42,113 nt of DNA, taken from the NCBI GenBank assembly GCA_964349475.1, contig CAYGGT010000006.1, forward strand, positions 1 to 42,113, given 5' to 3'. The position numbers and the translations under genes were made by a program. This document shows, piece by piece, positions 1-42,113 of this stretch. The stretch is from an uncultured Rhodospirillaceae bacterium (lineage in GTDB: Bacteria; Pseudomonadota; Alphaproteobacteria; Micavibrionales; UBA2020). Position 1 is the stretch's first letter. Every line of letters starts with the position of its first letter. The notes under the pieces are model-generated. The model had not been told where the DNA came from. It saw only the letters and a program-made list of their open reading frames with translations, and searched no databases.

Positions 1-335
1 TCGTAAACGTAGTCGGCATGGCCGGGGCGATACTTGTCTTTATTCTCTTCATAGTCCTTGGAACGCGCATCGGTATTCTCGATCATCAGGCTGATCGGCG
101 CGCCTGTCGTTTTCCCCTCGAACGTGCCGGAGAGAATTTTGACTTTATCCTCTTCCTGCCGCTGCGACATGAAACGGTTCTGCCCCGGTTTTCGTTTATC
201 GAGAAACTGCTGGATATATTGCTCGTCAATCTCAAGGCGCGGCGGCACGCCATCCACGACGCAACCGATCGCCGGCCCATGGCTCTCGCCCCAGGTCGTA
301 TAACGGAATAATGTGCCGAAAGTGTTGGAGGACAT
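1..335 (-). CDS. aroC: Chorismate synthase, N-terminal part (3' end lies outside the window)
   Basis: The reverse-strand translation from the ATG at 335 reads [95 protein letters not shown]...YRPGHADY. This is collinear with the conserved AroC N-terminus. It is absent from the ORF track because the window edge truncates it. Confidence 0.85.
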
Positions 336-1190
336 TTAAGAAGAAATTCCGTTCAGCAATTCCGCCGTCTGCTTTGCTGAATCGACGCAGACCATGCCGG
401 TGGTGTTATACCCTGAATCAACATAAAGAATTTCACCGGTGACGCCGGACCCGAGATCGCTGAGCAAAAACAGCCCCGCCCCGCCGACTTCCTGCGTGGT
501 CACGTTGCGGCGCAGCGGAGAATTCAGTTCGTTCCATTTCAGGATGTACCGGAAGTCGCCGATGCCGCTGGCGGCAAGCGTCTTGATCGGGCCTGCGCTA
601 ATCGCGTTAACGCGGATATTATTTTTACCAACGTCACTCGCCAGATAACGCACGGAGGCCTCCAGCGCCGCCTTGGCAACGCCCATGACATTGTAATGCG
701 GCATCACGCGCTCCGCGCCATGATAGGTCATGGTGATCAGGCTGCCGCCGTTTTTCATCAACGGCACGGCACGTTGCGCGACGGCGGTGAAAGAGTAAAC
801 CGAAATATCCATTGTCTTCAGAAAGTTATCGCGGGTGGTATCGAGATACATGCCGTTCAGCTCATTCTTGTCGGAATAAGCGATGGCATGGACAAGAAAA
901 TCCAGACCGCCCCACTCTTTTTCAATCGCCGCAAAAACATGATCGATGCTTTTCGCATCGGTCACATCGCAAGGCACAATGATTTTTGAACCGACTGAAT
1001 CCGCCAAAGGCCGAACGCGTTTTTCAAGCGCATCCCCCTGAAACGTGAAAGCCAATTCCGCGCCATGACGATGCACCTGCTCGGCGATGCCCCAGGCAAT
1101 CGACCGTTCATTCGCCACGCCCATAATCAGGCCGCGCTTGCCTTTCATCAAAGAATCGGGGGATATCATACTGCTTCTCTCATTGTTCAT
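336..1190 (-). CDS. fabI: Enoyl-[acyl-carrier-protein] reductase (NADH), FabI
   Basis: FabI-type motifs are LMKGKRGLIMGVANERSIAWGIA, YHGAERVMPHYNVMGVAKAALEASVRYLA and IRVNAISAGPIKTLAASGI. The true start may be the internal Met at 1169. The stop directly abuts the aroC start. Confidence 0.9.
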   Translation of the reverse strand: MNNERSSMISPDSLMKGKRGLIMGVANERSIAWGIAEQVHRHGAELAFTFQGDALEKRVRPLADSVGSKIIVPCDVTDAKSIDHVFAAIEKEWGGLDFLVHAIAYSDKNELNGMYLDTTRDNFLKTMDISVYSFTAVAQRAVPLMKNGGSLITMTYHGAERVMPHYNVMGVAKAALEASVRYLASDVGKNNIRVNAISAGPIKTLAASGIGDFRYILKWNELNSPLRRNVTTQEVGGAGLFLLSDLGSGVTGEILYVDSGYNTTGMVCVDSAKQTAELLNGISS

Positions 1191-1330
1191 ATCTGCGCAT
1201 CCTACACCATTAAATACGTACGTCCAGACAATAAAAGATATTATGAAACTTATCCCCTCTTTACCTTTGCGGCACCTGTGACTTTCAGTTATTATTAAAT
1301 ATCAAGTGAACGATAAAAGGTTGATACGCT

Positions 1331-2761
1331 TTGATAGAACTTCGCACCTCCTGGAAACATTTTCTCTGGCGCCATCGTCATGCGGTAAGCCAGATCAAAA
1401 CTGTCGCCGTCAGCTTCCTGGCTGTTTACGGCGTTTTGTTTTTTTCCTTCAAAGAAGACGGAGCGATTGTATCCGCGCCATTACCGGTTAAAACTGCTTT
1501 TATCGCGCCGCAACCGAATATCATCGAGCAACGCGCGCCGGAAGGGCCGCCACTGCCAACGCCCCTGCGGGAAAATATCGCCAGCCAGATTTCAAAAGAT
1601 ATTTCCGGCATACTGGAAATCGAATCTGAGCCGCGCTCTTCCGAAAGGAAAGTCGTTGTCGGCAAAGGCGATACGCTGATGAACCTGCTGGTTAAAAAGG
1701 CGGCTGTTTCGCAGCAAGATGCCTATCAGGTCGTCCAGGCCCTGCGCAAAGTCTATGACCCCCGCGACCTCAACCCAGGGCGCGAAATCACGGTCTTTTT
1801 TCACAAAGATCCGGCGATCGCCGACCCGAAATTCAGCGGTATACGCATTGAAAAAGATATCGCCAACATCGTCACCATCGACCGGGGCGATGACGGCCGC
1901 TATACCGCCACGAAAGCGGAAAAAAACCTGCACCGCACGCTCAAGGCATTCAAGGGCACCATCAGCAATTCTCTCTACGTTGATGCCAAAAGCGCCGGGA
2001 TGCCGGATGCCCTTATCCTCGACCTGATCAAGATGTATTCGTGGAACGTCGATTTCCAGCGTGAAGTGCATGCCGGCGACATGTTCGAGGTCATGTACGA
2101 GGAATATAAAACCGAAGACGGCAAAATAGTGCCCGGCAAAAGCGATATTCTCTATGCAAAACTGGCGCTCGGCGGCAACAACATGCCCTTCACCCGCTTT
2201 GAAGATGCAAAAGGCGTGGCCGATTATTACGACGACAAAGGCCGCTCGGTAAAAAAACCACTGATGAAAACGCCGATCGACGGCGCCCGGCTTTCTTCCG
2301 GTTACGGCATGCGGCGACACCCGGTTCTGGGTTACAGCAAAATGCACAAGGGCATTGATTTCGCGGCACCGCGCGGCACACCGATTTACGCGGCAGGCGA
2401 CGGCACCGTTGCAAAGATCGGCCCTTTCAGCAGCTACGGCAACTACATCCGCATCCGCCACCGGGCGGGGCTTGAAACGGCCTATGCCCATATGAAAGGG
2501 TTTAAATCCGGCTTGCGTTCCGGCAGTCGCGTAAAACAGGGCCAGATTATCGGCTACGTCGGCACCACAGGGCGCTCCACCGGCCCGCATCTCCATTATG
2601 AAGTCGTCGTCAACAATAAACAGGCGAACCCCGCTTCCATCAAACTGCCGACGGGCCGCGCGCTGAAAGGCAAGGAGCTGCAATCGTTCCAGCGCGTTCT
2701 CGCTCAGGCGCAGGAAAAATTCAATGCCCTCGGCCGCGCCACGGCGCTCGCCGCCAATTAA
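1331..2761 (+). CDS. Membrane-anchored M23 family metallopeptidase with a LysM/OapA-like region
   Basis: M23 motifs are HKGIDFAAPRGTPIYAAGDGTV, NYIRIRH, AYAHM and GYVGTTGRSTGPHLHYEV. There is an N-terminal hydrophobic anchor (VAVSFLAVYGVLFF) and a VVVGKGDTLMNLL LysM-like segment. Confidence 0.85.
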   Translation: MIELRTSWKHFLWRHRHAVSQIKTVAVSFLAVYGVLFFSFKEDGAIVSAPLPVKTAFIAPQPNIIEQRAPEGPPLPTPLRENIASQISKDISGILEIESEPRSSERKVVVGKGDTLMNLLVKKAAVSQQDAYQVVQALRKVYDPRDLNPGREITVFFHKDPAIADPKFSGIRIEKDIANIVTIDRGDDGRYTATKAEKNLHRTLKAFKGTISNSLYVDAKSAGMPDALILDLIKMYSWNVDFQREVHAGDMFEVMYEEYKTEDGKIVPGKSDILYAKLALGGNNMPFTRFEDAKGVADYYDDKGRSVKKPLMKTPIDGARLSSGYGMRRHPVLGYSKMHKGIDFAAPRGTPIYAAGDGTVAKIGPFSSYGNYIRIRHRAGLETAYAHMKGFKSGLRSGSRVKQGQIIGYVGTTGRSTGPHLHYEVVVNNKQANPASIKLPTGRALKGKELQSFQRVLAQAQEKFNALGRATALAAN

Positions 2762-3274
2762 ATGACCTGGATCGTCGCCGGGCTGGAAGCAAAAACGGAT
2801 ATTCTGAGACAAATCCACGCTCTTGAACCCTGCCAGCGCTTTCAACCCGAAAGCGCCGCCGTGGATACGCTGCCGCTGCCTTTTTACCAAGGCGGCCTAT
2901 TGATCCGCTGCCGCGACAGGGGCTGGCGCGAGTCCGGCGATTACCTCTGGTACGTCAAACTACCGGGCCAGGAAATAATCGCGCTCGACGGCAGCGTCGC
3001 CAATATCCATCACCTCAATTTTCACGCCGGACTGCGCCTGACAGAGGCGCTGCTTCCCGCTTACCTGAAATTCCGGCTTTTTTTCGGCAAGGAGGGTGAG
3101 AACCGTCGTGGCATCGTCGAAGACAGGCCCGTCGCAATAGAAATGTCCGGCGCCGATTTTATCTGCACGTGTTCGTTCCATGAAGAACACAAGCTCTATA
3201 CCGGACGCTTTAAAATCACCCTGCGCGGCGAAACCGAGCTGCTGGAAAAAAACCTTCGACCGGCCGATTGTTGA
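2762..3274 (+). CDS. Hypothetical protein, paralog of the ORF at 9055-9678
   Basis: The ATG immediately follows the TAA of the M23 peptidase gene. It shares the motifs LPFY, LDGS..IH..N, YL+F and RF with ORF 9055-9678. I recognise no known domain. Confidence 0.6.
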   Translation: MTWIVAGLEAKTDILRQIHALEPCQRFQPESAAVDTLPLPFYQGGLLIRCRDRGWRESGDYLWYVKLPGQEIIALDGSVANIHHLNFHAGLRLTEALLPAYLKFRLFFGKEGENRRGIVEDRPVAIEMSGADFICTCSFHEEHKLYTGRFKITLRGETELLEKNLRPADC

Positions 3275-3338
3275 CATAGTACAAAGAATCGGATACAGCT
3301 CCCGTGTTTATAGACACTTTAAAAACGGAAAGAAAATA

Positions 3339-3668
3339 ATGACACTAGGAAAGATATTTAACGCTGCCGTGCTCGGCGTCGCTCTGGTCAGTGCCTTAGA
3401 CGCAGCCATCGTCCCGGCGACAGCTGAGATTGTCCAAGTAGATCCATCTCAAGTATGCCAGATTCGGGAAGCAATCGTGTACCGTAAAGAATCAAGATTG
3501 TACGACTACGATCTCGAAACAGTCTCGCAAATGTACCGCGAGAATTTTGAGACGAGCATCTCTTCAATTTCAGTCACGGCCTTAACACCCACAGGGCTAA
3601 AAAAATATAAAGAAATGGCGCAGTATCTTTCCCAAGCCTGCAAGACGCTCCACGGATTTAACAAGTAG
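3339..3668 (+). CDS. Small exported hypothetical protein
   Basis: The internal ATG at 3339 gives MTLGKIFNAAVLGVALVSALDAAIVPATA, a signal-peptide-like N-terminus. The mature part has two Cys. By eye the codon usage is more AT-rich than in neighbouring genes. The ORF-track start at 3180 overlaps the upstream gene and was discarded. Confidence 0.5.
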   Translation: MTLGKIFNAAVLGVALVSALDAAIVPATAEIVQVDPSQVCQIREAIVYRKESRLYDYDLETVSQMYRENFETSISSISVTALTPTGLKKYKEMAQYLSQACKTLHGFNK

Positions 3669-3675
3669 CCTGACC

Positions 3676-5166
3676 CTATTCGCAATGCTCCGCCACAAAG
3701 CGATCCAGCAGCCGCACGCCGAAAGCGGTGGCGCCCTTCGGCACGCTGGGGCGGTCTTTGGCCGACCAGGCCATGCCGGCAATATCCAGATGCGCCCAGG
3801 CGACGCCCTTCTGAATAAAGCGTTTCAGGAAATGCGCGCCGATGGCGCTGCCGGCGCCGCCGCTGCCGATATTCTTCATGTCAGCGGCAGGTGAATCGAT
3901 GTCCTTATCCCATGCATCATGCAACGGCATCGGCCAGAGCAACTCGCCAACCTCTTTCCCCGCGTCGATCAGGTGTTGAGAAAGCTTGTCGTCGTTGGCA
4001 AAAACCGCCCCGTATTCATGGCCGAGCGCCACGATCACCGCGCCCGTCAGCGTGGCAAGGTCCACGATCTGCGTCGGCTTGAATTTTTCCTGACAGTACC
4101 ATAGCGCATCGCACAAAATCATGCGGCCTTCGGCATCGGTATTGAGAATTTCGACAGTCTGGCCCGACATGGTCGTGACAATATCGCCGGGCCGGCTGGC
4201 CGTGCCTGACGGCATATTTTCCGCCAGCGCCACCACGCCGACCACGTTCGCCTTCGCCTGCCGCCCGGCCAGCATTTTCATCAGGCCGGTGACGGCGGCG
4301 GCACCCGCCATATCCCATTTCATGTCGCCCATGTTGGGGCCGGGCTTTAAAGAAATACCGCCGGTATCGAAGGTCACGCCCTTGCCGACGAAAGCGATGT
4401 TTTTCTGGTTTTTGCTGCCCCCCTTGTAATGCATCGTCACCAGTTTTTCTTCCTGCGCGCTGCCCTGACCGACGGAGGCCAGCGCGCCCATGCCGAGTTT
4501 CAGAATATCTTTTCTGTGCAACACCTTCACTTCAACGCCAAGCGGCGTCAACTCACGCCGGATAATATCGGCGAAGCTTGCGGGATAAAGCACGTTTGGC
4601 GCTTCCGACACAAGATCACGCGTCAGGAACACGGCGTCTGCCAGCTTGCGGCTGGCGTCGAATTGCCTGCGGGCTGCGGCATCCGCATCCAACATCACCG
4701 CGACGGACGTGAGCGTCGGCTTTTTTTCTTTCGGTTCTTTCGTCCGGTATTTATCAAAACGATAACTGTTCAGCAGCATGCCGGTGGCAAGGCTGCTCGC
4801 TGCCGCTTCCGCGCCCAGATGTTTGATGCCCGTCGAAAAAAGAATTTGCGCCGAAACAGCTTTGGCGCCATTTAAAACGGGAACAAGGCTGCTGCCAATT
4901 TTTTCAAAATCCTGTAATGTTAAGTCCTTGAGTTTTTCAAGCCCCACCACCAGAATATGGGCCGCGGATACGCCTTCCGGTCCCGGAATCACCAGAATCT
5001 TGCCTTTCTTTCCCTGAAATTCTTCGGCCTTCATCGCCCGTTGAATAGCACCGCCGCTCTTTTTATCCAAAGCCGCGGCAGGTTCCGTCAGTGCCGCGCC
5101 CTCGGTCGCAAAAACGACGTAAGCGCCTGGTTTATGGCTGGATTTCTTCTCAAAGCTGATTTTCAT
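3676..5166 (-). CDS. pepA: Leucyl aminopeptidase (M17 family)
   Basis: The M17 signature NTDAEGRMILCDAL is present, along with VGKGVTFDTGGISLKP and DMKWDMAGAA. The likely start is MKISFEKK at 5166 rather than the 5220 extension. Divergent pepA/lptF synteny matches other proteobacteria. Confidence 0.9.
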   Translation of the reverse strand: MKISFEKKSSHKPGAYVVFATEGAALTEPAAALDKKSGGAIQRAMKAEEFQGKKGKILVIPGPEGVSAAHILVVGLEKLKDLTLQDFEKIGSSLVPVLNGAKAVSAQILFSTGIKHLGAEAAASSLATGMLLNSYRFDKYRTKEPKEKKPTLTSVAVMLDADAAARRQFDASRKLADAVFLTRDLVSEAPNVLYPASFADIIRRELTPLGVEVKVLHRKDILKLGMGALASVGQGSAQEEKLVTMHYKGGSKNQKNIAFVGKGVTFDTGGISLKPGPNMGDMKWDMAGAAAVTGLMKMLAGRQAKANVVGVVALAENMPSGTASRPGDIVTTMSGQTVEILNTDAEGRMILCDALWYCQEKFKPTQIVDLATLTGAVIVALGHEYGAVFANDDKLSQHLIDAGKEVGELLWPMPLHDAWDKDIDSPAADMKNIGSGGAGSAIGAHFLKRFIQKGVAWAHLDIAGMAWSAKDRPSVPKGATAFGVRLLDRFVAEHCE

Positions 5167-5209
5167 GGCGAATCTTTCTTTTTTATGCCGGAGAATATAA
5201 AGTGATAAC

Positions 5210-6364
5210 ATGTTGGTCACACGCTATCTATTTAAAAACTTGTTCAACGCGACGGTCTTTGTCGCGCTGACATTGACGCTGGTGATTTTGCTGACGCAGT
5301 CCCTGAAACTTTTAGAGCTGGTGGCGATTTCTGATGCACCGCCCAGTCTATTCATAAGGCTTGTCGTTTTAACTTTACCAAAATTTCTGGAAATTATTCT
5401 GCCTTTATCTTTGGTGGTGGCCGTTTTATTCAGTTATAATAAATTAATTATGGATAATGAACTGATCGTGCTGCGCGCCAGCGGCGTGGATCAATACGCG
5501 CTCGGCCGCCCGGCGATGCTGCTGGCGATCATCACCAGTCTGCTGGTCTTGCTGCTGAGCACCTGGGTGACGCCTGCCTGTGCGGGCAAGATCCAGCTGC
5601 TGCGGCAGGAGGTCAGAACGCAATACTCGGCCTTCCTGCTGCGCGAAGGGATTTTTAATACCTTCGGCAACAACCTGACGATTTACCTGCGGGAGCGAAA
5701 AGAAAACGGCGATATGATCGGGCTGGTCATTCACGACACCCGCGACAAAGAAAAACCGCCAGTGACCATCCTCGCCAAAAAAGGGCGCGTCGAGATGGAT
5801 GGCGATATCCCCAATATCGTGGTGATCGAGGGCATGCGGCAGCAGATGGATATAAAAGCCGGCGCGCTTTCCAAGCTGTATTTTTCCCGCTATACCATCG
5901 AGATCAGCGGATTACAGGGCGCGGAACAAGCGCATTGGCGCGGCGCCGGCGAGCGCACCCTGCCGGAGCTTTTTAATCCTGACATCCGTAATCAGCGCGA
6001 CCGCGCCAACCGCGAGCTTTTCCTGGCCGAGGCCAACGATCGTCTTGTGACGCCCTGGAACGCGCTGGGCTTCACCATGACGGCGCTGGCATCCGTGCTG
6101 CTCGGCCCGTTTAACCGCCGGGGCCAGCATAAAAAGGTCTTGCTGGGGGCGGTGCTGGTCGTGCTGCTGCAAACCCTTAATCTGGTTTTTGTCAACCTGT
6201 CCAAAAAATACCTGGGCGCGGTGTTTTTGGTTCACCTCAACACTTTCTTGCCGGTCCTTTTCGGCGTTTACTTCCTGCATCTCACCGGCGAGCAAAAACT
6301 GATGTCGCTCATCCGGCGCTGGAATGCCTATATCAACCGTCACATGGGGGCGCTTTCCGCATGA
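5210..6364 (+). CDS. lptF: LPS export ABC transporter permease LptF
   Basis: This is a YjgP/YjgQ-type permease. Its N-terminus is MLVTRYLFKNLF, it has multiple hydrophobic segments, it lies divergent from pepA and it is followed by lptG with an ATGA overlap. Confidence 0.85.
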   Translation: MLVTRYLFKNLFNATVFVALTLTLVILLTQSLKLLELVAISDAPPSLFIRLVVLTLPKFLEIILPLSLVVAVLFSYNKLIMDNELIVLRASGVDQYALGRPAMLLAIITSLLVLLLSTWVTPACAGKIQLLRQEVRTQYSAFLLREGIFNTFGNNLTIYLRERKENGDMIGLVIHDTRDKEKPPVTILAKKGRVEMDGDIPNIVVIEGMRQQMDIKAGALSKLYFSRYTIEISGLQGAEQAHWRGAGERTLPELFNPDIRNQRDRANRELFLAEANDRLVTPWNALGFTMTALASVLLGPFNRRGQHKKVLLGAVLVVLLQTLNLVFVNLSKKYLGAVFLVHLNTFLPVLFGVYFLHLTGEQKLMSLIRRWNAYINRHMGALSA

Positions 6365-7533
6365 TCACCGCCTCTTCCACGTTGTTCCGTTATATCAGCC
6401 GGCAGTTTCTGGTTCACTTCGCCATCCTGACGCTCATACTGCTGGGCATCCTGTTGATCTTCGATACCGTTGAATCCCTGCGGCGCACCGCCAGCATGGC
6501 GCAGATCCCCTTTGGTTTGATCTTGTCGATGTCGTTCATGAAACTGCCCTGGCTGGGGGAGCGCCTCCTGCCGGTGGCCGTTTTATTCGCCGCGATTTAC
6601 ACCTGCTGGAAACTCAACCGGACGAGCGAACTGGTCGTGATCCGCTCTGCCGGACTCTCCGTCTGGCAGTTCCTCAGCCCCCTGGTGATCTGCGCCCTGG
6701 CGATCGGTTTCCTGTCCACCACCGTGCTCAACCCCATTGCCTCCACTTTCCTAAGCAAGCATCAGCGCCTCGACAGGGTCCATTTTCAGAACAAGACTAA
6801 CTTGGTCACCGTTTCAAAAACCGGCATCTGGCTGCGTCAGCCGTTTGATCATTCAGAAGCCGGGTCCGCGCATGTCAATTCAGGCGCCGGGTCCGCGCAT
6901 GTCAATTCAGGCGCCGGGTCCGCGCCTGGAGGCTATGCCCTCATCCATTCTGAAAATTTTATTCAGAAAGACTGGCAGCTCAATAAGGTGACTATTCTCT
7001 TTTTTGACAATGATAATAACTTCCTCCGCCGAATCGACAGCCCTGTCACTCACCTAAAAGACGGCTATTGGGAAATTCTGCAGCCTCTTTTCAGCGACAA
7101 GGGCGGCGCGCAGCGCACTGAAATTTACAAACTCCCCACCGAACTGACGTCGCGGAAGATCGAAGAATCCTTCGCCGACCCCGATACCATCTCTTTCTGG
7201 AACATACCCGAATATATTCATGTCATGGAGGAAACGGGATTCCCCGCAACCCGGCTGTATATCCACTTTCATGCGCTGCTGGCACAACCCCTCCTTTTCG
7301 TCGCCCTGATTTTCCTCGCCGCCACCTTTTCACTCCGCCCGCCAAGATCAGGGGGGGTCGCTTCGCTGATTGTGCTTGGCATTGCGGCGGGATTCTTTAT
7401 ATTCTTCATGGAACAGATACTGCAGGCATTCGGTATTTCTCAAAAAATACCTGCTCATTTGGCAGCATGGAGTCCGGCACTTATCGGCTTGCTTCTAGGG
7501 GGGACGGCGCTTTTGCATCTGGAAGACGGCTAA
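6361..7533 (+). CDS. lptG: LPS export ABC transporter permease LptG
   Basis: This is a YjgP/YjgQ-type permease (LFRYISRQFL, C-terminal TM bundle). It is start/stop-coupled to lptF. Confidence 0.85.
   Translation: MITASSTLFRYISRQFLVHFAILTLILLGILLIFDTVESLRRTASMAQIPFGLILSMSFMKLPWLGERLLPVAVLFAAIYTCWKLNRTSELVVIRSAGLSVWQFLSPLVICALAIGFLSTTVLNPIASTFLSKHQRLDRVHFQNKTNLVTVSKTGIWLRQPFDHSEAGSAHVNSGAGSAHVNSGAGSAPGGYALIHSENFIQKDWQLNKVTILFFDNDNNFLRRIDSPVTHLKDGYWEILQPLFSDKGGAQRTEIYKLPTELTSRKIEESFADPDTISFWNIPEYIHVMEETGFPATRLYIHFHALLAQPLLFVALIFLAATFSLRPPRSGGVASLIVLGIAAGFFIFFMEQILQAFGISQKIPAHLAAWSPALIGLLLGGTALLHLEDG
6851..6925 (+). repeat. 27-bp in-frame tandem repeat (about 2.8 copies) inside lptG
   Basis: Copy 1 is attcagaagccgggtccgcgcatgtca (6851-6877). 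Copy 2 is attcaggcgccgggtccgcgcatgtca (6878-6904). A partial third copy is attcaggcgccgggtccgcgc (6905-6925). Together they encode SEAGSAHVN-SGAGSAHVN-SGAGSA. Confidence 0.95.
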
Positions 7534-7609
7534 GAAACAAATTAAAGATTAACGATTGAGTAATTCAAAAAGGTTACAGTATATTCAAGATAAGGAATCT
7601 GGTGATTGC

Positions 7610-8374
7610 ATGTTTAAGTCTATCTTAAATCTTTTCCTGACCGTCGCCTGCGTGTCACTCCTGCTCGGTGCCTGCGCAAAAGCGCAACAGCCCAACGTCG
7701 CCGCCGGCGCGCACGAAATAGCTGACCCCATCGAACCCGTCAACCGTTTTATCTTTGGCTTTAACGATGTCGTTGACAGGCTTTTGATAGAACCTGTCGC
7801 CAAGGGCTATAAGGCGGTGCTGCCCTCTTTCGTCCGCGATGCGATCCAAAGCTTCGTCCGCAACCTGCAGTCCCCCGTCATTTTCGCCAATAACATTCTC
7901 CAGGGCCAGGTCGGGGATGCCGGCATAACCGCCGCGCGCTTCCTGATCAACAGCACTGTCGGTATCGCCGGCCTGGTCGATGTCGCCAAGGCGCAGGGCC
8001 TGACCTATCAGGATGAGGATTTCGGGCAGACCCTCGCGGTGTGGGGAGTCGGCGATGGCTTCTACCTCGTTCTGCCGATCCTGGGGCCGTCTTCGCTGCG
8101 CGACACGGCGGGCCTTGTCGCGGATTCTTTCGCCGATCCGGTCCGTATTGTCTCGTCTAACACCGACAACGAATGGATTTATTATACGGTCGGTGCGGTC
8201 AAGGGCATTGATACGCGTTCGCGCATCATCACCGCCGTAGACGATCTGCGCCGGAACAGTCTTGATTACTACGCCGCTGCCCGCAGCGCTTACGGACAGC
8301 AGCGCCAGGTGCTCATCCGCAACGGAAAACCGGGCGCGACCCCGCAGGCGCCAAGCTATGACGACGCTCAATAA
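7610..8374 (+). CDS. mlaA: Outer-membrane lipoprotein MlaA/VacJ
   Basis: A lipobox is present (LLLGAC in MFKSILNLFLTVACVSLLLGACA). MlaA motifs are DPIEPVNRFIFGFNDVVD and NNILQG. The start was chosen at the ATG at 7610. Confidence 0.85.
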   Translation: MFKSILNLFLTVACVSLLLGACAKAQQPNVAAGAHEIADPIEPVNRFIFGFNDVVDRLLIEPVAKGYKAVLPSFVRDAIQSFVRNLQSPVIFANNILQGQVGDAGITAARFLINSTVGIAGLVDVAKAQGLTYQDEDFGQTLAVWGVGDGFYLVLPILGPSSLRDTAGLVADSFADPVRIVSSNTDNEWIYYTVGAVKGIDTRSRIITAVDDLRRNSLDYYAAARSAYGQQRQVLIRNGKPGATPQAPSYDDAQ

Positions 8375-8401
8375 CCAAAAAGAAAAGGCAAGCCCAGAGA
8401 C

Positions 8402-9043
8402 ATGAGAATTTTTATATCTCTTTTCACCACGATCCTGTTTCTGGCTGTCGCCTTTTCTGCCGTGGCCGCTTCTGAATCGGCGGAGCGTGCCGGCGCGTCG
8501 CAAAGCCAGCCCGCCGTGTTCGTGCAGAAACTGGGCGATACCGCCCTCATGTCCCTCACCGCCAAAAACGTCAGCCGCACAACGCGCGAAAAACGCGTGC
8601 GCGAAATTCTACAAAACAACTTCGATATCCGCACGATCGGGAAATTTGCCCTCGGCACGCACTGGAAGTCGGCCTCCGAAACGCAGCGTATGGAATACAT
8701 GAACCTTTTCGAAGATATGATCGTTCAGACCTATACCACGCGGTTTGAGGATTATTCCGGCCAGCAGCTGAAAGTCGACGGCTCGGTCTCCTCCGGTGAA
8801 AAAGATTTTATCGTTGCAAGCCAGGTGCTGCAAAAAGACGGACCTCCCGTCAACCTCGAATGGCGGGTGCGTAACAACGAAGGCATGCTCAGGATCGTGG
8901 ATGTCGTGGTCGAAGGCGTCAGCATGAGCGTCACTCAGCGCTCGGACTTCTCCGCCGTCATCCAGCGCAACGGGGGCAGCATCGATGCGCTGCTGACATC
9001 GCTCCGCGAAAGAAAAAAATCAGCGGCGCGTCAAAAAATCTGA
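8402..9043 (+). CDS. mlaC: Periplasmic phospholipid-binding protein MlaC (Ttg2D family)
   Basis: It has a signal peptide (MRIFISLFTTILFLAVAFSAVAA). The MlaC-like core reads FDIRTIGKFALGTHWKSASETQRMEYMNLFEDMIVQTY. It is adjacent to mlaA. Confidence 0.75.
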   Translation: MRIFISLFTTILFLAVAFSAVAASESAERAGASQSQPAVFVQKLGDTALMSLTAKNVSRTTREKRVREILQNNFDIRTIGKFALGTHWKSASETQRMEYMNLFEDMIVQTYTTRFEDYSGQQLKVDGSVSSGEKDFIVASQVLQKDGPPVNLEWRVRNNEGMLRIVDVVVEGVSMSVTQRSDFSAVIQRNGGSIDALLTSLRERKKSAARQKI

Positions 9044-9054
9044 TTGATCTGGAA

Positions 9055-9678
9055 TCAGTAATTCGGCTTCACTTTTTTGACCGGCAAGTCGGCGGCCACG
9101 GGTTCGTCGTCGATCATTTCGATCATGCCGTTTTGCGACATCGAAAAACGCGCGGAAAACAAGGCATTGCCGTAGAGAACCATGGCGGAGGCTTCAAGAT
9201 TGCCTTCCTCCGTCTTGCCTTCGAAAGCGGCAGGGCGGATGGCGCCTTCGATCACTTTACGCGTCGCGTCGTCGAGCTTTGATTGATCCAGCGCCGGATG
9301 GTCGATGCCTTCGACGATCAGGAACGGGCCTTCGTCGCCATGCACGAAGTAGCAGAAAAACCGCAGGTATTCGAGCGCATTGAGTTCGCTGACAGTAATC
9401 GGATCGGCTTCGTTGGCATCATGAATGGGCGCGCTGGAGCCATCGAGCAAAAACATCCGCCCCTGTTTTGCCAGAAACCAGAAAGGACCGGTCTTGGGCG
9501 GCCAGGCCGTATCATCCACCTTGACGAGCGCGATGGTATTATAAAACGGCAACTGCGCCCACATCACAGTCGCCGAAGACGGCGACGCGTTGTATTTTCC
9601 CTGAATGGGGTTGACCATTTTAAGGAAGGGGTCCATCTGAGCCCCGCTGACCGCTTGCCATTTGTATTGTTCAAACAT
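9055..9678 (-). CDS. Hypothetical protein, paralog of ORF 2762-3274, with a basic C-terminal tail
   Basis: The ORF is 207 aa and has no domain I recognise. It aligns with ORF 2762-3274 at LPFYNT / LLDGSSAPIHDAN / LEYLRFFCYF / LIVEG / LFSARFSM. The C-terminus is PVKKVKPNY. Confidence 0.6.
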   Translation of the reverse strand: MFEQYKWQAVSGAQMDPFLKMVNPIQGKYNASPSSATVMWAQLPFYNTIALVKVDDTAWPPKTGPFWFLAKQGRMFLLDGSSAPIHDANEADPITVSELNALEYLRFFCYFVHGDEGPFLIVEGIDHPALDQSKLDDATRKVIEGAIRPAAFEGKTEEGNLEASAMVLYGNALFSARFSMSQNGMIEMIDDEPVAADLPVKKVKPNY

Positions 9679-9771
9679 AGATGACCGTCCTTCCGGAAGT
9701 TTTTTTAACCCTGTTTTTCAAGATCTTGTCATGCTCTTGGGGAGAATGCAATGGGTCGGTTTTTTGATTTT

Positions 9772-9787
9772 TTAACAAATTTTTAAC
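9772..9787. promoter_or_regulatory. Perfect CtrA-type box TTAA-N7-TTAAC in the divergent intergenic region
   Basis: The sequence is ttaacaaatttttaac, that is TTAA (9772-9775), 7 nt, then TTAAC (9783-9787). It lies between the divergent ORFs at 9055-9678 and 9805-10302. Confidence 0.4.
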
Positions 9788-9804
9788 CAGTTTTCGTTAA
9801 AATT

Positions 9805-10302
9805 ATGGCTATGACGGTTGAATTGGATATGGGATGGACCCTGCTGATGAAAGCAGCCTACGACGGCTCCGCAAGCCAGGTAAAAACGCGTATGGGGCTT
9901 GGCGATAAAATCAACGACCGAGATAAAACCGGCGGCAGCGCGCTGCATTTGGCAGTGTTGCAGAACCATCCCCCTCTTGTATTTCTTCTCCTGGAATTGG
10001 GGGCGGATCCGCTGCTTAAAAACCATGACGGAAAAACCCCGCGGGATGTGGCTTTTACAAAGGGCTATATCGACCTTATGGTGCACCTTGAAAAGGCCGA
10101 AAAAGAAGGCCGGAAAATAAAACCCGAAGACCTTCCGGCACATGTGGCCGAACTGGAAAAAACCGTGGCGGAGCTAAAAGAACAAATGAAAGAAATGATG
10201 GCGTTCGTGGAGAAAAAAACCAGGAAAAAACCCAAGCCCGTTCCTCAGGAAAAACCACCCGCCCTGCTGAAAATCACCAAAGACCCGCTACACGGCGCGT
10301 AA
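9805..10302 (+). CDS. Ankyrin-repeat protein with coiled-coil and a Lys/Pro-rich C-terminal tail
   Basis: ANK-type repeats are GWTLLMKAAYDG, GGSALHLAVLQNHPPLVFLLLELGADPLLKNHDGKTPRDVA and KGYIDLMVHL. A charged helix follows, then KKTRKKPKPVPQEKPP. The exact start is uncertain (9805, 9811 or 9829). Confidence 0.75.
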   Translation: MAMTVELDMGWTLLMKAAYDGSASQVKTRMGLGDKINDRDKTGGSALHLAVLQNHPPLVFLLLELGADPLLKNHDGKTPRDVAFTKGYIDLMVHLEKAEKEGRKIKPEDLPAHVAELEKTVAELKEQMKEMMAFVEKKTRKKPKPVPQEKPPALLKITKDPLHGA

Positions 10303-10400
10303 AAGCCGGCCGGTGTCAGGTGTTTTATTTCTTGCGTTTACGTTGACTCTTTAACATAGACATTGTAGCGTCAAAACCTACCCCCTTCGAAGGCAGCACC

Positions 10401-11213
10401 ATGACGGACGTTCCTAAAAAAATAGCCGATATCCTCCAGCAATCAAATTTGCAGGGGCAAGCGCTGAAGAACGCCCTGCGGGAGATCGTGCGCCAATCCT
10501 GGCCTGATATGCCGCCTTGGACAACGCTGGATACGCCCGTTATCGAAGAAGTGCAGAAAGCAACAGTCGGAAGCGGTGTCGTGCTGACTTTTGAGGAAAA
10601 CGGCATTCGAAAAGTTGTGCTGGGGGAGACAGGTGATCATTACAAGAAACCAGGAAGTACGGCAGCGGTGCCGCCTTCCTATATGATTCCAGGCGGATTT
10701 ATCAACCTCACCCGAACACCGGGAAGCAGCTTGGTCGCCGCATCAAAGGCCCCCGAAGATGCCAGAACCGGCGCTGCACGTGAAATTGAAGAAGAACTAA
10801 AAAGCATTGACGGCTCACCTTTGCTGAAAGTCGATCCTGCCCGCCTGAAACCCATGGACACGAAAACCCTGAGCCTGCCCTGGGGTGAAACGCGTCTGGT
10901 GATCGGGTTGATGCTGGATTTGACAGCGGCTGAAATTTTGATCGTCAAAAACCATGTTAAAAAACTTGGTCAGGACCCCGCCTACAAAACTGCTGCTGCT
11001 CTGCAAACCATCAATGGCGATTCCGGACTGCCTGAGGTCAGCAGCGTTTCAGTGTTTACATTAGAAGACGTCGCCCAGGGAAAATGCAATCTTTTACACA
11101 AGGATCAGCAATCTCTGTTTCAAGTCGTCAGCGAACATTTCGCTTCCAGCACCAAACCTGTCAAACCAAAAACAGGGCCGACGCCCGCAAAGAAACCGTC
11201 ACGCCGCCCGTAA
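10401..11213 (+). CDS. Variant Nudix-fold hydrolase-like protein with a Lys/Pro-rich C-terminal tail
   Basis: EDARTGAAREIEEELK fits the E-x7-R-E-U-x-E-E part of the Nudix box. The preceding PGG lies about 15 residues upstream instead of 5. The C-terminus is KPVKPKTGPTPAKKPSRRP. The 3' end overlaps the convergent argE-like gene by 15 nt. Confidence 0.5.
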   Translation: MTDVPKKIADILQQSNLQGQALKNALREIVRQSWPDMPPWTTLDTPVIEEVQKATVGSGVVLTFEENGIRKVVLGETGDHYKKPGSTAAVPPSYMIPGGFINLTRTPGSSLVAASKAPEDARTGAAREIEEELKSIDGSPLLKVDPARLKPMDTKTLSLPWGETRLVIGLMLDLTAAEILIVKNHVKKLGQDPAYKTAAALQTINGDSGLPEVSSVSVFTLEDVAQGKCNLLHKDQQSLFQVVSEHFASSTKPVKPKTGPTPAKKPSRRP

Positions 11214-12377
11214 TTTCTCCAGCAGCCGATCCATGAAGTTTTCGCATTTTGTCAGCTGATCGACGGCCACGAATTCGTTGGGCTTGTGCGCTTGCGCGAT
11301 GCTGCCGGGGCCGCAAACGACGGTGGGGATGCCGCGTTGCTGAAAAAGCCCGGCTTCGGTCGCGAAGCTGACTTTCTCCGTCGCGTTGGATCCTGAAAGC
11401 GAGAGCACAAAATCCACCGCCGGGTCGTCATTGGCGATATCAAAGGCATGTACGCGGGCCGACGGCTTGAAGGAAAAACCGGTCTTGGGATCGATATCCT
11501 TCATGCGCGGCTCCAGCGTCTTGAAAGCGTATTGGCGGATTTCCTCGACCAGCGTTTCCGGGTTCACTTCCGGTATATTGCGGATTTCAAAGGAAAACTC
11601 ACAGAGATTCGGCACGATGTTCAGCGCCGTGCCGCCCTTGATCATGCCGGTATGGACGGTGGTGAAAGGGGGGTCGAACTGCTTGTTGAAAGGGCCTTCG
11701 CTGGCCATGCGCCTGGCGACGGATTTGATATAGGCGACAAGTTCCGCCGCATTCTCGACAGCGTTCACGGCGTAAGGCGCCAGGGAAGAATGCGATTCCT
11801 TGCCATGCACCGTGCAGTCGAAATCGCAGATACCCTTGTGACCGGTGATCGCTTTCATGCTCGTCGGCTCCCCCACCACGCACAGTTTCGGCCTGACAGG
11901 CAGGCCGGCCAGGCGCTTGACCAGATCATGCGCGCCAAGACAGCCCAGTTCCTCGTCATACGACAGCGCAAAATGGATGGGCGAGGCGAGCGGTTTTTTC
12001 ACCATCTCCGGCAGCTTTGCGAGCGCGACGGCAATAAACCCCTTCATGTCGCATGTGCCGCGCGCATAGAGCCGGCCATCATGCTCGCGCAGTTGAAAAG
12101 GATCACTGTCCCACGCCTGACCTTCGACCGGCACCACATCGGTATGGCCGGAAAGCACAACGCCGGCGCGGTCTTCAGGCCCCACGACCGCATGCAGGTT
12201 GGCTTTGTTTTTTGTCGCATCGTAAATGAGTTCCGACCTGACGCCGTATTCACCCAAGTAATCCTGCACCCAGTGAATGAGCGCGAGATTGGAATGGCAG
12301 CTGGTCGTGTCGAAGCTGACCAGCCTGGCCAGCATTTCTTTGGTCGAAAGAGTCGTTTTGGCCATTTTCAGGGTCAC
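11199..12377 (-). CDS. argE: M20 family acetylornithine deacetylase (ArgE-like)
   Basis: ArgE/M20 motifs are LLARLVSFDTTS, VVLSGHTDVVPVEGQAWDSDPF, LYARGTCDMKGF, SYDEELGCLGA and GPGSIAQAHKPNEFV. The start is either the GTG at 12377 or the ATG at 12365. Confidence 0.7.
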   Translation of the reverse strand: MTLKMAKTTLSTKEMLARLVSFDTTSCHSNLALIHWVQDYLGEYGVRSELIYDATKNKANLHAVVGPEDRAGVVLSGHTDVVPVEGQAWDSDPFQLREHDGRLYARGTCDMKGFIAVALAKLPEMVKKPLASPIHFALSYDEELGCLGAHDLVKRLAGLPVRPKLCVVGEPTSMKAITGHKGICDFDCTVHGKESHSSLAPYAVNAVENAAELVAYIKSVARRMASEGPFNKQFDPPFTTVHTGMIKGGTALNIVPNLCEFSFEIRNIPEVNPETLVEEIRQYAFKTLEPRMKDIDPKTGFSFKPSARVHAFDIANDDPAVDFVLSLSGSNATEKVSFATEAGLFQQRGIPTVVCGPGSIAQAHKPNEFVAVDQLTKCENFMDRLLEKLRAA

Positions 12378-12395
12378 TTTCTTTTTTATCTGTAT

Positions 12396-12968
12396 TTAAG
12401 GGGCTGCGAGCGGTTTCAAGTTCGACGTATCGTAAGCGCAGCTTATTTCTCCGCCCCGGATCGCATTGGGAATATCGAACGTCCGCTTGATGCCGAGCTG
12501 CAAATCTTCCTGCAACGTATAAAGGCTGGCGCATAAAATATTCCGGTCGGGATCCCCCGCAACCCGCGGGCAGAAAACAAATTTTTGTCCGCCATCGTCG
12601 AAAAATGCCTGAATCGTTATTGTTTCCGTGCCGCGCCGGCGAAAGATGCTGACATCAAGAGACTCACCCTGGCGCAAGGCAAACGCAGCACTCTGAAAAT
12701 TATGCCAGGCCCGCCCGAACAGCGCCTCCCCCTGGCCGATCCTGCAATAAAGCGCGGGCTTCTGCGGCTCCCGCGCGGCGGGCGCCGCCATCTCGACCGG
12801 CGCCGTCATTTCCGACACCTTGACCGTTGGCTGCCCGTCGTTTTGGCCTATATCAATTCCGCAGGACGTCAGCGATAACAGGCAGACCGCCAGAAGAACA
12901 GCCATCGGCAATTTTTGCATTTTCATCTGTTTTTTGTATGATTTCATCCGTATGATTATCATAGTCAA
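12396..12968 (-). CDS. Hypothetical lipoprotein
   Basis: The signal peptide has a lipobox (LLAVCLLSLTSCG). There are several possible Met starts between 12920 and 12968. I recognise no domain. Confidence 0.55.
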   Translation of the reverse strand: MTMIIIRMKSYKKQMKMQKLPMAVLLAVCLLSLTSCGIDIGQNDGQPTVKVSEMTAPVEMAAPAAREPQKPALYCRIGQGEALFGRAWHNFQSAAFALRQGESLDVSIFRRRGTETITIQAFFDDGGQKFVFCPRVAGDPDRNILCASLYTLQEDLQLGIKRTFDIPNAIRGGEISCAYDTSNLKPLAAP

Positions 12969-12980
12969 CCGGAAGGAGAC

Positions 12981-14150
12981 TTGCCAGTGTCTTTAAAGCG
13001 CGTCACGCTTTTTCATTTCTTCGGCTTCAAGGTCAAGGCCGACGCCAGCTGGTTTTTTCTGGCGGTTCTGATCAGCTGGACAATGTCTCATAACGTCTAC
13101 CCTCACCTGCTGCCCGGCCAGTCGGGGGATATCTACCAGTGGATGGGGCTCGCGACGGTCGCGGGCGTCCTTTTTTCCATTATCGCCCATGAAGTGGCGC
13201 ACGCCGTGATTGCCGAATACTACCATATGCCAATTGCCAGCATCACATTGCTTATTTTCGGCGGCGTCGCGGAGATGAAGGGAGAGCCAAGCCATCCCAA
13301 GGGCGAGTTTTTCATGGCCATCGCCGGCCCCATCATGAGCGCGTTGCTCTCGCTGTTTTTCTGGGCGGTGGCCACTCTTTACGCAAGCGCTGTCAGCGCC
13401 GGCGCAGTCGCCTCCGTGCTCGATTACCTGGGTGATCTCAACATGTTCATTGCGGTATTCAACATGGTGCCGGCCTTTCCGCTGGACGGCGGCCGCGCGT
13501 TGCGCGCCCTGATCTGGCACGGCAAGAACAACCTGGTGATGGCGACCCGCATCGCTTCGGAATGCGGATCCGTTTTCGCCTACGGGCTGATGGGCTGGGC
13601 CTGTTATAAAATCGTTATCCACAACGATATGATTGCCGGCATGTGGAGCGGTCTGCTGGGTTTCTTTGTGCACGCCTCCGGCGCTTACGCCGTGCGCCAG
13701 ATGGAATCGCGCTCCCTGCTCGGCTCCGAAAAAGTATCGCGGTTCATGAATAACAACATCGACACCGTATCGCCCGACCTGACGATCACCGAATTGGTCG
13801 CGCTTTACACGGCCAGGCACTATCAGAAAAATTTTCCGGTCATCGACAAGGGAATGCTGGTCGGCGTCGTCAGCCTGCAATCCGTCCTGTCGCTCGACCG
13901 CGACAAATGGCCCTGGCTGCATGTGGCAAGCGTGATGGAATCTGTCACTGAAACGACTGTCATCCCGCCAGATTCCTCTGCGGCGGATGCCCTCGACCTG
14001 ATGCAGCGAAAGGGCCTGGAACAGTTGCTGGTGGCGCAAAATGGCCGTCTGCTCGGCACGATCGCCTTCCGCGACATGGCCAACTACCTGTCGATTGCTT
14101 TGAAAATCGACAACAACAAACCAGTCGAAAAAAGCCGGACGGCGTATTAA
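12981..14150 (+). CDS. Site-2 protease family (M50) metalloprotease with a C-terminal CBS pair
   Basis: The HEVAHAV zincin motif sits in a TM segment. The motif NMVPAFPLDGGR is present, and the C-terminus has two CBS-like repeats (FPVIDKGMLVGVVS, LLVAQNGRLLGTIA). The start codon is TTG. Confidence 0.8.
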   Translation: MPVSLKRVTLFHFFGFKVKADASWFFLAVLISWTMSHNVYPHLLPGQSGDIYQWMGLATVAGVLFSIIAHEVAHAVIAEYYHMPIASITLLIFGGVAEMKGEPSHPKGEFFMAIAGPIMSALLSLFFWAVATLYASAVSAGAVASVLDYLGDLNMFIAVFNMVPAFPLDGGRALRALIWHGKNNLVMATRIASECGSVFAYGLMGWACYKIVIHNDMIAGMWSGLLGFFVHASGAYAVRQMESRSLLGSEKVSRFMNNNIDTVSPDLTITELVALYTARHYQKNFPVIDKGMLVGVVSLQSVLSLDRDKWPWLHVASVMESVTETTVIPPDSSAADALDLMQRKGLEQLLVAQNGRLLGTIAFRDMANYLSIALKIDNNKPVEKSRTAY

Positions 14151-14171
14151 TATGTAAAAACAAGAGGGTGG

Positions 14172-14200
14172 TTGTGAATTTTTTCCTGCTACACTATAAT
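14172..14200 (+). promoter_or_regulatory. Sigma70-type promoter candidate for dksA (TTGTGA-17 nt-TATAAT)
   Basis: The -35 is ttgtga (14172-14177), the spacer is 17 nt, and the -10 is tataat (14195-14200). It lies 44 nt upstream of the dksA ATG at 14244. Confidence 0.55.
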
Positions 14201-14243
14201 GACCAACTTCTATTTGTTTGTTCACTCCTTTAGGGAAACAGTC

Positions 14244-14687
14244 ATGAGTATGGCCTTGGAATCGACATTGACCATCTTGCCGCCGGATTATAAGCCGTCG
14301 GAAAAAGAAAAGTTCATGAACCCGGTCATGCTGGAATATTTCCGCCAGAAACTGATGCGCTGGCGCGCTGAGCTGCTGGTTGAATCGACGGAGACGATCA
14401 AGGAAATGCAGGAAGACAATCTGCAAAAGCCCGATATCGCCGACCGCGCCTCCGCCGAAACGGATCACGCCCTGGAACTGCGCACCCGCGACCGCGAGCG
14501 CAAGCTCATTTCCAAGATCAATGCCACGCTCGAAAAAATCGGCGAGGGTACCTACGGCTATTGCGAAGAAACTGGCGAACCCATCTCCGTCGCCCGGCTC
14601 GAAGCGCGGCCCATCGCAACGCTCGGGATCGAAGCGCAGGAACGCCACGAACGCCGGGAACGCACCCAGCGCGACATGCGCGAGTGA
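14244..14687 (+). CDS. dksA: RNA polymerase-binding transcription factor DksA (one-cysteine type)
   Basis: The coiled-coil tip motif DIADRA (DxxDxA) is present. The C-terminal region reads GTYGYCEETGEPISVARLEARPIATLGIEAQE, which aligns to CxxC-x17-CxxC with only the first Cys retained. The ATG at 14244 was chosen because the ORF-track start at 14199 lies inside the predicted -10 box. Confidence 0.85.
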   Translation: MSMALESTLTILPPDYKPSEKEKFMNPVMLEYFRQKLMRWRAELLVESTETIKEMQEDNLQKPDIADRASAETDHALELRTRDRERKLISKINATLEKIGEGTYGYCEETGEPISVARLEARPIATLGIEAQERHERRERTQRDMRE

Positions 14688-14735
14688 TAAACACTTGACA
14701 GATATCATATAAAAAAGGCATAAACAGGCCGACGT

Positions 14736-14810
14736 GGCGGGGTAGCTCAGGGGTAGAGCAGAGGAATCATAATCCTTTTGTCGGGGGTTCAAATCCCTCC
14801 CTCGCTACCA
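14736..14810 (+). tRNA. tRNA with CAU anticodon (elongator Met; Ile2/lysidine type not excluded), CCA encoded
   Basis: A cloverleaf can be drawn by hand: acceptor GGCGGGG/CCTCGCT, D arm GCTC-AGGGGT-AGAGC, anticodon arm GAGGA-AUCAUAA-UCCUU, and T arm GGGGG-TTCAAAT-CCCTC. The anticodon stem lacks three consecutive G-C pairs, so it is not an initiator. Confidence 0.85.
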
Positions 14811-14842
14811 ACCTTGCTGCCGAAGATATTCAAAAGGAAACA

Positions 14843-15991
14843 TTATGCGGCGTGCGCCGCTTTGCGTTTTGCAATCGGGTCAACGACGCGCTGCGGCGTG
14901 CCGTTATAGACGCTGAGCGGGCGCATGATTTTGTTGTCTTTCAGCTGCTCGATGATATGCGCGGTCCAGCCGGTGATGCGGCTCATGACGAAAATCGGCG
15001 TAAAAATCGGAATATCAAAGCCCATCATGTAATAAGCAGGGCCGACCGGATAGTCGAGGTTCGGATGGATGTTCTTTTTCTCCAGCATCGTCTTGGCAAG
15101 AATATTTTCGATCTCCACCCACTTCTGGCCGTTTTTGATCCTGGCCATTTCATGGAATACCTTGGTCATGTAAGGCACGCGGCTGTCGCCGTTTTTATAG
15201 ACGCGATGGCCAAAGCCCATCACCAGTTTTTTCTTTCCCGACAGGGCTTCATCAATCCACGCCTGCGCTTCCCCGGGATCGGCGATATCGAGCAGCATGT
15301 GCATGACGGCCTCATTCGCGCCGCCGTGCAGGGGGCCTTTCAATGAGCCGATGGCGCCGGTAACCGCAGAATAAATATCAGACAGGGACGATGTAATCGT
15401 CCGCGCTGTAAAGGTTGAAGCGTTAAAGCCGTGCTCGGCGTAAAAAGTCAGCGAGGCATCAAAGCATTTCACGATTTCTTTTTGCGGCACGGCGCCGAAA
15501 TACATGTAGAAAAAATTTTCCGCGATACTGAGGTCACGGCGCGGTGCAATCGGCTCCTGCCCCGTGCGCAAACGGAAGTCGGCGGCGATGATCGTCGGGA
15601 TCTGCGCCAGCATCCTGACGGATTTTTTCAAATTCGCGGCAGGCGACAAATCTGGCCATGACGGATCTTCCACCCCCATAAAACTCACCGCCGTCCGCAA
15701 TATATCCATCGGGTGCGCCTCGGCACGGCACTGCCTGAGCACCGTTAAAAGCTTGGGAGAAATCTGGCGCTGACTCTGCTCCTCCTGCTGGAATTCCTTC
15801 AACTGCTCCGCTGTCGGCAGTTCGCCCTGCCACAGCAGATAGGCGACCTCTTCGAAGCAGCAACGCTCGGCCAGCTCCTGCACCGGGTAGCCATGATAGA
15901 TCAGCGAGTTCGTCTCATCCACGACCGTCGAAATATGCGTGGTATCGGAATAAACCCCGGAAAGTCCTTTGGCGATGTGCGGTTCTGTCAT
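14843..15991 (-). CDS. prpC: 2-methylcitrate synthase (citrate synthase family)
   Basis: The protein is citrate-synthase family (GPLHGGANEAV, GFGHRVYKNGDSR) and of short bacterial size. The adjacent prpB supports the call. The start is at the ATG at 15991, preceded by GAGGAG. Confidence 0.8.
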   Translation of the reverse strand: MTEPHIAKGLSGVYSDTTHISTVVDETNSLIYHGYPVQELAERCCFEEVAYLLWQGELPTAEQLKEFQQEEQSQRQISPKLLTVLRQCRAEAHPMDILRTAVSFMGVEDPSWPDLSPAANLKKSVRMLAQIPTIIAADFRLRTGQEPIAPRRDLSIAENFFYMYFGAVPQKEIVKCFDASLTFYAEHGFNASTFTARTITSSLSDIYSAVTGAIGSLKGPLHGGANEAVMHMLLDIADPGEAQAWIDEALSGKKKLVMGFGHRVYKNGDSRVPYMTKVFHEMARIKNGQKWVEIENILAKTMLEKKNIHPNLDYPVGPAYYMMGFDIPIFTPIFVMSRITGWTAHIIEQLKDNKIMRPLSVYNGTPQRVVDPIAKRKAAHAA

Positions 15992-16018
15992 GTGCGCTCC
16001 TCGCACGATATTAGCCCT

Positions 16019-16047
16019 TTAAATCTTTTTTAAGCAATATCTATTAT
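16019..16047 (+). promoter_or_regulatory. CtrA-type box TTAA-N7-TTAA overlapping a candidate -35, followed by TATTAT -10
   Basis: The sequence is ttaa (16019-16022), atctttt, ttaa (16030-16033). Reading TTAAAT as the -35, a 17-nt spacer leads to tattat (16042-16047). The site lies 37-65 nt upstream of the small ORF ATG at 16084. Confidence 0.4.
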
Positions 16048-16083
16048 GATGAAAAGACCGGGTTAATTTTTTGAGGGATATCA

Positions 16084-16242
16084 ATGGACATCGCCGCCAG
16101 TGGCCTGCAACAAGCCAACGTCGCTCTCTCGATGATAAAAAACAAGGCCCAGACCGAACAGGCGCTGGTCAACATTATCCAGCAGTCTATCCAGTCCGCG
16201 CCGCTCTCTTCCCGGGGAAGCAATCTGGACGTCACAGTTTAA
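16084..16242 (+). CDS. Small YjfB-like putative motility protein (52 aa), not in the ORF track
   Basis: The ATG at 16084 is preceded by GAGGGA. The translation is MDIAASGLQQANVALSMIKNKAQTEQALVNIIQQSIQSAPLSSRGSNLDVTV. The MDI start, Gln-rich helical middle and C-terminal G-x-N-L-D-V-x-V resemble the YjfB_motility family as I recall it. Confidence 0.55.
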   Translation: MDIAASGLQQANVALSMIKNKAQTEQALVNIIQQSIQSAPLSSRGSNLDVTV

Positions 16243-17125
16243 AATTAAAAATGCCCTGGTCGAACTGGTTATATTCTTCGTACCGTATCAGTGCATACAG
16301 ATCTTTTCTGTGCTGCATCTCGCCCAGCAGGCTTTCCTGCGTGCCTTCCGTTTTTATCGTATCAAGGCCCCGATCGATCGCGCCCATGGCAATGCGCAGC
16401 GTCGTTACCGGATAAATAACAATGTTATAACCAAGGGCTTCCAGTTGCTTTGCCGTCAACAGTTTTGATTTTCCAAACTCGGTCATATTGGCCAGCAGCG
16501 GCGCTTTCACAGCCTTGCGCATCGCTTCGAATTCTTTTTCATCTTGCAACGCTTCGGGAAAAATGATGTCGGCGCCAGCGTCTATATAGGCTTTGGCGCG
16601 GTCGATGCATTTATCCAGACCTTCGGCAGCGCGGGAATCCGTGCGCGCGATCAGGGTGAAATTACTGTCGCGCCTGGCTTTTGCGGCCGCCTGCACTTTT
16701 TTGACCATGTCAGCAGCGGAAACGACGCTCTTGTTATCAAGATGTCCGCACCGCTTGGGATTTTCCTGGTCTTCCAGATGGCAGCCGGCGATGCCCATTT
16801 CATCAAGAATTTGTATCGTGCGCGCCGCGTTCATCGGCTCGCCGAACCCTGTGTCGGCATCGATGATGCTCGGCAGTTCCGTCACGCGGGCAATCTGATG
16901 ACCCCTGCCCGCCACCTCGGAAAGCGTGGTGAGGCCGATATCCGGCAGGCCCAGATCCGCCGCCAGCACCGCGCCGGAAATGTAAACGCCATCAAACCCC
17001 TTTTTTTCGATCATCATCGCGGTCAGCGGGCTCATCGCGCCCGGAAAACGCAGCAACCGCCCCGAAGAAAGGTCTTTCCTGAATTGCGTGCGCTTTTCAA
17101 CAGCTGATTTCTTTGCAAACAACAT
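16232..17125 (-). CDS. prpB: Methylisocitrate lyase
   Basis: PEP mutase/isocitrate lyase superfamily motifs are ISGAVLAADLGLPDIGL, DADTGFG, GCHLEDQENPKRCGHLDNK and ARTDS. It is paired with prpC. Confidence 0.85.
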   Translation of the reverse strand: MLFAKKSAVEKRTQFRKDLSSGRLLRFPGAMSPLTAMMIEKKGFDGVYISGAVLAADLGLPDIGLTTLSEVAGRGHQIARVTELPSIIDADTGFGEPMNAARTIQILDEMGIAGCHLEDQENPKRCGHLDNKSVVSAADMVKKVQAAAKARRDSNFTLIARTDSRAAEGLDKCIDRAKAYIDAGADIIFPEALQDEKEFEAMRKAVKAPLLANMTEFGKSKLLTAKQLEALGYNIVIYPVTTLRIAMGAIDRGLDTIKTEGTQESLLGEMQHRKDLYALIRYEEYNQFDQGIFNFKL

Positions 17126-17160
17126 GGTCCTATTTTAGAACCTTCTGAAAGCGTGTCCAC

Positions 17161-18885
17161 TCAAATGTTCGCCTGCAGCGCCTGATGCGGCGCGTCAACC
17201 GTGACCCACCCCTGATGCCGGGCCTGAAAGCTGATGCCGCCCTGCATCTGCACCTGCTCCAGCCCCTGCGCGAAGCGTTTCATCAGCTCCTGCCGCATGT
17301 CGAAGGGTAGTTTTTCTTCCGTTCGCAGCACGATGTCAAAGTTCTTTTTCTGAATAAACCCGTCCAGCTGCATCTCGCCCATGCGGCTGAGGTGCAGATT
17401 GAGGAGAAAACGCGTCACAGGCTTTTTTTCCCCTTCTCTGCCGCTGTTTTCCCGGTCGTGCTGCTGGCGCACATAGAACTGCATCTGGCTCACTTGCTCG
17501 TCATGCAAAATCGGCATTGATAGAGAGCGCCATTCGTCGGCCAGCACTTCTTTCGACTGGCGGGATAATTTGGTGAAATCGCTGCCAAGGGTTTCGGCCA
17601 GATCTTTCTTTCCAGCATCGCGCAAGACCCGCAGCGTATTGTCGCCAAGCCAGCCATCGACAGCGCCAAGGCGCAGCGCGGCCAGAAAAAACAGCGCCGT
17701 CGGCACCAGCTGCGGCGTCGGCGTCGGCAGCGTGCTGCGGAGCGCCTGTGCCATCGCCGGATCCGATTTCTCCATCACCCGCAGCGCCTCATCCAATGCC
17801 GGCCATGCGGCGCTGGCAAGCGGGTTGAAAGGGCCGGCGGGGATGCCGGTTGACTTGTCGAACTGAAGTTTTTCAGCCGTCATCGGCGAAGCCTCGAAAA
17901 GAACGATGCTGCCAATCGCTATGCTCACCGGAGCTTTAAGGACGTAATGGCTGGTATCAGTTTTCAGGATCGGGAATCCGCCTGGTGTGACAGCTTCCAC
18001 CTTTGCCTGCTGCGGAAAGGCTTGGGGTTTTTCCGGCGGCACCGCCGCCAATTTATCCAAAACGATTTTTATATGCTCAGGCAGCGTTTCCGGAGGAAAT
18101 ACCTTCAGTATATTCATCTGATACATGTTTTTTGGCAGCGGCGCTGCTTGCCCGACAGTCGCCGTCAGTATATCCGCCGGACGCGACTTCAGACTTTCAA
18201 CAACTGATAAAAGGGTGTTGAGCGCGCTTGCCGGGGGGGCAATGCCCGTCCGCGTCAGTTTCACCTCATGGCCGATCGTGCCTTCACCCCGATCCTTTCC
18301 CAGCGGGAGAGGCGGAAGGGCTTTGCTCTGTCGTCTTTCTCCCTCTGGGGAAAGGACGGGATCGTTTGACGGATCGGTACTGATGCGGGTTGGTCCGATG
18401 ACCGGCGGTTTCGCCTCGGGCAACAGCAGAGCCGTGACCGTGACCCCTTCCCGCAACGGCGGCAACGAAGGCGGTGATGAAAGCGGCGGCGGCGCGGACA
18501 GTACCCCTAAAGATGCCGCGCGCCGGACAGATTTTTCCGGCTCTGGAATCGGAGATCGCAGAGCCGCGATAGTGGCGAGGGTCTGCAGTTTATCGGCATA
18601 GATTTTAACCGAAACCAAAGTTTCCAGCGGCAGAGAAACCGAAGACTTCACCGCCACCTCGCCCGCTGCTGTCTGAATGCGGATTTCCTGTGTCTGCGGG
18701 GTGCTGGCGATCACGCGGCCTTCAACCTGAACAGGCACGGGCGGCATCAGGACGTGCGGCGGCGCGCGCAGGACGAGCAGCTCCAAAAGCGTCAGCGGCG
18801 GTGCTGGTGTGACAGGAACGACAGGCGCCACGGGTGCCGTGGTTGTCGCTGGCGCAGTGGGGGGAAGCGGCGGGATCTCTGCCAT
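17161..18885 (-). CDS. fliK: Flagellar hook-length control protein FliK-like
   Basis: The N-terminus is Pro/Ala/Thr-rich. The C-terminal segment RFLLNLHLSRMGEMQLDGFIQKKNFDIVLRTEEKLPFDMRQELMKRFAQGLEQVQMQGGISF follows the FliK C-terminal (Flg_hook) pattern. It is the last gene of the flagellar block. Confidence 0.6.
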   Translation of the reverse strand: MAEIPPLPPTAPATTTAPVAPVVPVTPAPPLTLLELLVLRAPPHVLMPPVPVQVEGRVIASTPQTQEIRIQTAAGEVAVKSSVSLPLETLVSVKIYADKLQTLATIAALRSPIPEPEKSVRRAASLGVLSAPPPLSSPPSLPPLREGVTVTALLLPEAKPPVIGPTRISTDPSNDPVLSPEGERRQSKALPPLPLGKDRGEGTIGHEVKLTRTGIAPPASALNTLLSVVESLKSRPADILTATVGQAAPLPKNMYQMNILKVFPPETLPEHIKIVLDKLAAVPPEKPQAFPQQAKVEAVTPGGFPILKTDTSHYVLKAPVSIAIGSIVLFEASPMTAEKLQFDKSTGIPAGPFNPLASAAWPALDEALRVMEKSDPAMAQALRSTLPTPTPQLVPTALFFLAALRLGAVDGWLGDNTLRVLRDAGKKDLAETLGSDFTKLSRQSKEVLADEWRSLSMPILHDEQVSQMQFYVRQQHDRENSGREGEKKPVTRFLLNLHLSRMGEMQLDGFIQKKNFDIVLRTEEKLPFDMRQELMKRFAQGLEQVQMQGGISFQARHQGWVTVDAPHQALQANI

Positions 18886-18891
18886 GGCAGG

Positions 18892-19692
18892 TTACGCCAG
18901 AATTGTTTCGTTCACGCGCCGGGCGATCTTTTCGACGTCTTGCGCCGTTTCCGAATTCGGCGAGCGGGTCAGAAAAGGCGTCTGGGCCCGGATGGCTTCC
19001 TTGACGCGTTTGTCCTGACGGATAATACCGACCAGCGGCGGCGACAGTTTCAAAAAGTTTTTGCAGGCTTTGAGCAGTGTATTGTAAGTGCCCTCGCCCT
19101 CTTTGACATTGGCGGACATATTGATGACGACCTGGATATTGTCTCCATGCCCGGCGGCGTGGCTGAGCTTGATAAAGGCATAGGCATCGGTCAGCGCGGT
19201 CGGTTCATCCGTCGTGACGACGATGGTGGTGTCGGCGGCGGCGGCGATGAAACGCACCGTGCGGTCGATACCGGCGCCAAGATCCACAATCACCGCATCA
19301 TATTTCGGCACAACAGAGCGGATCTGTTGCAGCAATTCATTCAAGCGCTGCGCCGGCAGGGCGGAAAGGGAGCCATGGCCGGAACGTCCGGCGACAACAT
19401 CAAACCCGCCGTCTTCGCATCGTTCGATGACGCGGTCGATGCCGAGGCTGCCGTCGATCACATCATTCAAATCGCGCTTGGCCATCAGGCCCAGCTGCAC
19501 GTCGATATTCGCCAGCCCCAGATCGCCGTCGAACAATAAAACTTTTTTTCCGCTCTGCGCCAGCGCCTGGCTGAGACATATTGAAAACCACGTCTTGCCG
19601 ACGCCGCCCTTGCCCGACGCGACAGCGATCAGATGGCCCGTTGCCGAACCGGCGGTTTTTTTTGGTTTATTTGTTTTTGTTATTTCTGCCAT
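18892..19692 (-). CDS. flhG: MinD/ParA-family flagellar number regulator FlhG (FleN/MotR)
   Basis: It has the deviant Walker A ASGKGGVGKTW and the motif LLFDGDLGLANIDVQLG. It lies immediately downstream of flhF. Confidence 0.85.
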   Translation of the reverse strand: MAEITKTNKPKKTAGSATGHLIAVASGKGGVGKTWFSICLSQALAQSGKKVLLFDGDLGLANIDVQLGLMAKRDLNDVIDGSLGIDRVIERCEDGGFDVVAGRSGHGSLSALPAQRLNELLQQIRSVVPKYDAVIVDLGAGIDRTVRFIAAAADTTIVVTTDEPTALTDAYAFIKLSHAAGHGDNIQVVINMSANVKEGEGTYNTLLKACKNFLKLSPPLVGIIRQDKRVKEAIRAQTPFLTRSPNSETAQDVEKIARRVNETILA

Positions 19693-19701
19693 TCTTACAT
19701 T

Positions 19702-20631
19702 CTACTTCTTTTTGGGTGAATGAGGCATTAACAGGCCCGCCAGGGCGTCGGACGTCAGATGCAAAATCCCTTTGGCGACGGACGGCGTATGGCTCCCTTC
19801 TGTAAAAGAAAGTCCGGCGCGATCCGCCGCACTCAAGATTCCACCGAAATGACGAGAGAAATCAAGGCGCGTGGGAATGAGCCGCTTCACGCCCAACACC
19901 TCGAAGGTCAGCGCAATTTCCGCCGATTCCTCCGCATCTACCCCGGCGGGCAAGACCAGCGCCGCTTCCATATCCTCGACGTTGATCAGCTTGGCAAGAC
20001 ATTTCATCTCCTGCGGATCGAACGGATTAAGGCCGCCGGTGTCGATAATGACCTGCGTGCCGGTATTCGTTTTCGCCAACACGGCTTTCAGGCTCTTCGC
20101 ATCCTCCGCTTGCAGCAAGGGCAGGGACAGAATGTTCAGAAAGGCGGAAAGCTGTTCGATACCGCCCGCGCGCGCGATATCCGTGGTAATAACGACCATC
20201 TTTTTGTCATCCATCACGCCGCGCGCCGCAAGCTTTGCCGCCATCAATGTTTTACCGGCCCCCGGCGGGCCGACGAGGATGATCGGCTTCTGTTTCCTTT
20301 TGAGCGGCGCATCGTGAAAAGAGAAAGTTTTTTGCAGCGCCTGACCCAAAATCTTTTTCGGATCCTTGCCGGGCAGCGTCATGGCGATAGAAATTATTTT
20401 TTCACTGACGGCAGAAGGAACACGATGCCGCATCAATGCATCCGTGATCGTCTCGATAAAGCTTTCTGCCGGTTCATGCGGCAGTTCCTGGCGCTCCACT
20501 GCCGCGGTCACCTTGACCCACCCGCTCTCTTCTTCGCGGCTGGTGACGATGATCGCGTCTTCGCCGAGCGTCTTGCGCACCTGACGCATCGCTTCGGACA
20601 TCGACTTCGCATGGAAAGTTTTCAGTCTCAT
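19702..20631 (-). CDS. flhF: Flagellar biosynthesis SRP-type GTPase FlhF (short form)
   Basis: The N-terminus is MRLKTFHAKSMSEAMRQVRKTLGEDAIIV. G motifs are LVGPPGAGKT, IIDTGG and TRLD. It has a 4-nt overlap with flhA. Confidence 0.85.
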   Translation of the reverse strand: MRLKTFHAKSMSEAMRQVRKTLGEDAIIVTSREEESGWVKVTAAVERQELPHEPAESFIETITDALMRHRVPSAVSEKIISIAMTLPGKDPKKILGQALQKTFSFHDAPLKRKQKPIILVGPPGAGKTLMAAKLAARGVMDDKKMVVITTDIARAGGIEQLSAFLNILSLPLLQAEDAKSLKAVLAKTNTGTQVIIDTGGLNPFDPQEMKCLAKLINVEDMEAALVLPAGVDAEESAEIALTFEVLGVKRLIPTRLDFSRHFGGILSAADRAGLSFTEGSHTPSVAKGILHLTSDALAGLLMPHSPKKK

Positions 20632-22721
20632 GTAATCTGCGCGAGCGTGCGGATTTTGGCGCGGGGATGGATTTCATTCTGCGAGAGAACGACGGTCTGC
20701 GGCCGGAAACGCTCAATGATAGAGCGCACATAAGGGCGGATGCCAGGGCTGGTCAGCAGCGCCGGAGACTCGCCTTTCATCGCCAGATCTTCATAGGTGG
20801 CGCGAATGGACTGGATGAACTGCTGCAGCCGCGAAGGCGGCATGGCGAGTTGTTTTTCTTCGCCGGTCCCCGTCAGGGATTCGGCGAAAGATTGTTCCCA
20901 GTCGGCCGACAGCGTGATCAGCGGCATAACGCCCGATTTGTTGGCATGCTGGTCGCAAATCTGCCGCGACAGGCGCGTGCGGGCGTGTTCGGTGATCAGC
21001 GTGATGTTGTTGGTAAAGCCGGTCGCTTCGGCGACGCCCTCCAGGATGGTTGGCAGATCGCGGATCGATACGCGCTCCCCCACCAGGTTTTGCAGGACGC
21101 GCTGCAGGCTGGTGATGGTGATCTTGGCGGGGATAACATCCGCCACCAGCTTCTGATGGCTCTTCGGCAGTTCATCCAGCAGCTTTTGCGTTTCGGCATA
21201 GGACAGCAGATCCGACATATTGTCCTTGATGATTTCCGTCACATGGGTCGTGACGATGGTGGACGGATCAACGACGGTATAGCCCTTGAAGTGCGCCTCC
21301 TCCCGGTAATCGGGACTGATCCACATGGCGGGCAAGCCAAACGTCGGCTCGCGCGTGGCTTCGCCGGGCAGCTCGATCTTGTCGCCGGAGGGATTCATGC
21401 AGAGCAGCATGTCGGGACGGATATCGCCGCGCCCGGCTTCGATTTCCTTGATGCGGACGACATAGGCGGTGGCGGGCAATTGCAAATTGTCCTGAATACG
21501 GACGGAAGGGAGAATAAAGCCCATATCCTCGGCAAGCTGGCGACGAAGCCCCTTGATCTGGTCGGTCAGCTTGCCTTTTTCTGTACTGTTGACGAGCGGC
21601 AGCAGGCCATAGCCAAGCTCGATCCGCAGCGTGTCGATCGCAAGCGACTTGGAAATCGGCTCTTCCGCAACCGGCACTTTGTTGGCCTCGGCTTTTTCAG
21701 CTGCAGTAACAGCACCCGCTTTTTTCCGGGTTTGCTTGACGTTATGAGCGAAAAATGCCGATAAGCCCGCCATCAGTAAAAACGGAAAGGCGGGAATGCC
21801 CGGCAAGGCCGCCAGCACGGTCATCAACACGGCGCTCAGCGTCAGCGCCTGCGGATGGTTGCTCAACTGCGAGAACAGCGCCTTGTCGGTGGAGCCCTTA
21901 ATGCCCGCCTTCGAAACCAGCAGGCCGGCGGCAACCGACACGATCAGCGCCGGCACCTGCGTCACCAGCCCGTCACCAATGGTCAGATGCGTATAGGTTT
22001 CCGCGGCCTTGGAAAAATCAAGACCCTTTTGCCCCATGCCGATGATCATGCCGCCGATGATGTTGATGAACACGATCAGCAGGCTGGCGATCGCATCGCC
22101 GCGCACGAATTTGGAAGCACCGTCCATGGCCCCGAAAAATCCGCTTTCCTGCTCCAGCGCCAGACGGCGGCCCTTGGCTTCGGTTTCGTTGATGATGCCG
22201 GCGGACAGGTCGGCATCAATCGCCATCTGTTTGCCGGGCATCGCATCCAGACTGAACCTGGCGGCGACTTCAGCGATACGCCCCGCGCCCTTGGTAATAA
22301 CGACGAAGTTGACGATGGTCAGGATCGAAAACACGATCACGCCGATGACGAAATTATCCTGCATCACGAAACCGCCGAAAGCTTCGATAACGTGACCGGC
22401 GGCGTCCTTGCCTTCATGGCCATTCGCCAAAATCAAGCGGGTGGAGGCCAGGCTGAGCGATAACCGGATCATCGTTGAAATCAGCAGGATGCTCGGAAAC
22501 GTGCTGAGGTCCAGAGGTTTTTCAATGAACAGCACCGTCATCAGGATCAAAACCGAAAACGCGAGCGACAGGGCAAGCGAAATATCCAGCAGCCACGTCG
22601 GCAGCGGCAGGATCAGCACGACCAGAATGGCGACGATGCCGAGCGCCAGCGCCACATCGCCCTTCATCCTGAAAGGCGACGACGCCTGCCCGCCGAGTGC
22701 CGGTGCTGCCGGTTCAGCCAT
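20628..22721 (-). CDS. flhA: Flagellar type III export apparatus protein FlhA
   Basis: This is a 697-aa FHIPEP family protein. Motifs are RFSLDAMPGKQMAIDADL and FVRGDAIASLLI, with a large C-terminal cytoplasmic domain. Confidence 0.95.
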   Translation of the reverse strand: MAEPAAPALGGQASSPFRMKGDVALALGIVAILVVLILPLPTWLLDISLALSLAFSVLILMTVLFIEKPLDLSTFPSILLISTMIRLSLSLASTRLILANGHEGKDAAGHVIEAFGGFVMQDNFVIGVIVFSILTIVNFVVITKGAGRIAEVAARFSLDAMPGKQMAIDADLSAGIINETEAKGRRLALEQESGFFGAMDGASKFVRGDAIASLLIVFINIIGGMIIGMGQKGLDFSKAAETYTHLTIGDGLVTQVPALIVSVAAGLLVSKAGIKGSTDKALFSQLSNHPQALTLSAVLMTVLAALPGIPAFPFLLMAGLSAFFAHNVKQTRKKAGAVTAAEKAEANKVPVAEEPISKSLAIDTLRIELGYGLLPLVNSTEKGKLTDQIKGLRRQLAEDMGFILPSVRIQDNLQLPATAYVVRIKEIEAGRGDIRPDMLLCMNPSGDKIELPGEATREPTFGLPAMWISPDYREEAHFKGYTVVDPSTIVTTHVTEIIKDNMSDLLSYAETQKLLDELPKSHQKLVADVIPAKITITSLQRVLQNLVGERVSIRDLPTILEGVAEATGFTNNITLITEHARTRLSRQICDQHANKSGVMPLITLSADWEQSFAESLTGTGEEKQLAMPPSRLQQFIQSIRATYEDLAMKGESPALLTSPGIRPYVRSIIERFRPQTVVLSQNEIHPRAKIRTLAQIT

Positions 22722-24060
22722 GCGCGGACTCCGTTTCCTGCTGACCGTATTCTTTCAGCTTGTTACGAAGCGTGCGGATTGAAATGCCAAGGATCGTCGC
22801 CGCATGGGTGCGGTTGCCGAGGCAGTGATCCAGCGTGTTTAAAATCAGCTCGCGCTCCACATCGGAAACCTTGCGCCCGACCAGATGCGGCTCTTCCTCG
22901 ACGGATGCCTTTTCAAAAACAGTCTGGGCTTTTTCAACCACTTTCTGGACAGGAGAGATTTTCTGGCCGGACAGGTGAATGGAAGCCGCCTCGATCTCGC
23001 CCTCCTGCGACATCAGAATGGCGCGGTGCATGGTGTTTTCCAGCTCCCGCACATTGCCCTGCCAGCTGTGCGTTTTGAGCGTGCGCGCGGCCTCGGCGGA
23101 AATTTTCTTGGGCGGGATGCCGTTTTGCGCGCTGAATTTATCGGCAAACATCTGCGCCAGCGGCACGATATCCGCCGGACGCTCGCTGAGGGCGGGCAAC
23201 TGCAGATTGATGACATTGAGGCGGAAATACAAGTCTTCGCGGAAGTTGCCGGATTTGACGTAGGCTTCGAGGTCGCGGTTGCTGGTGGCGATCAGGCGGA
23301 TATCAATTTTAACGGGCTGCGTGCCGCCGATGCGGTCAATGACGCGCTCCTGAATGGCGCGGAGCAGCTTGGCCTGCAGCGCCGGATGCATCTCGCTGAT
23401 TTCATCCAGCAGCAGTGTGCCGCCGTTGGCTTCTTCGAACTTGCCGATCCGCCGGGCGACGGCGCCGGTAAAGGCGCCTTTTTCGTGGCCGAACAATTCC
23501 GATTCCAGCAGGCTTTCGGGAATGGCCGCGCAGTTGAGAGAGATAAAAGGCCCCCTGGCGCGCTTGCTTCTTTGGTGAATATAGCGCGACATGACTTCCT
23601 TGCCGGTACCGGACGCGCCGGTGATCAGGACGGTCGCATCGGCAGGCGCCACCCGGTCGGCCAAATGCAGGACGGACTTCATCGAAGGGTCGCTTGCAAG
23701 CATCGTGTTGTTTTCTTCCGTCACCGCCTGAAGAACGGCGGCGATCAGTTCAGCATTGGGCGGCAGCGGTATATATTCTTTCGCGCCCGCCTTGATGGCC
23801 TTGACGGCGCTTGCTGCATCGGTATTGATGCCGCAGGCAACGACGGGGATGACAAACCGCTCCGCTTTCAGTTGCTGGATCAGCGCCGCGATATCAAGCT
23901 TCACGTCCATCATGATCAGGTCGGCGCCCCGGCCGGACCGCAGCGCGCCCATGGCTTGCTCGATATCCTCGGTATGCATCACTTTCGCGCCGCGACCGAT
24001 GGCAATTTTACCGGCGGTGCTGATCTGCCCGTTCAGGCTGCCGATCATCATCAAGCGCAT
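22714..24060 (-). CDS. flbD: Sigma54-dependent flagellar transcriptional regulator FlbD
   Basis: It is collinear with Caulobacter FlbD as I recall it (MRLMMIGSLNGQ start). AAA+ motifs are GASGTGKE and GHEKGAFTGA, and the C-terminal Fis-type HTH is GNRTHAATILGISIRTLRNKLKEY. Confidence 0.9.
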   Translation of the reverse strand: MRLMMIGSLNGQISTAGKIAIGRGAKVMHTEDIEQAMGALRSGRGADLIMMDVKLDIAALIQQLKAERFVIPVVACGINTDAASAVKAIKAGAKEYIPLPPNAELIAAVLQAVTEENNTMLASDPSMKSVLHLADRVAPADATVLITGASGTGKEVMSRYIHQRSKRARGPFISLNCAAIPESLLESELFGHEKGAFTGAVARRIGKFEEANGGTLLLDEISEMHPALQAKLLRAIQERVIDRIGGTQPVKIDIRLIATSNRDLEAYVKSGNFREDLYFRLNVINLQLPALSERPADIVPLAQMFADKFSAQNGIPPKKISAEAARTLKTHSWQGNVRELENTMHRAILMSQEGEIEAASIHLSGQKISPVQKVVEKAQTVFEKASVEEEPHLVGRKVSDVERELILNTLDHCLGNRTHAATILGISIRTLRNKLKEYGQQETESAHG

Positions 24061-24075
24061 GATCTTATCCCTGCG

Positions 24076-24396
24076 TTACTGTGAGCGTTCTGATTTAACA
24101 ATCTCGGTCATCGTCACGCCCAGGCGGTCTTCGACGACAATGACCTCGCCGCGCGCGACAAGACGGTTGTTCACGTATATGTCGATGGCTTCGCCGACTT
24201 TGCGGTCCAGATCGACGACGGCGCCCCGGCCCAGTTTCAAAAGCTGGCTCACCGGCATGGTTGCCTTGCCGAGCACGGCGGAGATTTGGACCGGGATATC
24301 GTAAATCGCGTCGATATCCTTCTTGCGCGTCTCGACAGTCGCGCTTTGTTTCACTTCTTCGAATTCGACGTTTTGCGTTGGATCGTTGGGTGTCAT
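24076..24396 (-). CDS. fliN: Flagellar motor switch protein FliN
   Basis: The SpoA/FliN core reads IYDIPVQISAVLGKATMPVSQLLKLGRGAVVDLDRKVGEAIDIYVNNRLVARGEVIVVEDRLGVTMTEIV. The ATG at 24396 was chosen because it avoids overlap with fliH and follows GAGAAAG. Confidence 0.85.
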   Translation of the reverse strand: MTPNDPTQNVEFEEVKQSATVETRKKDIDAIYDIPVQISAVLGKATMPVSQLLKLGRGAVVDLDRKVGEAIDIYVNNRLVARGEVIVVEDRLGVTMTEIVKSERSQ

Positions 24397-24413
24397 GGTT
24401 TTTTCTTTCTCTG

Positions 24414-25031
24414 TTAAAGTTGTTCCTGATTCAGACTGGCAATCGCTTTGGCGCATTCGTTTTCAATCTGCGCAAAAAGCCTCTCGTAGAGCCGTTCCAC
24501 GCCGCCGTCCGCCCATTCCACCCGGCAGTCCGTGGACGGAAGGCTGTCTTCCGCCAGCAAAATGACCCGGCCGGCGTACCCTGTTTCAAGCGCCAGAGCA
24601 TCCATGCGGATTTTCAAAGACTCCATATGGATCGTCGGCACGGTAACGGCAATCCGCGGCTCATCCTTCCGCGCTGCAACGGTTTGCAAAATGACATGCT
24701 CGATTTCAGCCAGAGCATAGCGCAGGGAAAATTGCGGCAGCAGCTTATGCGCAATGCGCATGGCGATCTTCGTCGCATCAGCGCATTTTTCCACTTCACG
24801 GCGATCCTCCGCCGCCGCCAGTTTTTCCACAAGACCCAGCACTTGCTGAAGAAGGCCCGCAAGGCGTTCTTCCTGTTGTTGCCGGGTTTCTTTCACGCCC
24901 TCGGCCTTGCCCAGCGCGAAGCTTTGGGTCTTGGCCAGCAGCAGTTGCTCTTCAGTGTAAATTTCCCGGGCCTTCCCCTGCCCTTCATTGAAGTTGTTTG
25001 TGTCGAACAGGAATTTTTTAGCGTCCGTCAT
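24414..25031 (-). CDS. fliH: Flagellar assembly protein FliH (FlbE-type)
   Basis: The 205-aa ORF lies between fliG and fliN, where FlbE/FliH sits in the Caulobacter fliF operon. It has a charged coiled-coil N-terminus and the motif [10 protein letters not shown] in the C-terminal domain. Confidence 0.65.
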
Positions 25032-26044
25032 ATGACGAGCTCATCATCGTCTTGCGACGTCAGAATGGTGATTTCGCCACGGTCGGCAAGGTCTTTGGTG
25101 ACGGTGACGATTCCCTGCTGCGCTTCCTCGACATCCTTGAGGCGGACGGGCCCCATGGCGGCGATGTCTTCTTTCATCATTTTCGCGGCGCGCTCGGACA
25201 TGTTGGAGAAGAACAGGTCTTTCATCGCATCAGAAGCGCCCTTCAGCGCCAGCGGAAGTTTTTCCTTGTCGGCGGTGCGAATGATGGTCTGCAACGCGCT
25301 CGGATCCAGCCTTGCCAGGTCGTCGAAGGTGAACATCAGGCTGCGGATTTTTTCGGCGGAATCCGGATTGCGCTCTTCAAGCGACGTCATGAACTTGCCT
25401 TCCACGGCGCGTTCCAGGTTGTTGAAAATTTCAGCCATGATTTCATGAGAATCGCGGCGGTTGGTGCGCGCCAGGTTGGACATGAACTCCGTGCGCAGCG
25501 TGCGCTCGACGTCGTCGAGAACATCTTTCTGCACAGCCTCCATCCGCAGCATCCGCATGACCACTTCCATCGCAAAGCCTTCGGGCAGCATCGCCAATAC
25601 CCTTGCCGCGTGCTCCGGCGTGATCTTCGAGATGACGACGGCGACGGTTTGCGGGTATTCTTTCTGCAGATAGCTTGCGAGAATGTCTTCGTTGACGTTG
25701 CTCAGCTTCTCCCACATCGTGCGGCCGGCGGGGCCGCGAATTTCTTCCATGATGTTATCGACTTTGTCCTTGCCGAGCACGCGGGCGAGAAGCCGTTCGG
25801 TCGAATCCAGCGAACCGACAAGAGAGCTGGTCGAACTCATGCTTTCGGCGAATTCGACAAACAGCCGCTCCGTCACGTTGGCGCTGACCTTGCCCAGCGA
25901 CGACATCGTCTGCGAAATCTGCATGATTTCATCTTCGTCGAGCTGTTCGAACACCTTCGCCGTATGCTCTTCACCAAGCGACAGCAGCAGGATGGCCGAT
26001 TTCTCGGTGCCGCTCAGGGTACGGTAGTCTTCGCGAACGCGCAT
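25028..26044 (-). CDS. fliG: Flagellar motor switch protein FliG
   Basis: FliG family motifs are [24 protein letters not shown] and the C-terminal torque helix region. It lies immediately downstream of fliF. Confidence 0.95.
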
Positions 26045-26047
26045 TTT

Positions 26048-27742
26048 TTAACTCTCCTGTGACATCCATGAACGAATGACCGCCACCGTTTCTCCCGGAT
26101 GGTTCGTCACCAGCTCGCTGATTTTCTGAACGGAGGATGCCTTCACCTTGCCCTCCACCTGAGACATATCAATCATGCTGTCGAGTTCGCCGCCGTCAGC
26201 CGGGCCCGACAATTGCGCCTGAGCGCCGCCGGATGTCAGCAGCGTTTTTTCTTCCGCCAGCGTGCTCCCCGCCTGATGCGCAATTCTGGCGGATGACTGC
26301 ACGATATGGGTGGCCAGCGGCCTTAAGACCAGCAGCACGACAAGGATGGCGACGATGCTGAGCGTGACTGTTTCGGCAATGCCCAGCAGGTCGGTCTTTT
26401 GAAAGCCCATCAGCATGCCATCGTCTTTCAGGACGCTTTCCGGCACGATTTCTTCCAGGAACTGCATGTTCACGACCTGAAGCGCGTCGCCCCGGCCTTC
26501 ATCAAAGCCGACGGCGGATTTAACAAGGGCGGTGATTTTATCCAGCTCAGCCTGCTCGCGCGGCACATATTGCTTGGGTGCCTGCCAGTCTGCGGGGGCT
26601 TCCGGCGGCGCCACGGCCTTGGCATCGGTTTCATAACGGCCGTCGATCAGCACGGCAACAGAAATTTTCTGCACCTGCCCGCTGGCGCGCACCATGTTCT
26701 CGATGGTTTTGCTGATTTCATAGGTGGTGACTTCTTCCGTGCGGTTGTTTTTGCTGCCCGGCAGATCGGACGCCCCCGCCGCGGCAGCGGGATCGGCGGG
26801 CAGTCCCGGCAGATTGTTTTCAACCGATACCGACCCGTCGTTGCTGGCACCCGACGTATCCGCGCTTTCCTCGTTGGTCGTTTGGGTGGATCTCACAACC
26901 TGCCCTTCGGGATTGTAAGATTCGGAGTTGCGGTTGACGACATCAAAATTCATCTCCGCCGCGACCGTCGCGCGTACCTTGCCGTAGCCGACAATCCGCC
27001 CCACCATATCTTCGATTGAGCGGGCGACGCGCCTTTCGTATTTTTGCCGCATGTCCTCGCCGCTGCGGGCGGCGGCGCCGTCGGCGGCCTCTTCCTCGCC
27101 CCGCGCAAGCAAGGCGCCGCTCTGATCGATGATGGCGACGTTGGCCGCTTTCAACTTTGGCACGGAAGCGGCGACGAGATGCTGAATCGCCTGGATCTGC
27201 TCCTGTCCGATGCCGGCGCTGTTACGCAGGTTTAAAAAAACGCTGGCGCTGGCAGGGCTGTTTTCTTTGCTAAACAGTTCGCGCTGCGGCAAGACCAGAT
27301 GCACGCGGGCGCTGCGAATCGAGTCTATCGTTCCGATCGTGCGCGACAGTTCTCCCTCGATGGCGCGGATCTGATTGATGTTCTGGACAAAACTTGTCGT
27401 GCCGAACGTTTGTTTCTGATCGAATATTTCGTAGCCGACGGAGCCCTGGCGCGGCAGGCCTTCCTGTGCCAGAAGAATACGCGCCCGGCCGATTTCTTTC
27501 TGGGGCGCCAATATCTGGGTGCCATCCGTGTTCAGCCTGTATGTCACTTTGGCCGCGTCGAGCTTCGCCGCAATCTCCGTCGCGTCGGCAGTGGACAAAT
27601 TGGCGTAGAGCAATGTCATGCCCGGCGCGTTGGAACGGACCGCGATAAAAATAAAAAATATCACCAGTCCGAAAAACGTCAGCAACATCACCGCGAGTCG
27701 CCCCGCGCCCAGATTTTTTAATGTTTCAAAAAGCGAATCCAC
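26048..27742 (-). CDS. fliF: Flagellar M-ring protein FliF
   Basis: This is a 564-aa YscJ/FliF family protein (N-terminal TM, LLAQEGLPR, VHLVLP, C-terminal TM). The start codon is GTG at 27742, preceded by AAGGGGA. Confidence 0.95.
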   Translation of the reverse strand: MDSLFETLKNLGAGRLAVMLLTFFGLVIFFIFIAVRSNAPGMTLLYANLSTADATEIAAKLDAAKVTYRLNTDGTQILAPQKEIGRARILLAQEGLPRQGSVGYEIFDQKQTFGTTSFVQNINQIRAIEGELSRTIGTIDSIRSARVHLVLPQRELFSKENSPASASVFLNLRNSAGIGQEQIQAIQHLVAASVPKLKAANVAIIDQSGALLARGEEEAADGAAARSGEDMRQKYERRVARSIEDMVGRIVGYGKVRATVAAEMNFDVVNRNSESYNPEGQVVRSTQTTNEESADTSGASNDGSVSVENNLPGLPADPAAAAGASDLPGSKNNRTEEVTTYEISKTIENMVRASGQVQKISVAVLIDGRYETDAKAVAPPEAPADWQAPKQYVPREQAELDKITALVKSAVGFDEGRGDALQVVNMQFLEEIVPESVLKDDGMLMGFQKTDLLGIAETVTLSIVAILVVLLVLRPLATHIVQSSARIAHQAGSTLAEEKTLLTSGGAQAQLSGPADGGELDSMIDMSQVEGKVKASSVQKISELVTNHPGETVAVIRSWMSQES

Positions 27743-27849
27743 GCAACATCCCCTTGCTTTGAATCAGTGTCAAAGAACGGAATCCGGGCACCTATAAAAA
27801 TGAAGCCCCCAACCCCACATCTTTCAGAGTAATCAATTTTTGCGAACTA

Positions 27850-27862
27850 GGCAAATTTTGCC
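27850..27862. promoter_or_regulatory. 13-bp palindrome GGCAAA-t-TTTGCC in the fliF/flaG divergent region (candidate operator or enhancer site)
   Basis: The sequence ggcaaattttgcc is a perfect 6-bp inverted repeat with a 1-nt centre. It lies about 108 nt upstream of the fliF start. Confidence 0.3.
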
Positions 27863-27990
27863 CATTTATAATTTGCTCTACACTCTCATAATAACAGACG
27901 ATATTTTACAATATGATAATAAACCGCTGTTTTTGATCGTTATTTTAGAAAAAATACGATTCCACCAAGTAACCACAAGTAAACAATAGA

Positions 27991-28016
27991 TTAACAAATA
28001 GTAAATAATGTATTAA
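27991..28016. promoter_or_regulatory. Three CtrA-like half-sites phased at 11 bp (TTAA-N7-TAAA-N7-TTAA)
   Basis: The half-sites are ttaa (27991-27994), taaa (28002-28005) and ttaa (28013-28016). They sit in an AT-rich region between fliF and the flaG-like gene. Confidence 0.3.
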
Positions 28017-28097
28017 TACTTCCATATATCATTTTTCTACTTGATTTTTCTTGTGCCGCTATGATAAGATGAAGATAAGTGGTGGGAGCCATAGAAG

Positions 28098-28508
28098 ATG
28101 GTCGATGCTGTCAACATAGTTTCTGTTCAAAACAATACTTCGAGACTGTCGTCTCAGAGGCCGTCTGTTTTTGTACCCGTCACGCTTTCCGCGCCCGTAC
28201 AGCTAGAATTCACAACCTCTCACATCCGTGTCGATAACCTGCAGAACGTGGCTATACTGGAGTACCTGTCCAGCAACGGTGAAGTTGTGCGGCAATACCC
28301 GTCGCAAGCACAGATCAGCGCCTTTAAACGCGCCGAGCAGCTTCAGACGGTGCCGCAGTCATCTCCTGACACCGATTCGGCGCCGCAGATCGCAACAGCG
28401 GAACCGCCTGCCGATGCCCCGGCACCGCCACCGGCGGCCCCTTCTGCACCTTCGCCATCCGTTTCCGGCGGGACTGCTTCACCTGCCCCCCAGTCAATCC
28501 TGGCTTAG
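28098..28508 (+). CDS. flaG: FlaG-like flagellar protein with a Pro/Ala-rich C-terminal tail
   Basis: LEFTTSHIRVDNLQNVAILEYLSSNGEVVRQYPSQAQISAF matches the FlaG family core pattern (xxF, then V/I-x-V, then GEV[IV]RQ[IY]P). It is divergent from fliF. The RBS is GGTGGGAG. Confidence 0.6.
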   Translation: MVDAVNIVSVQNNTSRLSSQRPSVFVPVTLSAPVQLEFTTSHIRVDNLQNVAILEYLSSNGEVVRQYPSQAQISAFKRAEQLQTVPQSSPDTDSAPQIATAEPPADAPAPPPAAPSAPSPSVSGGTASPAPQSILA

Positions 28509-28656
28509 TCGCCGCATTTTTGCGCCGAACCCCCATCAGAAATTAAAAAATCTCACATTCTAGTGAATTTTCATAGTTTGTTAATCGTCATGTAGGATAA
28601 TAGTAATTGTCATACAGTAAAAACATATCGACGTCGAGCCGGAGAATCGGAAGCCC

Positions 28657-29613
28657 ATGATTCAACAAAAACGCGTTCATACAGACTTCCAACCGCCGCC
28701 GGCAGCGCCCCTGCAGGACAGCTTTTTTAGGGCCGTCTCGCGGACATTCAGAAGCTATAAACTGGGCGACTTGCTGGTCGCCAGCCGGACGATCAGCAGC
28801 GACCAGCTGAACCGGGCCCTGACCGAACAGGCGGCAAGCGGCGAACAGATCGGAAAAATCCTCATCCGCCAGGGCGCGGTATCGGCGGTGCAACTGTACC
28901 GTAAGCTGGCCGAGCAATGGTGCCTCAAAGCATCCGCCGCCGGCATCACCCTGATCATGCAGGCCACCTCTCCTGCACCGGCGCAGGCTGCAGGCGCGCT
29001 CTCCACCCCCTTCACCCTCGCGGCGGCAACAATCCCGACCGCTGTCAAAGCAGTGGCTGTCCCCGAACGGTATCCTGAATTATTCGGCTCCACGGAAGTG
29101 AGGTCCGAAGATATTTCCGCTTTCAAAAAATGGACCAGCGTCATCCAGAAATTCGAAGACCAGGCACAGACAATATCCGCAAGATCTCCCCGCGTCATGG
29201 TGTGGAAAGCAGAGATCGAGAAGCTCCGCGGCAAATCTCAACAGGAACAGATCGAAGGCGTGAATAACTTTCTCAATGCCATTCCCTATATAGAAGATAT
29301 CGACAACTACGGCAAAACCGACTACTGGTCCACGCCCATCGAATTCCTGACGCGCGGCGGAGATTGCGAAGACTTTGCGATTGCAAAATACGCCTCGCTC
29401 CGCGCCCTCGGCTTCTCGGCTGACCAGCTGCGCATCGCCGTCGTGCAAGATGAAGTCAAGAATATCCCGCACGCACTCCTGATCGTCTACTCCGACGGCG
29501 GCAACTTCGTCCTCGACAATCAGAACAAAAGAACCGAAACCATCACCGCCGTCACCCGTTACAAGCCGATCTTCTCCATCAACAGCACCAGCTGGTGGCT
29601 GCACCGGGCTTAG
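28657..29613 (+). CDS. Fusion protein: MshEN/T2SSE_N-like N-terminal module plus transglutaminase-like cysteine proteinase (BTLCP/LapG family)
   Basis: The N-terminal part reads KLGDLLVASRTISSDQLNRALTEQ-AASGE-QIGKILIRQGAVSAVQLYRKLAEQ. The C-terminal part carries DYWSTPIEFLTRGGDCEDFAIAKY (Cys), IPHALLIV (His), FVLDNQ (Asp) and KPIFSINS..WWLH. Confidence 0.7.
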   Translation: MIQQKRVHTDFQPPPAAPLQDSFFRAVSRTFRSYKLGDLLVASRTISSDQLNRALTEQAASGEQIGKILIRQGAVSAVQLYRKLAEQWCLKASAAGITLIMQATSPAPAQAAGALSTPFTLAAATIPTAVKAVAVPERYPELFGSTEVRSEDISAFKKWTSVIQKFEDQAQTISARSPRVMVWKAEIEKLRGKSQQEQIEGVNNFLNAIPYIEDIDNYGKTDYWSTPIEFLTRGGDCEDFAIAKYASLRALGFSADQLRIAVVQDEVKNIPHALLIVYSDGGNFVLDNQNKRTETITAVTRYKPIFSINSTSWWLHRA

Positions 29614-29719
29614 AGGCTGAAAGGCGCTGTAATTGCTCATAAAAATCGGATTTAGTTTTTAGCTCTTGCTCTTCACATCGCAAAAGCGTTATAAATCAAG
29701 CCGTATTACTGTCACTTGT

Positions 29720-29796
29720 CGGAGCGTAGCGCAGTCCGGTAGCGCGCCTGTTTTGGGAGCAGGATGTCGCAGGTTCAAATCCTGCCGCTCCGACCA
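29720..29796 (+). tRNA. tRNA-Pro (UGG), CCA encoded
   Basis: The structure is CGGAGCG-TA-GCGC-AGTCCGGT-AGCGC, an anticodon arm CCTGT-TTTGGGA-GCAGG (UGG, G37), a T arm GCAGG-TTCAAAT-CCTGC, and an acceptor CGCTCCG-A-CCA. Confidence 0.9.
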
Positions 29797-29873
29797 CTCT
29801 TCCCAAGGACTGAGACGGTTTTTAAGAACTTGACGGCCAAACAGAAAAAGATTTATCAATCATACGAGAATGC

Positions 29874-30176
29874 ATGAAAGTCAAAATCTACAAACCCGCC
29901 AAGAATGCCATGCAATCCGGCCGCGCCAATGCGGCGGACTGGGTGCTGGAATATGAACTGGAAACGCCGCGCCGGCCCGAGCCGCTGATGGGCTGGACCG
30001 CTTCCAACGATACGCTCAACCAGGTGCGGATGCGCTTTGCCAGCAAAGACGCCGCCGTCGCCTTTGCCGAGGGCGAAGGCTGGGAGTATACGGTAAGCGA
30101 AGATCACCTGCGCAAAGTAAAGCCGCGGAATTACATCGACAATTTTAAATACCGCCCCGCAGAAGACGAAAAATAG
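29874..30176 (+). CDS. ETC complex I subunit conserved-region protein (NDUFS4-like)
   Basis: MKVKIYKPAKNAMQSGRANAADWVLEYE...PLMGWTASNDTLNQVRMRF is typical of the alphaproteobacterial NDUFS4-like family. Confidence 0.8.
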   Translation: MKVKIYKPAKNAMQSGRANAADWVLEYELETPRRPEPLMGWTASNDTLNQVRMRFASKDAAVAFAEGEGWEYTVSEDHLRKVKPRNYIDNFKYRPAEDEK

Positions 30177-30182
30177 GTCTTC

Positions 30183-30986
30183 TTACAAGCCCATCTGGGC
30201 AAAAGATTTCTCCAGATCATTTTGGCGTCGTTCCACCGTTTGTCTTGCAACACGCGCGGCAGTATCTTCAAGCGAGCCCAGATTCAAAGCCGTCTCCGCG
30301 GGATAAAGCGGCGCCGTTTCCGTCCGGTCCACCGTTGAGAAGTAATCCAAAAATTTCCAGTCGCCGCCGAAAATATTGCCGCTGACGCGCATCCAGACGT
30401 TCGGGATGCCGAAAGCGTCCGCCGTGATCAGCCCATGCAGGCTGGAGGAAATGATGAAATCGCAGCTGCGAATTTTTTTGGCAACGCCCAGAATATCCGG
30501 ATCCGCCAGATCGATGATGCACGAATGATCGGTATTTTTATGCATGTCGTGAATGATGCCCAGCTTGCGGTCAACGACATGCGGGATAATCCCCCAGCGG
30601 AATTTCTTATCCGCGGGCCCCGCCAGGCGGTCCACCAGAAGACCGGGGTCGCCCAGCGCGGCCGTGGCGTCAAGTTTCAGGGCATCCCGCGTCAGGACGC
30701 CCCTCACGGCGGCGATGGCAAGACCGCTGCGCCCCTTGAGCAAATCATCCGGCCCGAAAGCGCCCGTGCCCCAGATGCGGATTTTATCGAGCCGCAGCCG
30801 GAGCATTCTTTTCCATTGCCGGGTGACGATTTTATTGAGGATGCTGCCGATGGCCGCGACGTCACAGGCATCGATATTCGCGTAAACGACTTTTTTTCCC
30901 GACAGCTGTTCAACGATGCGCGGAGAGATGCTGTCGCCGAAATTGATATCGCTCCTGTTGCCGCCGGACCAGTATAAGCGGATCAT
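30183..30986 (-). CDS. Polysaccharide pyruvyl transferase family protein (ExoV-like)
   Basis: The motif NFGDSISPRIVEQL lies near the N-terminus and SSSLHGLITADAFGIPNVW near the C-terminus. It has a 4-nt overlap with the upstream GT25 gene. Confidence 0.7.
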   Translation of the reverse strand: MIRLYWSGGNRSDINFGDSISPRIVEQLSGKKVVYANIDACDVAAIGSILNKIVTRQWKRMLRLRLDKIRIWGTGAFGPDDLLKGRSGLAIAAVRGVLTRDALKLDATAALGDPGLLVDRLAGPADKKFRWGIIPHVVDRKLGIIHDMHKNTDHSCIIDLADPDILGVAKKIRSCDFIISSSLHGLITADAFGIPNVWMRVSGNIFGGDWKFLDYFSTVDRTETAPLYPAETALNLGSLEDTAARVARQTVERRQNDLEKSFAQMGL

Positions 30987-31792
30987 GATGACCTCTGTTT
31001 CGCCAGCATGTCGCGGGGCCAGGAAGCCCAGTAGACAAAGCGCTTGCCGACCAGCTCCGAAAACTTCAGCCAGGCGCGGGCGAAAGGATAGATGACCCTT
31101 TGCCCGCGGGAAAGCCGCACCGTCTTGTCGGAGCGCTGATCGTAGCCGATCGTCGATTCAACCACCATGTCCGCCGAAACCGGGGAAGGTTTCAGAATGA
31201 ATGTTTCAAGGCCGGTCTTCCAGACATAGCCATGCAAAATATCCACCGGCAGCGCATTTTTCTGCATGTGGCGCAAAAACCGCGCCGCCGCTTTGCGGGT
31301 CAGCATATAACCATAGGCGCCGCCCGGCGTCGTGCGGATGCGCGCCAATGCGTAAGGCTTGCAAAGCAAGGGCCAAATCATGCGGCCGGTTTTTTGCACC
31401 TTGTCCGGCGCCAGAAAACGGATGACATCCCATTTGATCGGCACGCGCAAAAGATCCCGCAGAACCTCCGGGAAACAGGGATCAAGAAAAACGTCGTCTT
31501 CAAGAATAACCGCCGCCTCTATATTGCAATCGACGATGTGTTGATAAATGGCCCTGTGCGACAATAGACAGCCAACCTCCGCCTTGGTCATGTCACGGCC
31601 GAAAAAAAGGCGCCGCCGCGTTTTTGCGTAGGCGGGCAGCGTTTCAAGATCAAGATCGCGGCCATCCACGGCATCGAAAAAACGATACGGGATATGCAAG
31701 GCGTCCAGACGTTCCGCCATGGCCTTGCGGCGGTCGGGCGACCGCTTCATGTTGATGACAAAAACGGAGGGAAACGACGCTTCGGAAATCAC
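30983..31792 (-). CDS. Glycosyltransferase family 25 (LPS/LOS biosynthesis type)
   Basis: GT25 pattern matches are VFVINMKRSPDRRKAMAERLDALHIPYRFFDAVDG, GCLLSHRAIY and AAVILEDDV. Confidence 0.75.
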   Translation of the reverse strand: MISEASFPSVFVINMKRSPDRRKAMAERLDALHIPYRFFDAVDGRDLDLETLPAYAKTRRRLFFGRDMTKAEVGCLLSHRAIYQHIVDCNIEAAVILEDDVFLDPCFPEVLRDLLRVPIKWDVIRFLAPDKVQKTGRMIWPLLCKPYALARIRTTPGGAYGYMLTRKAAARFLRHMQKNALPVDILHGYVWKTGLETFILKPSPVSADMVVESTIGYDQRSDKTVRLSRGQRVIYPFARAWLKFSELVGKRFVYWASWPRDMLAKQRSS

Positions 31793-32532
31793 GACGATAC
31801 CTTTCGCGCAAAAACTTTCAGGCCGGGCTTAAAGGCGAACTGGAATTTCTCCGCCCGCAAGCCGTGGCGGGACAGCAGCCGGATGATGCCGTCGCGGGTA
31901 AACCAGGTCAGGTGGTTCGGCGGCGTGACCATCTTCCAGCTGGAAAAATTTTTCGGCACCAAAAAATGCCCGCCGTCGGGCGCCGTCAGGTACAGGATCG
32001 CGCCGGGATTCATGACTGTCGCTACGGCGGCGATAAATTCTTCCGGCGCATTCACATGCTCGACCACTTCGGAAATATAGACCATATCAAATTTTTCGCC
32101 CCGCGCGGCAAGCGCCTGAATAGGCGCCGCTTCGAAAGCGCATGCCGCGCCAATACGCTTTTTTGCGGCATCAATCGCATCCGGGTCAAGATCAATGCCC
32201 GTGGCTGAAAGCCCCTGGCGCTGCGCCGCTTCCACCACGCAGCCGATGCTGCACCCGACATCCAGGAATTTTTTCCCCGGCGGCATGGCGCGCATCATAT
32301 GCTTCACACGGCCCAGCCCCCGGCGGATCTTGCTGTCTTTTTTACTCTCGTAATTATCGGTCATGAAATAGCTTTTGTAGAACGCCGCCAGCGCGTCGTC
32401 GTCCGGATAGCGGCCGACGACCACGGTTTTGCAATCCGTGCAGCGCAGCAAGTCAAACCCATCCTTATGACCGACGGGCAGAAGACTGCGCCCCAGACAG
32501 CCGCGGCACCAGGCAGGAGAATGATTCTTCAT
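31789..32532 (-). CDS. Class I SAM-dependent methyltransferase with an N-terminal Cys4 zinc ribbon
   Basis: The Cys4 ribbon is CRGC...CTDC. Motif I is FLDVGCSIGCVV, followed by FDMVYISEVVEHV. Confidence 0.7.
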   Translation of the reverse strand: MKNHSPAWCRGCLGRSLLPVGHKDGFDLLRCTDCKTVVVGRYPDDDALAAFYKSYFMTDNYESKKDSKIRRGLGRVKHMMRAMPPGKKFLDVGCSIGCVVEAAQRQGLSATGIDLDPDAIDAAKKRIGAACAFEAAPIQALAARGEKFDMVYISEVVEHVNAPEEFIAAVATVMNPGAILYLTAPDGGHFLVPKNFSSWKMVTPPNHLTWFTRDGIIRLLSRHGLRAEKFQFAFKPGLKVFARKVSS

Positions 32533-32574
32533 GAAGATGAGTTATATAGCAATTTGAACGAAGGTCAAAACCCA

Positions 32575-33597
32575 TTAGGGCTTTGGGGCAGCAAGACGAC
32601 GGTTGGTTTCAGCGCGCAAAGCTTCAACCGATTCGCTTATCGTCGCGTGCCCGGCGTAAGAGGCTGGCCCCTCGCCGGCGATATTGTCCAGGAAGTATTT
32701 GCGGGCGTTGTCCGTCGTGAAATCTATCGCCCCCTTGCCTTCTTTGGTCAGAAGCGCGCTCATCACCGCGTTGGCTTTCAAGCCGGCGCCGCTCGATGCA
32801 TAAAGATCGGCATCGGATACAATCGCCGCCATCTGCGTCAACCTGCTGTCCGACAAGGCAGAAAAATCGTTTTTCGGGTCAATGGCGGCAAAATCCGGCG
32901 TTGATCCGTTCCGCTGCGCCTGCGCCACCGCTTTCAGTATCGCATGCGGGCCGTTCGGGCTCGTGGTCATCAGGATGGTGTGAATCTTGTCAATATCCGG
33001 CCCGGTCAAACCCGCTTCCTGAAGCAGCGGCGCCATCAGCTCGAAAGATATTTGTTCGTTCAGCATCGGCTGGTCTTTTGGATTGCCAACGCCCTCATGG
33101 CCCAGATCATGCCCGATCGCCGCGATAAACGTCAGCGCTTGTTCCTGCTTGGTCAGCGCTATCGCGCCTGTTTTCACCTGCAGCAGATTGGCCGTCACCG
33201 CCGCAACATCAAGGTAATGAAACTGGTTGTGGTAATCCGGCGTTACGGCGGCTTTCATCTCCGCCCGCACAGCCACCAGAATCAGTGCCTTGTATTCCGG
33301 GCTTTTTTTATCAAACCCCATCTTTTGCGCGTGGTAAACAGCCAGCGCCGGCAAGCTCGGACGGCCCGTTTCCCTGTACTGGTCAATGTGTATCTGGGTA
33401 AATTTGTCAGCGGTTGCAAAAGCGTCGCTGCCGGTATGAAAAAACACGCCGCCCTTTTCTTCAAAATCCTGATCGAGCGCCTGTATCTCCCGCAACGTGT
33501 TCTGCACGGCCGGGCTGCCAAGAGCAGCAGGGTTGTCTTTCAGGACACGGTTGATTTCTCTTGCCACACGTGCAGCGGACGACAAAGGCTTTGACAT
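32575..33597 (-). CDS. HD-superfamily phosphohydrolase with a class I (eukaryote-type) cyclic-nucleotide phosphodiesterase signature
   Basis: PDYHNQFHYLDV matches YHNxxHxxDV. AAIGHDLGHEGVGN matches the class I PDE signature H-D-[LIVMFY]-x-H-x-[AG]-x2-[NQ]. VSDADLYASS matches xADLSNP. Together these supply the His, His-Asp and Asp metal ligands. Confidence 0.55.
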   Translation of the reverse strand: MSKPLSSAARVAREINRVLKDNPAALGSPAVQNTLREIQALDQDFEEKGGVFFHTGSDAFATADKFTQIHIDQYRETGRPSLPALAVYHAQKMGFDKKSPEYKALILVAVRAEMKAAVTPDYHNQFHYLDVAAVTANLLQVKTGAIALTKQEQALTFIAAIGHDLGHEGVGNPKDQPMLNEQISFELMAPLLQEAGLTGPDIDKIHTILMTTSPNGPHAILKAVAQAQRNGSTPDFAAIDPKNDFSALSDSRLTQMAAIVSDADLYASSGAGLKANAVMSALLTKEGKGAIDFTTDNARKYFLDNIAGEGPASYAGHATISESVEALRAETNRRLAAPKP

Positions 33598-33788
33598 TAA
33601 CGCCCCCCTTCCGCCCGTAATTTTACGAGAGAGAGAAAAATAGCTTCAAGTTTCAGAACCTCAGCCTGCTGCAATTCTTGCAGACTGTTCCATTGATCGC
33701 GCAGCGCTTCGATCATCCGCGCCATGCCGGCTATGTCGCCCGCGGCGATGAATGTTTGAAGCGCGGTGATGTGTTCCTGATTCGTCAT
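33597..33788 (-). CDS. Small helical hypothetical protein (63 aa), translationally coupled to the PDE-like gene
   Basis: Its stop and the downstream start overlap as TAATG. I recognise no domain. Confidence 0.45.
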   Translation of the reverse strand: MTNQEHITALQTFIAAGDIAGMARMIEALRDQWNSLQELQQAEVLKLEAIFLSLVKLRAEGGR

Positions 33789-33831
33789 ATTAAAATAATA
33801 CGGTAATAAAGTTAACTTTTAATGAAAGCTT

Positions 33832-34053
33832 TCAGCGCCGACCAATGGAAGCCTCCCAAAAATCACCGACATCTTGATTTACAGTCCGCCGGTGGCCCAG
33901 GGGTAGTATTCTGCGACCAAATTCGTTTACTTCCAAGGGCTCATCGGTATTAGCCGGGGCGTGGATCACAACAGGCGACAGGTCATAGCCGACCGATCTT
34001 TCCATCGCATCCCTGATTCGTCGCTCAGAGCTAAACCACTTCCAAAAATCCAT
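33832..34053 (-). CDS. Small hypothetical protein (73 aa), first gene behind a strong promoter
   Basis: The ATG at 34053 is preceded by GAGGAG and by a TTGACA-17-TATTGT promoter. I recognise no domain. Confidence 0.45.
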   Translation of the reverse strand: MDFWKWFSSERRIRDAMERSVGYDLSPVVIHAPANTDEPLEVNEFGRRILPLGHRRTVNQDVGDFWEASIGRR

Positions 34054-34077
34054 CGCGAATCTCCTCTTCTGGCCTAA

Positions 34078-34106
34078 ACAATAACAGAGTAATTACGTTA
34101 TGTCAA
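34078..34106 (-). promoter_or_regulatory. Near-consensus sigma70 promoter (TTGACA-17 nt-TATTGT)
   Basis: On the minus strand the -35 is TTGACA (34106-34101), the spacer is 17 nt, and the -10 is TATTGT (34083-34078). The RBS GAGGAG and the ATG at 34053 follow. Confidence 0.6.
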
Positions 34107-34126
34107 CTAATACTATCGCCCCCAAC

Positions 34127-34165
34127 AAAAAAGTCCGGCACTTCGAAAAGCGCCGGACTTTTTAT
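34127..34165 (-). terminator. Rho-independent terminator downstream of cspA (hairpin flanked by A/T runs on both sides)
   Basis: The sequence is aaaaaagtccggc-acttcgaaaagc-gccggactttttatt. The stem is GTCCGGC/GCCGGAC, followed by a U-run on the minus-strand transcript. Confidence 0.65.
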
Positions 34166-34182
34166 TCAGTTACCTGAAAGAC

Positions 34183-34386
34183 TTAAGCAGCCTGCAGGTT
34201 AGCAGCTGAGTTACGGCCTTTTTCAGATACGATATCGTAGCTGATTTTTTGACCTTCGTTCAGACCGCGCAGTCCCGCACGCTCAACAGCGCTGATGTGA
34301 ACAAACACATCAGGGCCGCCGTTGTCTGGCTGAATGAAACCAAAACCTTTTTGAGAGTTGAACCACTTAACTGTACCTTGTGCCAT
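34183..34386 (-). CDS. cspA: Cold-shock protein, CspA family
   Basis: The sequence [34 protein letters not shown] carries the RNP1/RNP2 motifs. The ATG at 34386 is preceded by AAAGGAGG. The ORF-track start at 34494 was discarded as an extension. Confidence 0.9.
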
Positions 34387-34531
34387 ACTGGCCTCCTTTA
34401 GAAAACGCACTCTTCGTGCACGAAATTCACACAACCATTGTGCAAACTTAATATCCGAAAATAGCGACGTCTTGGAGAAAGCCTTTGACGGCAAGCAAAC
34501 AAGTCAGCACTTAACACTCTCGAACGTCCTC

Positions 34532-34560
34532 ACGTTACACGTATATAAAAGGTTTTGCAA
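34532..34560 (-). promoter_or_regulatory. Candidate cspA promoter (TTGCAA-17 nt-TAACGT) implying a long (about 140 nt) leader
   Basis: On the minus strand the -35 is TTGCAA (34560-34555), the spacer is 17 nt, and the -10 is TAACGT (34537-34532). The -10 is weak. Confidence 0.3.
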
Positions 34561-34639
34561 GAGTTCTTTTATAATTATTTGCATATTGACATAAACAGAA
34601 TCGGTTATACGATTGACGTTTATAAATGGAGAAATTCGG

Positions 34640-35308
34640 TTGTTTGCTCACCCGCCAAAGACAACGAAAAAAATAGCTTCTTTGTTAAAAAGATCCGCGC
34701 TATCGGCGGCGTTCTGTCTCGTCGCAGGATGCGCCAGTCAGGCGCCGCACCCTCCGTCGTTCCAACCGCTGACCAAGGGCGAAGTCGCCCTCGCCCAGAG
34801 CATTTTTGGCGACCAGGTGAACACGGCCATCGTTGGAAAGGTTTTTCAGCCCGATGAACGCCCTGATAACATGGCAGCCACTGTGTCTAACAGAAAATTG
34901 ATTTTCTTCCATGGGGAAAAATATCATTCGGCTGATTACAGCCAGGAAAACCGCGCCTTCCACTACGGCATCTTCCTGCACGAAATCACGCATATCTGGC
35001 AAAATCAAACCAGTCAGCCAGGACATTGCAAGCAATACCCGTATCCTCTTGCCGTGCACTCTCGCTTCAGCGATTACTGCAGGGAACAACAAGCCTCTAT
35101 TATAGAGGATTATGCGCGGCGGTTTCTTTTCCCGGCTGCTTCTCCCTCGCGCAACTACATCAGCCCTACCGGCCAAGACACCCCTGACAGCGACGCCTTG
35201 CTGCAAAAAGTCGTCGAAGACCGGTTCCCGCAAGCGCGGAAAACGCGGCTGGCGCTGCGGACTGCCGCGTACCCGATAAAAACCGCGGACGCCCGCTTGC
35301 GCCGGTAA
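34640..35308 (+). CDS. Lipoprotein with a zincin HExxH motif (DUF4157-like)
   Basis: A lipobox is present (AAFCLVAGCAS). The segment FGDQV..AATVSNRKLIFFHGEKY...GIFLHEITHIWQNQ resembles the DUF4157 zincin-like pattern as I recall it. The TTG at 34640 sits 7 nt after GGAGA and was preferred over the TTG at 34613. Confidence 0.55.
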   Translation: MFAHPPKTTKKIASLLKRSALSAAFCLVAGCASQAPHPPSFQPLTKGEVALAQSIFGDQVNTAIVGKVFQPDERPDNMAATVSNRKLIFFHGEKYHSADYSQENRAFHYGIFLHEITHIWQNQTSQPGHCKQYPYPLAVHSRFSDYCREQQASIIEDYARRFLFPAASPSRNYISPTGQDTPDSDALLQKVVEDRFPQARKTRLALRTAAYPIKTADARLRR

Positions 35309-35355
35309 CCCCATAAAACCATTGCAATTTCGTCACGCAACAGCTAGAGAAAGCC

Positions 35356-36783
35356 ATGGTAAAAAATGCGCGTACATACGGCCAAATTGACGGCCCTATC
35401 GTCATCATCGGCTTCGGGTCGATCGGCAGCGGCTGCCTGCCGCTGCTGGAAAGGCACTTTCAGTACGACCCCAAGCGCCTGACCGTCATCGATCCCGGTG
35501 AAAAAAACCGCGCGTTGCTGGATGAACGGGGAATCAACTTCGTGCAGCAGTCGATCACCCGCGACAACCACCGCGATGTGCTGACGCCGCTTTTGGCCGC
35601 CGGCGGTTTTTGCGTGAACCTTTCCGTCGATGTCGATTCTCTGGCGATCATGAAGTTCTGCCGCGAAATCGGCGCTTTTTACGTCGATACGGTGGTGGAA
35701 CCCTGGCCTGGCTTTTACTTCAATGAAAAAGCCGACACCGATGCGCGCACCAACTATATGCTGCGCGAAAAAATGCGCCGTGAAAAACAGCGCAGCCCCG
35801 GCGGCACCACCGCCGCTTCCTGCTGCGGCGCCAATCCCGGCATGGTGTCCTGGTTCGTCAAACAGGCGCTGCTGAACATCGCGACCGACCTGAACCTGTC
35901 TTTCAAGGAACCCACGACGCGGGCGGAATGGGCGAAGCTGATGCAGCAAACCGGCGTCAAGGGCATTCATATCGCGGAGCGCGACACACAGCGCTCAAAG
36001 TATCACAAAAAACACGACACCTTCGTCAACACCTGGTCGGTGGAAGGCTTTATCAGCGAGGGCCTACAACCGGCAGAACTCGGCTGGGGCACCCATGAAA
36101 AATGGCTGCCCCCCAATGCCCGCCATCATAAAGAAGGCTGTCAGGCCGCAATTTATCTTCTGCAGGCGGGCGCCAATACCCGCGTCCGCAGCTGGTGTCC
36201 GACGCCAGGGGCGCAACACGCTTTCCTGGTCACCCACAATGAAGCGATTTCAATCGCCGATTACTTTACCGTCGGTTCGGGCGCCGCGCCCGAATACCGC
36301 CCGACGTGCCATTACGCCTATCATCCCTGCAACGACGCCATTCTCTCCCTGCATGAAATGTTCGGCCGCGCCGGAAAGGCGCAGAAAGACTGCCACATCC
36401 TTGAAGAATCGGAAATCGAAGACGGCGGCGACGAACTGGGCGTGCTCCTCTACGGCCATGCCAAAAACGCCTATTGGTACGGCTCTCAGCTTTCCATCCA
36501 CGAAGCCCGAAAGCTCGCTCCGTATCAGAACGCCACCGGCTTGCAGGTGACGTCCGCTGTGATCGCCGCGATGGCCTGGGTGCTGGAAAACCCGGAAGCC
36601 GGCATTGTTGAATCCGACGAAATGGATTTCCGCCGCTGCCTTGACCTGCAGGCGCCCTACCTTGGCAAGCTCAGGGGACACTACACCGACTGGACGCCGC
36701 TGACCCATCGCCCCGGCCTTTTCGTGGAAGACCTTGACCAGGAAGACCCCTGGCAGTTCCGCAACGTGCTTGTGCGGAATTAA
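35356..36783 (+). CDS. hss: Homospermidine synthase
   Basis: It is collinear over its full length with bacterial homospermidine synthase as I recall it. Shared segments are IDGPIVIIGFGSIG, CCGANPGMVSWFVKQAL, GIHIAERDTQR, VTHNEAISIADY, YGHAKNAYWYGSQLSI and DPWQFRNVLV. Confidence 0.9.
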   Translation: MVKNARTYGQIDGPIVIIGFGSIGSGCLPLLERHFQYDPKRLTVIDPGEKNRALLDERGINFVQQSITRDNHRDVLTPLLAAGGFCVNLSVDVDSLAIMKFCREIGAFYVDTVVEPWPGFYFNEKADTDARTNYMLREKMRREKQRSPGGTTAASCCGANPGMVSWFVKQALLNIATDLNLSFKEPTTRAEWAKLMQQTGVKGIHIAERDTQRSKYHKKHDTFVNTWSVEGFISEGLQPAELGWGTHEKWLPPNARHHKEGCQAAIYLLQAGANTRVRSWCPTPGAQHAFLVTHNEAISIADYFTVGSGAAPEYRPTCHYAYHPCNDAILSLHEMFGRAGKAQKDCHILEESEIEDGGDELGVLLYGHAKNAYWYGSQLSIHEARKLAPYQNATGLQVTSAVIAAMAWVLENPEAGIVESDEMDFRRCLDLQAPYLGKLRGHYTDWTPLTHRPGLFVEDLDQEDPWQFRNVLVRN

Positions 36784-36804
36784 CGCAAAAATGCCTCAGG
36801 AATC

Positions 36805-38632
<1,828 letters not shown>

Positions 38633-38658
<26 letters not shown>

Positions 38659-39940
38659 TATCATCATCCCCGACGCCTCCGGCATCATCGCCGTCATCGG
38701 CGGCGGACCCGGCGGGTTGATGGCTGCCGAAACTCTTGCCGCAGCAGGGCTGCCGGTCACGGTGTATGAACGCAAGCCGACCCTGGGCCGCAAATTCCTG
38801 ATGGCCGGGCGCGGCGGGCTGAACCTGACGCACAGCGAGACGCCGGATACTTTCATGACGCGTTACGGCGCGGCCGCCTCGCGTCTTCGCGCGTGCATCG
38901 AAAATTTTCCGCCCTCAGCCTTGCGGGCCTGGTGCGAAGAGCTTGACCAGCCGACTTTCGTCGGCAGCAGCGGGCGCGTTTTCCCGGAAAGTTTCAAAGC
39001 TTCGCCGTTATTACGCGCCTGGCGCGCAAGACTTGACGGGCTTGGCGTGCGTTTCGTCTTTCAGCGCCAATGGCTGGGCTGGAACGACCAGAAAGATCTT
39101 GTTTTCTCCGCGCCCGGCGGGAAAACGGAAACAGTTGCCGCCACCGCGACCGTACTGGCGCTCGGCGGCGCTTCATGGCCGCGACTTGGCGCGGACGGCA
39201 GCTGGGTCGAAATTTTAAAACAACACGGCATTCCCGTGACGCCGCTGCGCCCCGCCAATTGCGGCTTTGCCGTGATGTGGTCGGAGGTTTTCCGCAGCCG
39301 TTTTGCAGGACATCCCATCAAACCCGTCCTCCTGTCTTTCGACGGCAATTCCGTTCCGGGTGAAGTGATGGTGACGGACAAAGGGCTGGAAGGCGGCGGC
39401 CTCTATGCCCTGTCGGCGCCGATCCGCGATGAAATCGAAAAAAGCGGCAGCGCCACGCTCACCCTGGACCTGCGCCCCGGCGTCGCCGTCGCCGACCTCG
39501 TCCGGCGCTTGAGCGAACCGCGCGGCACGCTGTCGTTTTCAAACTTCCTGCGCAAGGAAGGCGGGCTGTCGCCCGTCGCCGTCGCGCTGACGCGGGAAGT
39601 CGGCGGCAAGAATGCGGCGGCGCTTTCCCCTGCCGCACTCGCCAAACTGATCAAAACATTGCCTGTCAAACTGGAAGCCCCCTTCCCGCTCGACCGCGCC
39701 ATCTCCACCGCCGGCGGCATCGCGTTTGAAGCACTCGACGAGCATTTTATGCTCAAAAACAGGCCCGGCGTCTTCGCCGTCGGCGAAATGCTCGACTGGG
39801 AAGCGCCGACCGGAGGTTACTTGTTGCAGGCAACCTTCAGCACCGCGGTGGCGGCGGCTGAGAGGGTGATAAAATTAGGGTTTGACATGGAAAATAAGCG
39901 CGCCTACACTCCCCCTTTAAAGCAACAAATCAAGGAATAA
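38633..39940 (+). CDS. HI0933/BaiN-like flavoprotein (TIGR03862-type)
   Basis: It has the dinucleotide-binding motif IAVIGGGPGGLMAAE, then GRKFLMAGRGGLNLTH and a C-terminal GEMLDWEAPTGGYLLQ. It has a 26-nt overlap with the ABC-F gene. Confidence 0.75.
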
Positions 39941-39943
39941 AAA

Positions 39944-40282
39944 ATGGGCCTATCATCAGACGCACGTAAAACATTGCGTACAGCTGTGCTGTTAACAGGG
40001 CTGACGGCCTCCGTTTTCGGCTTCGCCGCGGTCTTTGGCAAAGCGTGGAACGGCAGTACCGACCCCGAAGGCGCCACCCGCGCCGTTGAACAACTGGGGC
40101 TTAAACAGGTAACGATCACAGGAAAGGGAGCGGCTTTCACGTGTGACGGCTACTACCGTACAAAATTTTCAGCCGTCAACGGCAACAATCAAAAAGTAGA
40201 AGGCATGGTTTGCCAACTCCCGAAATTTATGGGCCGTCCCCCGAACGTTATGGGCGATCCTGCGCATGTGCAGTTAAAATAA
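39944..40282 (+). CDS. Small membrane-anchored or exported hypothetical protein
   Basis: It has an N-terminal hydrophobic segment (AVLLTGLTASVFGFAAVFG) and two Cys in the mature part. I recognise no domain. Confidence 0.45.
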   Translation: MGLSSDARKTLRTAVLLTGLTASVFGFAAVFGKAWNGSTDPEGATRAVEQLGLKQVTITGKGAAFTCDGYYRTKFSAVNGNNQKVEGMVCQLPKFMGRPPNVMGDPAHVQLK

Positions 40283-40292
40283 TACGCGCCGT

Positions 40293-41363
40293 TTAACGCT
40301 GCAAAATCTTTTTAAGCGCATCGACCACCGCCTCATTATCCTCCGCTGTGCCGACGGTGATGCGCAAACACTGCGGCAAGTTGTAAACGCCCATCTGGCG
40401 GATGAAGATGGCTTTTTCTTTCAGGGTCAGGCGGATGTTTTCGGCCTGGGGACCGAACTCCACCAATAAAAAGTTCCCGACGCTGGGGTACACTTTCAGG
40501 GCCAGTTCCTGCAATTTTTCCGTCAGCCAGACGCGGCCTTCCCTGGCGAGAGCTGCCGATTTCTGGACAAATTCCTTGTCGGCAAGCGCCGCGATGCCGA
40601 CGGCCTGGGCCGGCACGCTGACATTGAACGGCCCGCGCACGCGGTTGATGACGCCCGCCACTTCCGGCGAAAAATATCCCCAGCCGAGGCGCAAGCCGGC
40701 AAGGCCGTGGATTTTTGAAAAGGTGCGCAGCATGACGACATTCGGATATTCATCGACCAGCGCGCGCCCGTCTTCGTAATCTTCCTCTTCGACAAATTCG
40801 GCATAAGCGGCGTCGATGACGAGCAAAACATGCTCCGGCATTTTTTCGCGCAACGCCCGCAATTCCACCCTGGTCAAATAACTGCCGGTCGGATTGTTGG
40901 GATTGGCCAGCAGCATGACTTTCGTTCTGGGAGTCACCGCTTTCAGCAGCGCCTGAATATCAGAGCGCAGGTTGATTTCCGGCGCCGCCACAGGCACGGC
41001 CCCCACAATCTTGGCGTTGATGGGATACATCAAAAATCCGTGTTCGCTATAGGCAACCTCATCCCCCGCCCCCGCATAGGCGCGCACAATGAGCGAGATC
41101 AGCTCGTCAGAGCCGGCGCCGCAGACGATGCGGTCTGGCTCCATTTGATTTTCACGGCCGAGTGCCGCGCGCAAATCTGCCACATTTCCGTCCGGGTAGC
41201 GGTGCAATCCTTCCGCTATTGCCAAATAAACGTCAAGGGCTTTCGGGCTGCATCCCAATGGATTTTCGTTCGAGGCGAGACGGATCGCTTTTTCCACGCG
41301 CCCCTCGCCGCCGACATAGGGCTTGATCTCGGAAATGCCGGGTTTGGGAATGGGAAGCGTCAT
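40293..41363 (-). CDS. hisC: Histidinol-phosphate aminotransferase
   Basis: The N-terminus is IKPYVGGEG with RLASNENPLG. The PLP lysine context is RTFSKIHGLAGLRLGW. The ATG at 41363 overlaps the upstream gene's stop as ATGA. The ORF-track extension to 41519 was discarded. Confidence 0.9.
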   Translation of the reverse strand: MTLPIPKPGISEIKPYVGGEGRVEKAIRLASNENPLGCSPKALDVYLAIAEGLHRYPDGNVADLRAALGRENQMEPDRIVCGAGSDELISLIVRAYAGAGDEVAYSEHGFLMYPINAKIVGAVPVAAPEINLRSDIQALLKAVTPRTKVMLLANPNNPTGSYLTRVELRALREKMPEHVLLVIDAAYAEFVEEEDYEDGRALVDEYPNVVMLRTFSKIHGLAGLRLGWGYFSPEVAGVINRVRGPFNVSVPAQAVGIAALADKEFVQKSAALAREGRVWLTEKLQELALKVYPSVGNFLLVEFGPQAENIRLTLKEKAIFIRQMGVYNLPQCLRITVGTAEDNEAVVDALKKILQR

Positions 41364-42094
41364 GGCGTTTCCACTCTGGAGAGCGGCTTCGGCGCTGTCA
41401 AGAACTGCCGCCGGATGGCGGGCGCCGATACCGGCGTTCCGGCATAAAGCTGCTTGGTCGCCTCGACGATGTTGACGCCGCCGAAAGCATTGCAGATCTT
41501 CTGTCCGATTTTCTCCCACAGCCCCGCCGTCACCAGCATCAGCCGGGAAGACGTCGGGGGGAAAAACAGCGCGCGCTCCGCCCGCTCCGGCACGAACATG
41601 TATTCCTTCAGGAAATGCCGGATCTGGCCCAGCGAGTAGGGCGTGCCGTGGCCGAACGGCGTATTGTCCATCCGCGCCCAGATGCCGGAGCGGTTGGGCA
41701 CGATCATCAGCAGACGCCCCTGGCCGACCAGCACGCGCCAGGCTTCCTGCAGGATCGCATCCAGACTTTCCGCGCTATTGAGCGCATGAACGACCAGCAG
41801 GCGGTCAACGGAATTCGTTTCGATCGGCAGCTCGCCTTCATTGCAAATGCTCACCAGCCCTTTTTCTTCCGGCGGCCAGAAGATGGCGCCCTGCTGCATC
41901 GGGATCAGACAGGCAACCCGCTCGGCTTCACCCATGAAAACCCGCAGATACGGCAGGACATAGCCCAGCCCCAGGATCCTCTGCCCCGTCACCTCCGGCC
42001 AGAAACCGCGGATCTGCTGGCGCAGGACGCGCTGCACGACTTTGCCCTGGAGCGTGTCGTAAAACTCTTTCAAATCGATTGATTTTGTATACAT
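41360..42094 (-). CDS. Methyltransferase-fold protein (class I SAM-dependent-like)
   Basis: SVDRLLVVHALNSAESLDAILQEAWRVLVGQGRLLMIVPN fits post-motif I-III of class I methyltransferases. The glycine-rich motif I is degenerate (ILGLGY). It is coupled to hisC. Confidence 0.45.
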   Translation of the reverse strand: MYTKSIDLKEFYDTLQGKVVQRVLRQQIRGFWPEVTGQRILGLGYVLPYLRVFMGEAERVACLIPMQQGAIFWPPEEKGLVSICNEGELPIETNSVDRLLVVHALNSAESLDAILQEAWRVLVGQGRLLMIVPNRSGIWARMDNTPFGHGTPYSLGQIRHFLKEYMFVPERAERALFFPPTSSRLMLVTAGLWEKIGQKICNAFGGVNIVEATKQLYAGTPVSAPAIRRQFLTAPKPLSRVETP

Positions 42095-42113
42095 GCCAAC
42101 AGAATGACCGTTA

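Follow-up and report, generated by a model that had tools for sequence, protein, structure and literature searches.

A Putative c-di-GMP-Binding MshEN_N Module Fused in cis to a LapG/HvyA-Type Cysteine Protease in Micavibrio-Related Alphaproteobacteria

Introduction

The control of periplasmic cysteine proteases of the BTLCP type by c-di-GMP is a textbook example of inside-out signalling. Two forms of it are known, LapD-LapG and DvhD-DvhG, and both rely on a separate transmembrane receptor. The locus described here raises the question of whether receptor and protease can be parts of one polypeptide, and of what such a protein would do. It lies on contig CAYGGT010000006.1 of an uncultured alphaproteobacterium; the window, by which we mean the whole stretch of 42,113 nucleotides that was analysed, carries the gene on its forward strand. 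A sequence-only reading of this DNA had proposed an MshEN-like c-di-GMP receptor module fused to a LapG-type protease, an architecture that it did not know as a described system. Our literature search also found no published description of an MshEN_N / signal-like / BTLCP architecture. If the proposal is true, the fusion would be a third, independent and far simpler solution than the two known ones.

Integrity of the Fusion Gene

The ORF and every sub-coordinate given in the sequence-only reading proved exact when checked against the sequence. The features of the locus are the following:

28509..28656, + strand: AT-rich intergenic region 5' of the gene, with a possible, putative Shine-Dalgarno sequence (GGAG / GGAAG) 5-16 nt before the ATG
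28657..29613, + strand: whole fusion gene, 318 aa, ATG start, stop included (ORF list and sequence)
28657..28758, + strand: N-terminal tail, residues 1-34, poorly conserved (family alignments)
28759..28917, + strand: MshEN_N-type putative c-di-GMP-binding module, residues 35-87 (NF053729, PDB matches, AF2/Foldseek, conservation)
28759-28830, + strand: motif I, residues 35-58, KLGDLLVASRTISSDQLNRALTEQ, read from the sequence
Residues 59-63, + strand: spacer AASGE, the 5 residues between the motifs
Residues 64-87, ending at nt 28917, + strand: motif II, QIGKILIRQGAVSAVQLYRKLAEQ, read from the sequence
28918..28989, + strand: internal signal-peptide/signal-anchor-like segment, residues 88-111 (AF2, K/R91, AxA enrichment, alignment to signal peptides)
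28990..29091, + strand: Ala/Thr/Pro-rich flexible linker, residues 112-145 (AF2, family alignments)
29092..29610, + strand: BTLCP (Peptidase_C93) cysteine-protease domain, approximately residues 146-318 (Pfam, PDB matches, Foldseek, pLDDT 88-98)
29362..29370, + strand: Asp236-Cys237-Glu238 (GGDCEDF), the catalytic Cys between predicted calcium-binding acids, aligned to LapG GDCED
29470..29472, + strand: His272 of the catalytic triad (IPHALL), aligned to the LapG His, invariant in the family
29515..29517, + strand: Asp287 of the catalytic triad (VLDNQ), aligned to the LapG Asp, invariant in the family

Such an arrangement could be an artefact, either because two genes were joined by a frameshift or an assembly error or because the start codon was wrongly extended. 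The unusual mid-ORF place of the signal-like segment is the only point in favour of this explanation, which the evidence refutes. The identical protein is present on two further independent assemblies, so that the ORF is seen on three. The homologue search returned hundreds of full-length homologues, complete genomes included, with more than 120 of them each covering 93-100% of the query. There is no Met in the sequence immediately ahead of the h-region of the segment, and protein alignments show conservation of the N-terminal module. Moreover, the models for both modules are matched at E<=0.001 by 95/95 close and 72/72 distant homologues (n=167 scanned), and the cultured Micavibrio aeruginosavorus HCB189 is among them, with 45.6 bits for the sensor motif, over the cut-off of 38. 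Judged from these homologues, the fusion is real and conserved across a Micavibrio-related clade of Alphaproteobacteria, and the annotation or sequencing artefact that had been feared is discarded.

Ahead of the gene, a sigma-70 scan of the + strand of 28509..28656 gave no convincing match. Scans of the upstream DNA for sigma-70 sites and CtrA boxes (TTAA-N7-TTAA) gave just 1-mismatch sites, at 27980-28016 and 28570-28584, the latter of TTAA-N7-TTAA type, and no clear promoter. The AF2 model of the fusion protein has a mean pLDDT of 83, with helices at 36-42, 48-61, 65-71 and 77-104. In the N-terminal tail, residues 1-21 have pLDDT <50 and a helix is modelled at 23-30; the family alignments place there a short conserved helix, SFFRAV (residues 22-30), ahead of the sensor module.

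A Tandem-Motif Module at the N-Terminus

The MshEN motif is defined over 24 residues as (R/K/L)LGxx(L/V/I)(L/V/I)xxG(L/V/I)(L/V/I)xxxxLxxxLxxQ (PMC5013675, PMC11731258). The N-terminal module is formed by 53 residues (24 + 5 + 24), with both motifs in register with this definition, and the tandem arrangement first read by eye is confirmed by profile, PDB matches and fold. With NCBIfam NF053729, the model for the MshE-related c-di-GMP motif, the protein reaches 58.4 bits versus a cut-off of 38, which is 20 bits over, and residues 35-87 align with profile positions 1-53 of 53. A PDB sequence search gives Thermus PilF GSPII-B at 2.7e-7 and V. cholerae MshE (5htl) at 6.9e-5. Residues 41-80 have pLDDT ~95 in the AF2 model, within a predicted four-helix unit. 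The Foldseek superposition of this predicted model gives 0.8 A for 5htl_B (57 columns) and about 1.0-1.2 A for 8pdk, 9gl5 and 8pfa, the range for MshE/PilF c-di-GMP complexes being 0.8-1.3 A over 52-57 columns. In the prediction, then, residues 35-87 fold like c-di-GMP-bound MshE and PilF.

The sequence-only reading had asked for matches to profiles of both halves, and these were obtained only in part: the BTLCP and NF053729 models are over their cut-offs, but Pfam PF05157 (MshEN/T2SSE_N) does not match the protein even at E<=10. The PF05157 model describes a longer MshEN domain with a T2SSE_N1 subdomain, which is missing in the fusion protein. We do not take this null result as a refutation, because NF053729, the PDB sequence matches and the fold comparison all agree. 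Besides MshE, the module is closest by profile to the MshEN domains found in NfrB and EpsG, two exopolysaccharide enzymes. A homologue search with the 91-residue N-terminal peptide returned nothing, and with a profile built from 36 N-terminal regions all the proteins retrieved were <190 aa; the word-indexed search seems length-biased.

The positions that contact the ligand are the Leu-Gly at 2-3 and the L-x3-L-x2-Q at 17-24 of both motifs, and in the query they are filled by L36-G37, L51, L55 and Q58 and by I65-G66, L80, L84 and Q87. They are conserved at 88-100% over 200 homologues that are otherwise 37-75% identical (counts in 200 sequences: G37 199, L51 199, L55 199, Q58 176, G66 199, L84 195, Q87 199). 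The deviations already seen in the sequence-only reading, Lys and Gln for the two Arg and Arg for the first Gly, are present as K35, Q64 and R44. At motif position 1, K35 of motif I is an accepted residue and Q64 of motif II falls outside the R/K/L/P/N set. Lys at this position is compatible with nanomolar c-di-GMP binding in Thermus PilF, and proven binders have K, L or P there (PMC11731258). The turn Gly of motif I is replaced by R44, at a position where homologues have Gly in 168/200 cases and Arg in 12/200; T45 occupies a position that is normally hydrophobic, and the turn Gly of motif II is kept (G73). Because of R44, T45 and Q64, the window copy may bind c-di-GMP more weakly than its relatives.

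The Protease Domain

The second half is a BTLCP protease with intact Cys237, His272 and Asp287, as first read. Pfam PF06035 (Peptidase_C93) scores 77.7 bits versus a cut-off of 27 (E 1.2e-21), the PDB sequence search finds the LapG structures 4u65 and 4fgo at E~1e-22, and Foldseek ranks LapG first for the predicted model, with TM 0.66-0.69 and 34-36% identity. In the family alignment, D236 and C237 never vary and E238 is kept in >=90% of the sequences; mutation of the equivalent residues, D316/E318 and C317, inactivates DvhG (PMC13090378). The label 'LapG-type' given to this domain is valid for the fold, the triad and the calcium site, but not for orthology. The LapG equivalog model NCBIfam NF045674 gives 109 bits (109.3) versus a cut-off of 320, and the window and the annotated neighbourhoods of six relatives show no Lap partners. 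All 167 family members scanned match this model at E<=0.001 (best 1.5e-35), and the two with scores shown, 109.3 and 99.3 bits, are far under 320. By this profile comparison, the window protein is not a LapG orthologue. As for location, export is known for LapG and HvyA, and the BTLCP DvhG is anchored in the membrane (PMC4241560, PMC13090378).

The Segment Between the Two Halves

A signal-peptide-like, weakly hydrophobic stretch with an AxA end had been noticed between the halves, and its layout and AxA enrichment fit this. The segment opens with W-C-L-K, continues as a weakly hydrophobic h-region, ASAAGITLIMQATS, and closes with PAPAQA as its c-region, with ASAAGITLIMQATSPAPAQAAG corresponding to residues 92-113 in the coordinate check. 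K91 provides the positive flank of a signal-peptide layout, followed by an h-region of ~14 residues (A92-S105) and P106-A-P-A-Q-A111, after whose last residue signal peptidase I might cut. Among 200 homologues, K/R91 is near-invariant and is followed by a stretch free of charges (median length 18 aa); 192/200 of the sequences have [AVST]-x-A at the right place vs 123+-6 in shuffles. Asp or Glu is common directly after the AxA site in the family alignment. The AF2 helix 77-104 means that helix 4 of the sensor runs unbroken into the h-region.

In alignments, the segment falls on the Sec signal peptides found at the N-terminus of the closest BTLCPs without the fusion, e.g., P0122. Their sequences start precisely where the fusion protein has its internal hydrophobic segment, and do so with an ordinary Sec signal peptide; for this reason we take the segment to be the ancestral signal peptide. 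The sequence-only reading had regarded homologues that start at this point as a threat to the fusion. Ordinary non-fused BTLCPs do start there, but the N-terminus is kept within the family.

In the fusion protein the segment sits 91 residues from the N-terminus and its hydrophobicity is weakened. The best 12-residue Kyte-Doolittle value is 1.38 for the query and 1.46 on average for its clade, compared with a mean of 2.47 for ordinary BTLCP signal peptides, of which 1.38 lies under the 5th percentile. In the query clade the 19-residue maximum is 1.25 and the h-region includes Gln, Ser and Thr. In the Micavibrio clade the segment is clearly hydrophobic (mean 2.04), and its c-region also contains Lys or Arg, so that the positive-inside signal is less distinct. 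With so weakly hydrophobic an h-region, export or insertion cannot be taken for granted in the query clade, and this weakening fits a conditional use of the segment. A stable TM anchor is disfavoured in the query clade, with an uncharged run of ~18 residues and weak hydrophobicity.

The linker that follows has pLDDT <50 at residues 105-131 and contains two short conserved motifs, F-T-L-A-A/S-A and Y-P-x-L-F-G (family alignments). We considered a di-alanine autoprocessing or pseudosubstrate site at F-T-L-A-A-A and rejected it, given that the Ala-Ala is lost in the Micavibrio clade (L-V-Q-T-A, L-A-S-A-S); the reading is further weakened by the AF2 model, which leaves the linker undocked.

Related Systems

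The closest analogy is with LapD-LapG of Pseudomonas fluorescens, Legionella and Vibrio, where the substrate access of a periplasmic calcium-dependent BTLCP is set by cytoplasmic c-di-GMP. LapG has the same fold, Cys-His-Asp triad and D-C-E calcium site as the window protein. However, LapD is a membrane protein of its own (HAMP-GGDEF-EAL), which captures the protease on the periplasmic side, whereas the putative receptor of the window protein is fused in cis, as an MshEN_N module of 53 residues placed ahead of the signal-like sequence. In DvhD-DvhG of Desulfovibrio vulgaris, a BTLCP is under c-di-GMP by means of a different receptor, of dCache-PAS-HD-GYP type, and DvhG is held at the inner membrane by a hydrophobic helix at its N-terminus, with a disordered linker behind it (PMC13090378). 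Here too the receptor is separate; DvhG has no cytoplasmic sensor, and adhesin and type 1 secretion genes are encoded alongside. HvyA of Caulobacter crescentus, also an alphaproteobacterial BTLCP, shares the triad and calcium residues of the window protein and is Sec-exported (PMC4241560). It differs in having a plain N-terminal signal peptide, control by transcription and proteolysis, and a capsule locus. HvyA is confined to the low-c-di-GMP G1 swarmer, where it blocks capsulation and has no Lap adhesin target (PMC4241560).

On the sensor side, the MshEN domains of V. cholerae MshE, Thermus PilF GSPII-B and E. coli NfrB share the tandem motifs, the four-helix fold and the contact residues. 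The window module would be of the MshEN_N-only form, as in EpsG, Bd2402 and a predicted MshEN_N-Peptidase_M23 protein; the list of MshEN architectures in Supplementary Table 4 of Wang et al. 2016 does not include Peptidase_C93/BTLCP (PMC5013675). The characterised MshEN proteins are cytoplasmic ATPases, kinases or glycosyltransferases, and a last motif helix that runs into a signal/TM segment, as in the window protein, has not been described for them. A comparable overall layout is that of Alg44 (PilZ - TM - periplasmic domain), which has, as proposed for the window protein, an N-terminal cytoplasmic c-di-GMP receptor, one membrane crossing and a periplasmic effector domain. Alg44 differs by its PilZ fold, by a stable TM anchor that lacks a signal peptidase motif, and by a periplasmic domain that is no enzyme.

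Proposed Mechanism and Alternatives

Sequence and profile matches together show the anatomy of the protein: MshEN_N module, signal-like segment, linker and LapG/HvyA-type BTLCP. What goes beyond domain identity we infer from it. We think it probable that a single polypeptide links cytoplasmic c-di-GMP to the delivery of a periplasmic protease, in cis, via MshEN. A Sec-exported ancestral BTLCP would have gained the sensor in front of its own signal peptide. The sensor would then be kept in the cytoplasm while the protease domain is translocated (N-in, C-out). The predicted c-di-GMP contacts Leu80, Leu84 and Gln87 directly adjoin the h-region, and ligand binding could for this reason alter how the signal sequence is used, i.e., change the engagement, insertion, cleavage or retention of a weakened signal sequence. 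The amount of active protease that reaches its periplasmic or envelope substrates might thus be set by c-di-GMP, which would make the protein a functional counterpart, in cis and with an MshEN receptor, of LapD-LapG and DvhD-DvhG. A point against this reading is that, if signal peptidase cuts at the AxA site, the sensor comes apart from the protease; in that case only export or processing could be regulated, and not the protease activity. A more specific version, in which binding to MshEN_N decides Sec engagement and the signal peptidase cut, so that c-di-GMP gates export and the protease would be delivered to the periplasm only at one c-di-GMP level, seems to us rather unlikely.

Two other readings of the same anatomy deny either the ligand or the membrane. 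The N-terminal module might be a non-binding structural relic, at least in the window copy, i.e., a cytoplasmic extension that helps a membrane-anchored protease with, for example, protein-protein contacts, positioning or stability. The presence of R44, T45 and Q64 at motif positions and the lack of a PF05157 match would agree with this, and many MshEN domains, such as XpsE, have lost binding by few substitutions (Wang et al., PMC5013675). Nevertheless, we find it improbable: the conservation of the contact residues in such divergent sequences is hard to explain without a ligand, the NF053729 score is well over the NCBIfam cut-off, proteins proven to bind include some with K, L or P at position 1 (PMC11731258), and 12 family members likewise have Arg at position 44. 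The whole protein might instead be cytoplasmic, with the helix not inserted and c-di-GMP regulating a transglutaminase-like enzyme allosterically. The poor hydrophobicity of the h-region over both 12 and 19 residues, with its Gln, Ser and Thr, and the absence of an N-terminal signal peptide would be accounted for in this way. It is nonetheless very unlikely in our opinion, given that the segment is homologous in position to the genuine signal peptides at the N-termini of the nearest BTLCPs, that the AxA motif is conserved and that the segment is clearly hydrophobic in the Micavibrio clade. In addition, characterised BTLCPs are extracytoplasmic and calcium-dependent (PMC4241560, PMC13090378) and the calcium site is conserved here, while AF2 packs neither the helix nor the sensor against the protease.

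The preferred reading, delivery of the protease under c-di-GMP, raises the question of whether a nucleotide messenger can regulate export, processing or membrane retention through the region of a signal sequence. If the module binds c-di-GMP and changes protease delivery, it could be a compact, portable switch. If gating of export were true, this would be a second-messenger-controlled signal peptide, a principle that to our knowledge is undescribed for any c-di-GMP effector. The protein is also a candidate c-di-GMP effector for the Micavibrio clade of epibiotic predators, in which M. aeruginosavorus is cultured and c-di-GMP outputs are so far little known. M. aeruginosavorus has a cNMP/EAL protein, so c-di-GMP metabolism is present in the lineage (PMC6717892); no c-di-GMP metabolism genes were found in the window itself.

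Genomic Context and Possible Substrates

The gene had been placed in a flagellar, motile-to-sessile context, beside flaG and fliF. The gene does lie 915 bp from fliF in the window, but the context is not supported. Genomic neighbourhoods were compared by tblastn of FliF, orf136, HldE and pyruvate kinase against 87 loci. Among the 85 related loci outside the window, fliF adjacency is limited to two other assemblies of the window's own sequence, and it is missing from all 80 species-representative genomes; hldE lies divergently upstream in 74/85, and likewise in the closest relative with annotated neighbours. The neighbour labelled flaG, the upstream 136-aa ORF, has no Pfam FlaG match at E<=0.001 or even at E<=1. 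On this survey we rejected the flagellar context as functional evidence; the gene order conserved among relatives indicates the envelope, through hldE of LPS heptose synthesis, rather than flagella.

These data bear on what the protease would cut. A Lap-type switch for adhesin release, with the LapD function fused to LapG, a LapA-like type-1-secreted adhesin cut at a di-alanine and a motile-to-sessile role, is suggested by the structural closeness to LapG, the conserved triad and calcium site needed for LapG activity, the evolution of c-di-GMP control of BTLCPs at least two times (LapD and DvhD, PMC13090378) and the nearby fliF of the window. We regard it as quite improbable, because the LapG equivalog score is so low, flagellar adjacency is absent from the species representatives, hldE is the usual upstream gene and the supposed flaG is not recognised as such. 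Furthermore, the 42-kb window and the annotated neighbourhoods of six relatives contain no LapD-type (HAMP-GGDEF-EAL) gene, giant LapA-like adhesin or type 1 secretion gene. Alphaproteobacterial BTLCPs such as HvyA have other targets (PMC4241560), which leads to the other candidate: envelope polysaccharide or LPS biogenesis, with direct c-di-GMP sensing in place of the transcriptional and proteolytic cell-cycle control of HvyA. This is possible, and we put it forward tentatively. In its favour, HvyA is an alphaproteobacterial Sec-exported BTLCP that belongs to a capsule locus and is present in one cell type only (PMC4241560), the conserved divergent neighbour hldE makes ADP-heptose for LPS, and the nearest non-MshE profile relatives of the module are those of NfrB and EpsG. 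On the other hand, the hldE synteny may be mere inherited gene order, and capsule export genes are not adjacent. An envelope target concerns the substrate and is compatible with the export or delivery mechanism proposed above. In the window itself, polysaccharide pyruvyl-transferase, GT25 and methyltransferase genes, which would suit an envelope target, lie 0.6-3 kb downstream of the fusion gene.

Domain architecture and conservation of the fusion

The gene under study encodes a putative c-di-GMP module followed by a signal-like segment and a protease of the BTLCP family. On rechecking against the sequence, the ORF and all sub-coordinates of the sequence-only reading proved exact:

28657-29613 (+), target ORF, 318 residues
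residues 35-58, motif I, first half of the putative c-di-GMP module
residues 59-63, spacer AASGE
residues 64-87, motif II; the whole module, motif I to motif II, is nt 28759-28917
residues 92-113, the stretch ASAAGITLIMQATSPAPAQAAG
Cys237, His272 and Asp287, putative catalytic residues

An identical protein is encoded by two further independently assembled contigs, on which the neighbours are also the same. The public annotation of family members is just 'transglutaminase-like cysteine peptidase'.

The fusion is a real, conserved domain architecture. The best 120 of 1366 homologue matches are all 293-379 aa long, and with few exceptions their alignments take in 93-100% of the query. More than 540 relatives were found by scanning one genome per GTDB species, and the alignments of the best 80 all begin at or before residue 35 and run to about residue 316; their sources are MAGs labelled Micavibrio, Alphaproteobacteria, Rhodospirillales or (mis)binned Bdellovibrionales, besides the cultured Micavibrio aeruginosavorus HCB189, whose copy comes from a complete genome. 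A c-di-GMP motif model and a LapG-like model both matched in every member scanned (95/95 close and 72/72 distant ones). In a protein library clustered at 50% identity, the full fusion is present in roughly 25-30 representative clusters, and the lower-ranked matches are BTLCPs of 200-280 aa whose alignments start only at about residue 100-145.

The protease domain

By its profile match the protein is a member of the BTLCP/Peptidase_C93 family (residues 193-302, 77.7 bits against a Pfam cut-off of 27). LapG of P. fluorescens and Legionella was matched at E~1e-22 in a PDB sequence search, in which Cys237, His272 and Asp287 align with the LapG triad. LapG was also the top Foldseek match of the AlphaFold2 model (TM 0.66-0.69 on the target, 34-36% identity), in which a confident alpha/beta domain extends from residue 146 to the C-terminal end. 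Asp236 and Glu238, flanking Cys237, correspond to calcium-site residues of DvhG, the mutation of which inactivates that enzyme (PMC13090378). The protease had been called LapG-type; orthology with LapG is not borne out, as the NCBIfam equivalog model gives 109 bits, falling widely short of its cut-off of 320.

The putative c-di-GMP module

The MshEN-type N-terminus proposed earlier is upheld by NF053729, a dedicated NCBIfam model of 53 positions for the MshE-related c-di-GMP-binding motif, which covers residues 35-87 end to end with 58.4 bits against a cut-off of 38. Lower-scoring NCBIfam matches fall on the MshEN region of NfrB, a glycosyltransferase activated by c-di-GMP. The N-terminus has no significant Pfam match; PF05157 (MshEN/T2SSE_N), by which the domain had been expected to be recognized, gives none either. 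Independent support for the domain identities comes from the PDB sequence search, with matches to the c-di-GMP-binding GSPII-B domain of Thermus PilF (2.7e-7) and to V. cholerae MshE (6.9e-5). The AlphaFold2 model, built from 95 homologues with a mean pLDDT of 83, has predicted helices at 36-42, 48-61, 65-71 and 77-104 and disorder at 105-131. In Foldseek superpositions, the predicted N-terminal module fits c-di-GMP-bound MshE at 0.8 A over 57 columns and PilF GSPII-B at about 1.0 A.

In MshE the ligand is contacted by Leu-Gly at motif positions 2-3, both Leu of L-x3-L and the terminal Gln (PMC5013675), and the full set is found in motifs I and II of the query. Among the deviations listed in the sequence-only reading, K35 at position 1 is no defect, since Thermus PilF GSPII-B, which carries Lys and Leu where the two 'Arg' would stand, binds at 6 nM, and the consensus there has been widened to R/K/L (PMC11731258). 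Two others are real, namely R44 at the turn between helices 1 and 2, where Gly is normal, and Q64 at position 1 of motif II; to these we add T45, where a hydrophobic residue is expected. By profile and predicted fold the protein belongs to the MshEN_N class, with the Gly44 position departing from it in this copy.

The strongest argument for nucleotide binding by the fused family is, in our opinion, its conservation pattern: the contact positions are near-invariant among 200 members (G37, L51, L55, G66 and Q87 in 199 each, L84 in 195, Q58 in 176), against a remainder of the protein that falls to 37-45% identity. Position 44 is Gly in 168 of these members and Arg in 12, and position 64 is Pro, Gln, Arg or Lys. 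The family would therefore be expected to bind c-di-GMP; for the window's own copy, this is somewhat less certain.

The internal signal-like segment

P0122, one of the nearest BTLCPs that lack the fusion, with a protease 63% identical to that of the query, has the N-terminus MKKFSLTKAFVSAATLGVVALHTAFAQPATA, which reads as a textbook Sec signal peptide. It aligns exactly onto the internal WCLKASAAGITLIMQATSPAPAQA of the query, and the motifs F-T-L-A-S and Y-P-x-L-F-G downstream of the segment are common to both proteins. This argues that the internal segment is an ancestral signal peptide, upstream of which the sensor module appears to have been added. Within the fused family, K/R91 is near-invariant and precedes an uncharged run with a median length of 18 residues. 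In 192 of 200 sequences, against 123±6 in composition-matched shuffles, the end of an [AVST]-x-A site falls 16-24 residues past K/R91; this site is commonly followed by Asp or Glu. Judged by these residues, the segment is laid out in n-, h- and c-regions like a cleavable signal peptide, from which we infer its topology and its possible cleavage by signal peptidase. In the AlphaFold2 model, sensor helix 4 and the h-region form one continuous helix (77-104), which places the ligand-contacting Leu80, Leu84 and Gln87 immediately before the membrane-interacting segment.

Compared with the N-terminal signal peptides of the non-fused BTLCPs P0122-P0269, the internal segment of the fused family (window 28918-28989) has a systematically lower hydrophobicity.

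Best 12-residue Kyte-Doolittle (KD) score of the signal-like segment
Query: 1.38
Query clade, mean: 1.46
Micavibrio clade, mean: 2.04
Signal peptides of 122 non-fused BTLCPs, mean: 2.47 (5th percentile 1.73)

The linker behind the putative signal-peptidase site (residues 112-145, window 28990-29091) is otherwise variable among homologues, keeping short motifs: the query clade has F-T-L-A-(A/S)-A, the Micavibrio clade D-(V/I)-P-A-x-phi-x-phi, each followed by Y-P-x-L-F-G. They loosely resemble the LapG substrate site 'DP ... [T/A/P]AAG' and might serve as a pseudosubstrate or in autoprocessing; in the AlphaFold2 model the linker is not docked.

Genomic context

In the window, the target gene follows a flagellar block:

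18892-27742 (-), compact flagellar block: flhG-like (MinD/ParA-type ATPase), flhF-like (SRP54-type GTPase), flhA, a flbD-like sigma-54 activator carrying a receiver domain, four ORFs with fliN, fliH and fliG assigned from position and sequence only, and fliF, Pfam-confirmed
28098-28508 (+), orf136, 136 aa, between fliF and the target gene

The product of orf136, previously called flaG, matches no Pfam family at a threshold as loose as E<=1, not even FlaG. A low-complexity tail rich in Pro, Ala and Ser makes up its C-terminal third, and among the loci examined orf136 is conserved on the contigs of the window's own sequence alone. Downstream of the target gene lie tRNA-Pro, an NDUFS4 homologue and polysaccharide-modification genes.

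Among 85 related loci outside the window, fliF is adjacent only in two other assemblies of the window's own sequence, and hldE (PfkB plus cytidylyltransferase, ADP-heptose synthesis) lies divergently upstream in 74, with a gap of about 200-260 bp (for example, L051:8293-9723 and 10001-10852). Upstream hldE is likewise seen in the closest relatives whose neighbours are annotated (69%, 66% and 62% identity), and pyruvate kinase is near the fusion gene in 52 of the 85 loci, almost always downstream. hldE is absent from the 42-kb window, the lineage of which has lost the divergent arrangement. Since the flagellar neighbourhood is not conserved, the motile-to-sessile context that had been read from position falls away; if anything, synteny points to the envelope. 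No GGDEF, EAL, PilZ, LapD-like, giant-adhesin or type 1 secretion genes were found in the window or in the annotated neighbourhoods of relatives.

Just past hldE, a few kb away from the fusion gene, the three loci nearest to the window's clade encode a PilB-type ATPase that has an MshEN domain of its own (L007:5192-6949, L088:2995-6094, and L008); in L088 it adjoins pilC. It is possible that this ATPase was the donor of the MshEN_N module, or that it is a mere neighbour.

Proposed mechanism and comparison with known systems

Established domain identities and order, conserved ligand-contact, catalytic and calcium residues, and a middle segment homologous to signal peptides are the starting points for a mechanism. 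The sensor would remain cytoplasmic and the protease would cross the membrane, because the characterised BTLCPs LapG, HvyA (PMC4241560) and DvhG (PMC13090378) are extracytoplasmic and calcium-dependent. Occupancy by c-di-GMP of a module rigidly continuous with a weakened signal sequence would modulate engagement, insertion, cleavage or retention, and in this way set the quantity of protease reaching its substrates. Cleavage by signal peptidase at AxA would part the sensor from the protease and limit regulation to export or processing; without this cleavage, the product would be an Alg44-like type II membrane protein, and transmembrane or positional effects might occur. As a target, an HvyA-like envelope substrate seems at least as likely as a LapA-like adhesin. 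M. aeruginosavorus carries a cNMP/EAL protein (PMC6717892), which indicates that c-di-GMP metabolism is present in the lineage.

The proposed logic of control is like that of LapD-LapG and DvhD-DvhG, but the query belongs to neither system, and its neighbourhood holds no partner receptor. The architecture is apparently undescribed: the catalogued MshEN_N fusion partners are AAA_31, CheX, REC, CheA, TrxB and Peptidase_M23, with BTLCP missing (PMC5013675 Supplementary Table 4), and full-text searches covering MshEN together with transglutaminases or LapG, BTLCP, and c-di-GMP in Micavibrio turned up no account of an MshEN_N-BTLCP fusion. From the sequence-only reading, the idea of a c-di-GMP sensor acting in cis on a protease is retained, and LapG orthology, flaG and the flagellar context are given up. 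The parts are known already; it is their arrangement, with a nucleotide receptor set directly against a signal sequence, that suggests a testable, possibly new mode of second-messenger control, in a family one clade of which has a cultured member.

Other features of the window

32575-33597 (-), ORF of 340 aa matching a eukaryote-type class I 3',5'-cyclic nucleotide phosphodiesterase domain (PF00233, 32.9 bits, first 51 profile positions only)
17161-18885 (-), ORF of 574 aa without a Pfam family, directly adjoining the flhG/flhF-like genes
12993-14792 (-), ORF of 599 aa without a Pfam family; its 5' end overlaps tRNA-Met (14736-14810, +), so the true start must be further in

Three overlapping TTAA-N7-TTAA (CtrA-box-like) sites with one mismatch lie at 27980-28016, in AT-rich DNA between fliF and orf136, and a further site at 28570-28584, 73 nt upstream of the target ATG; across the whole window there are 15 such sites, against 7.3±2.3 expected.
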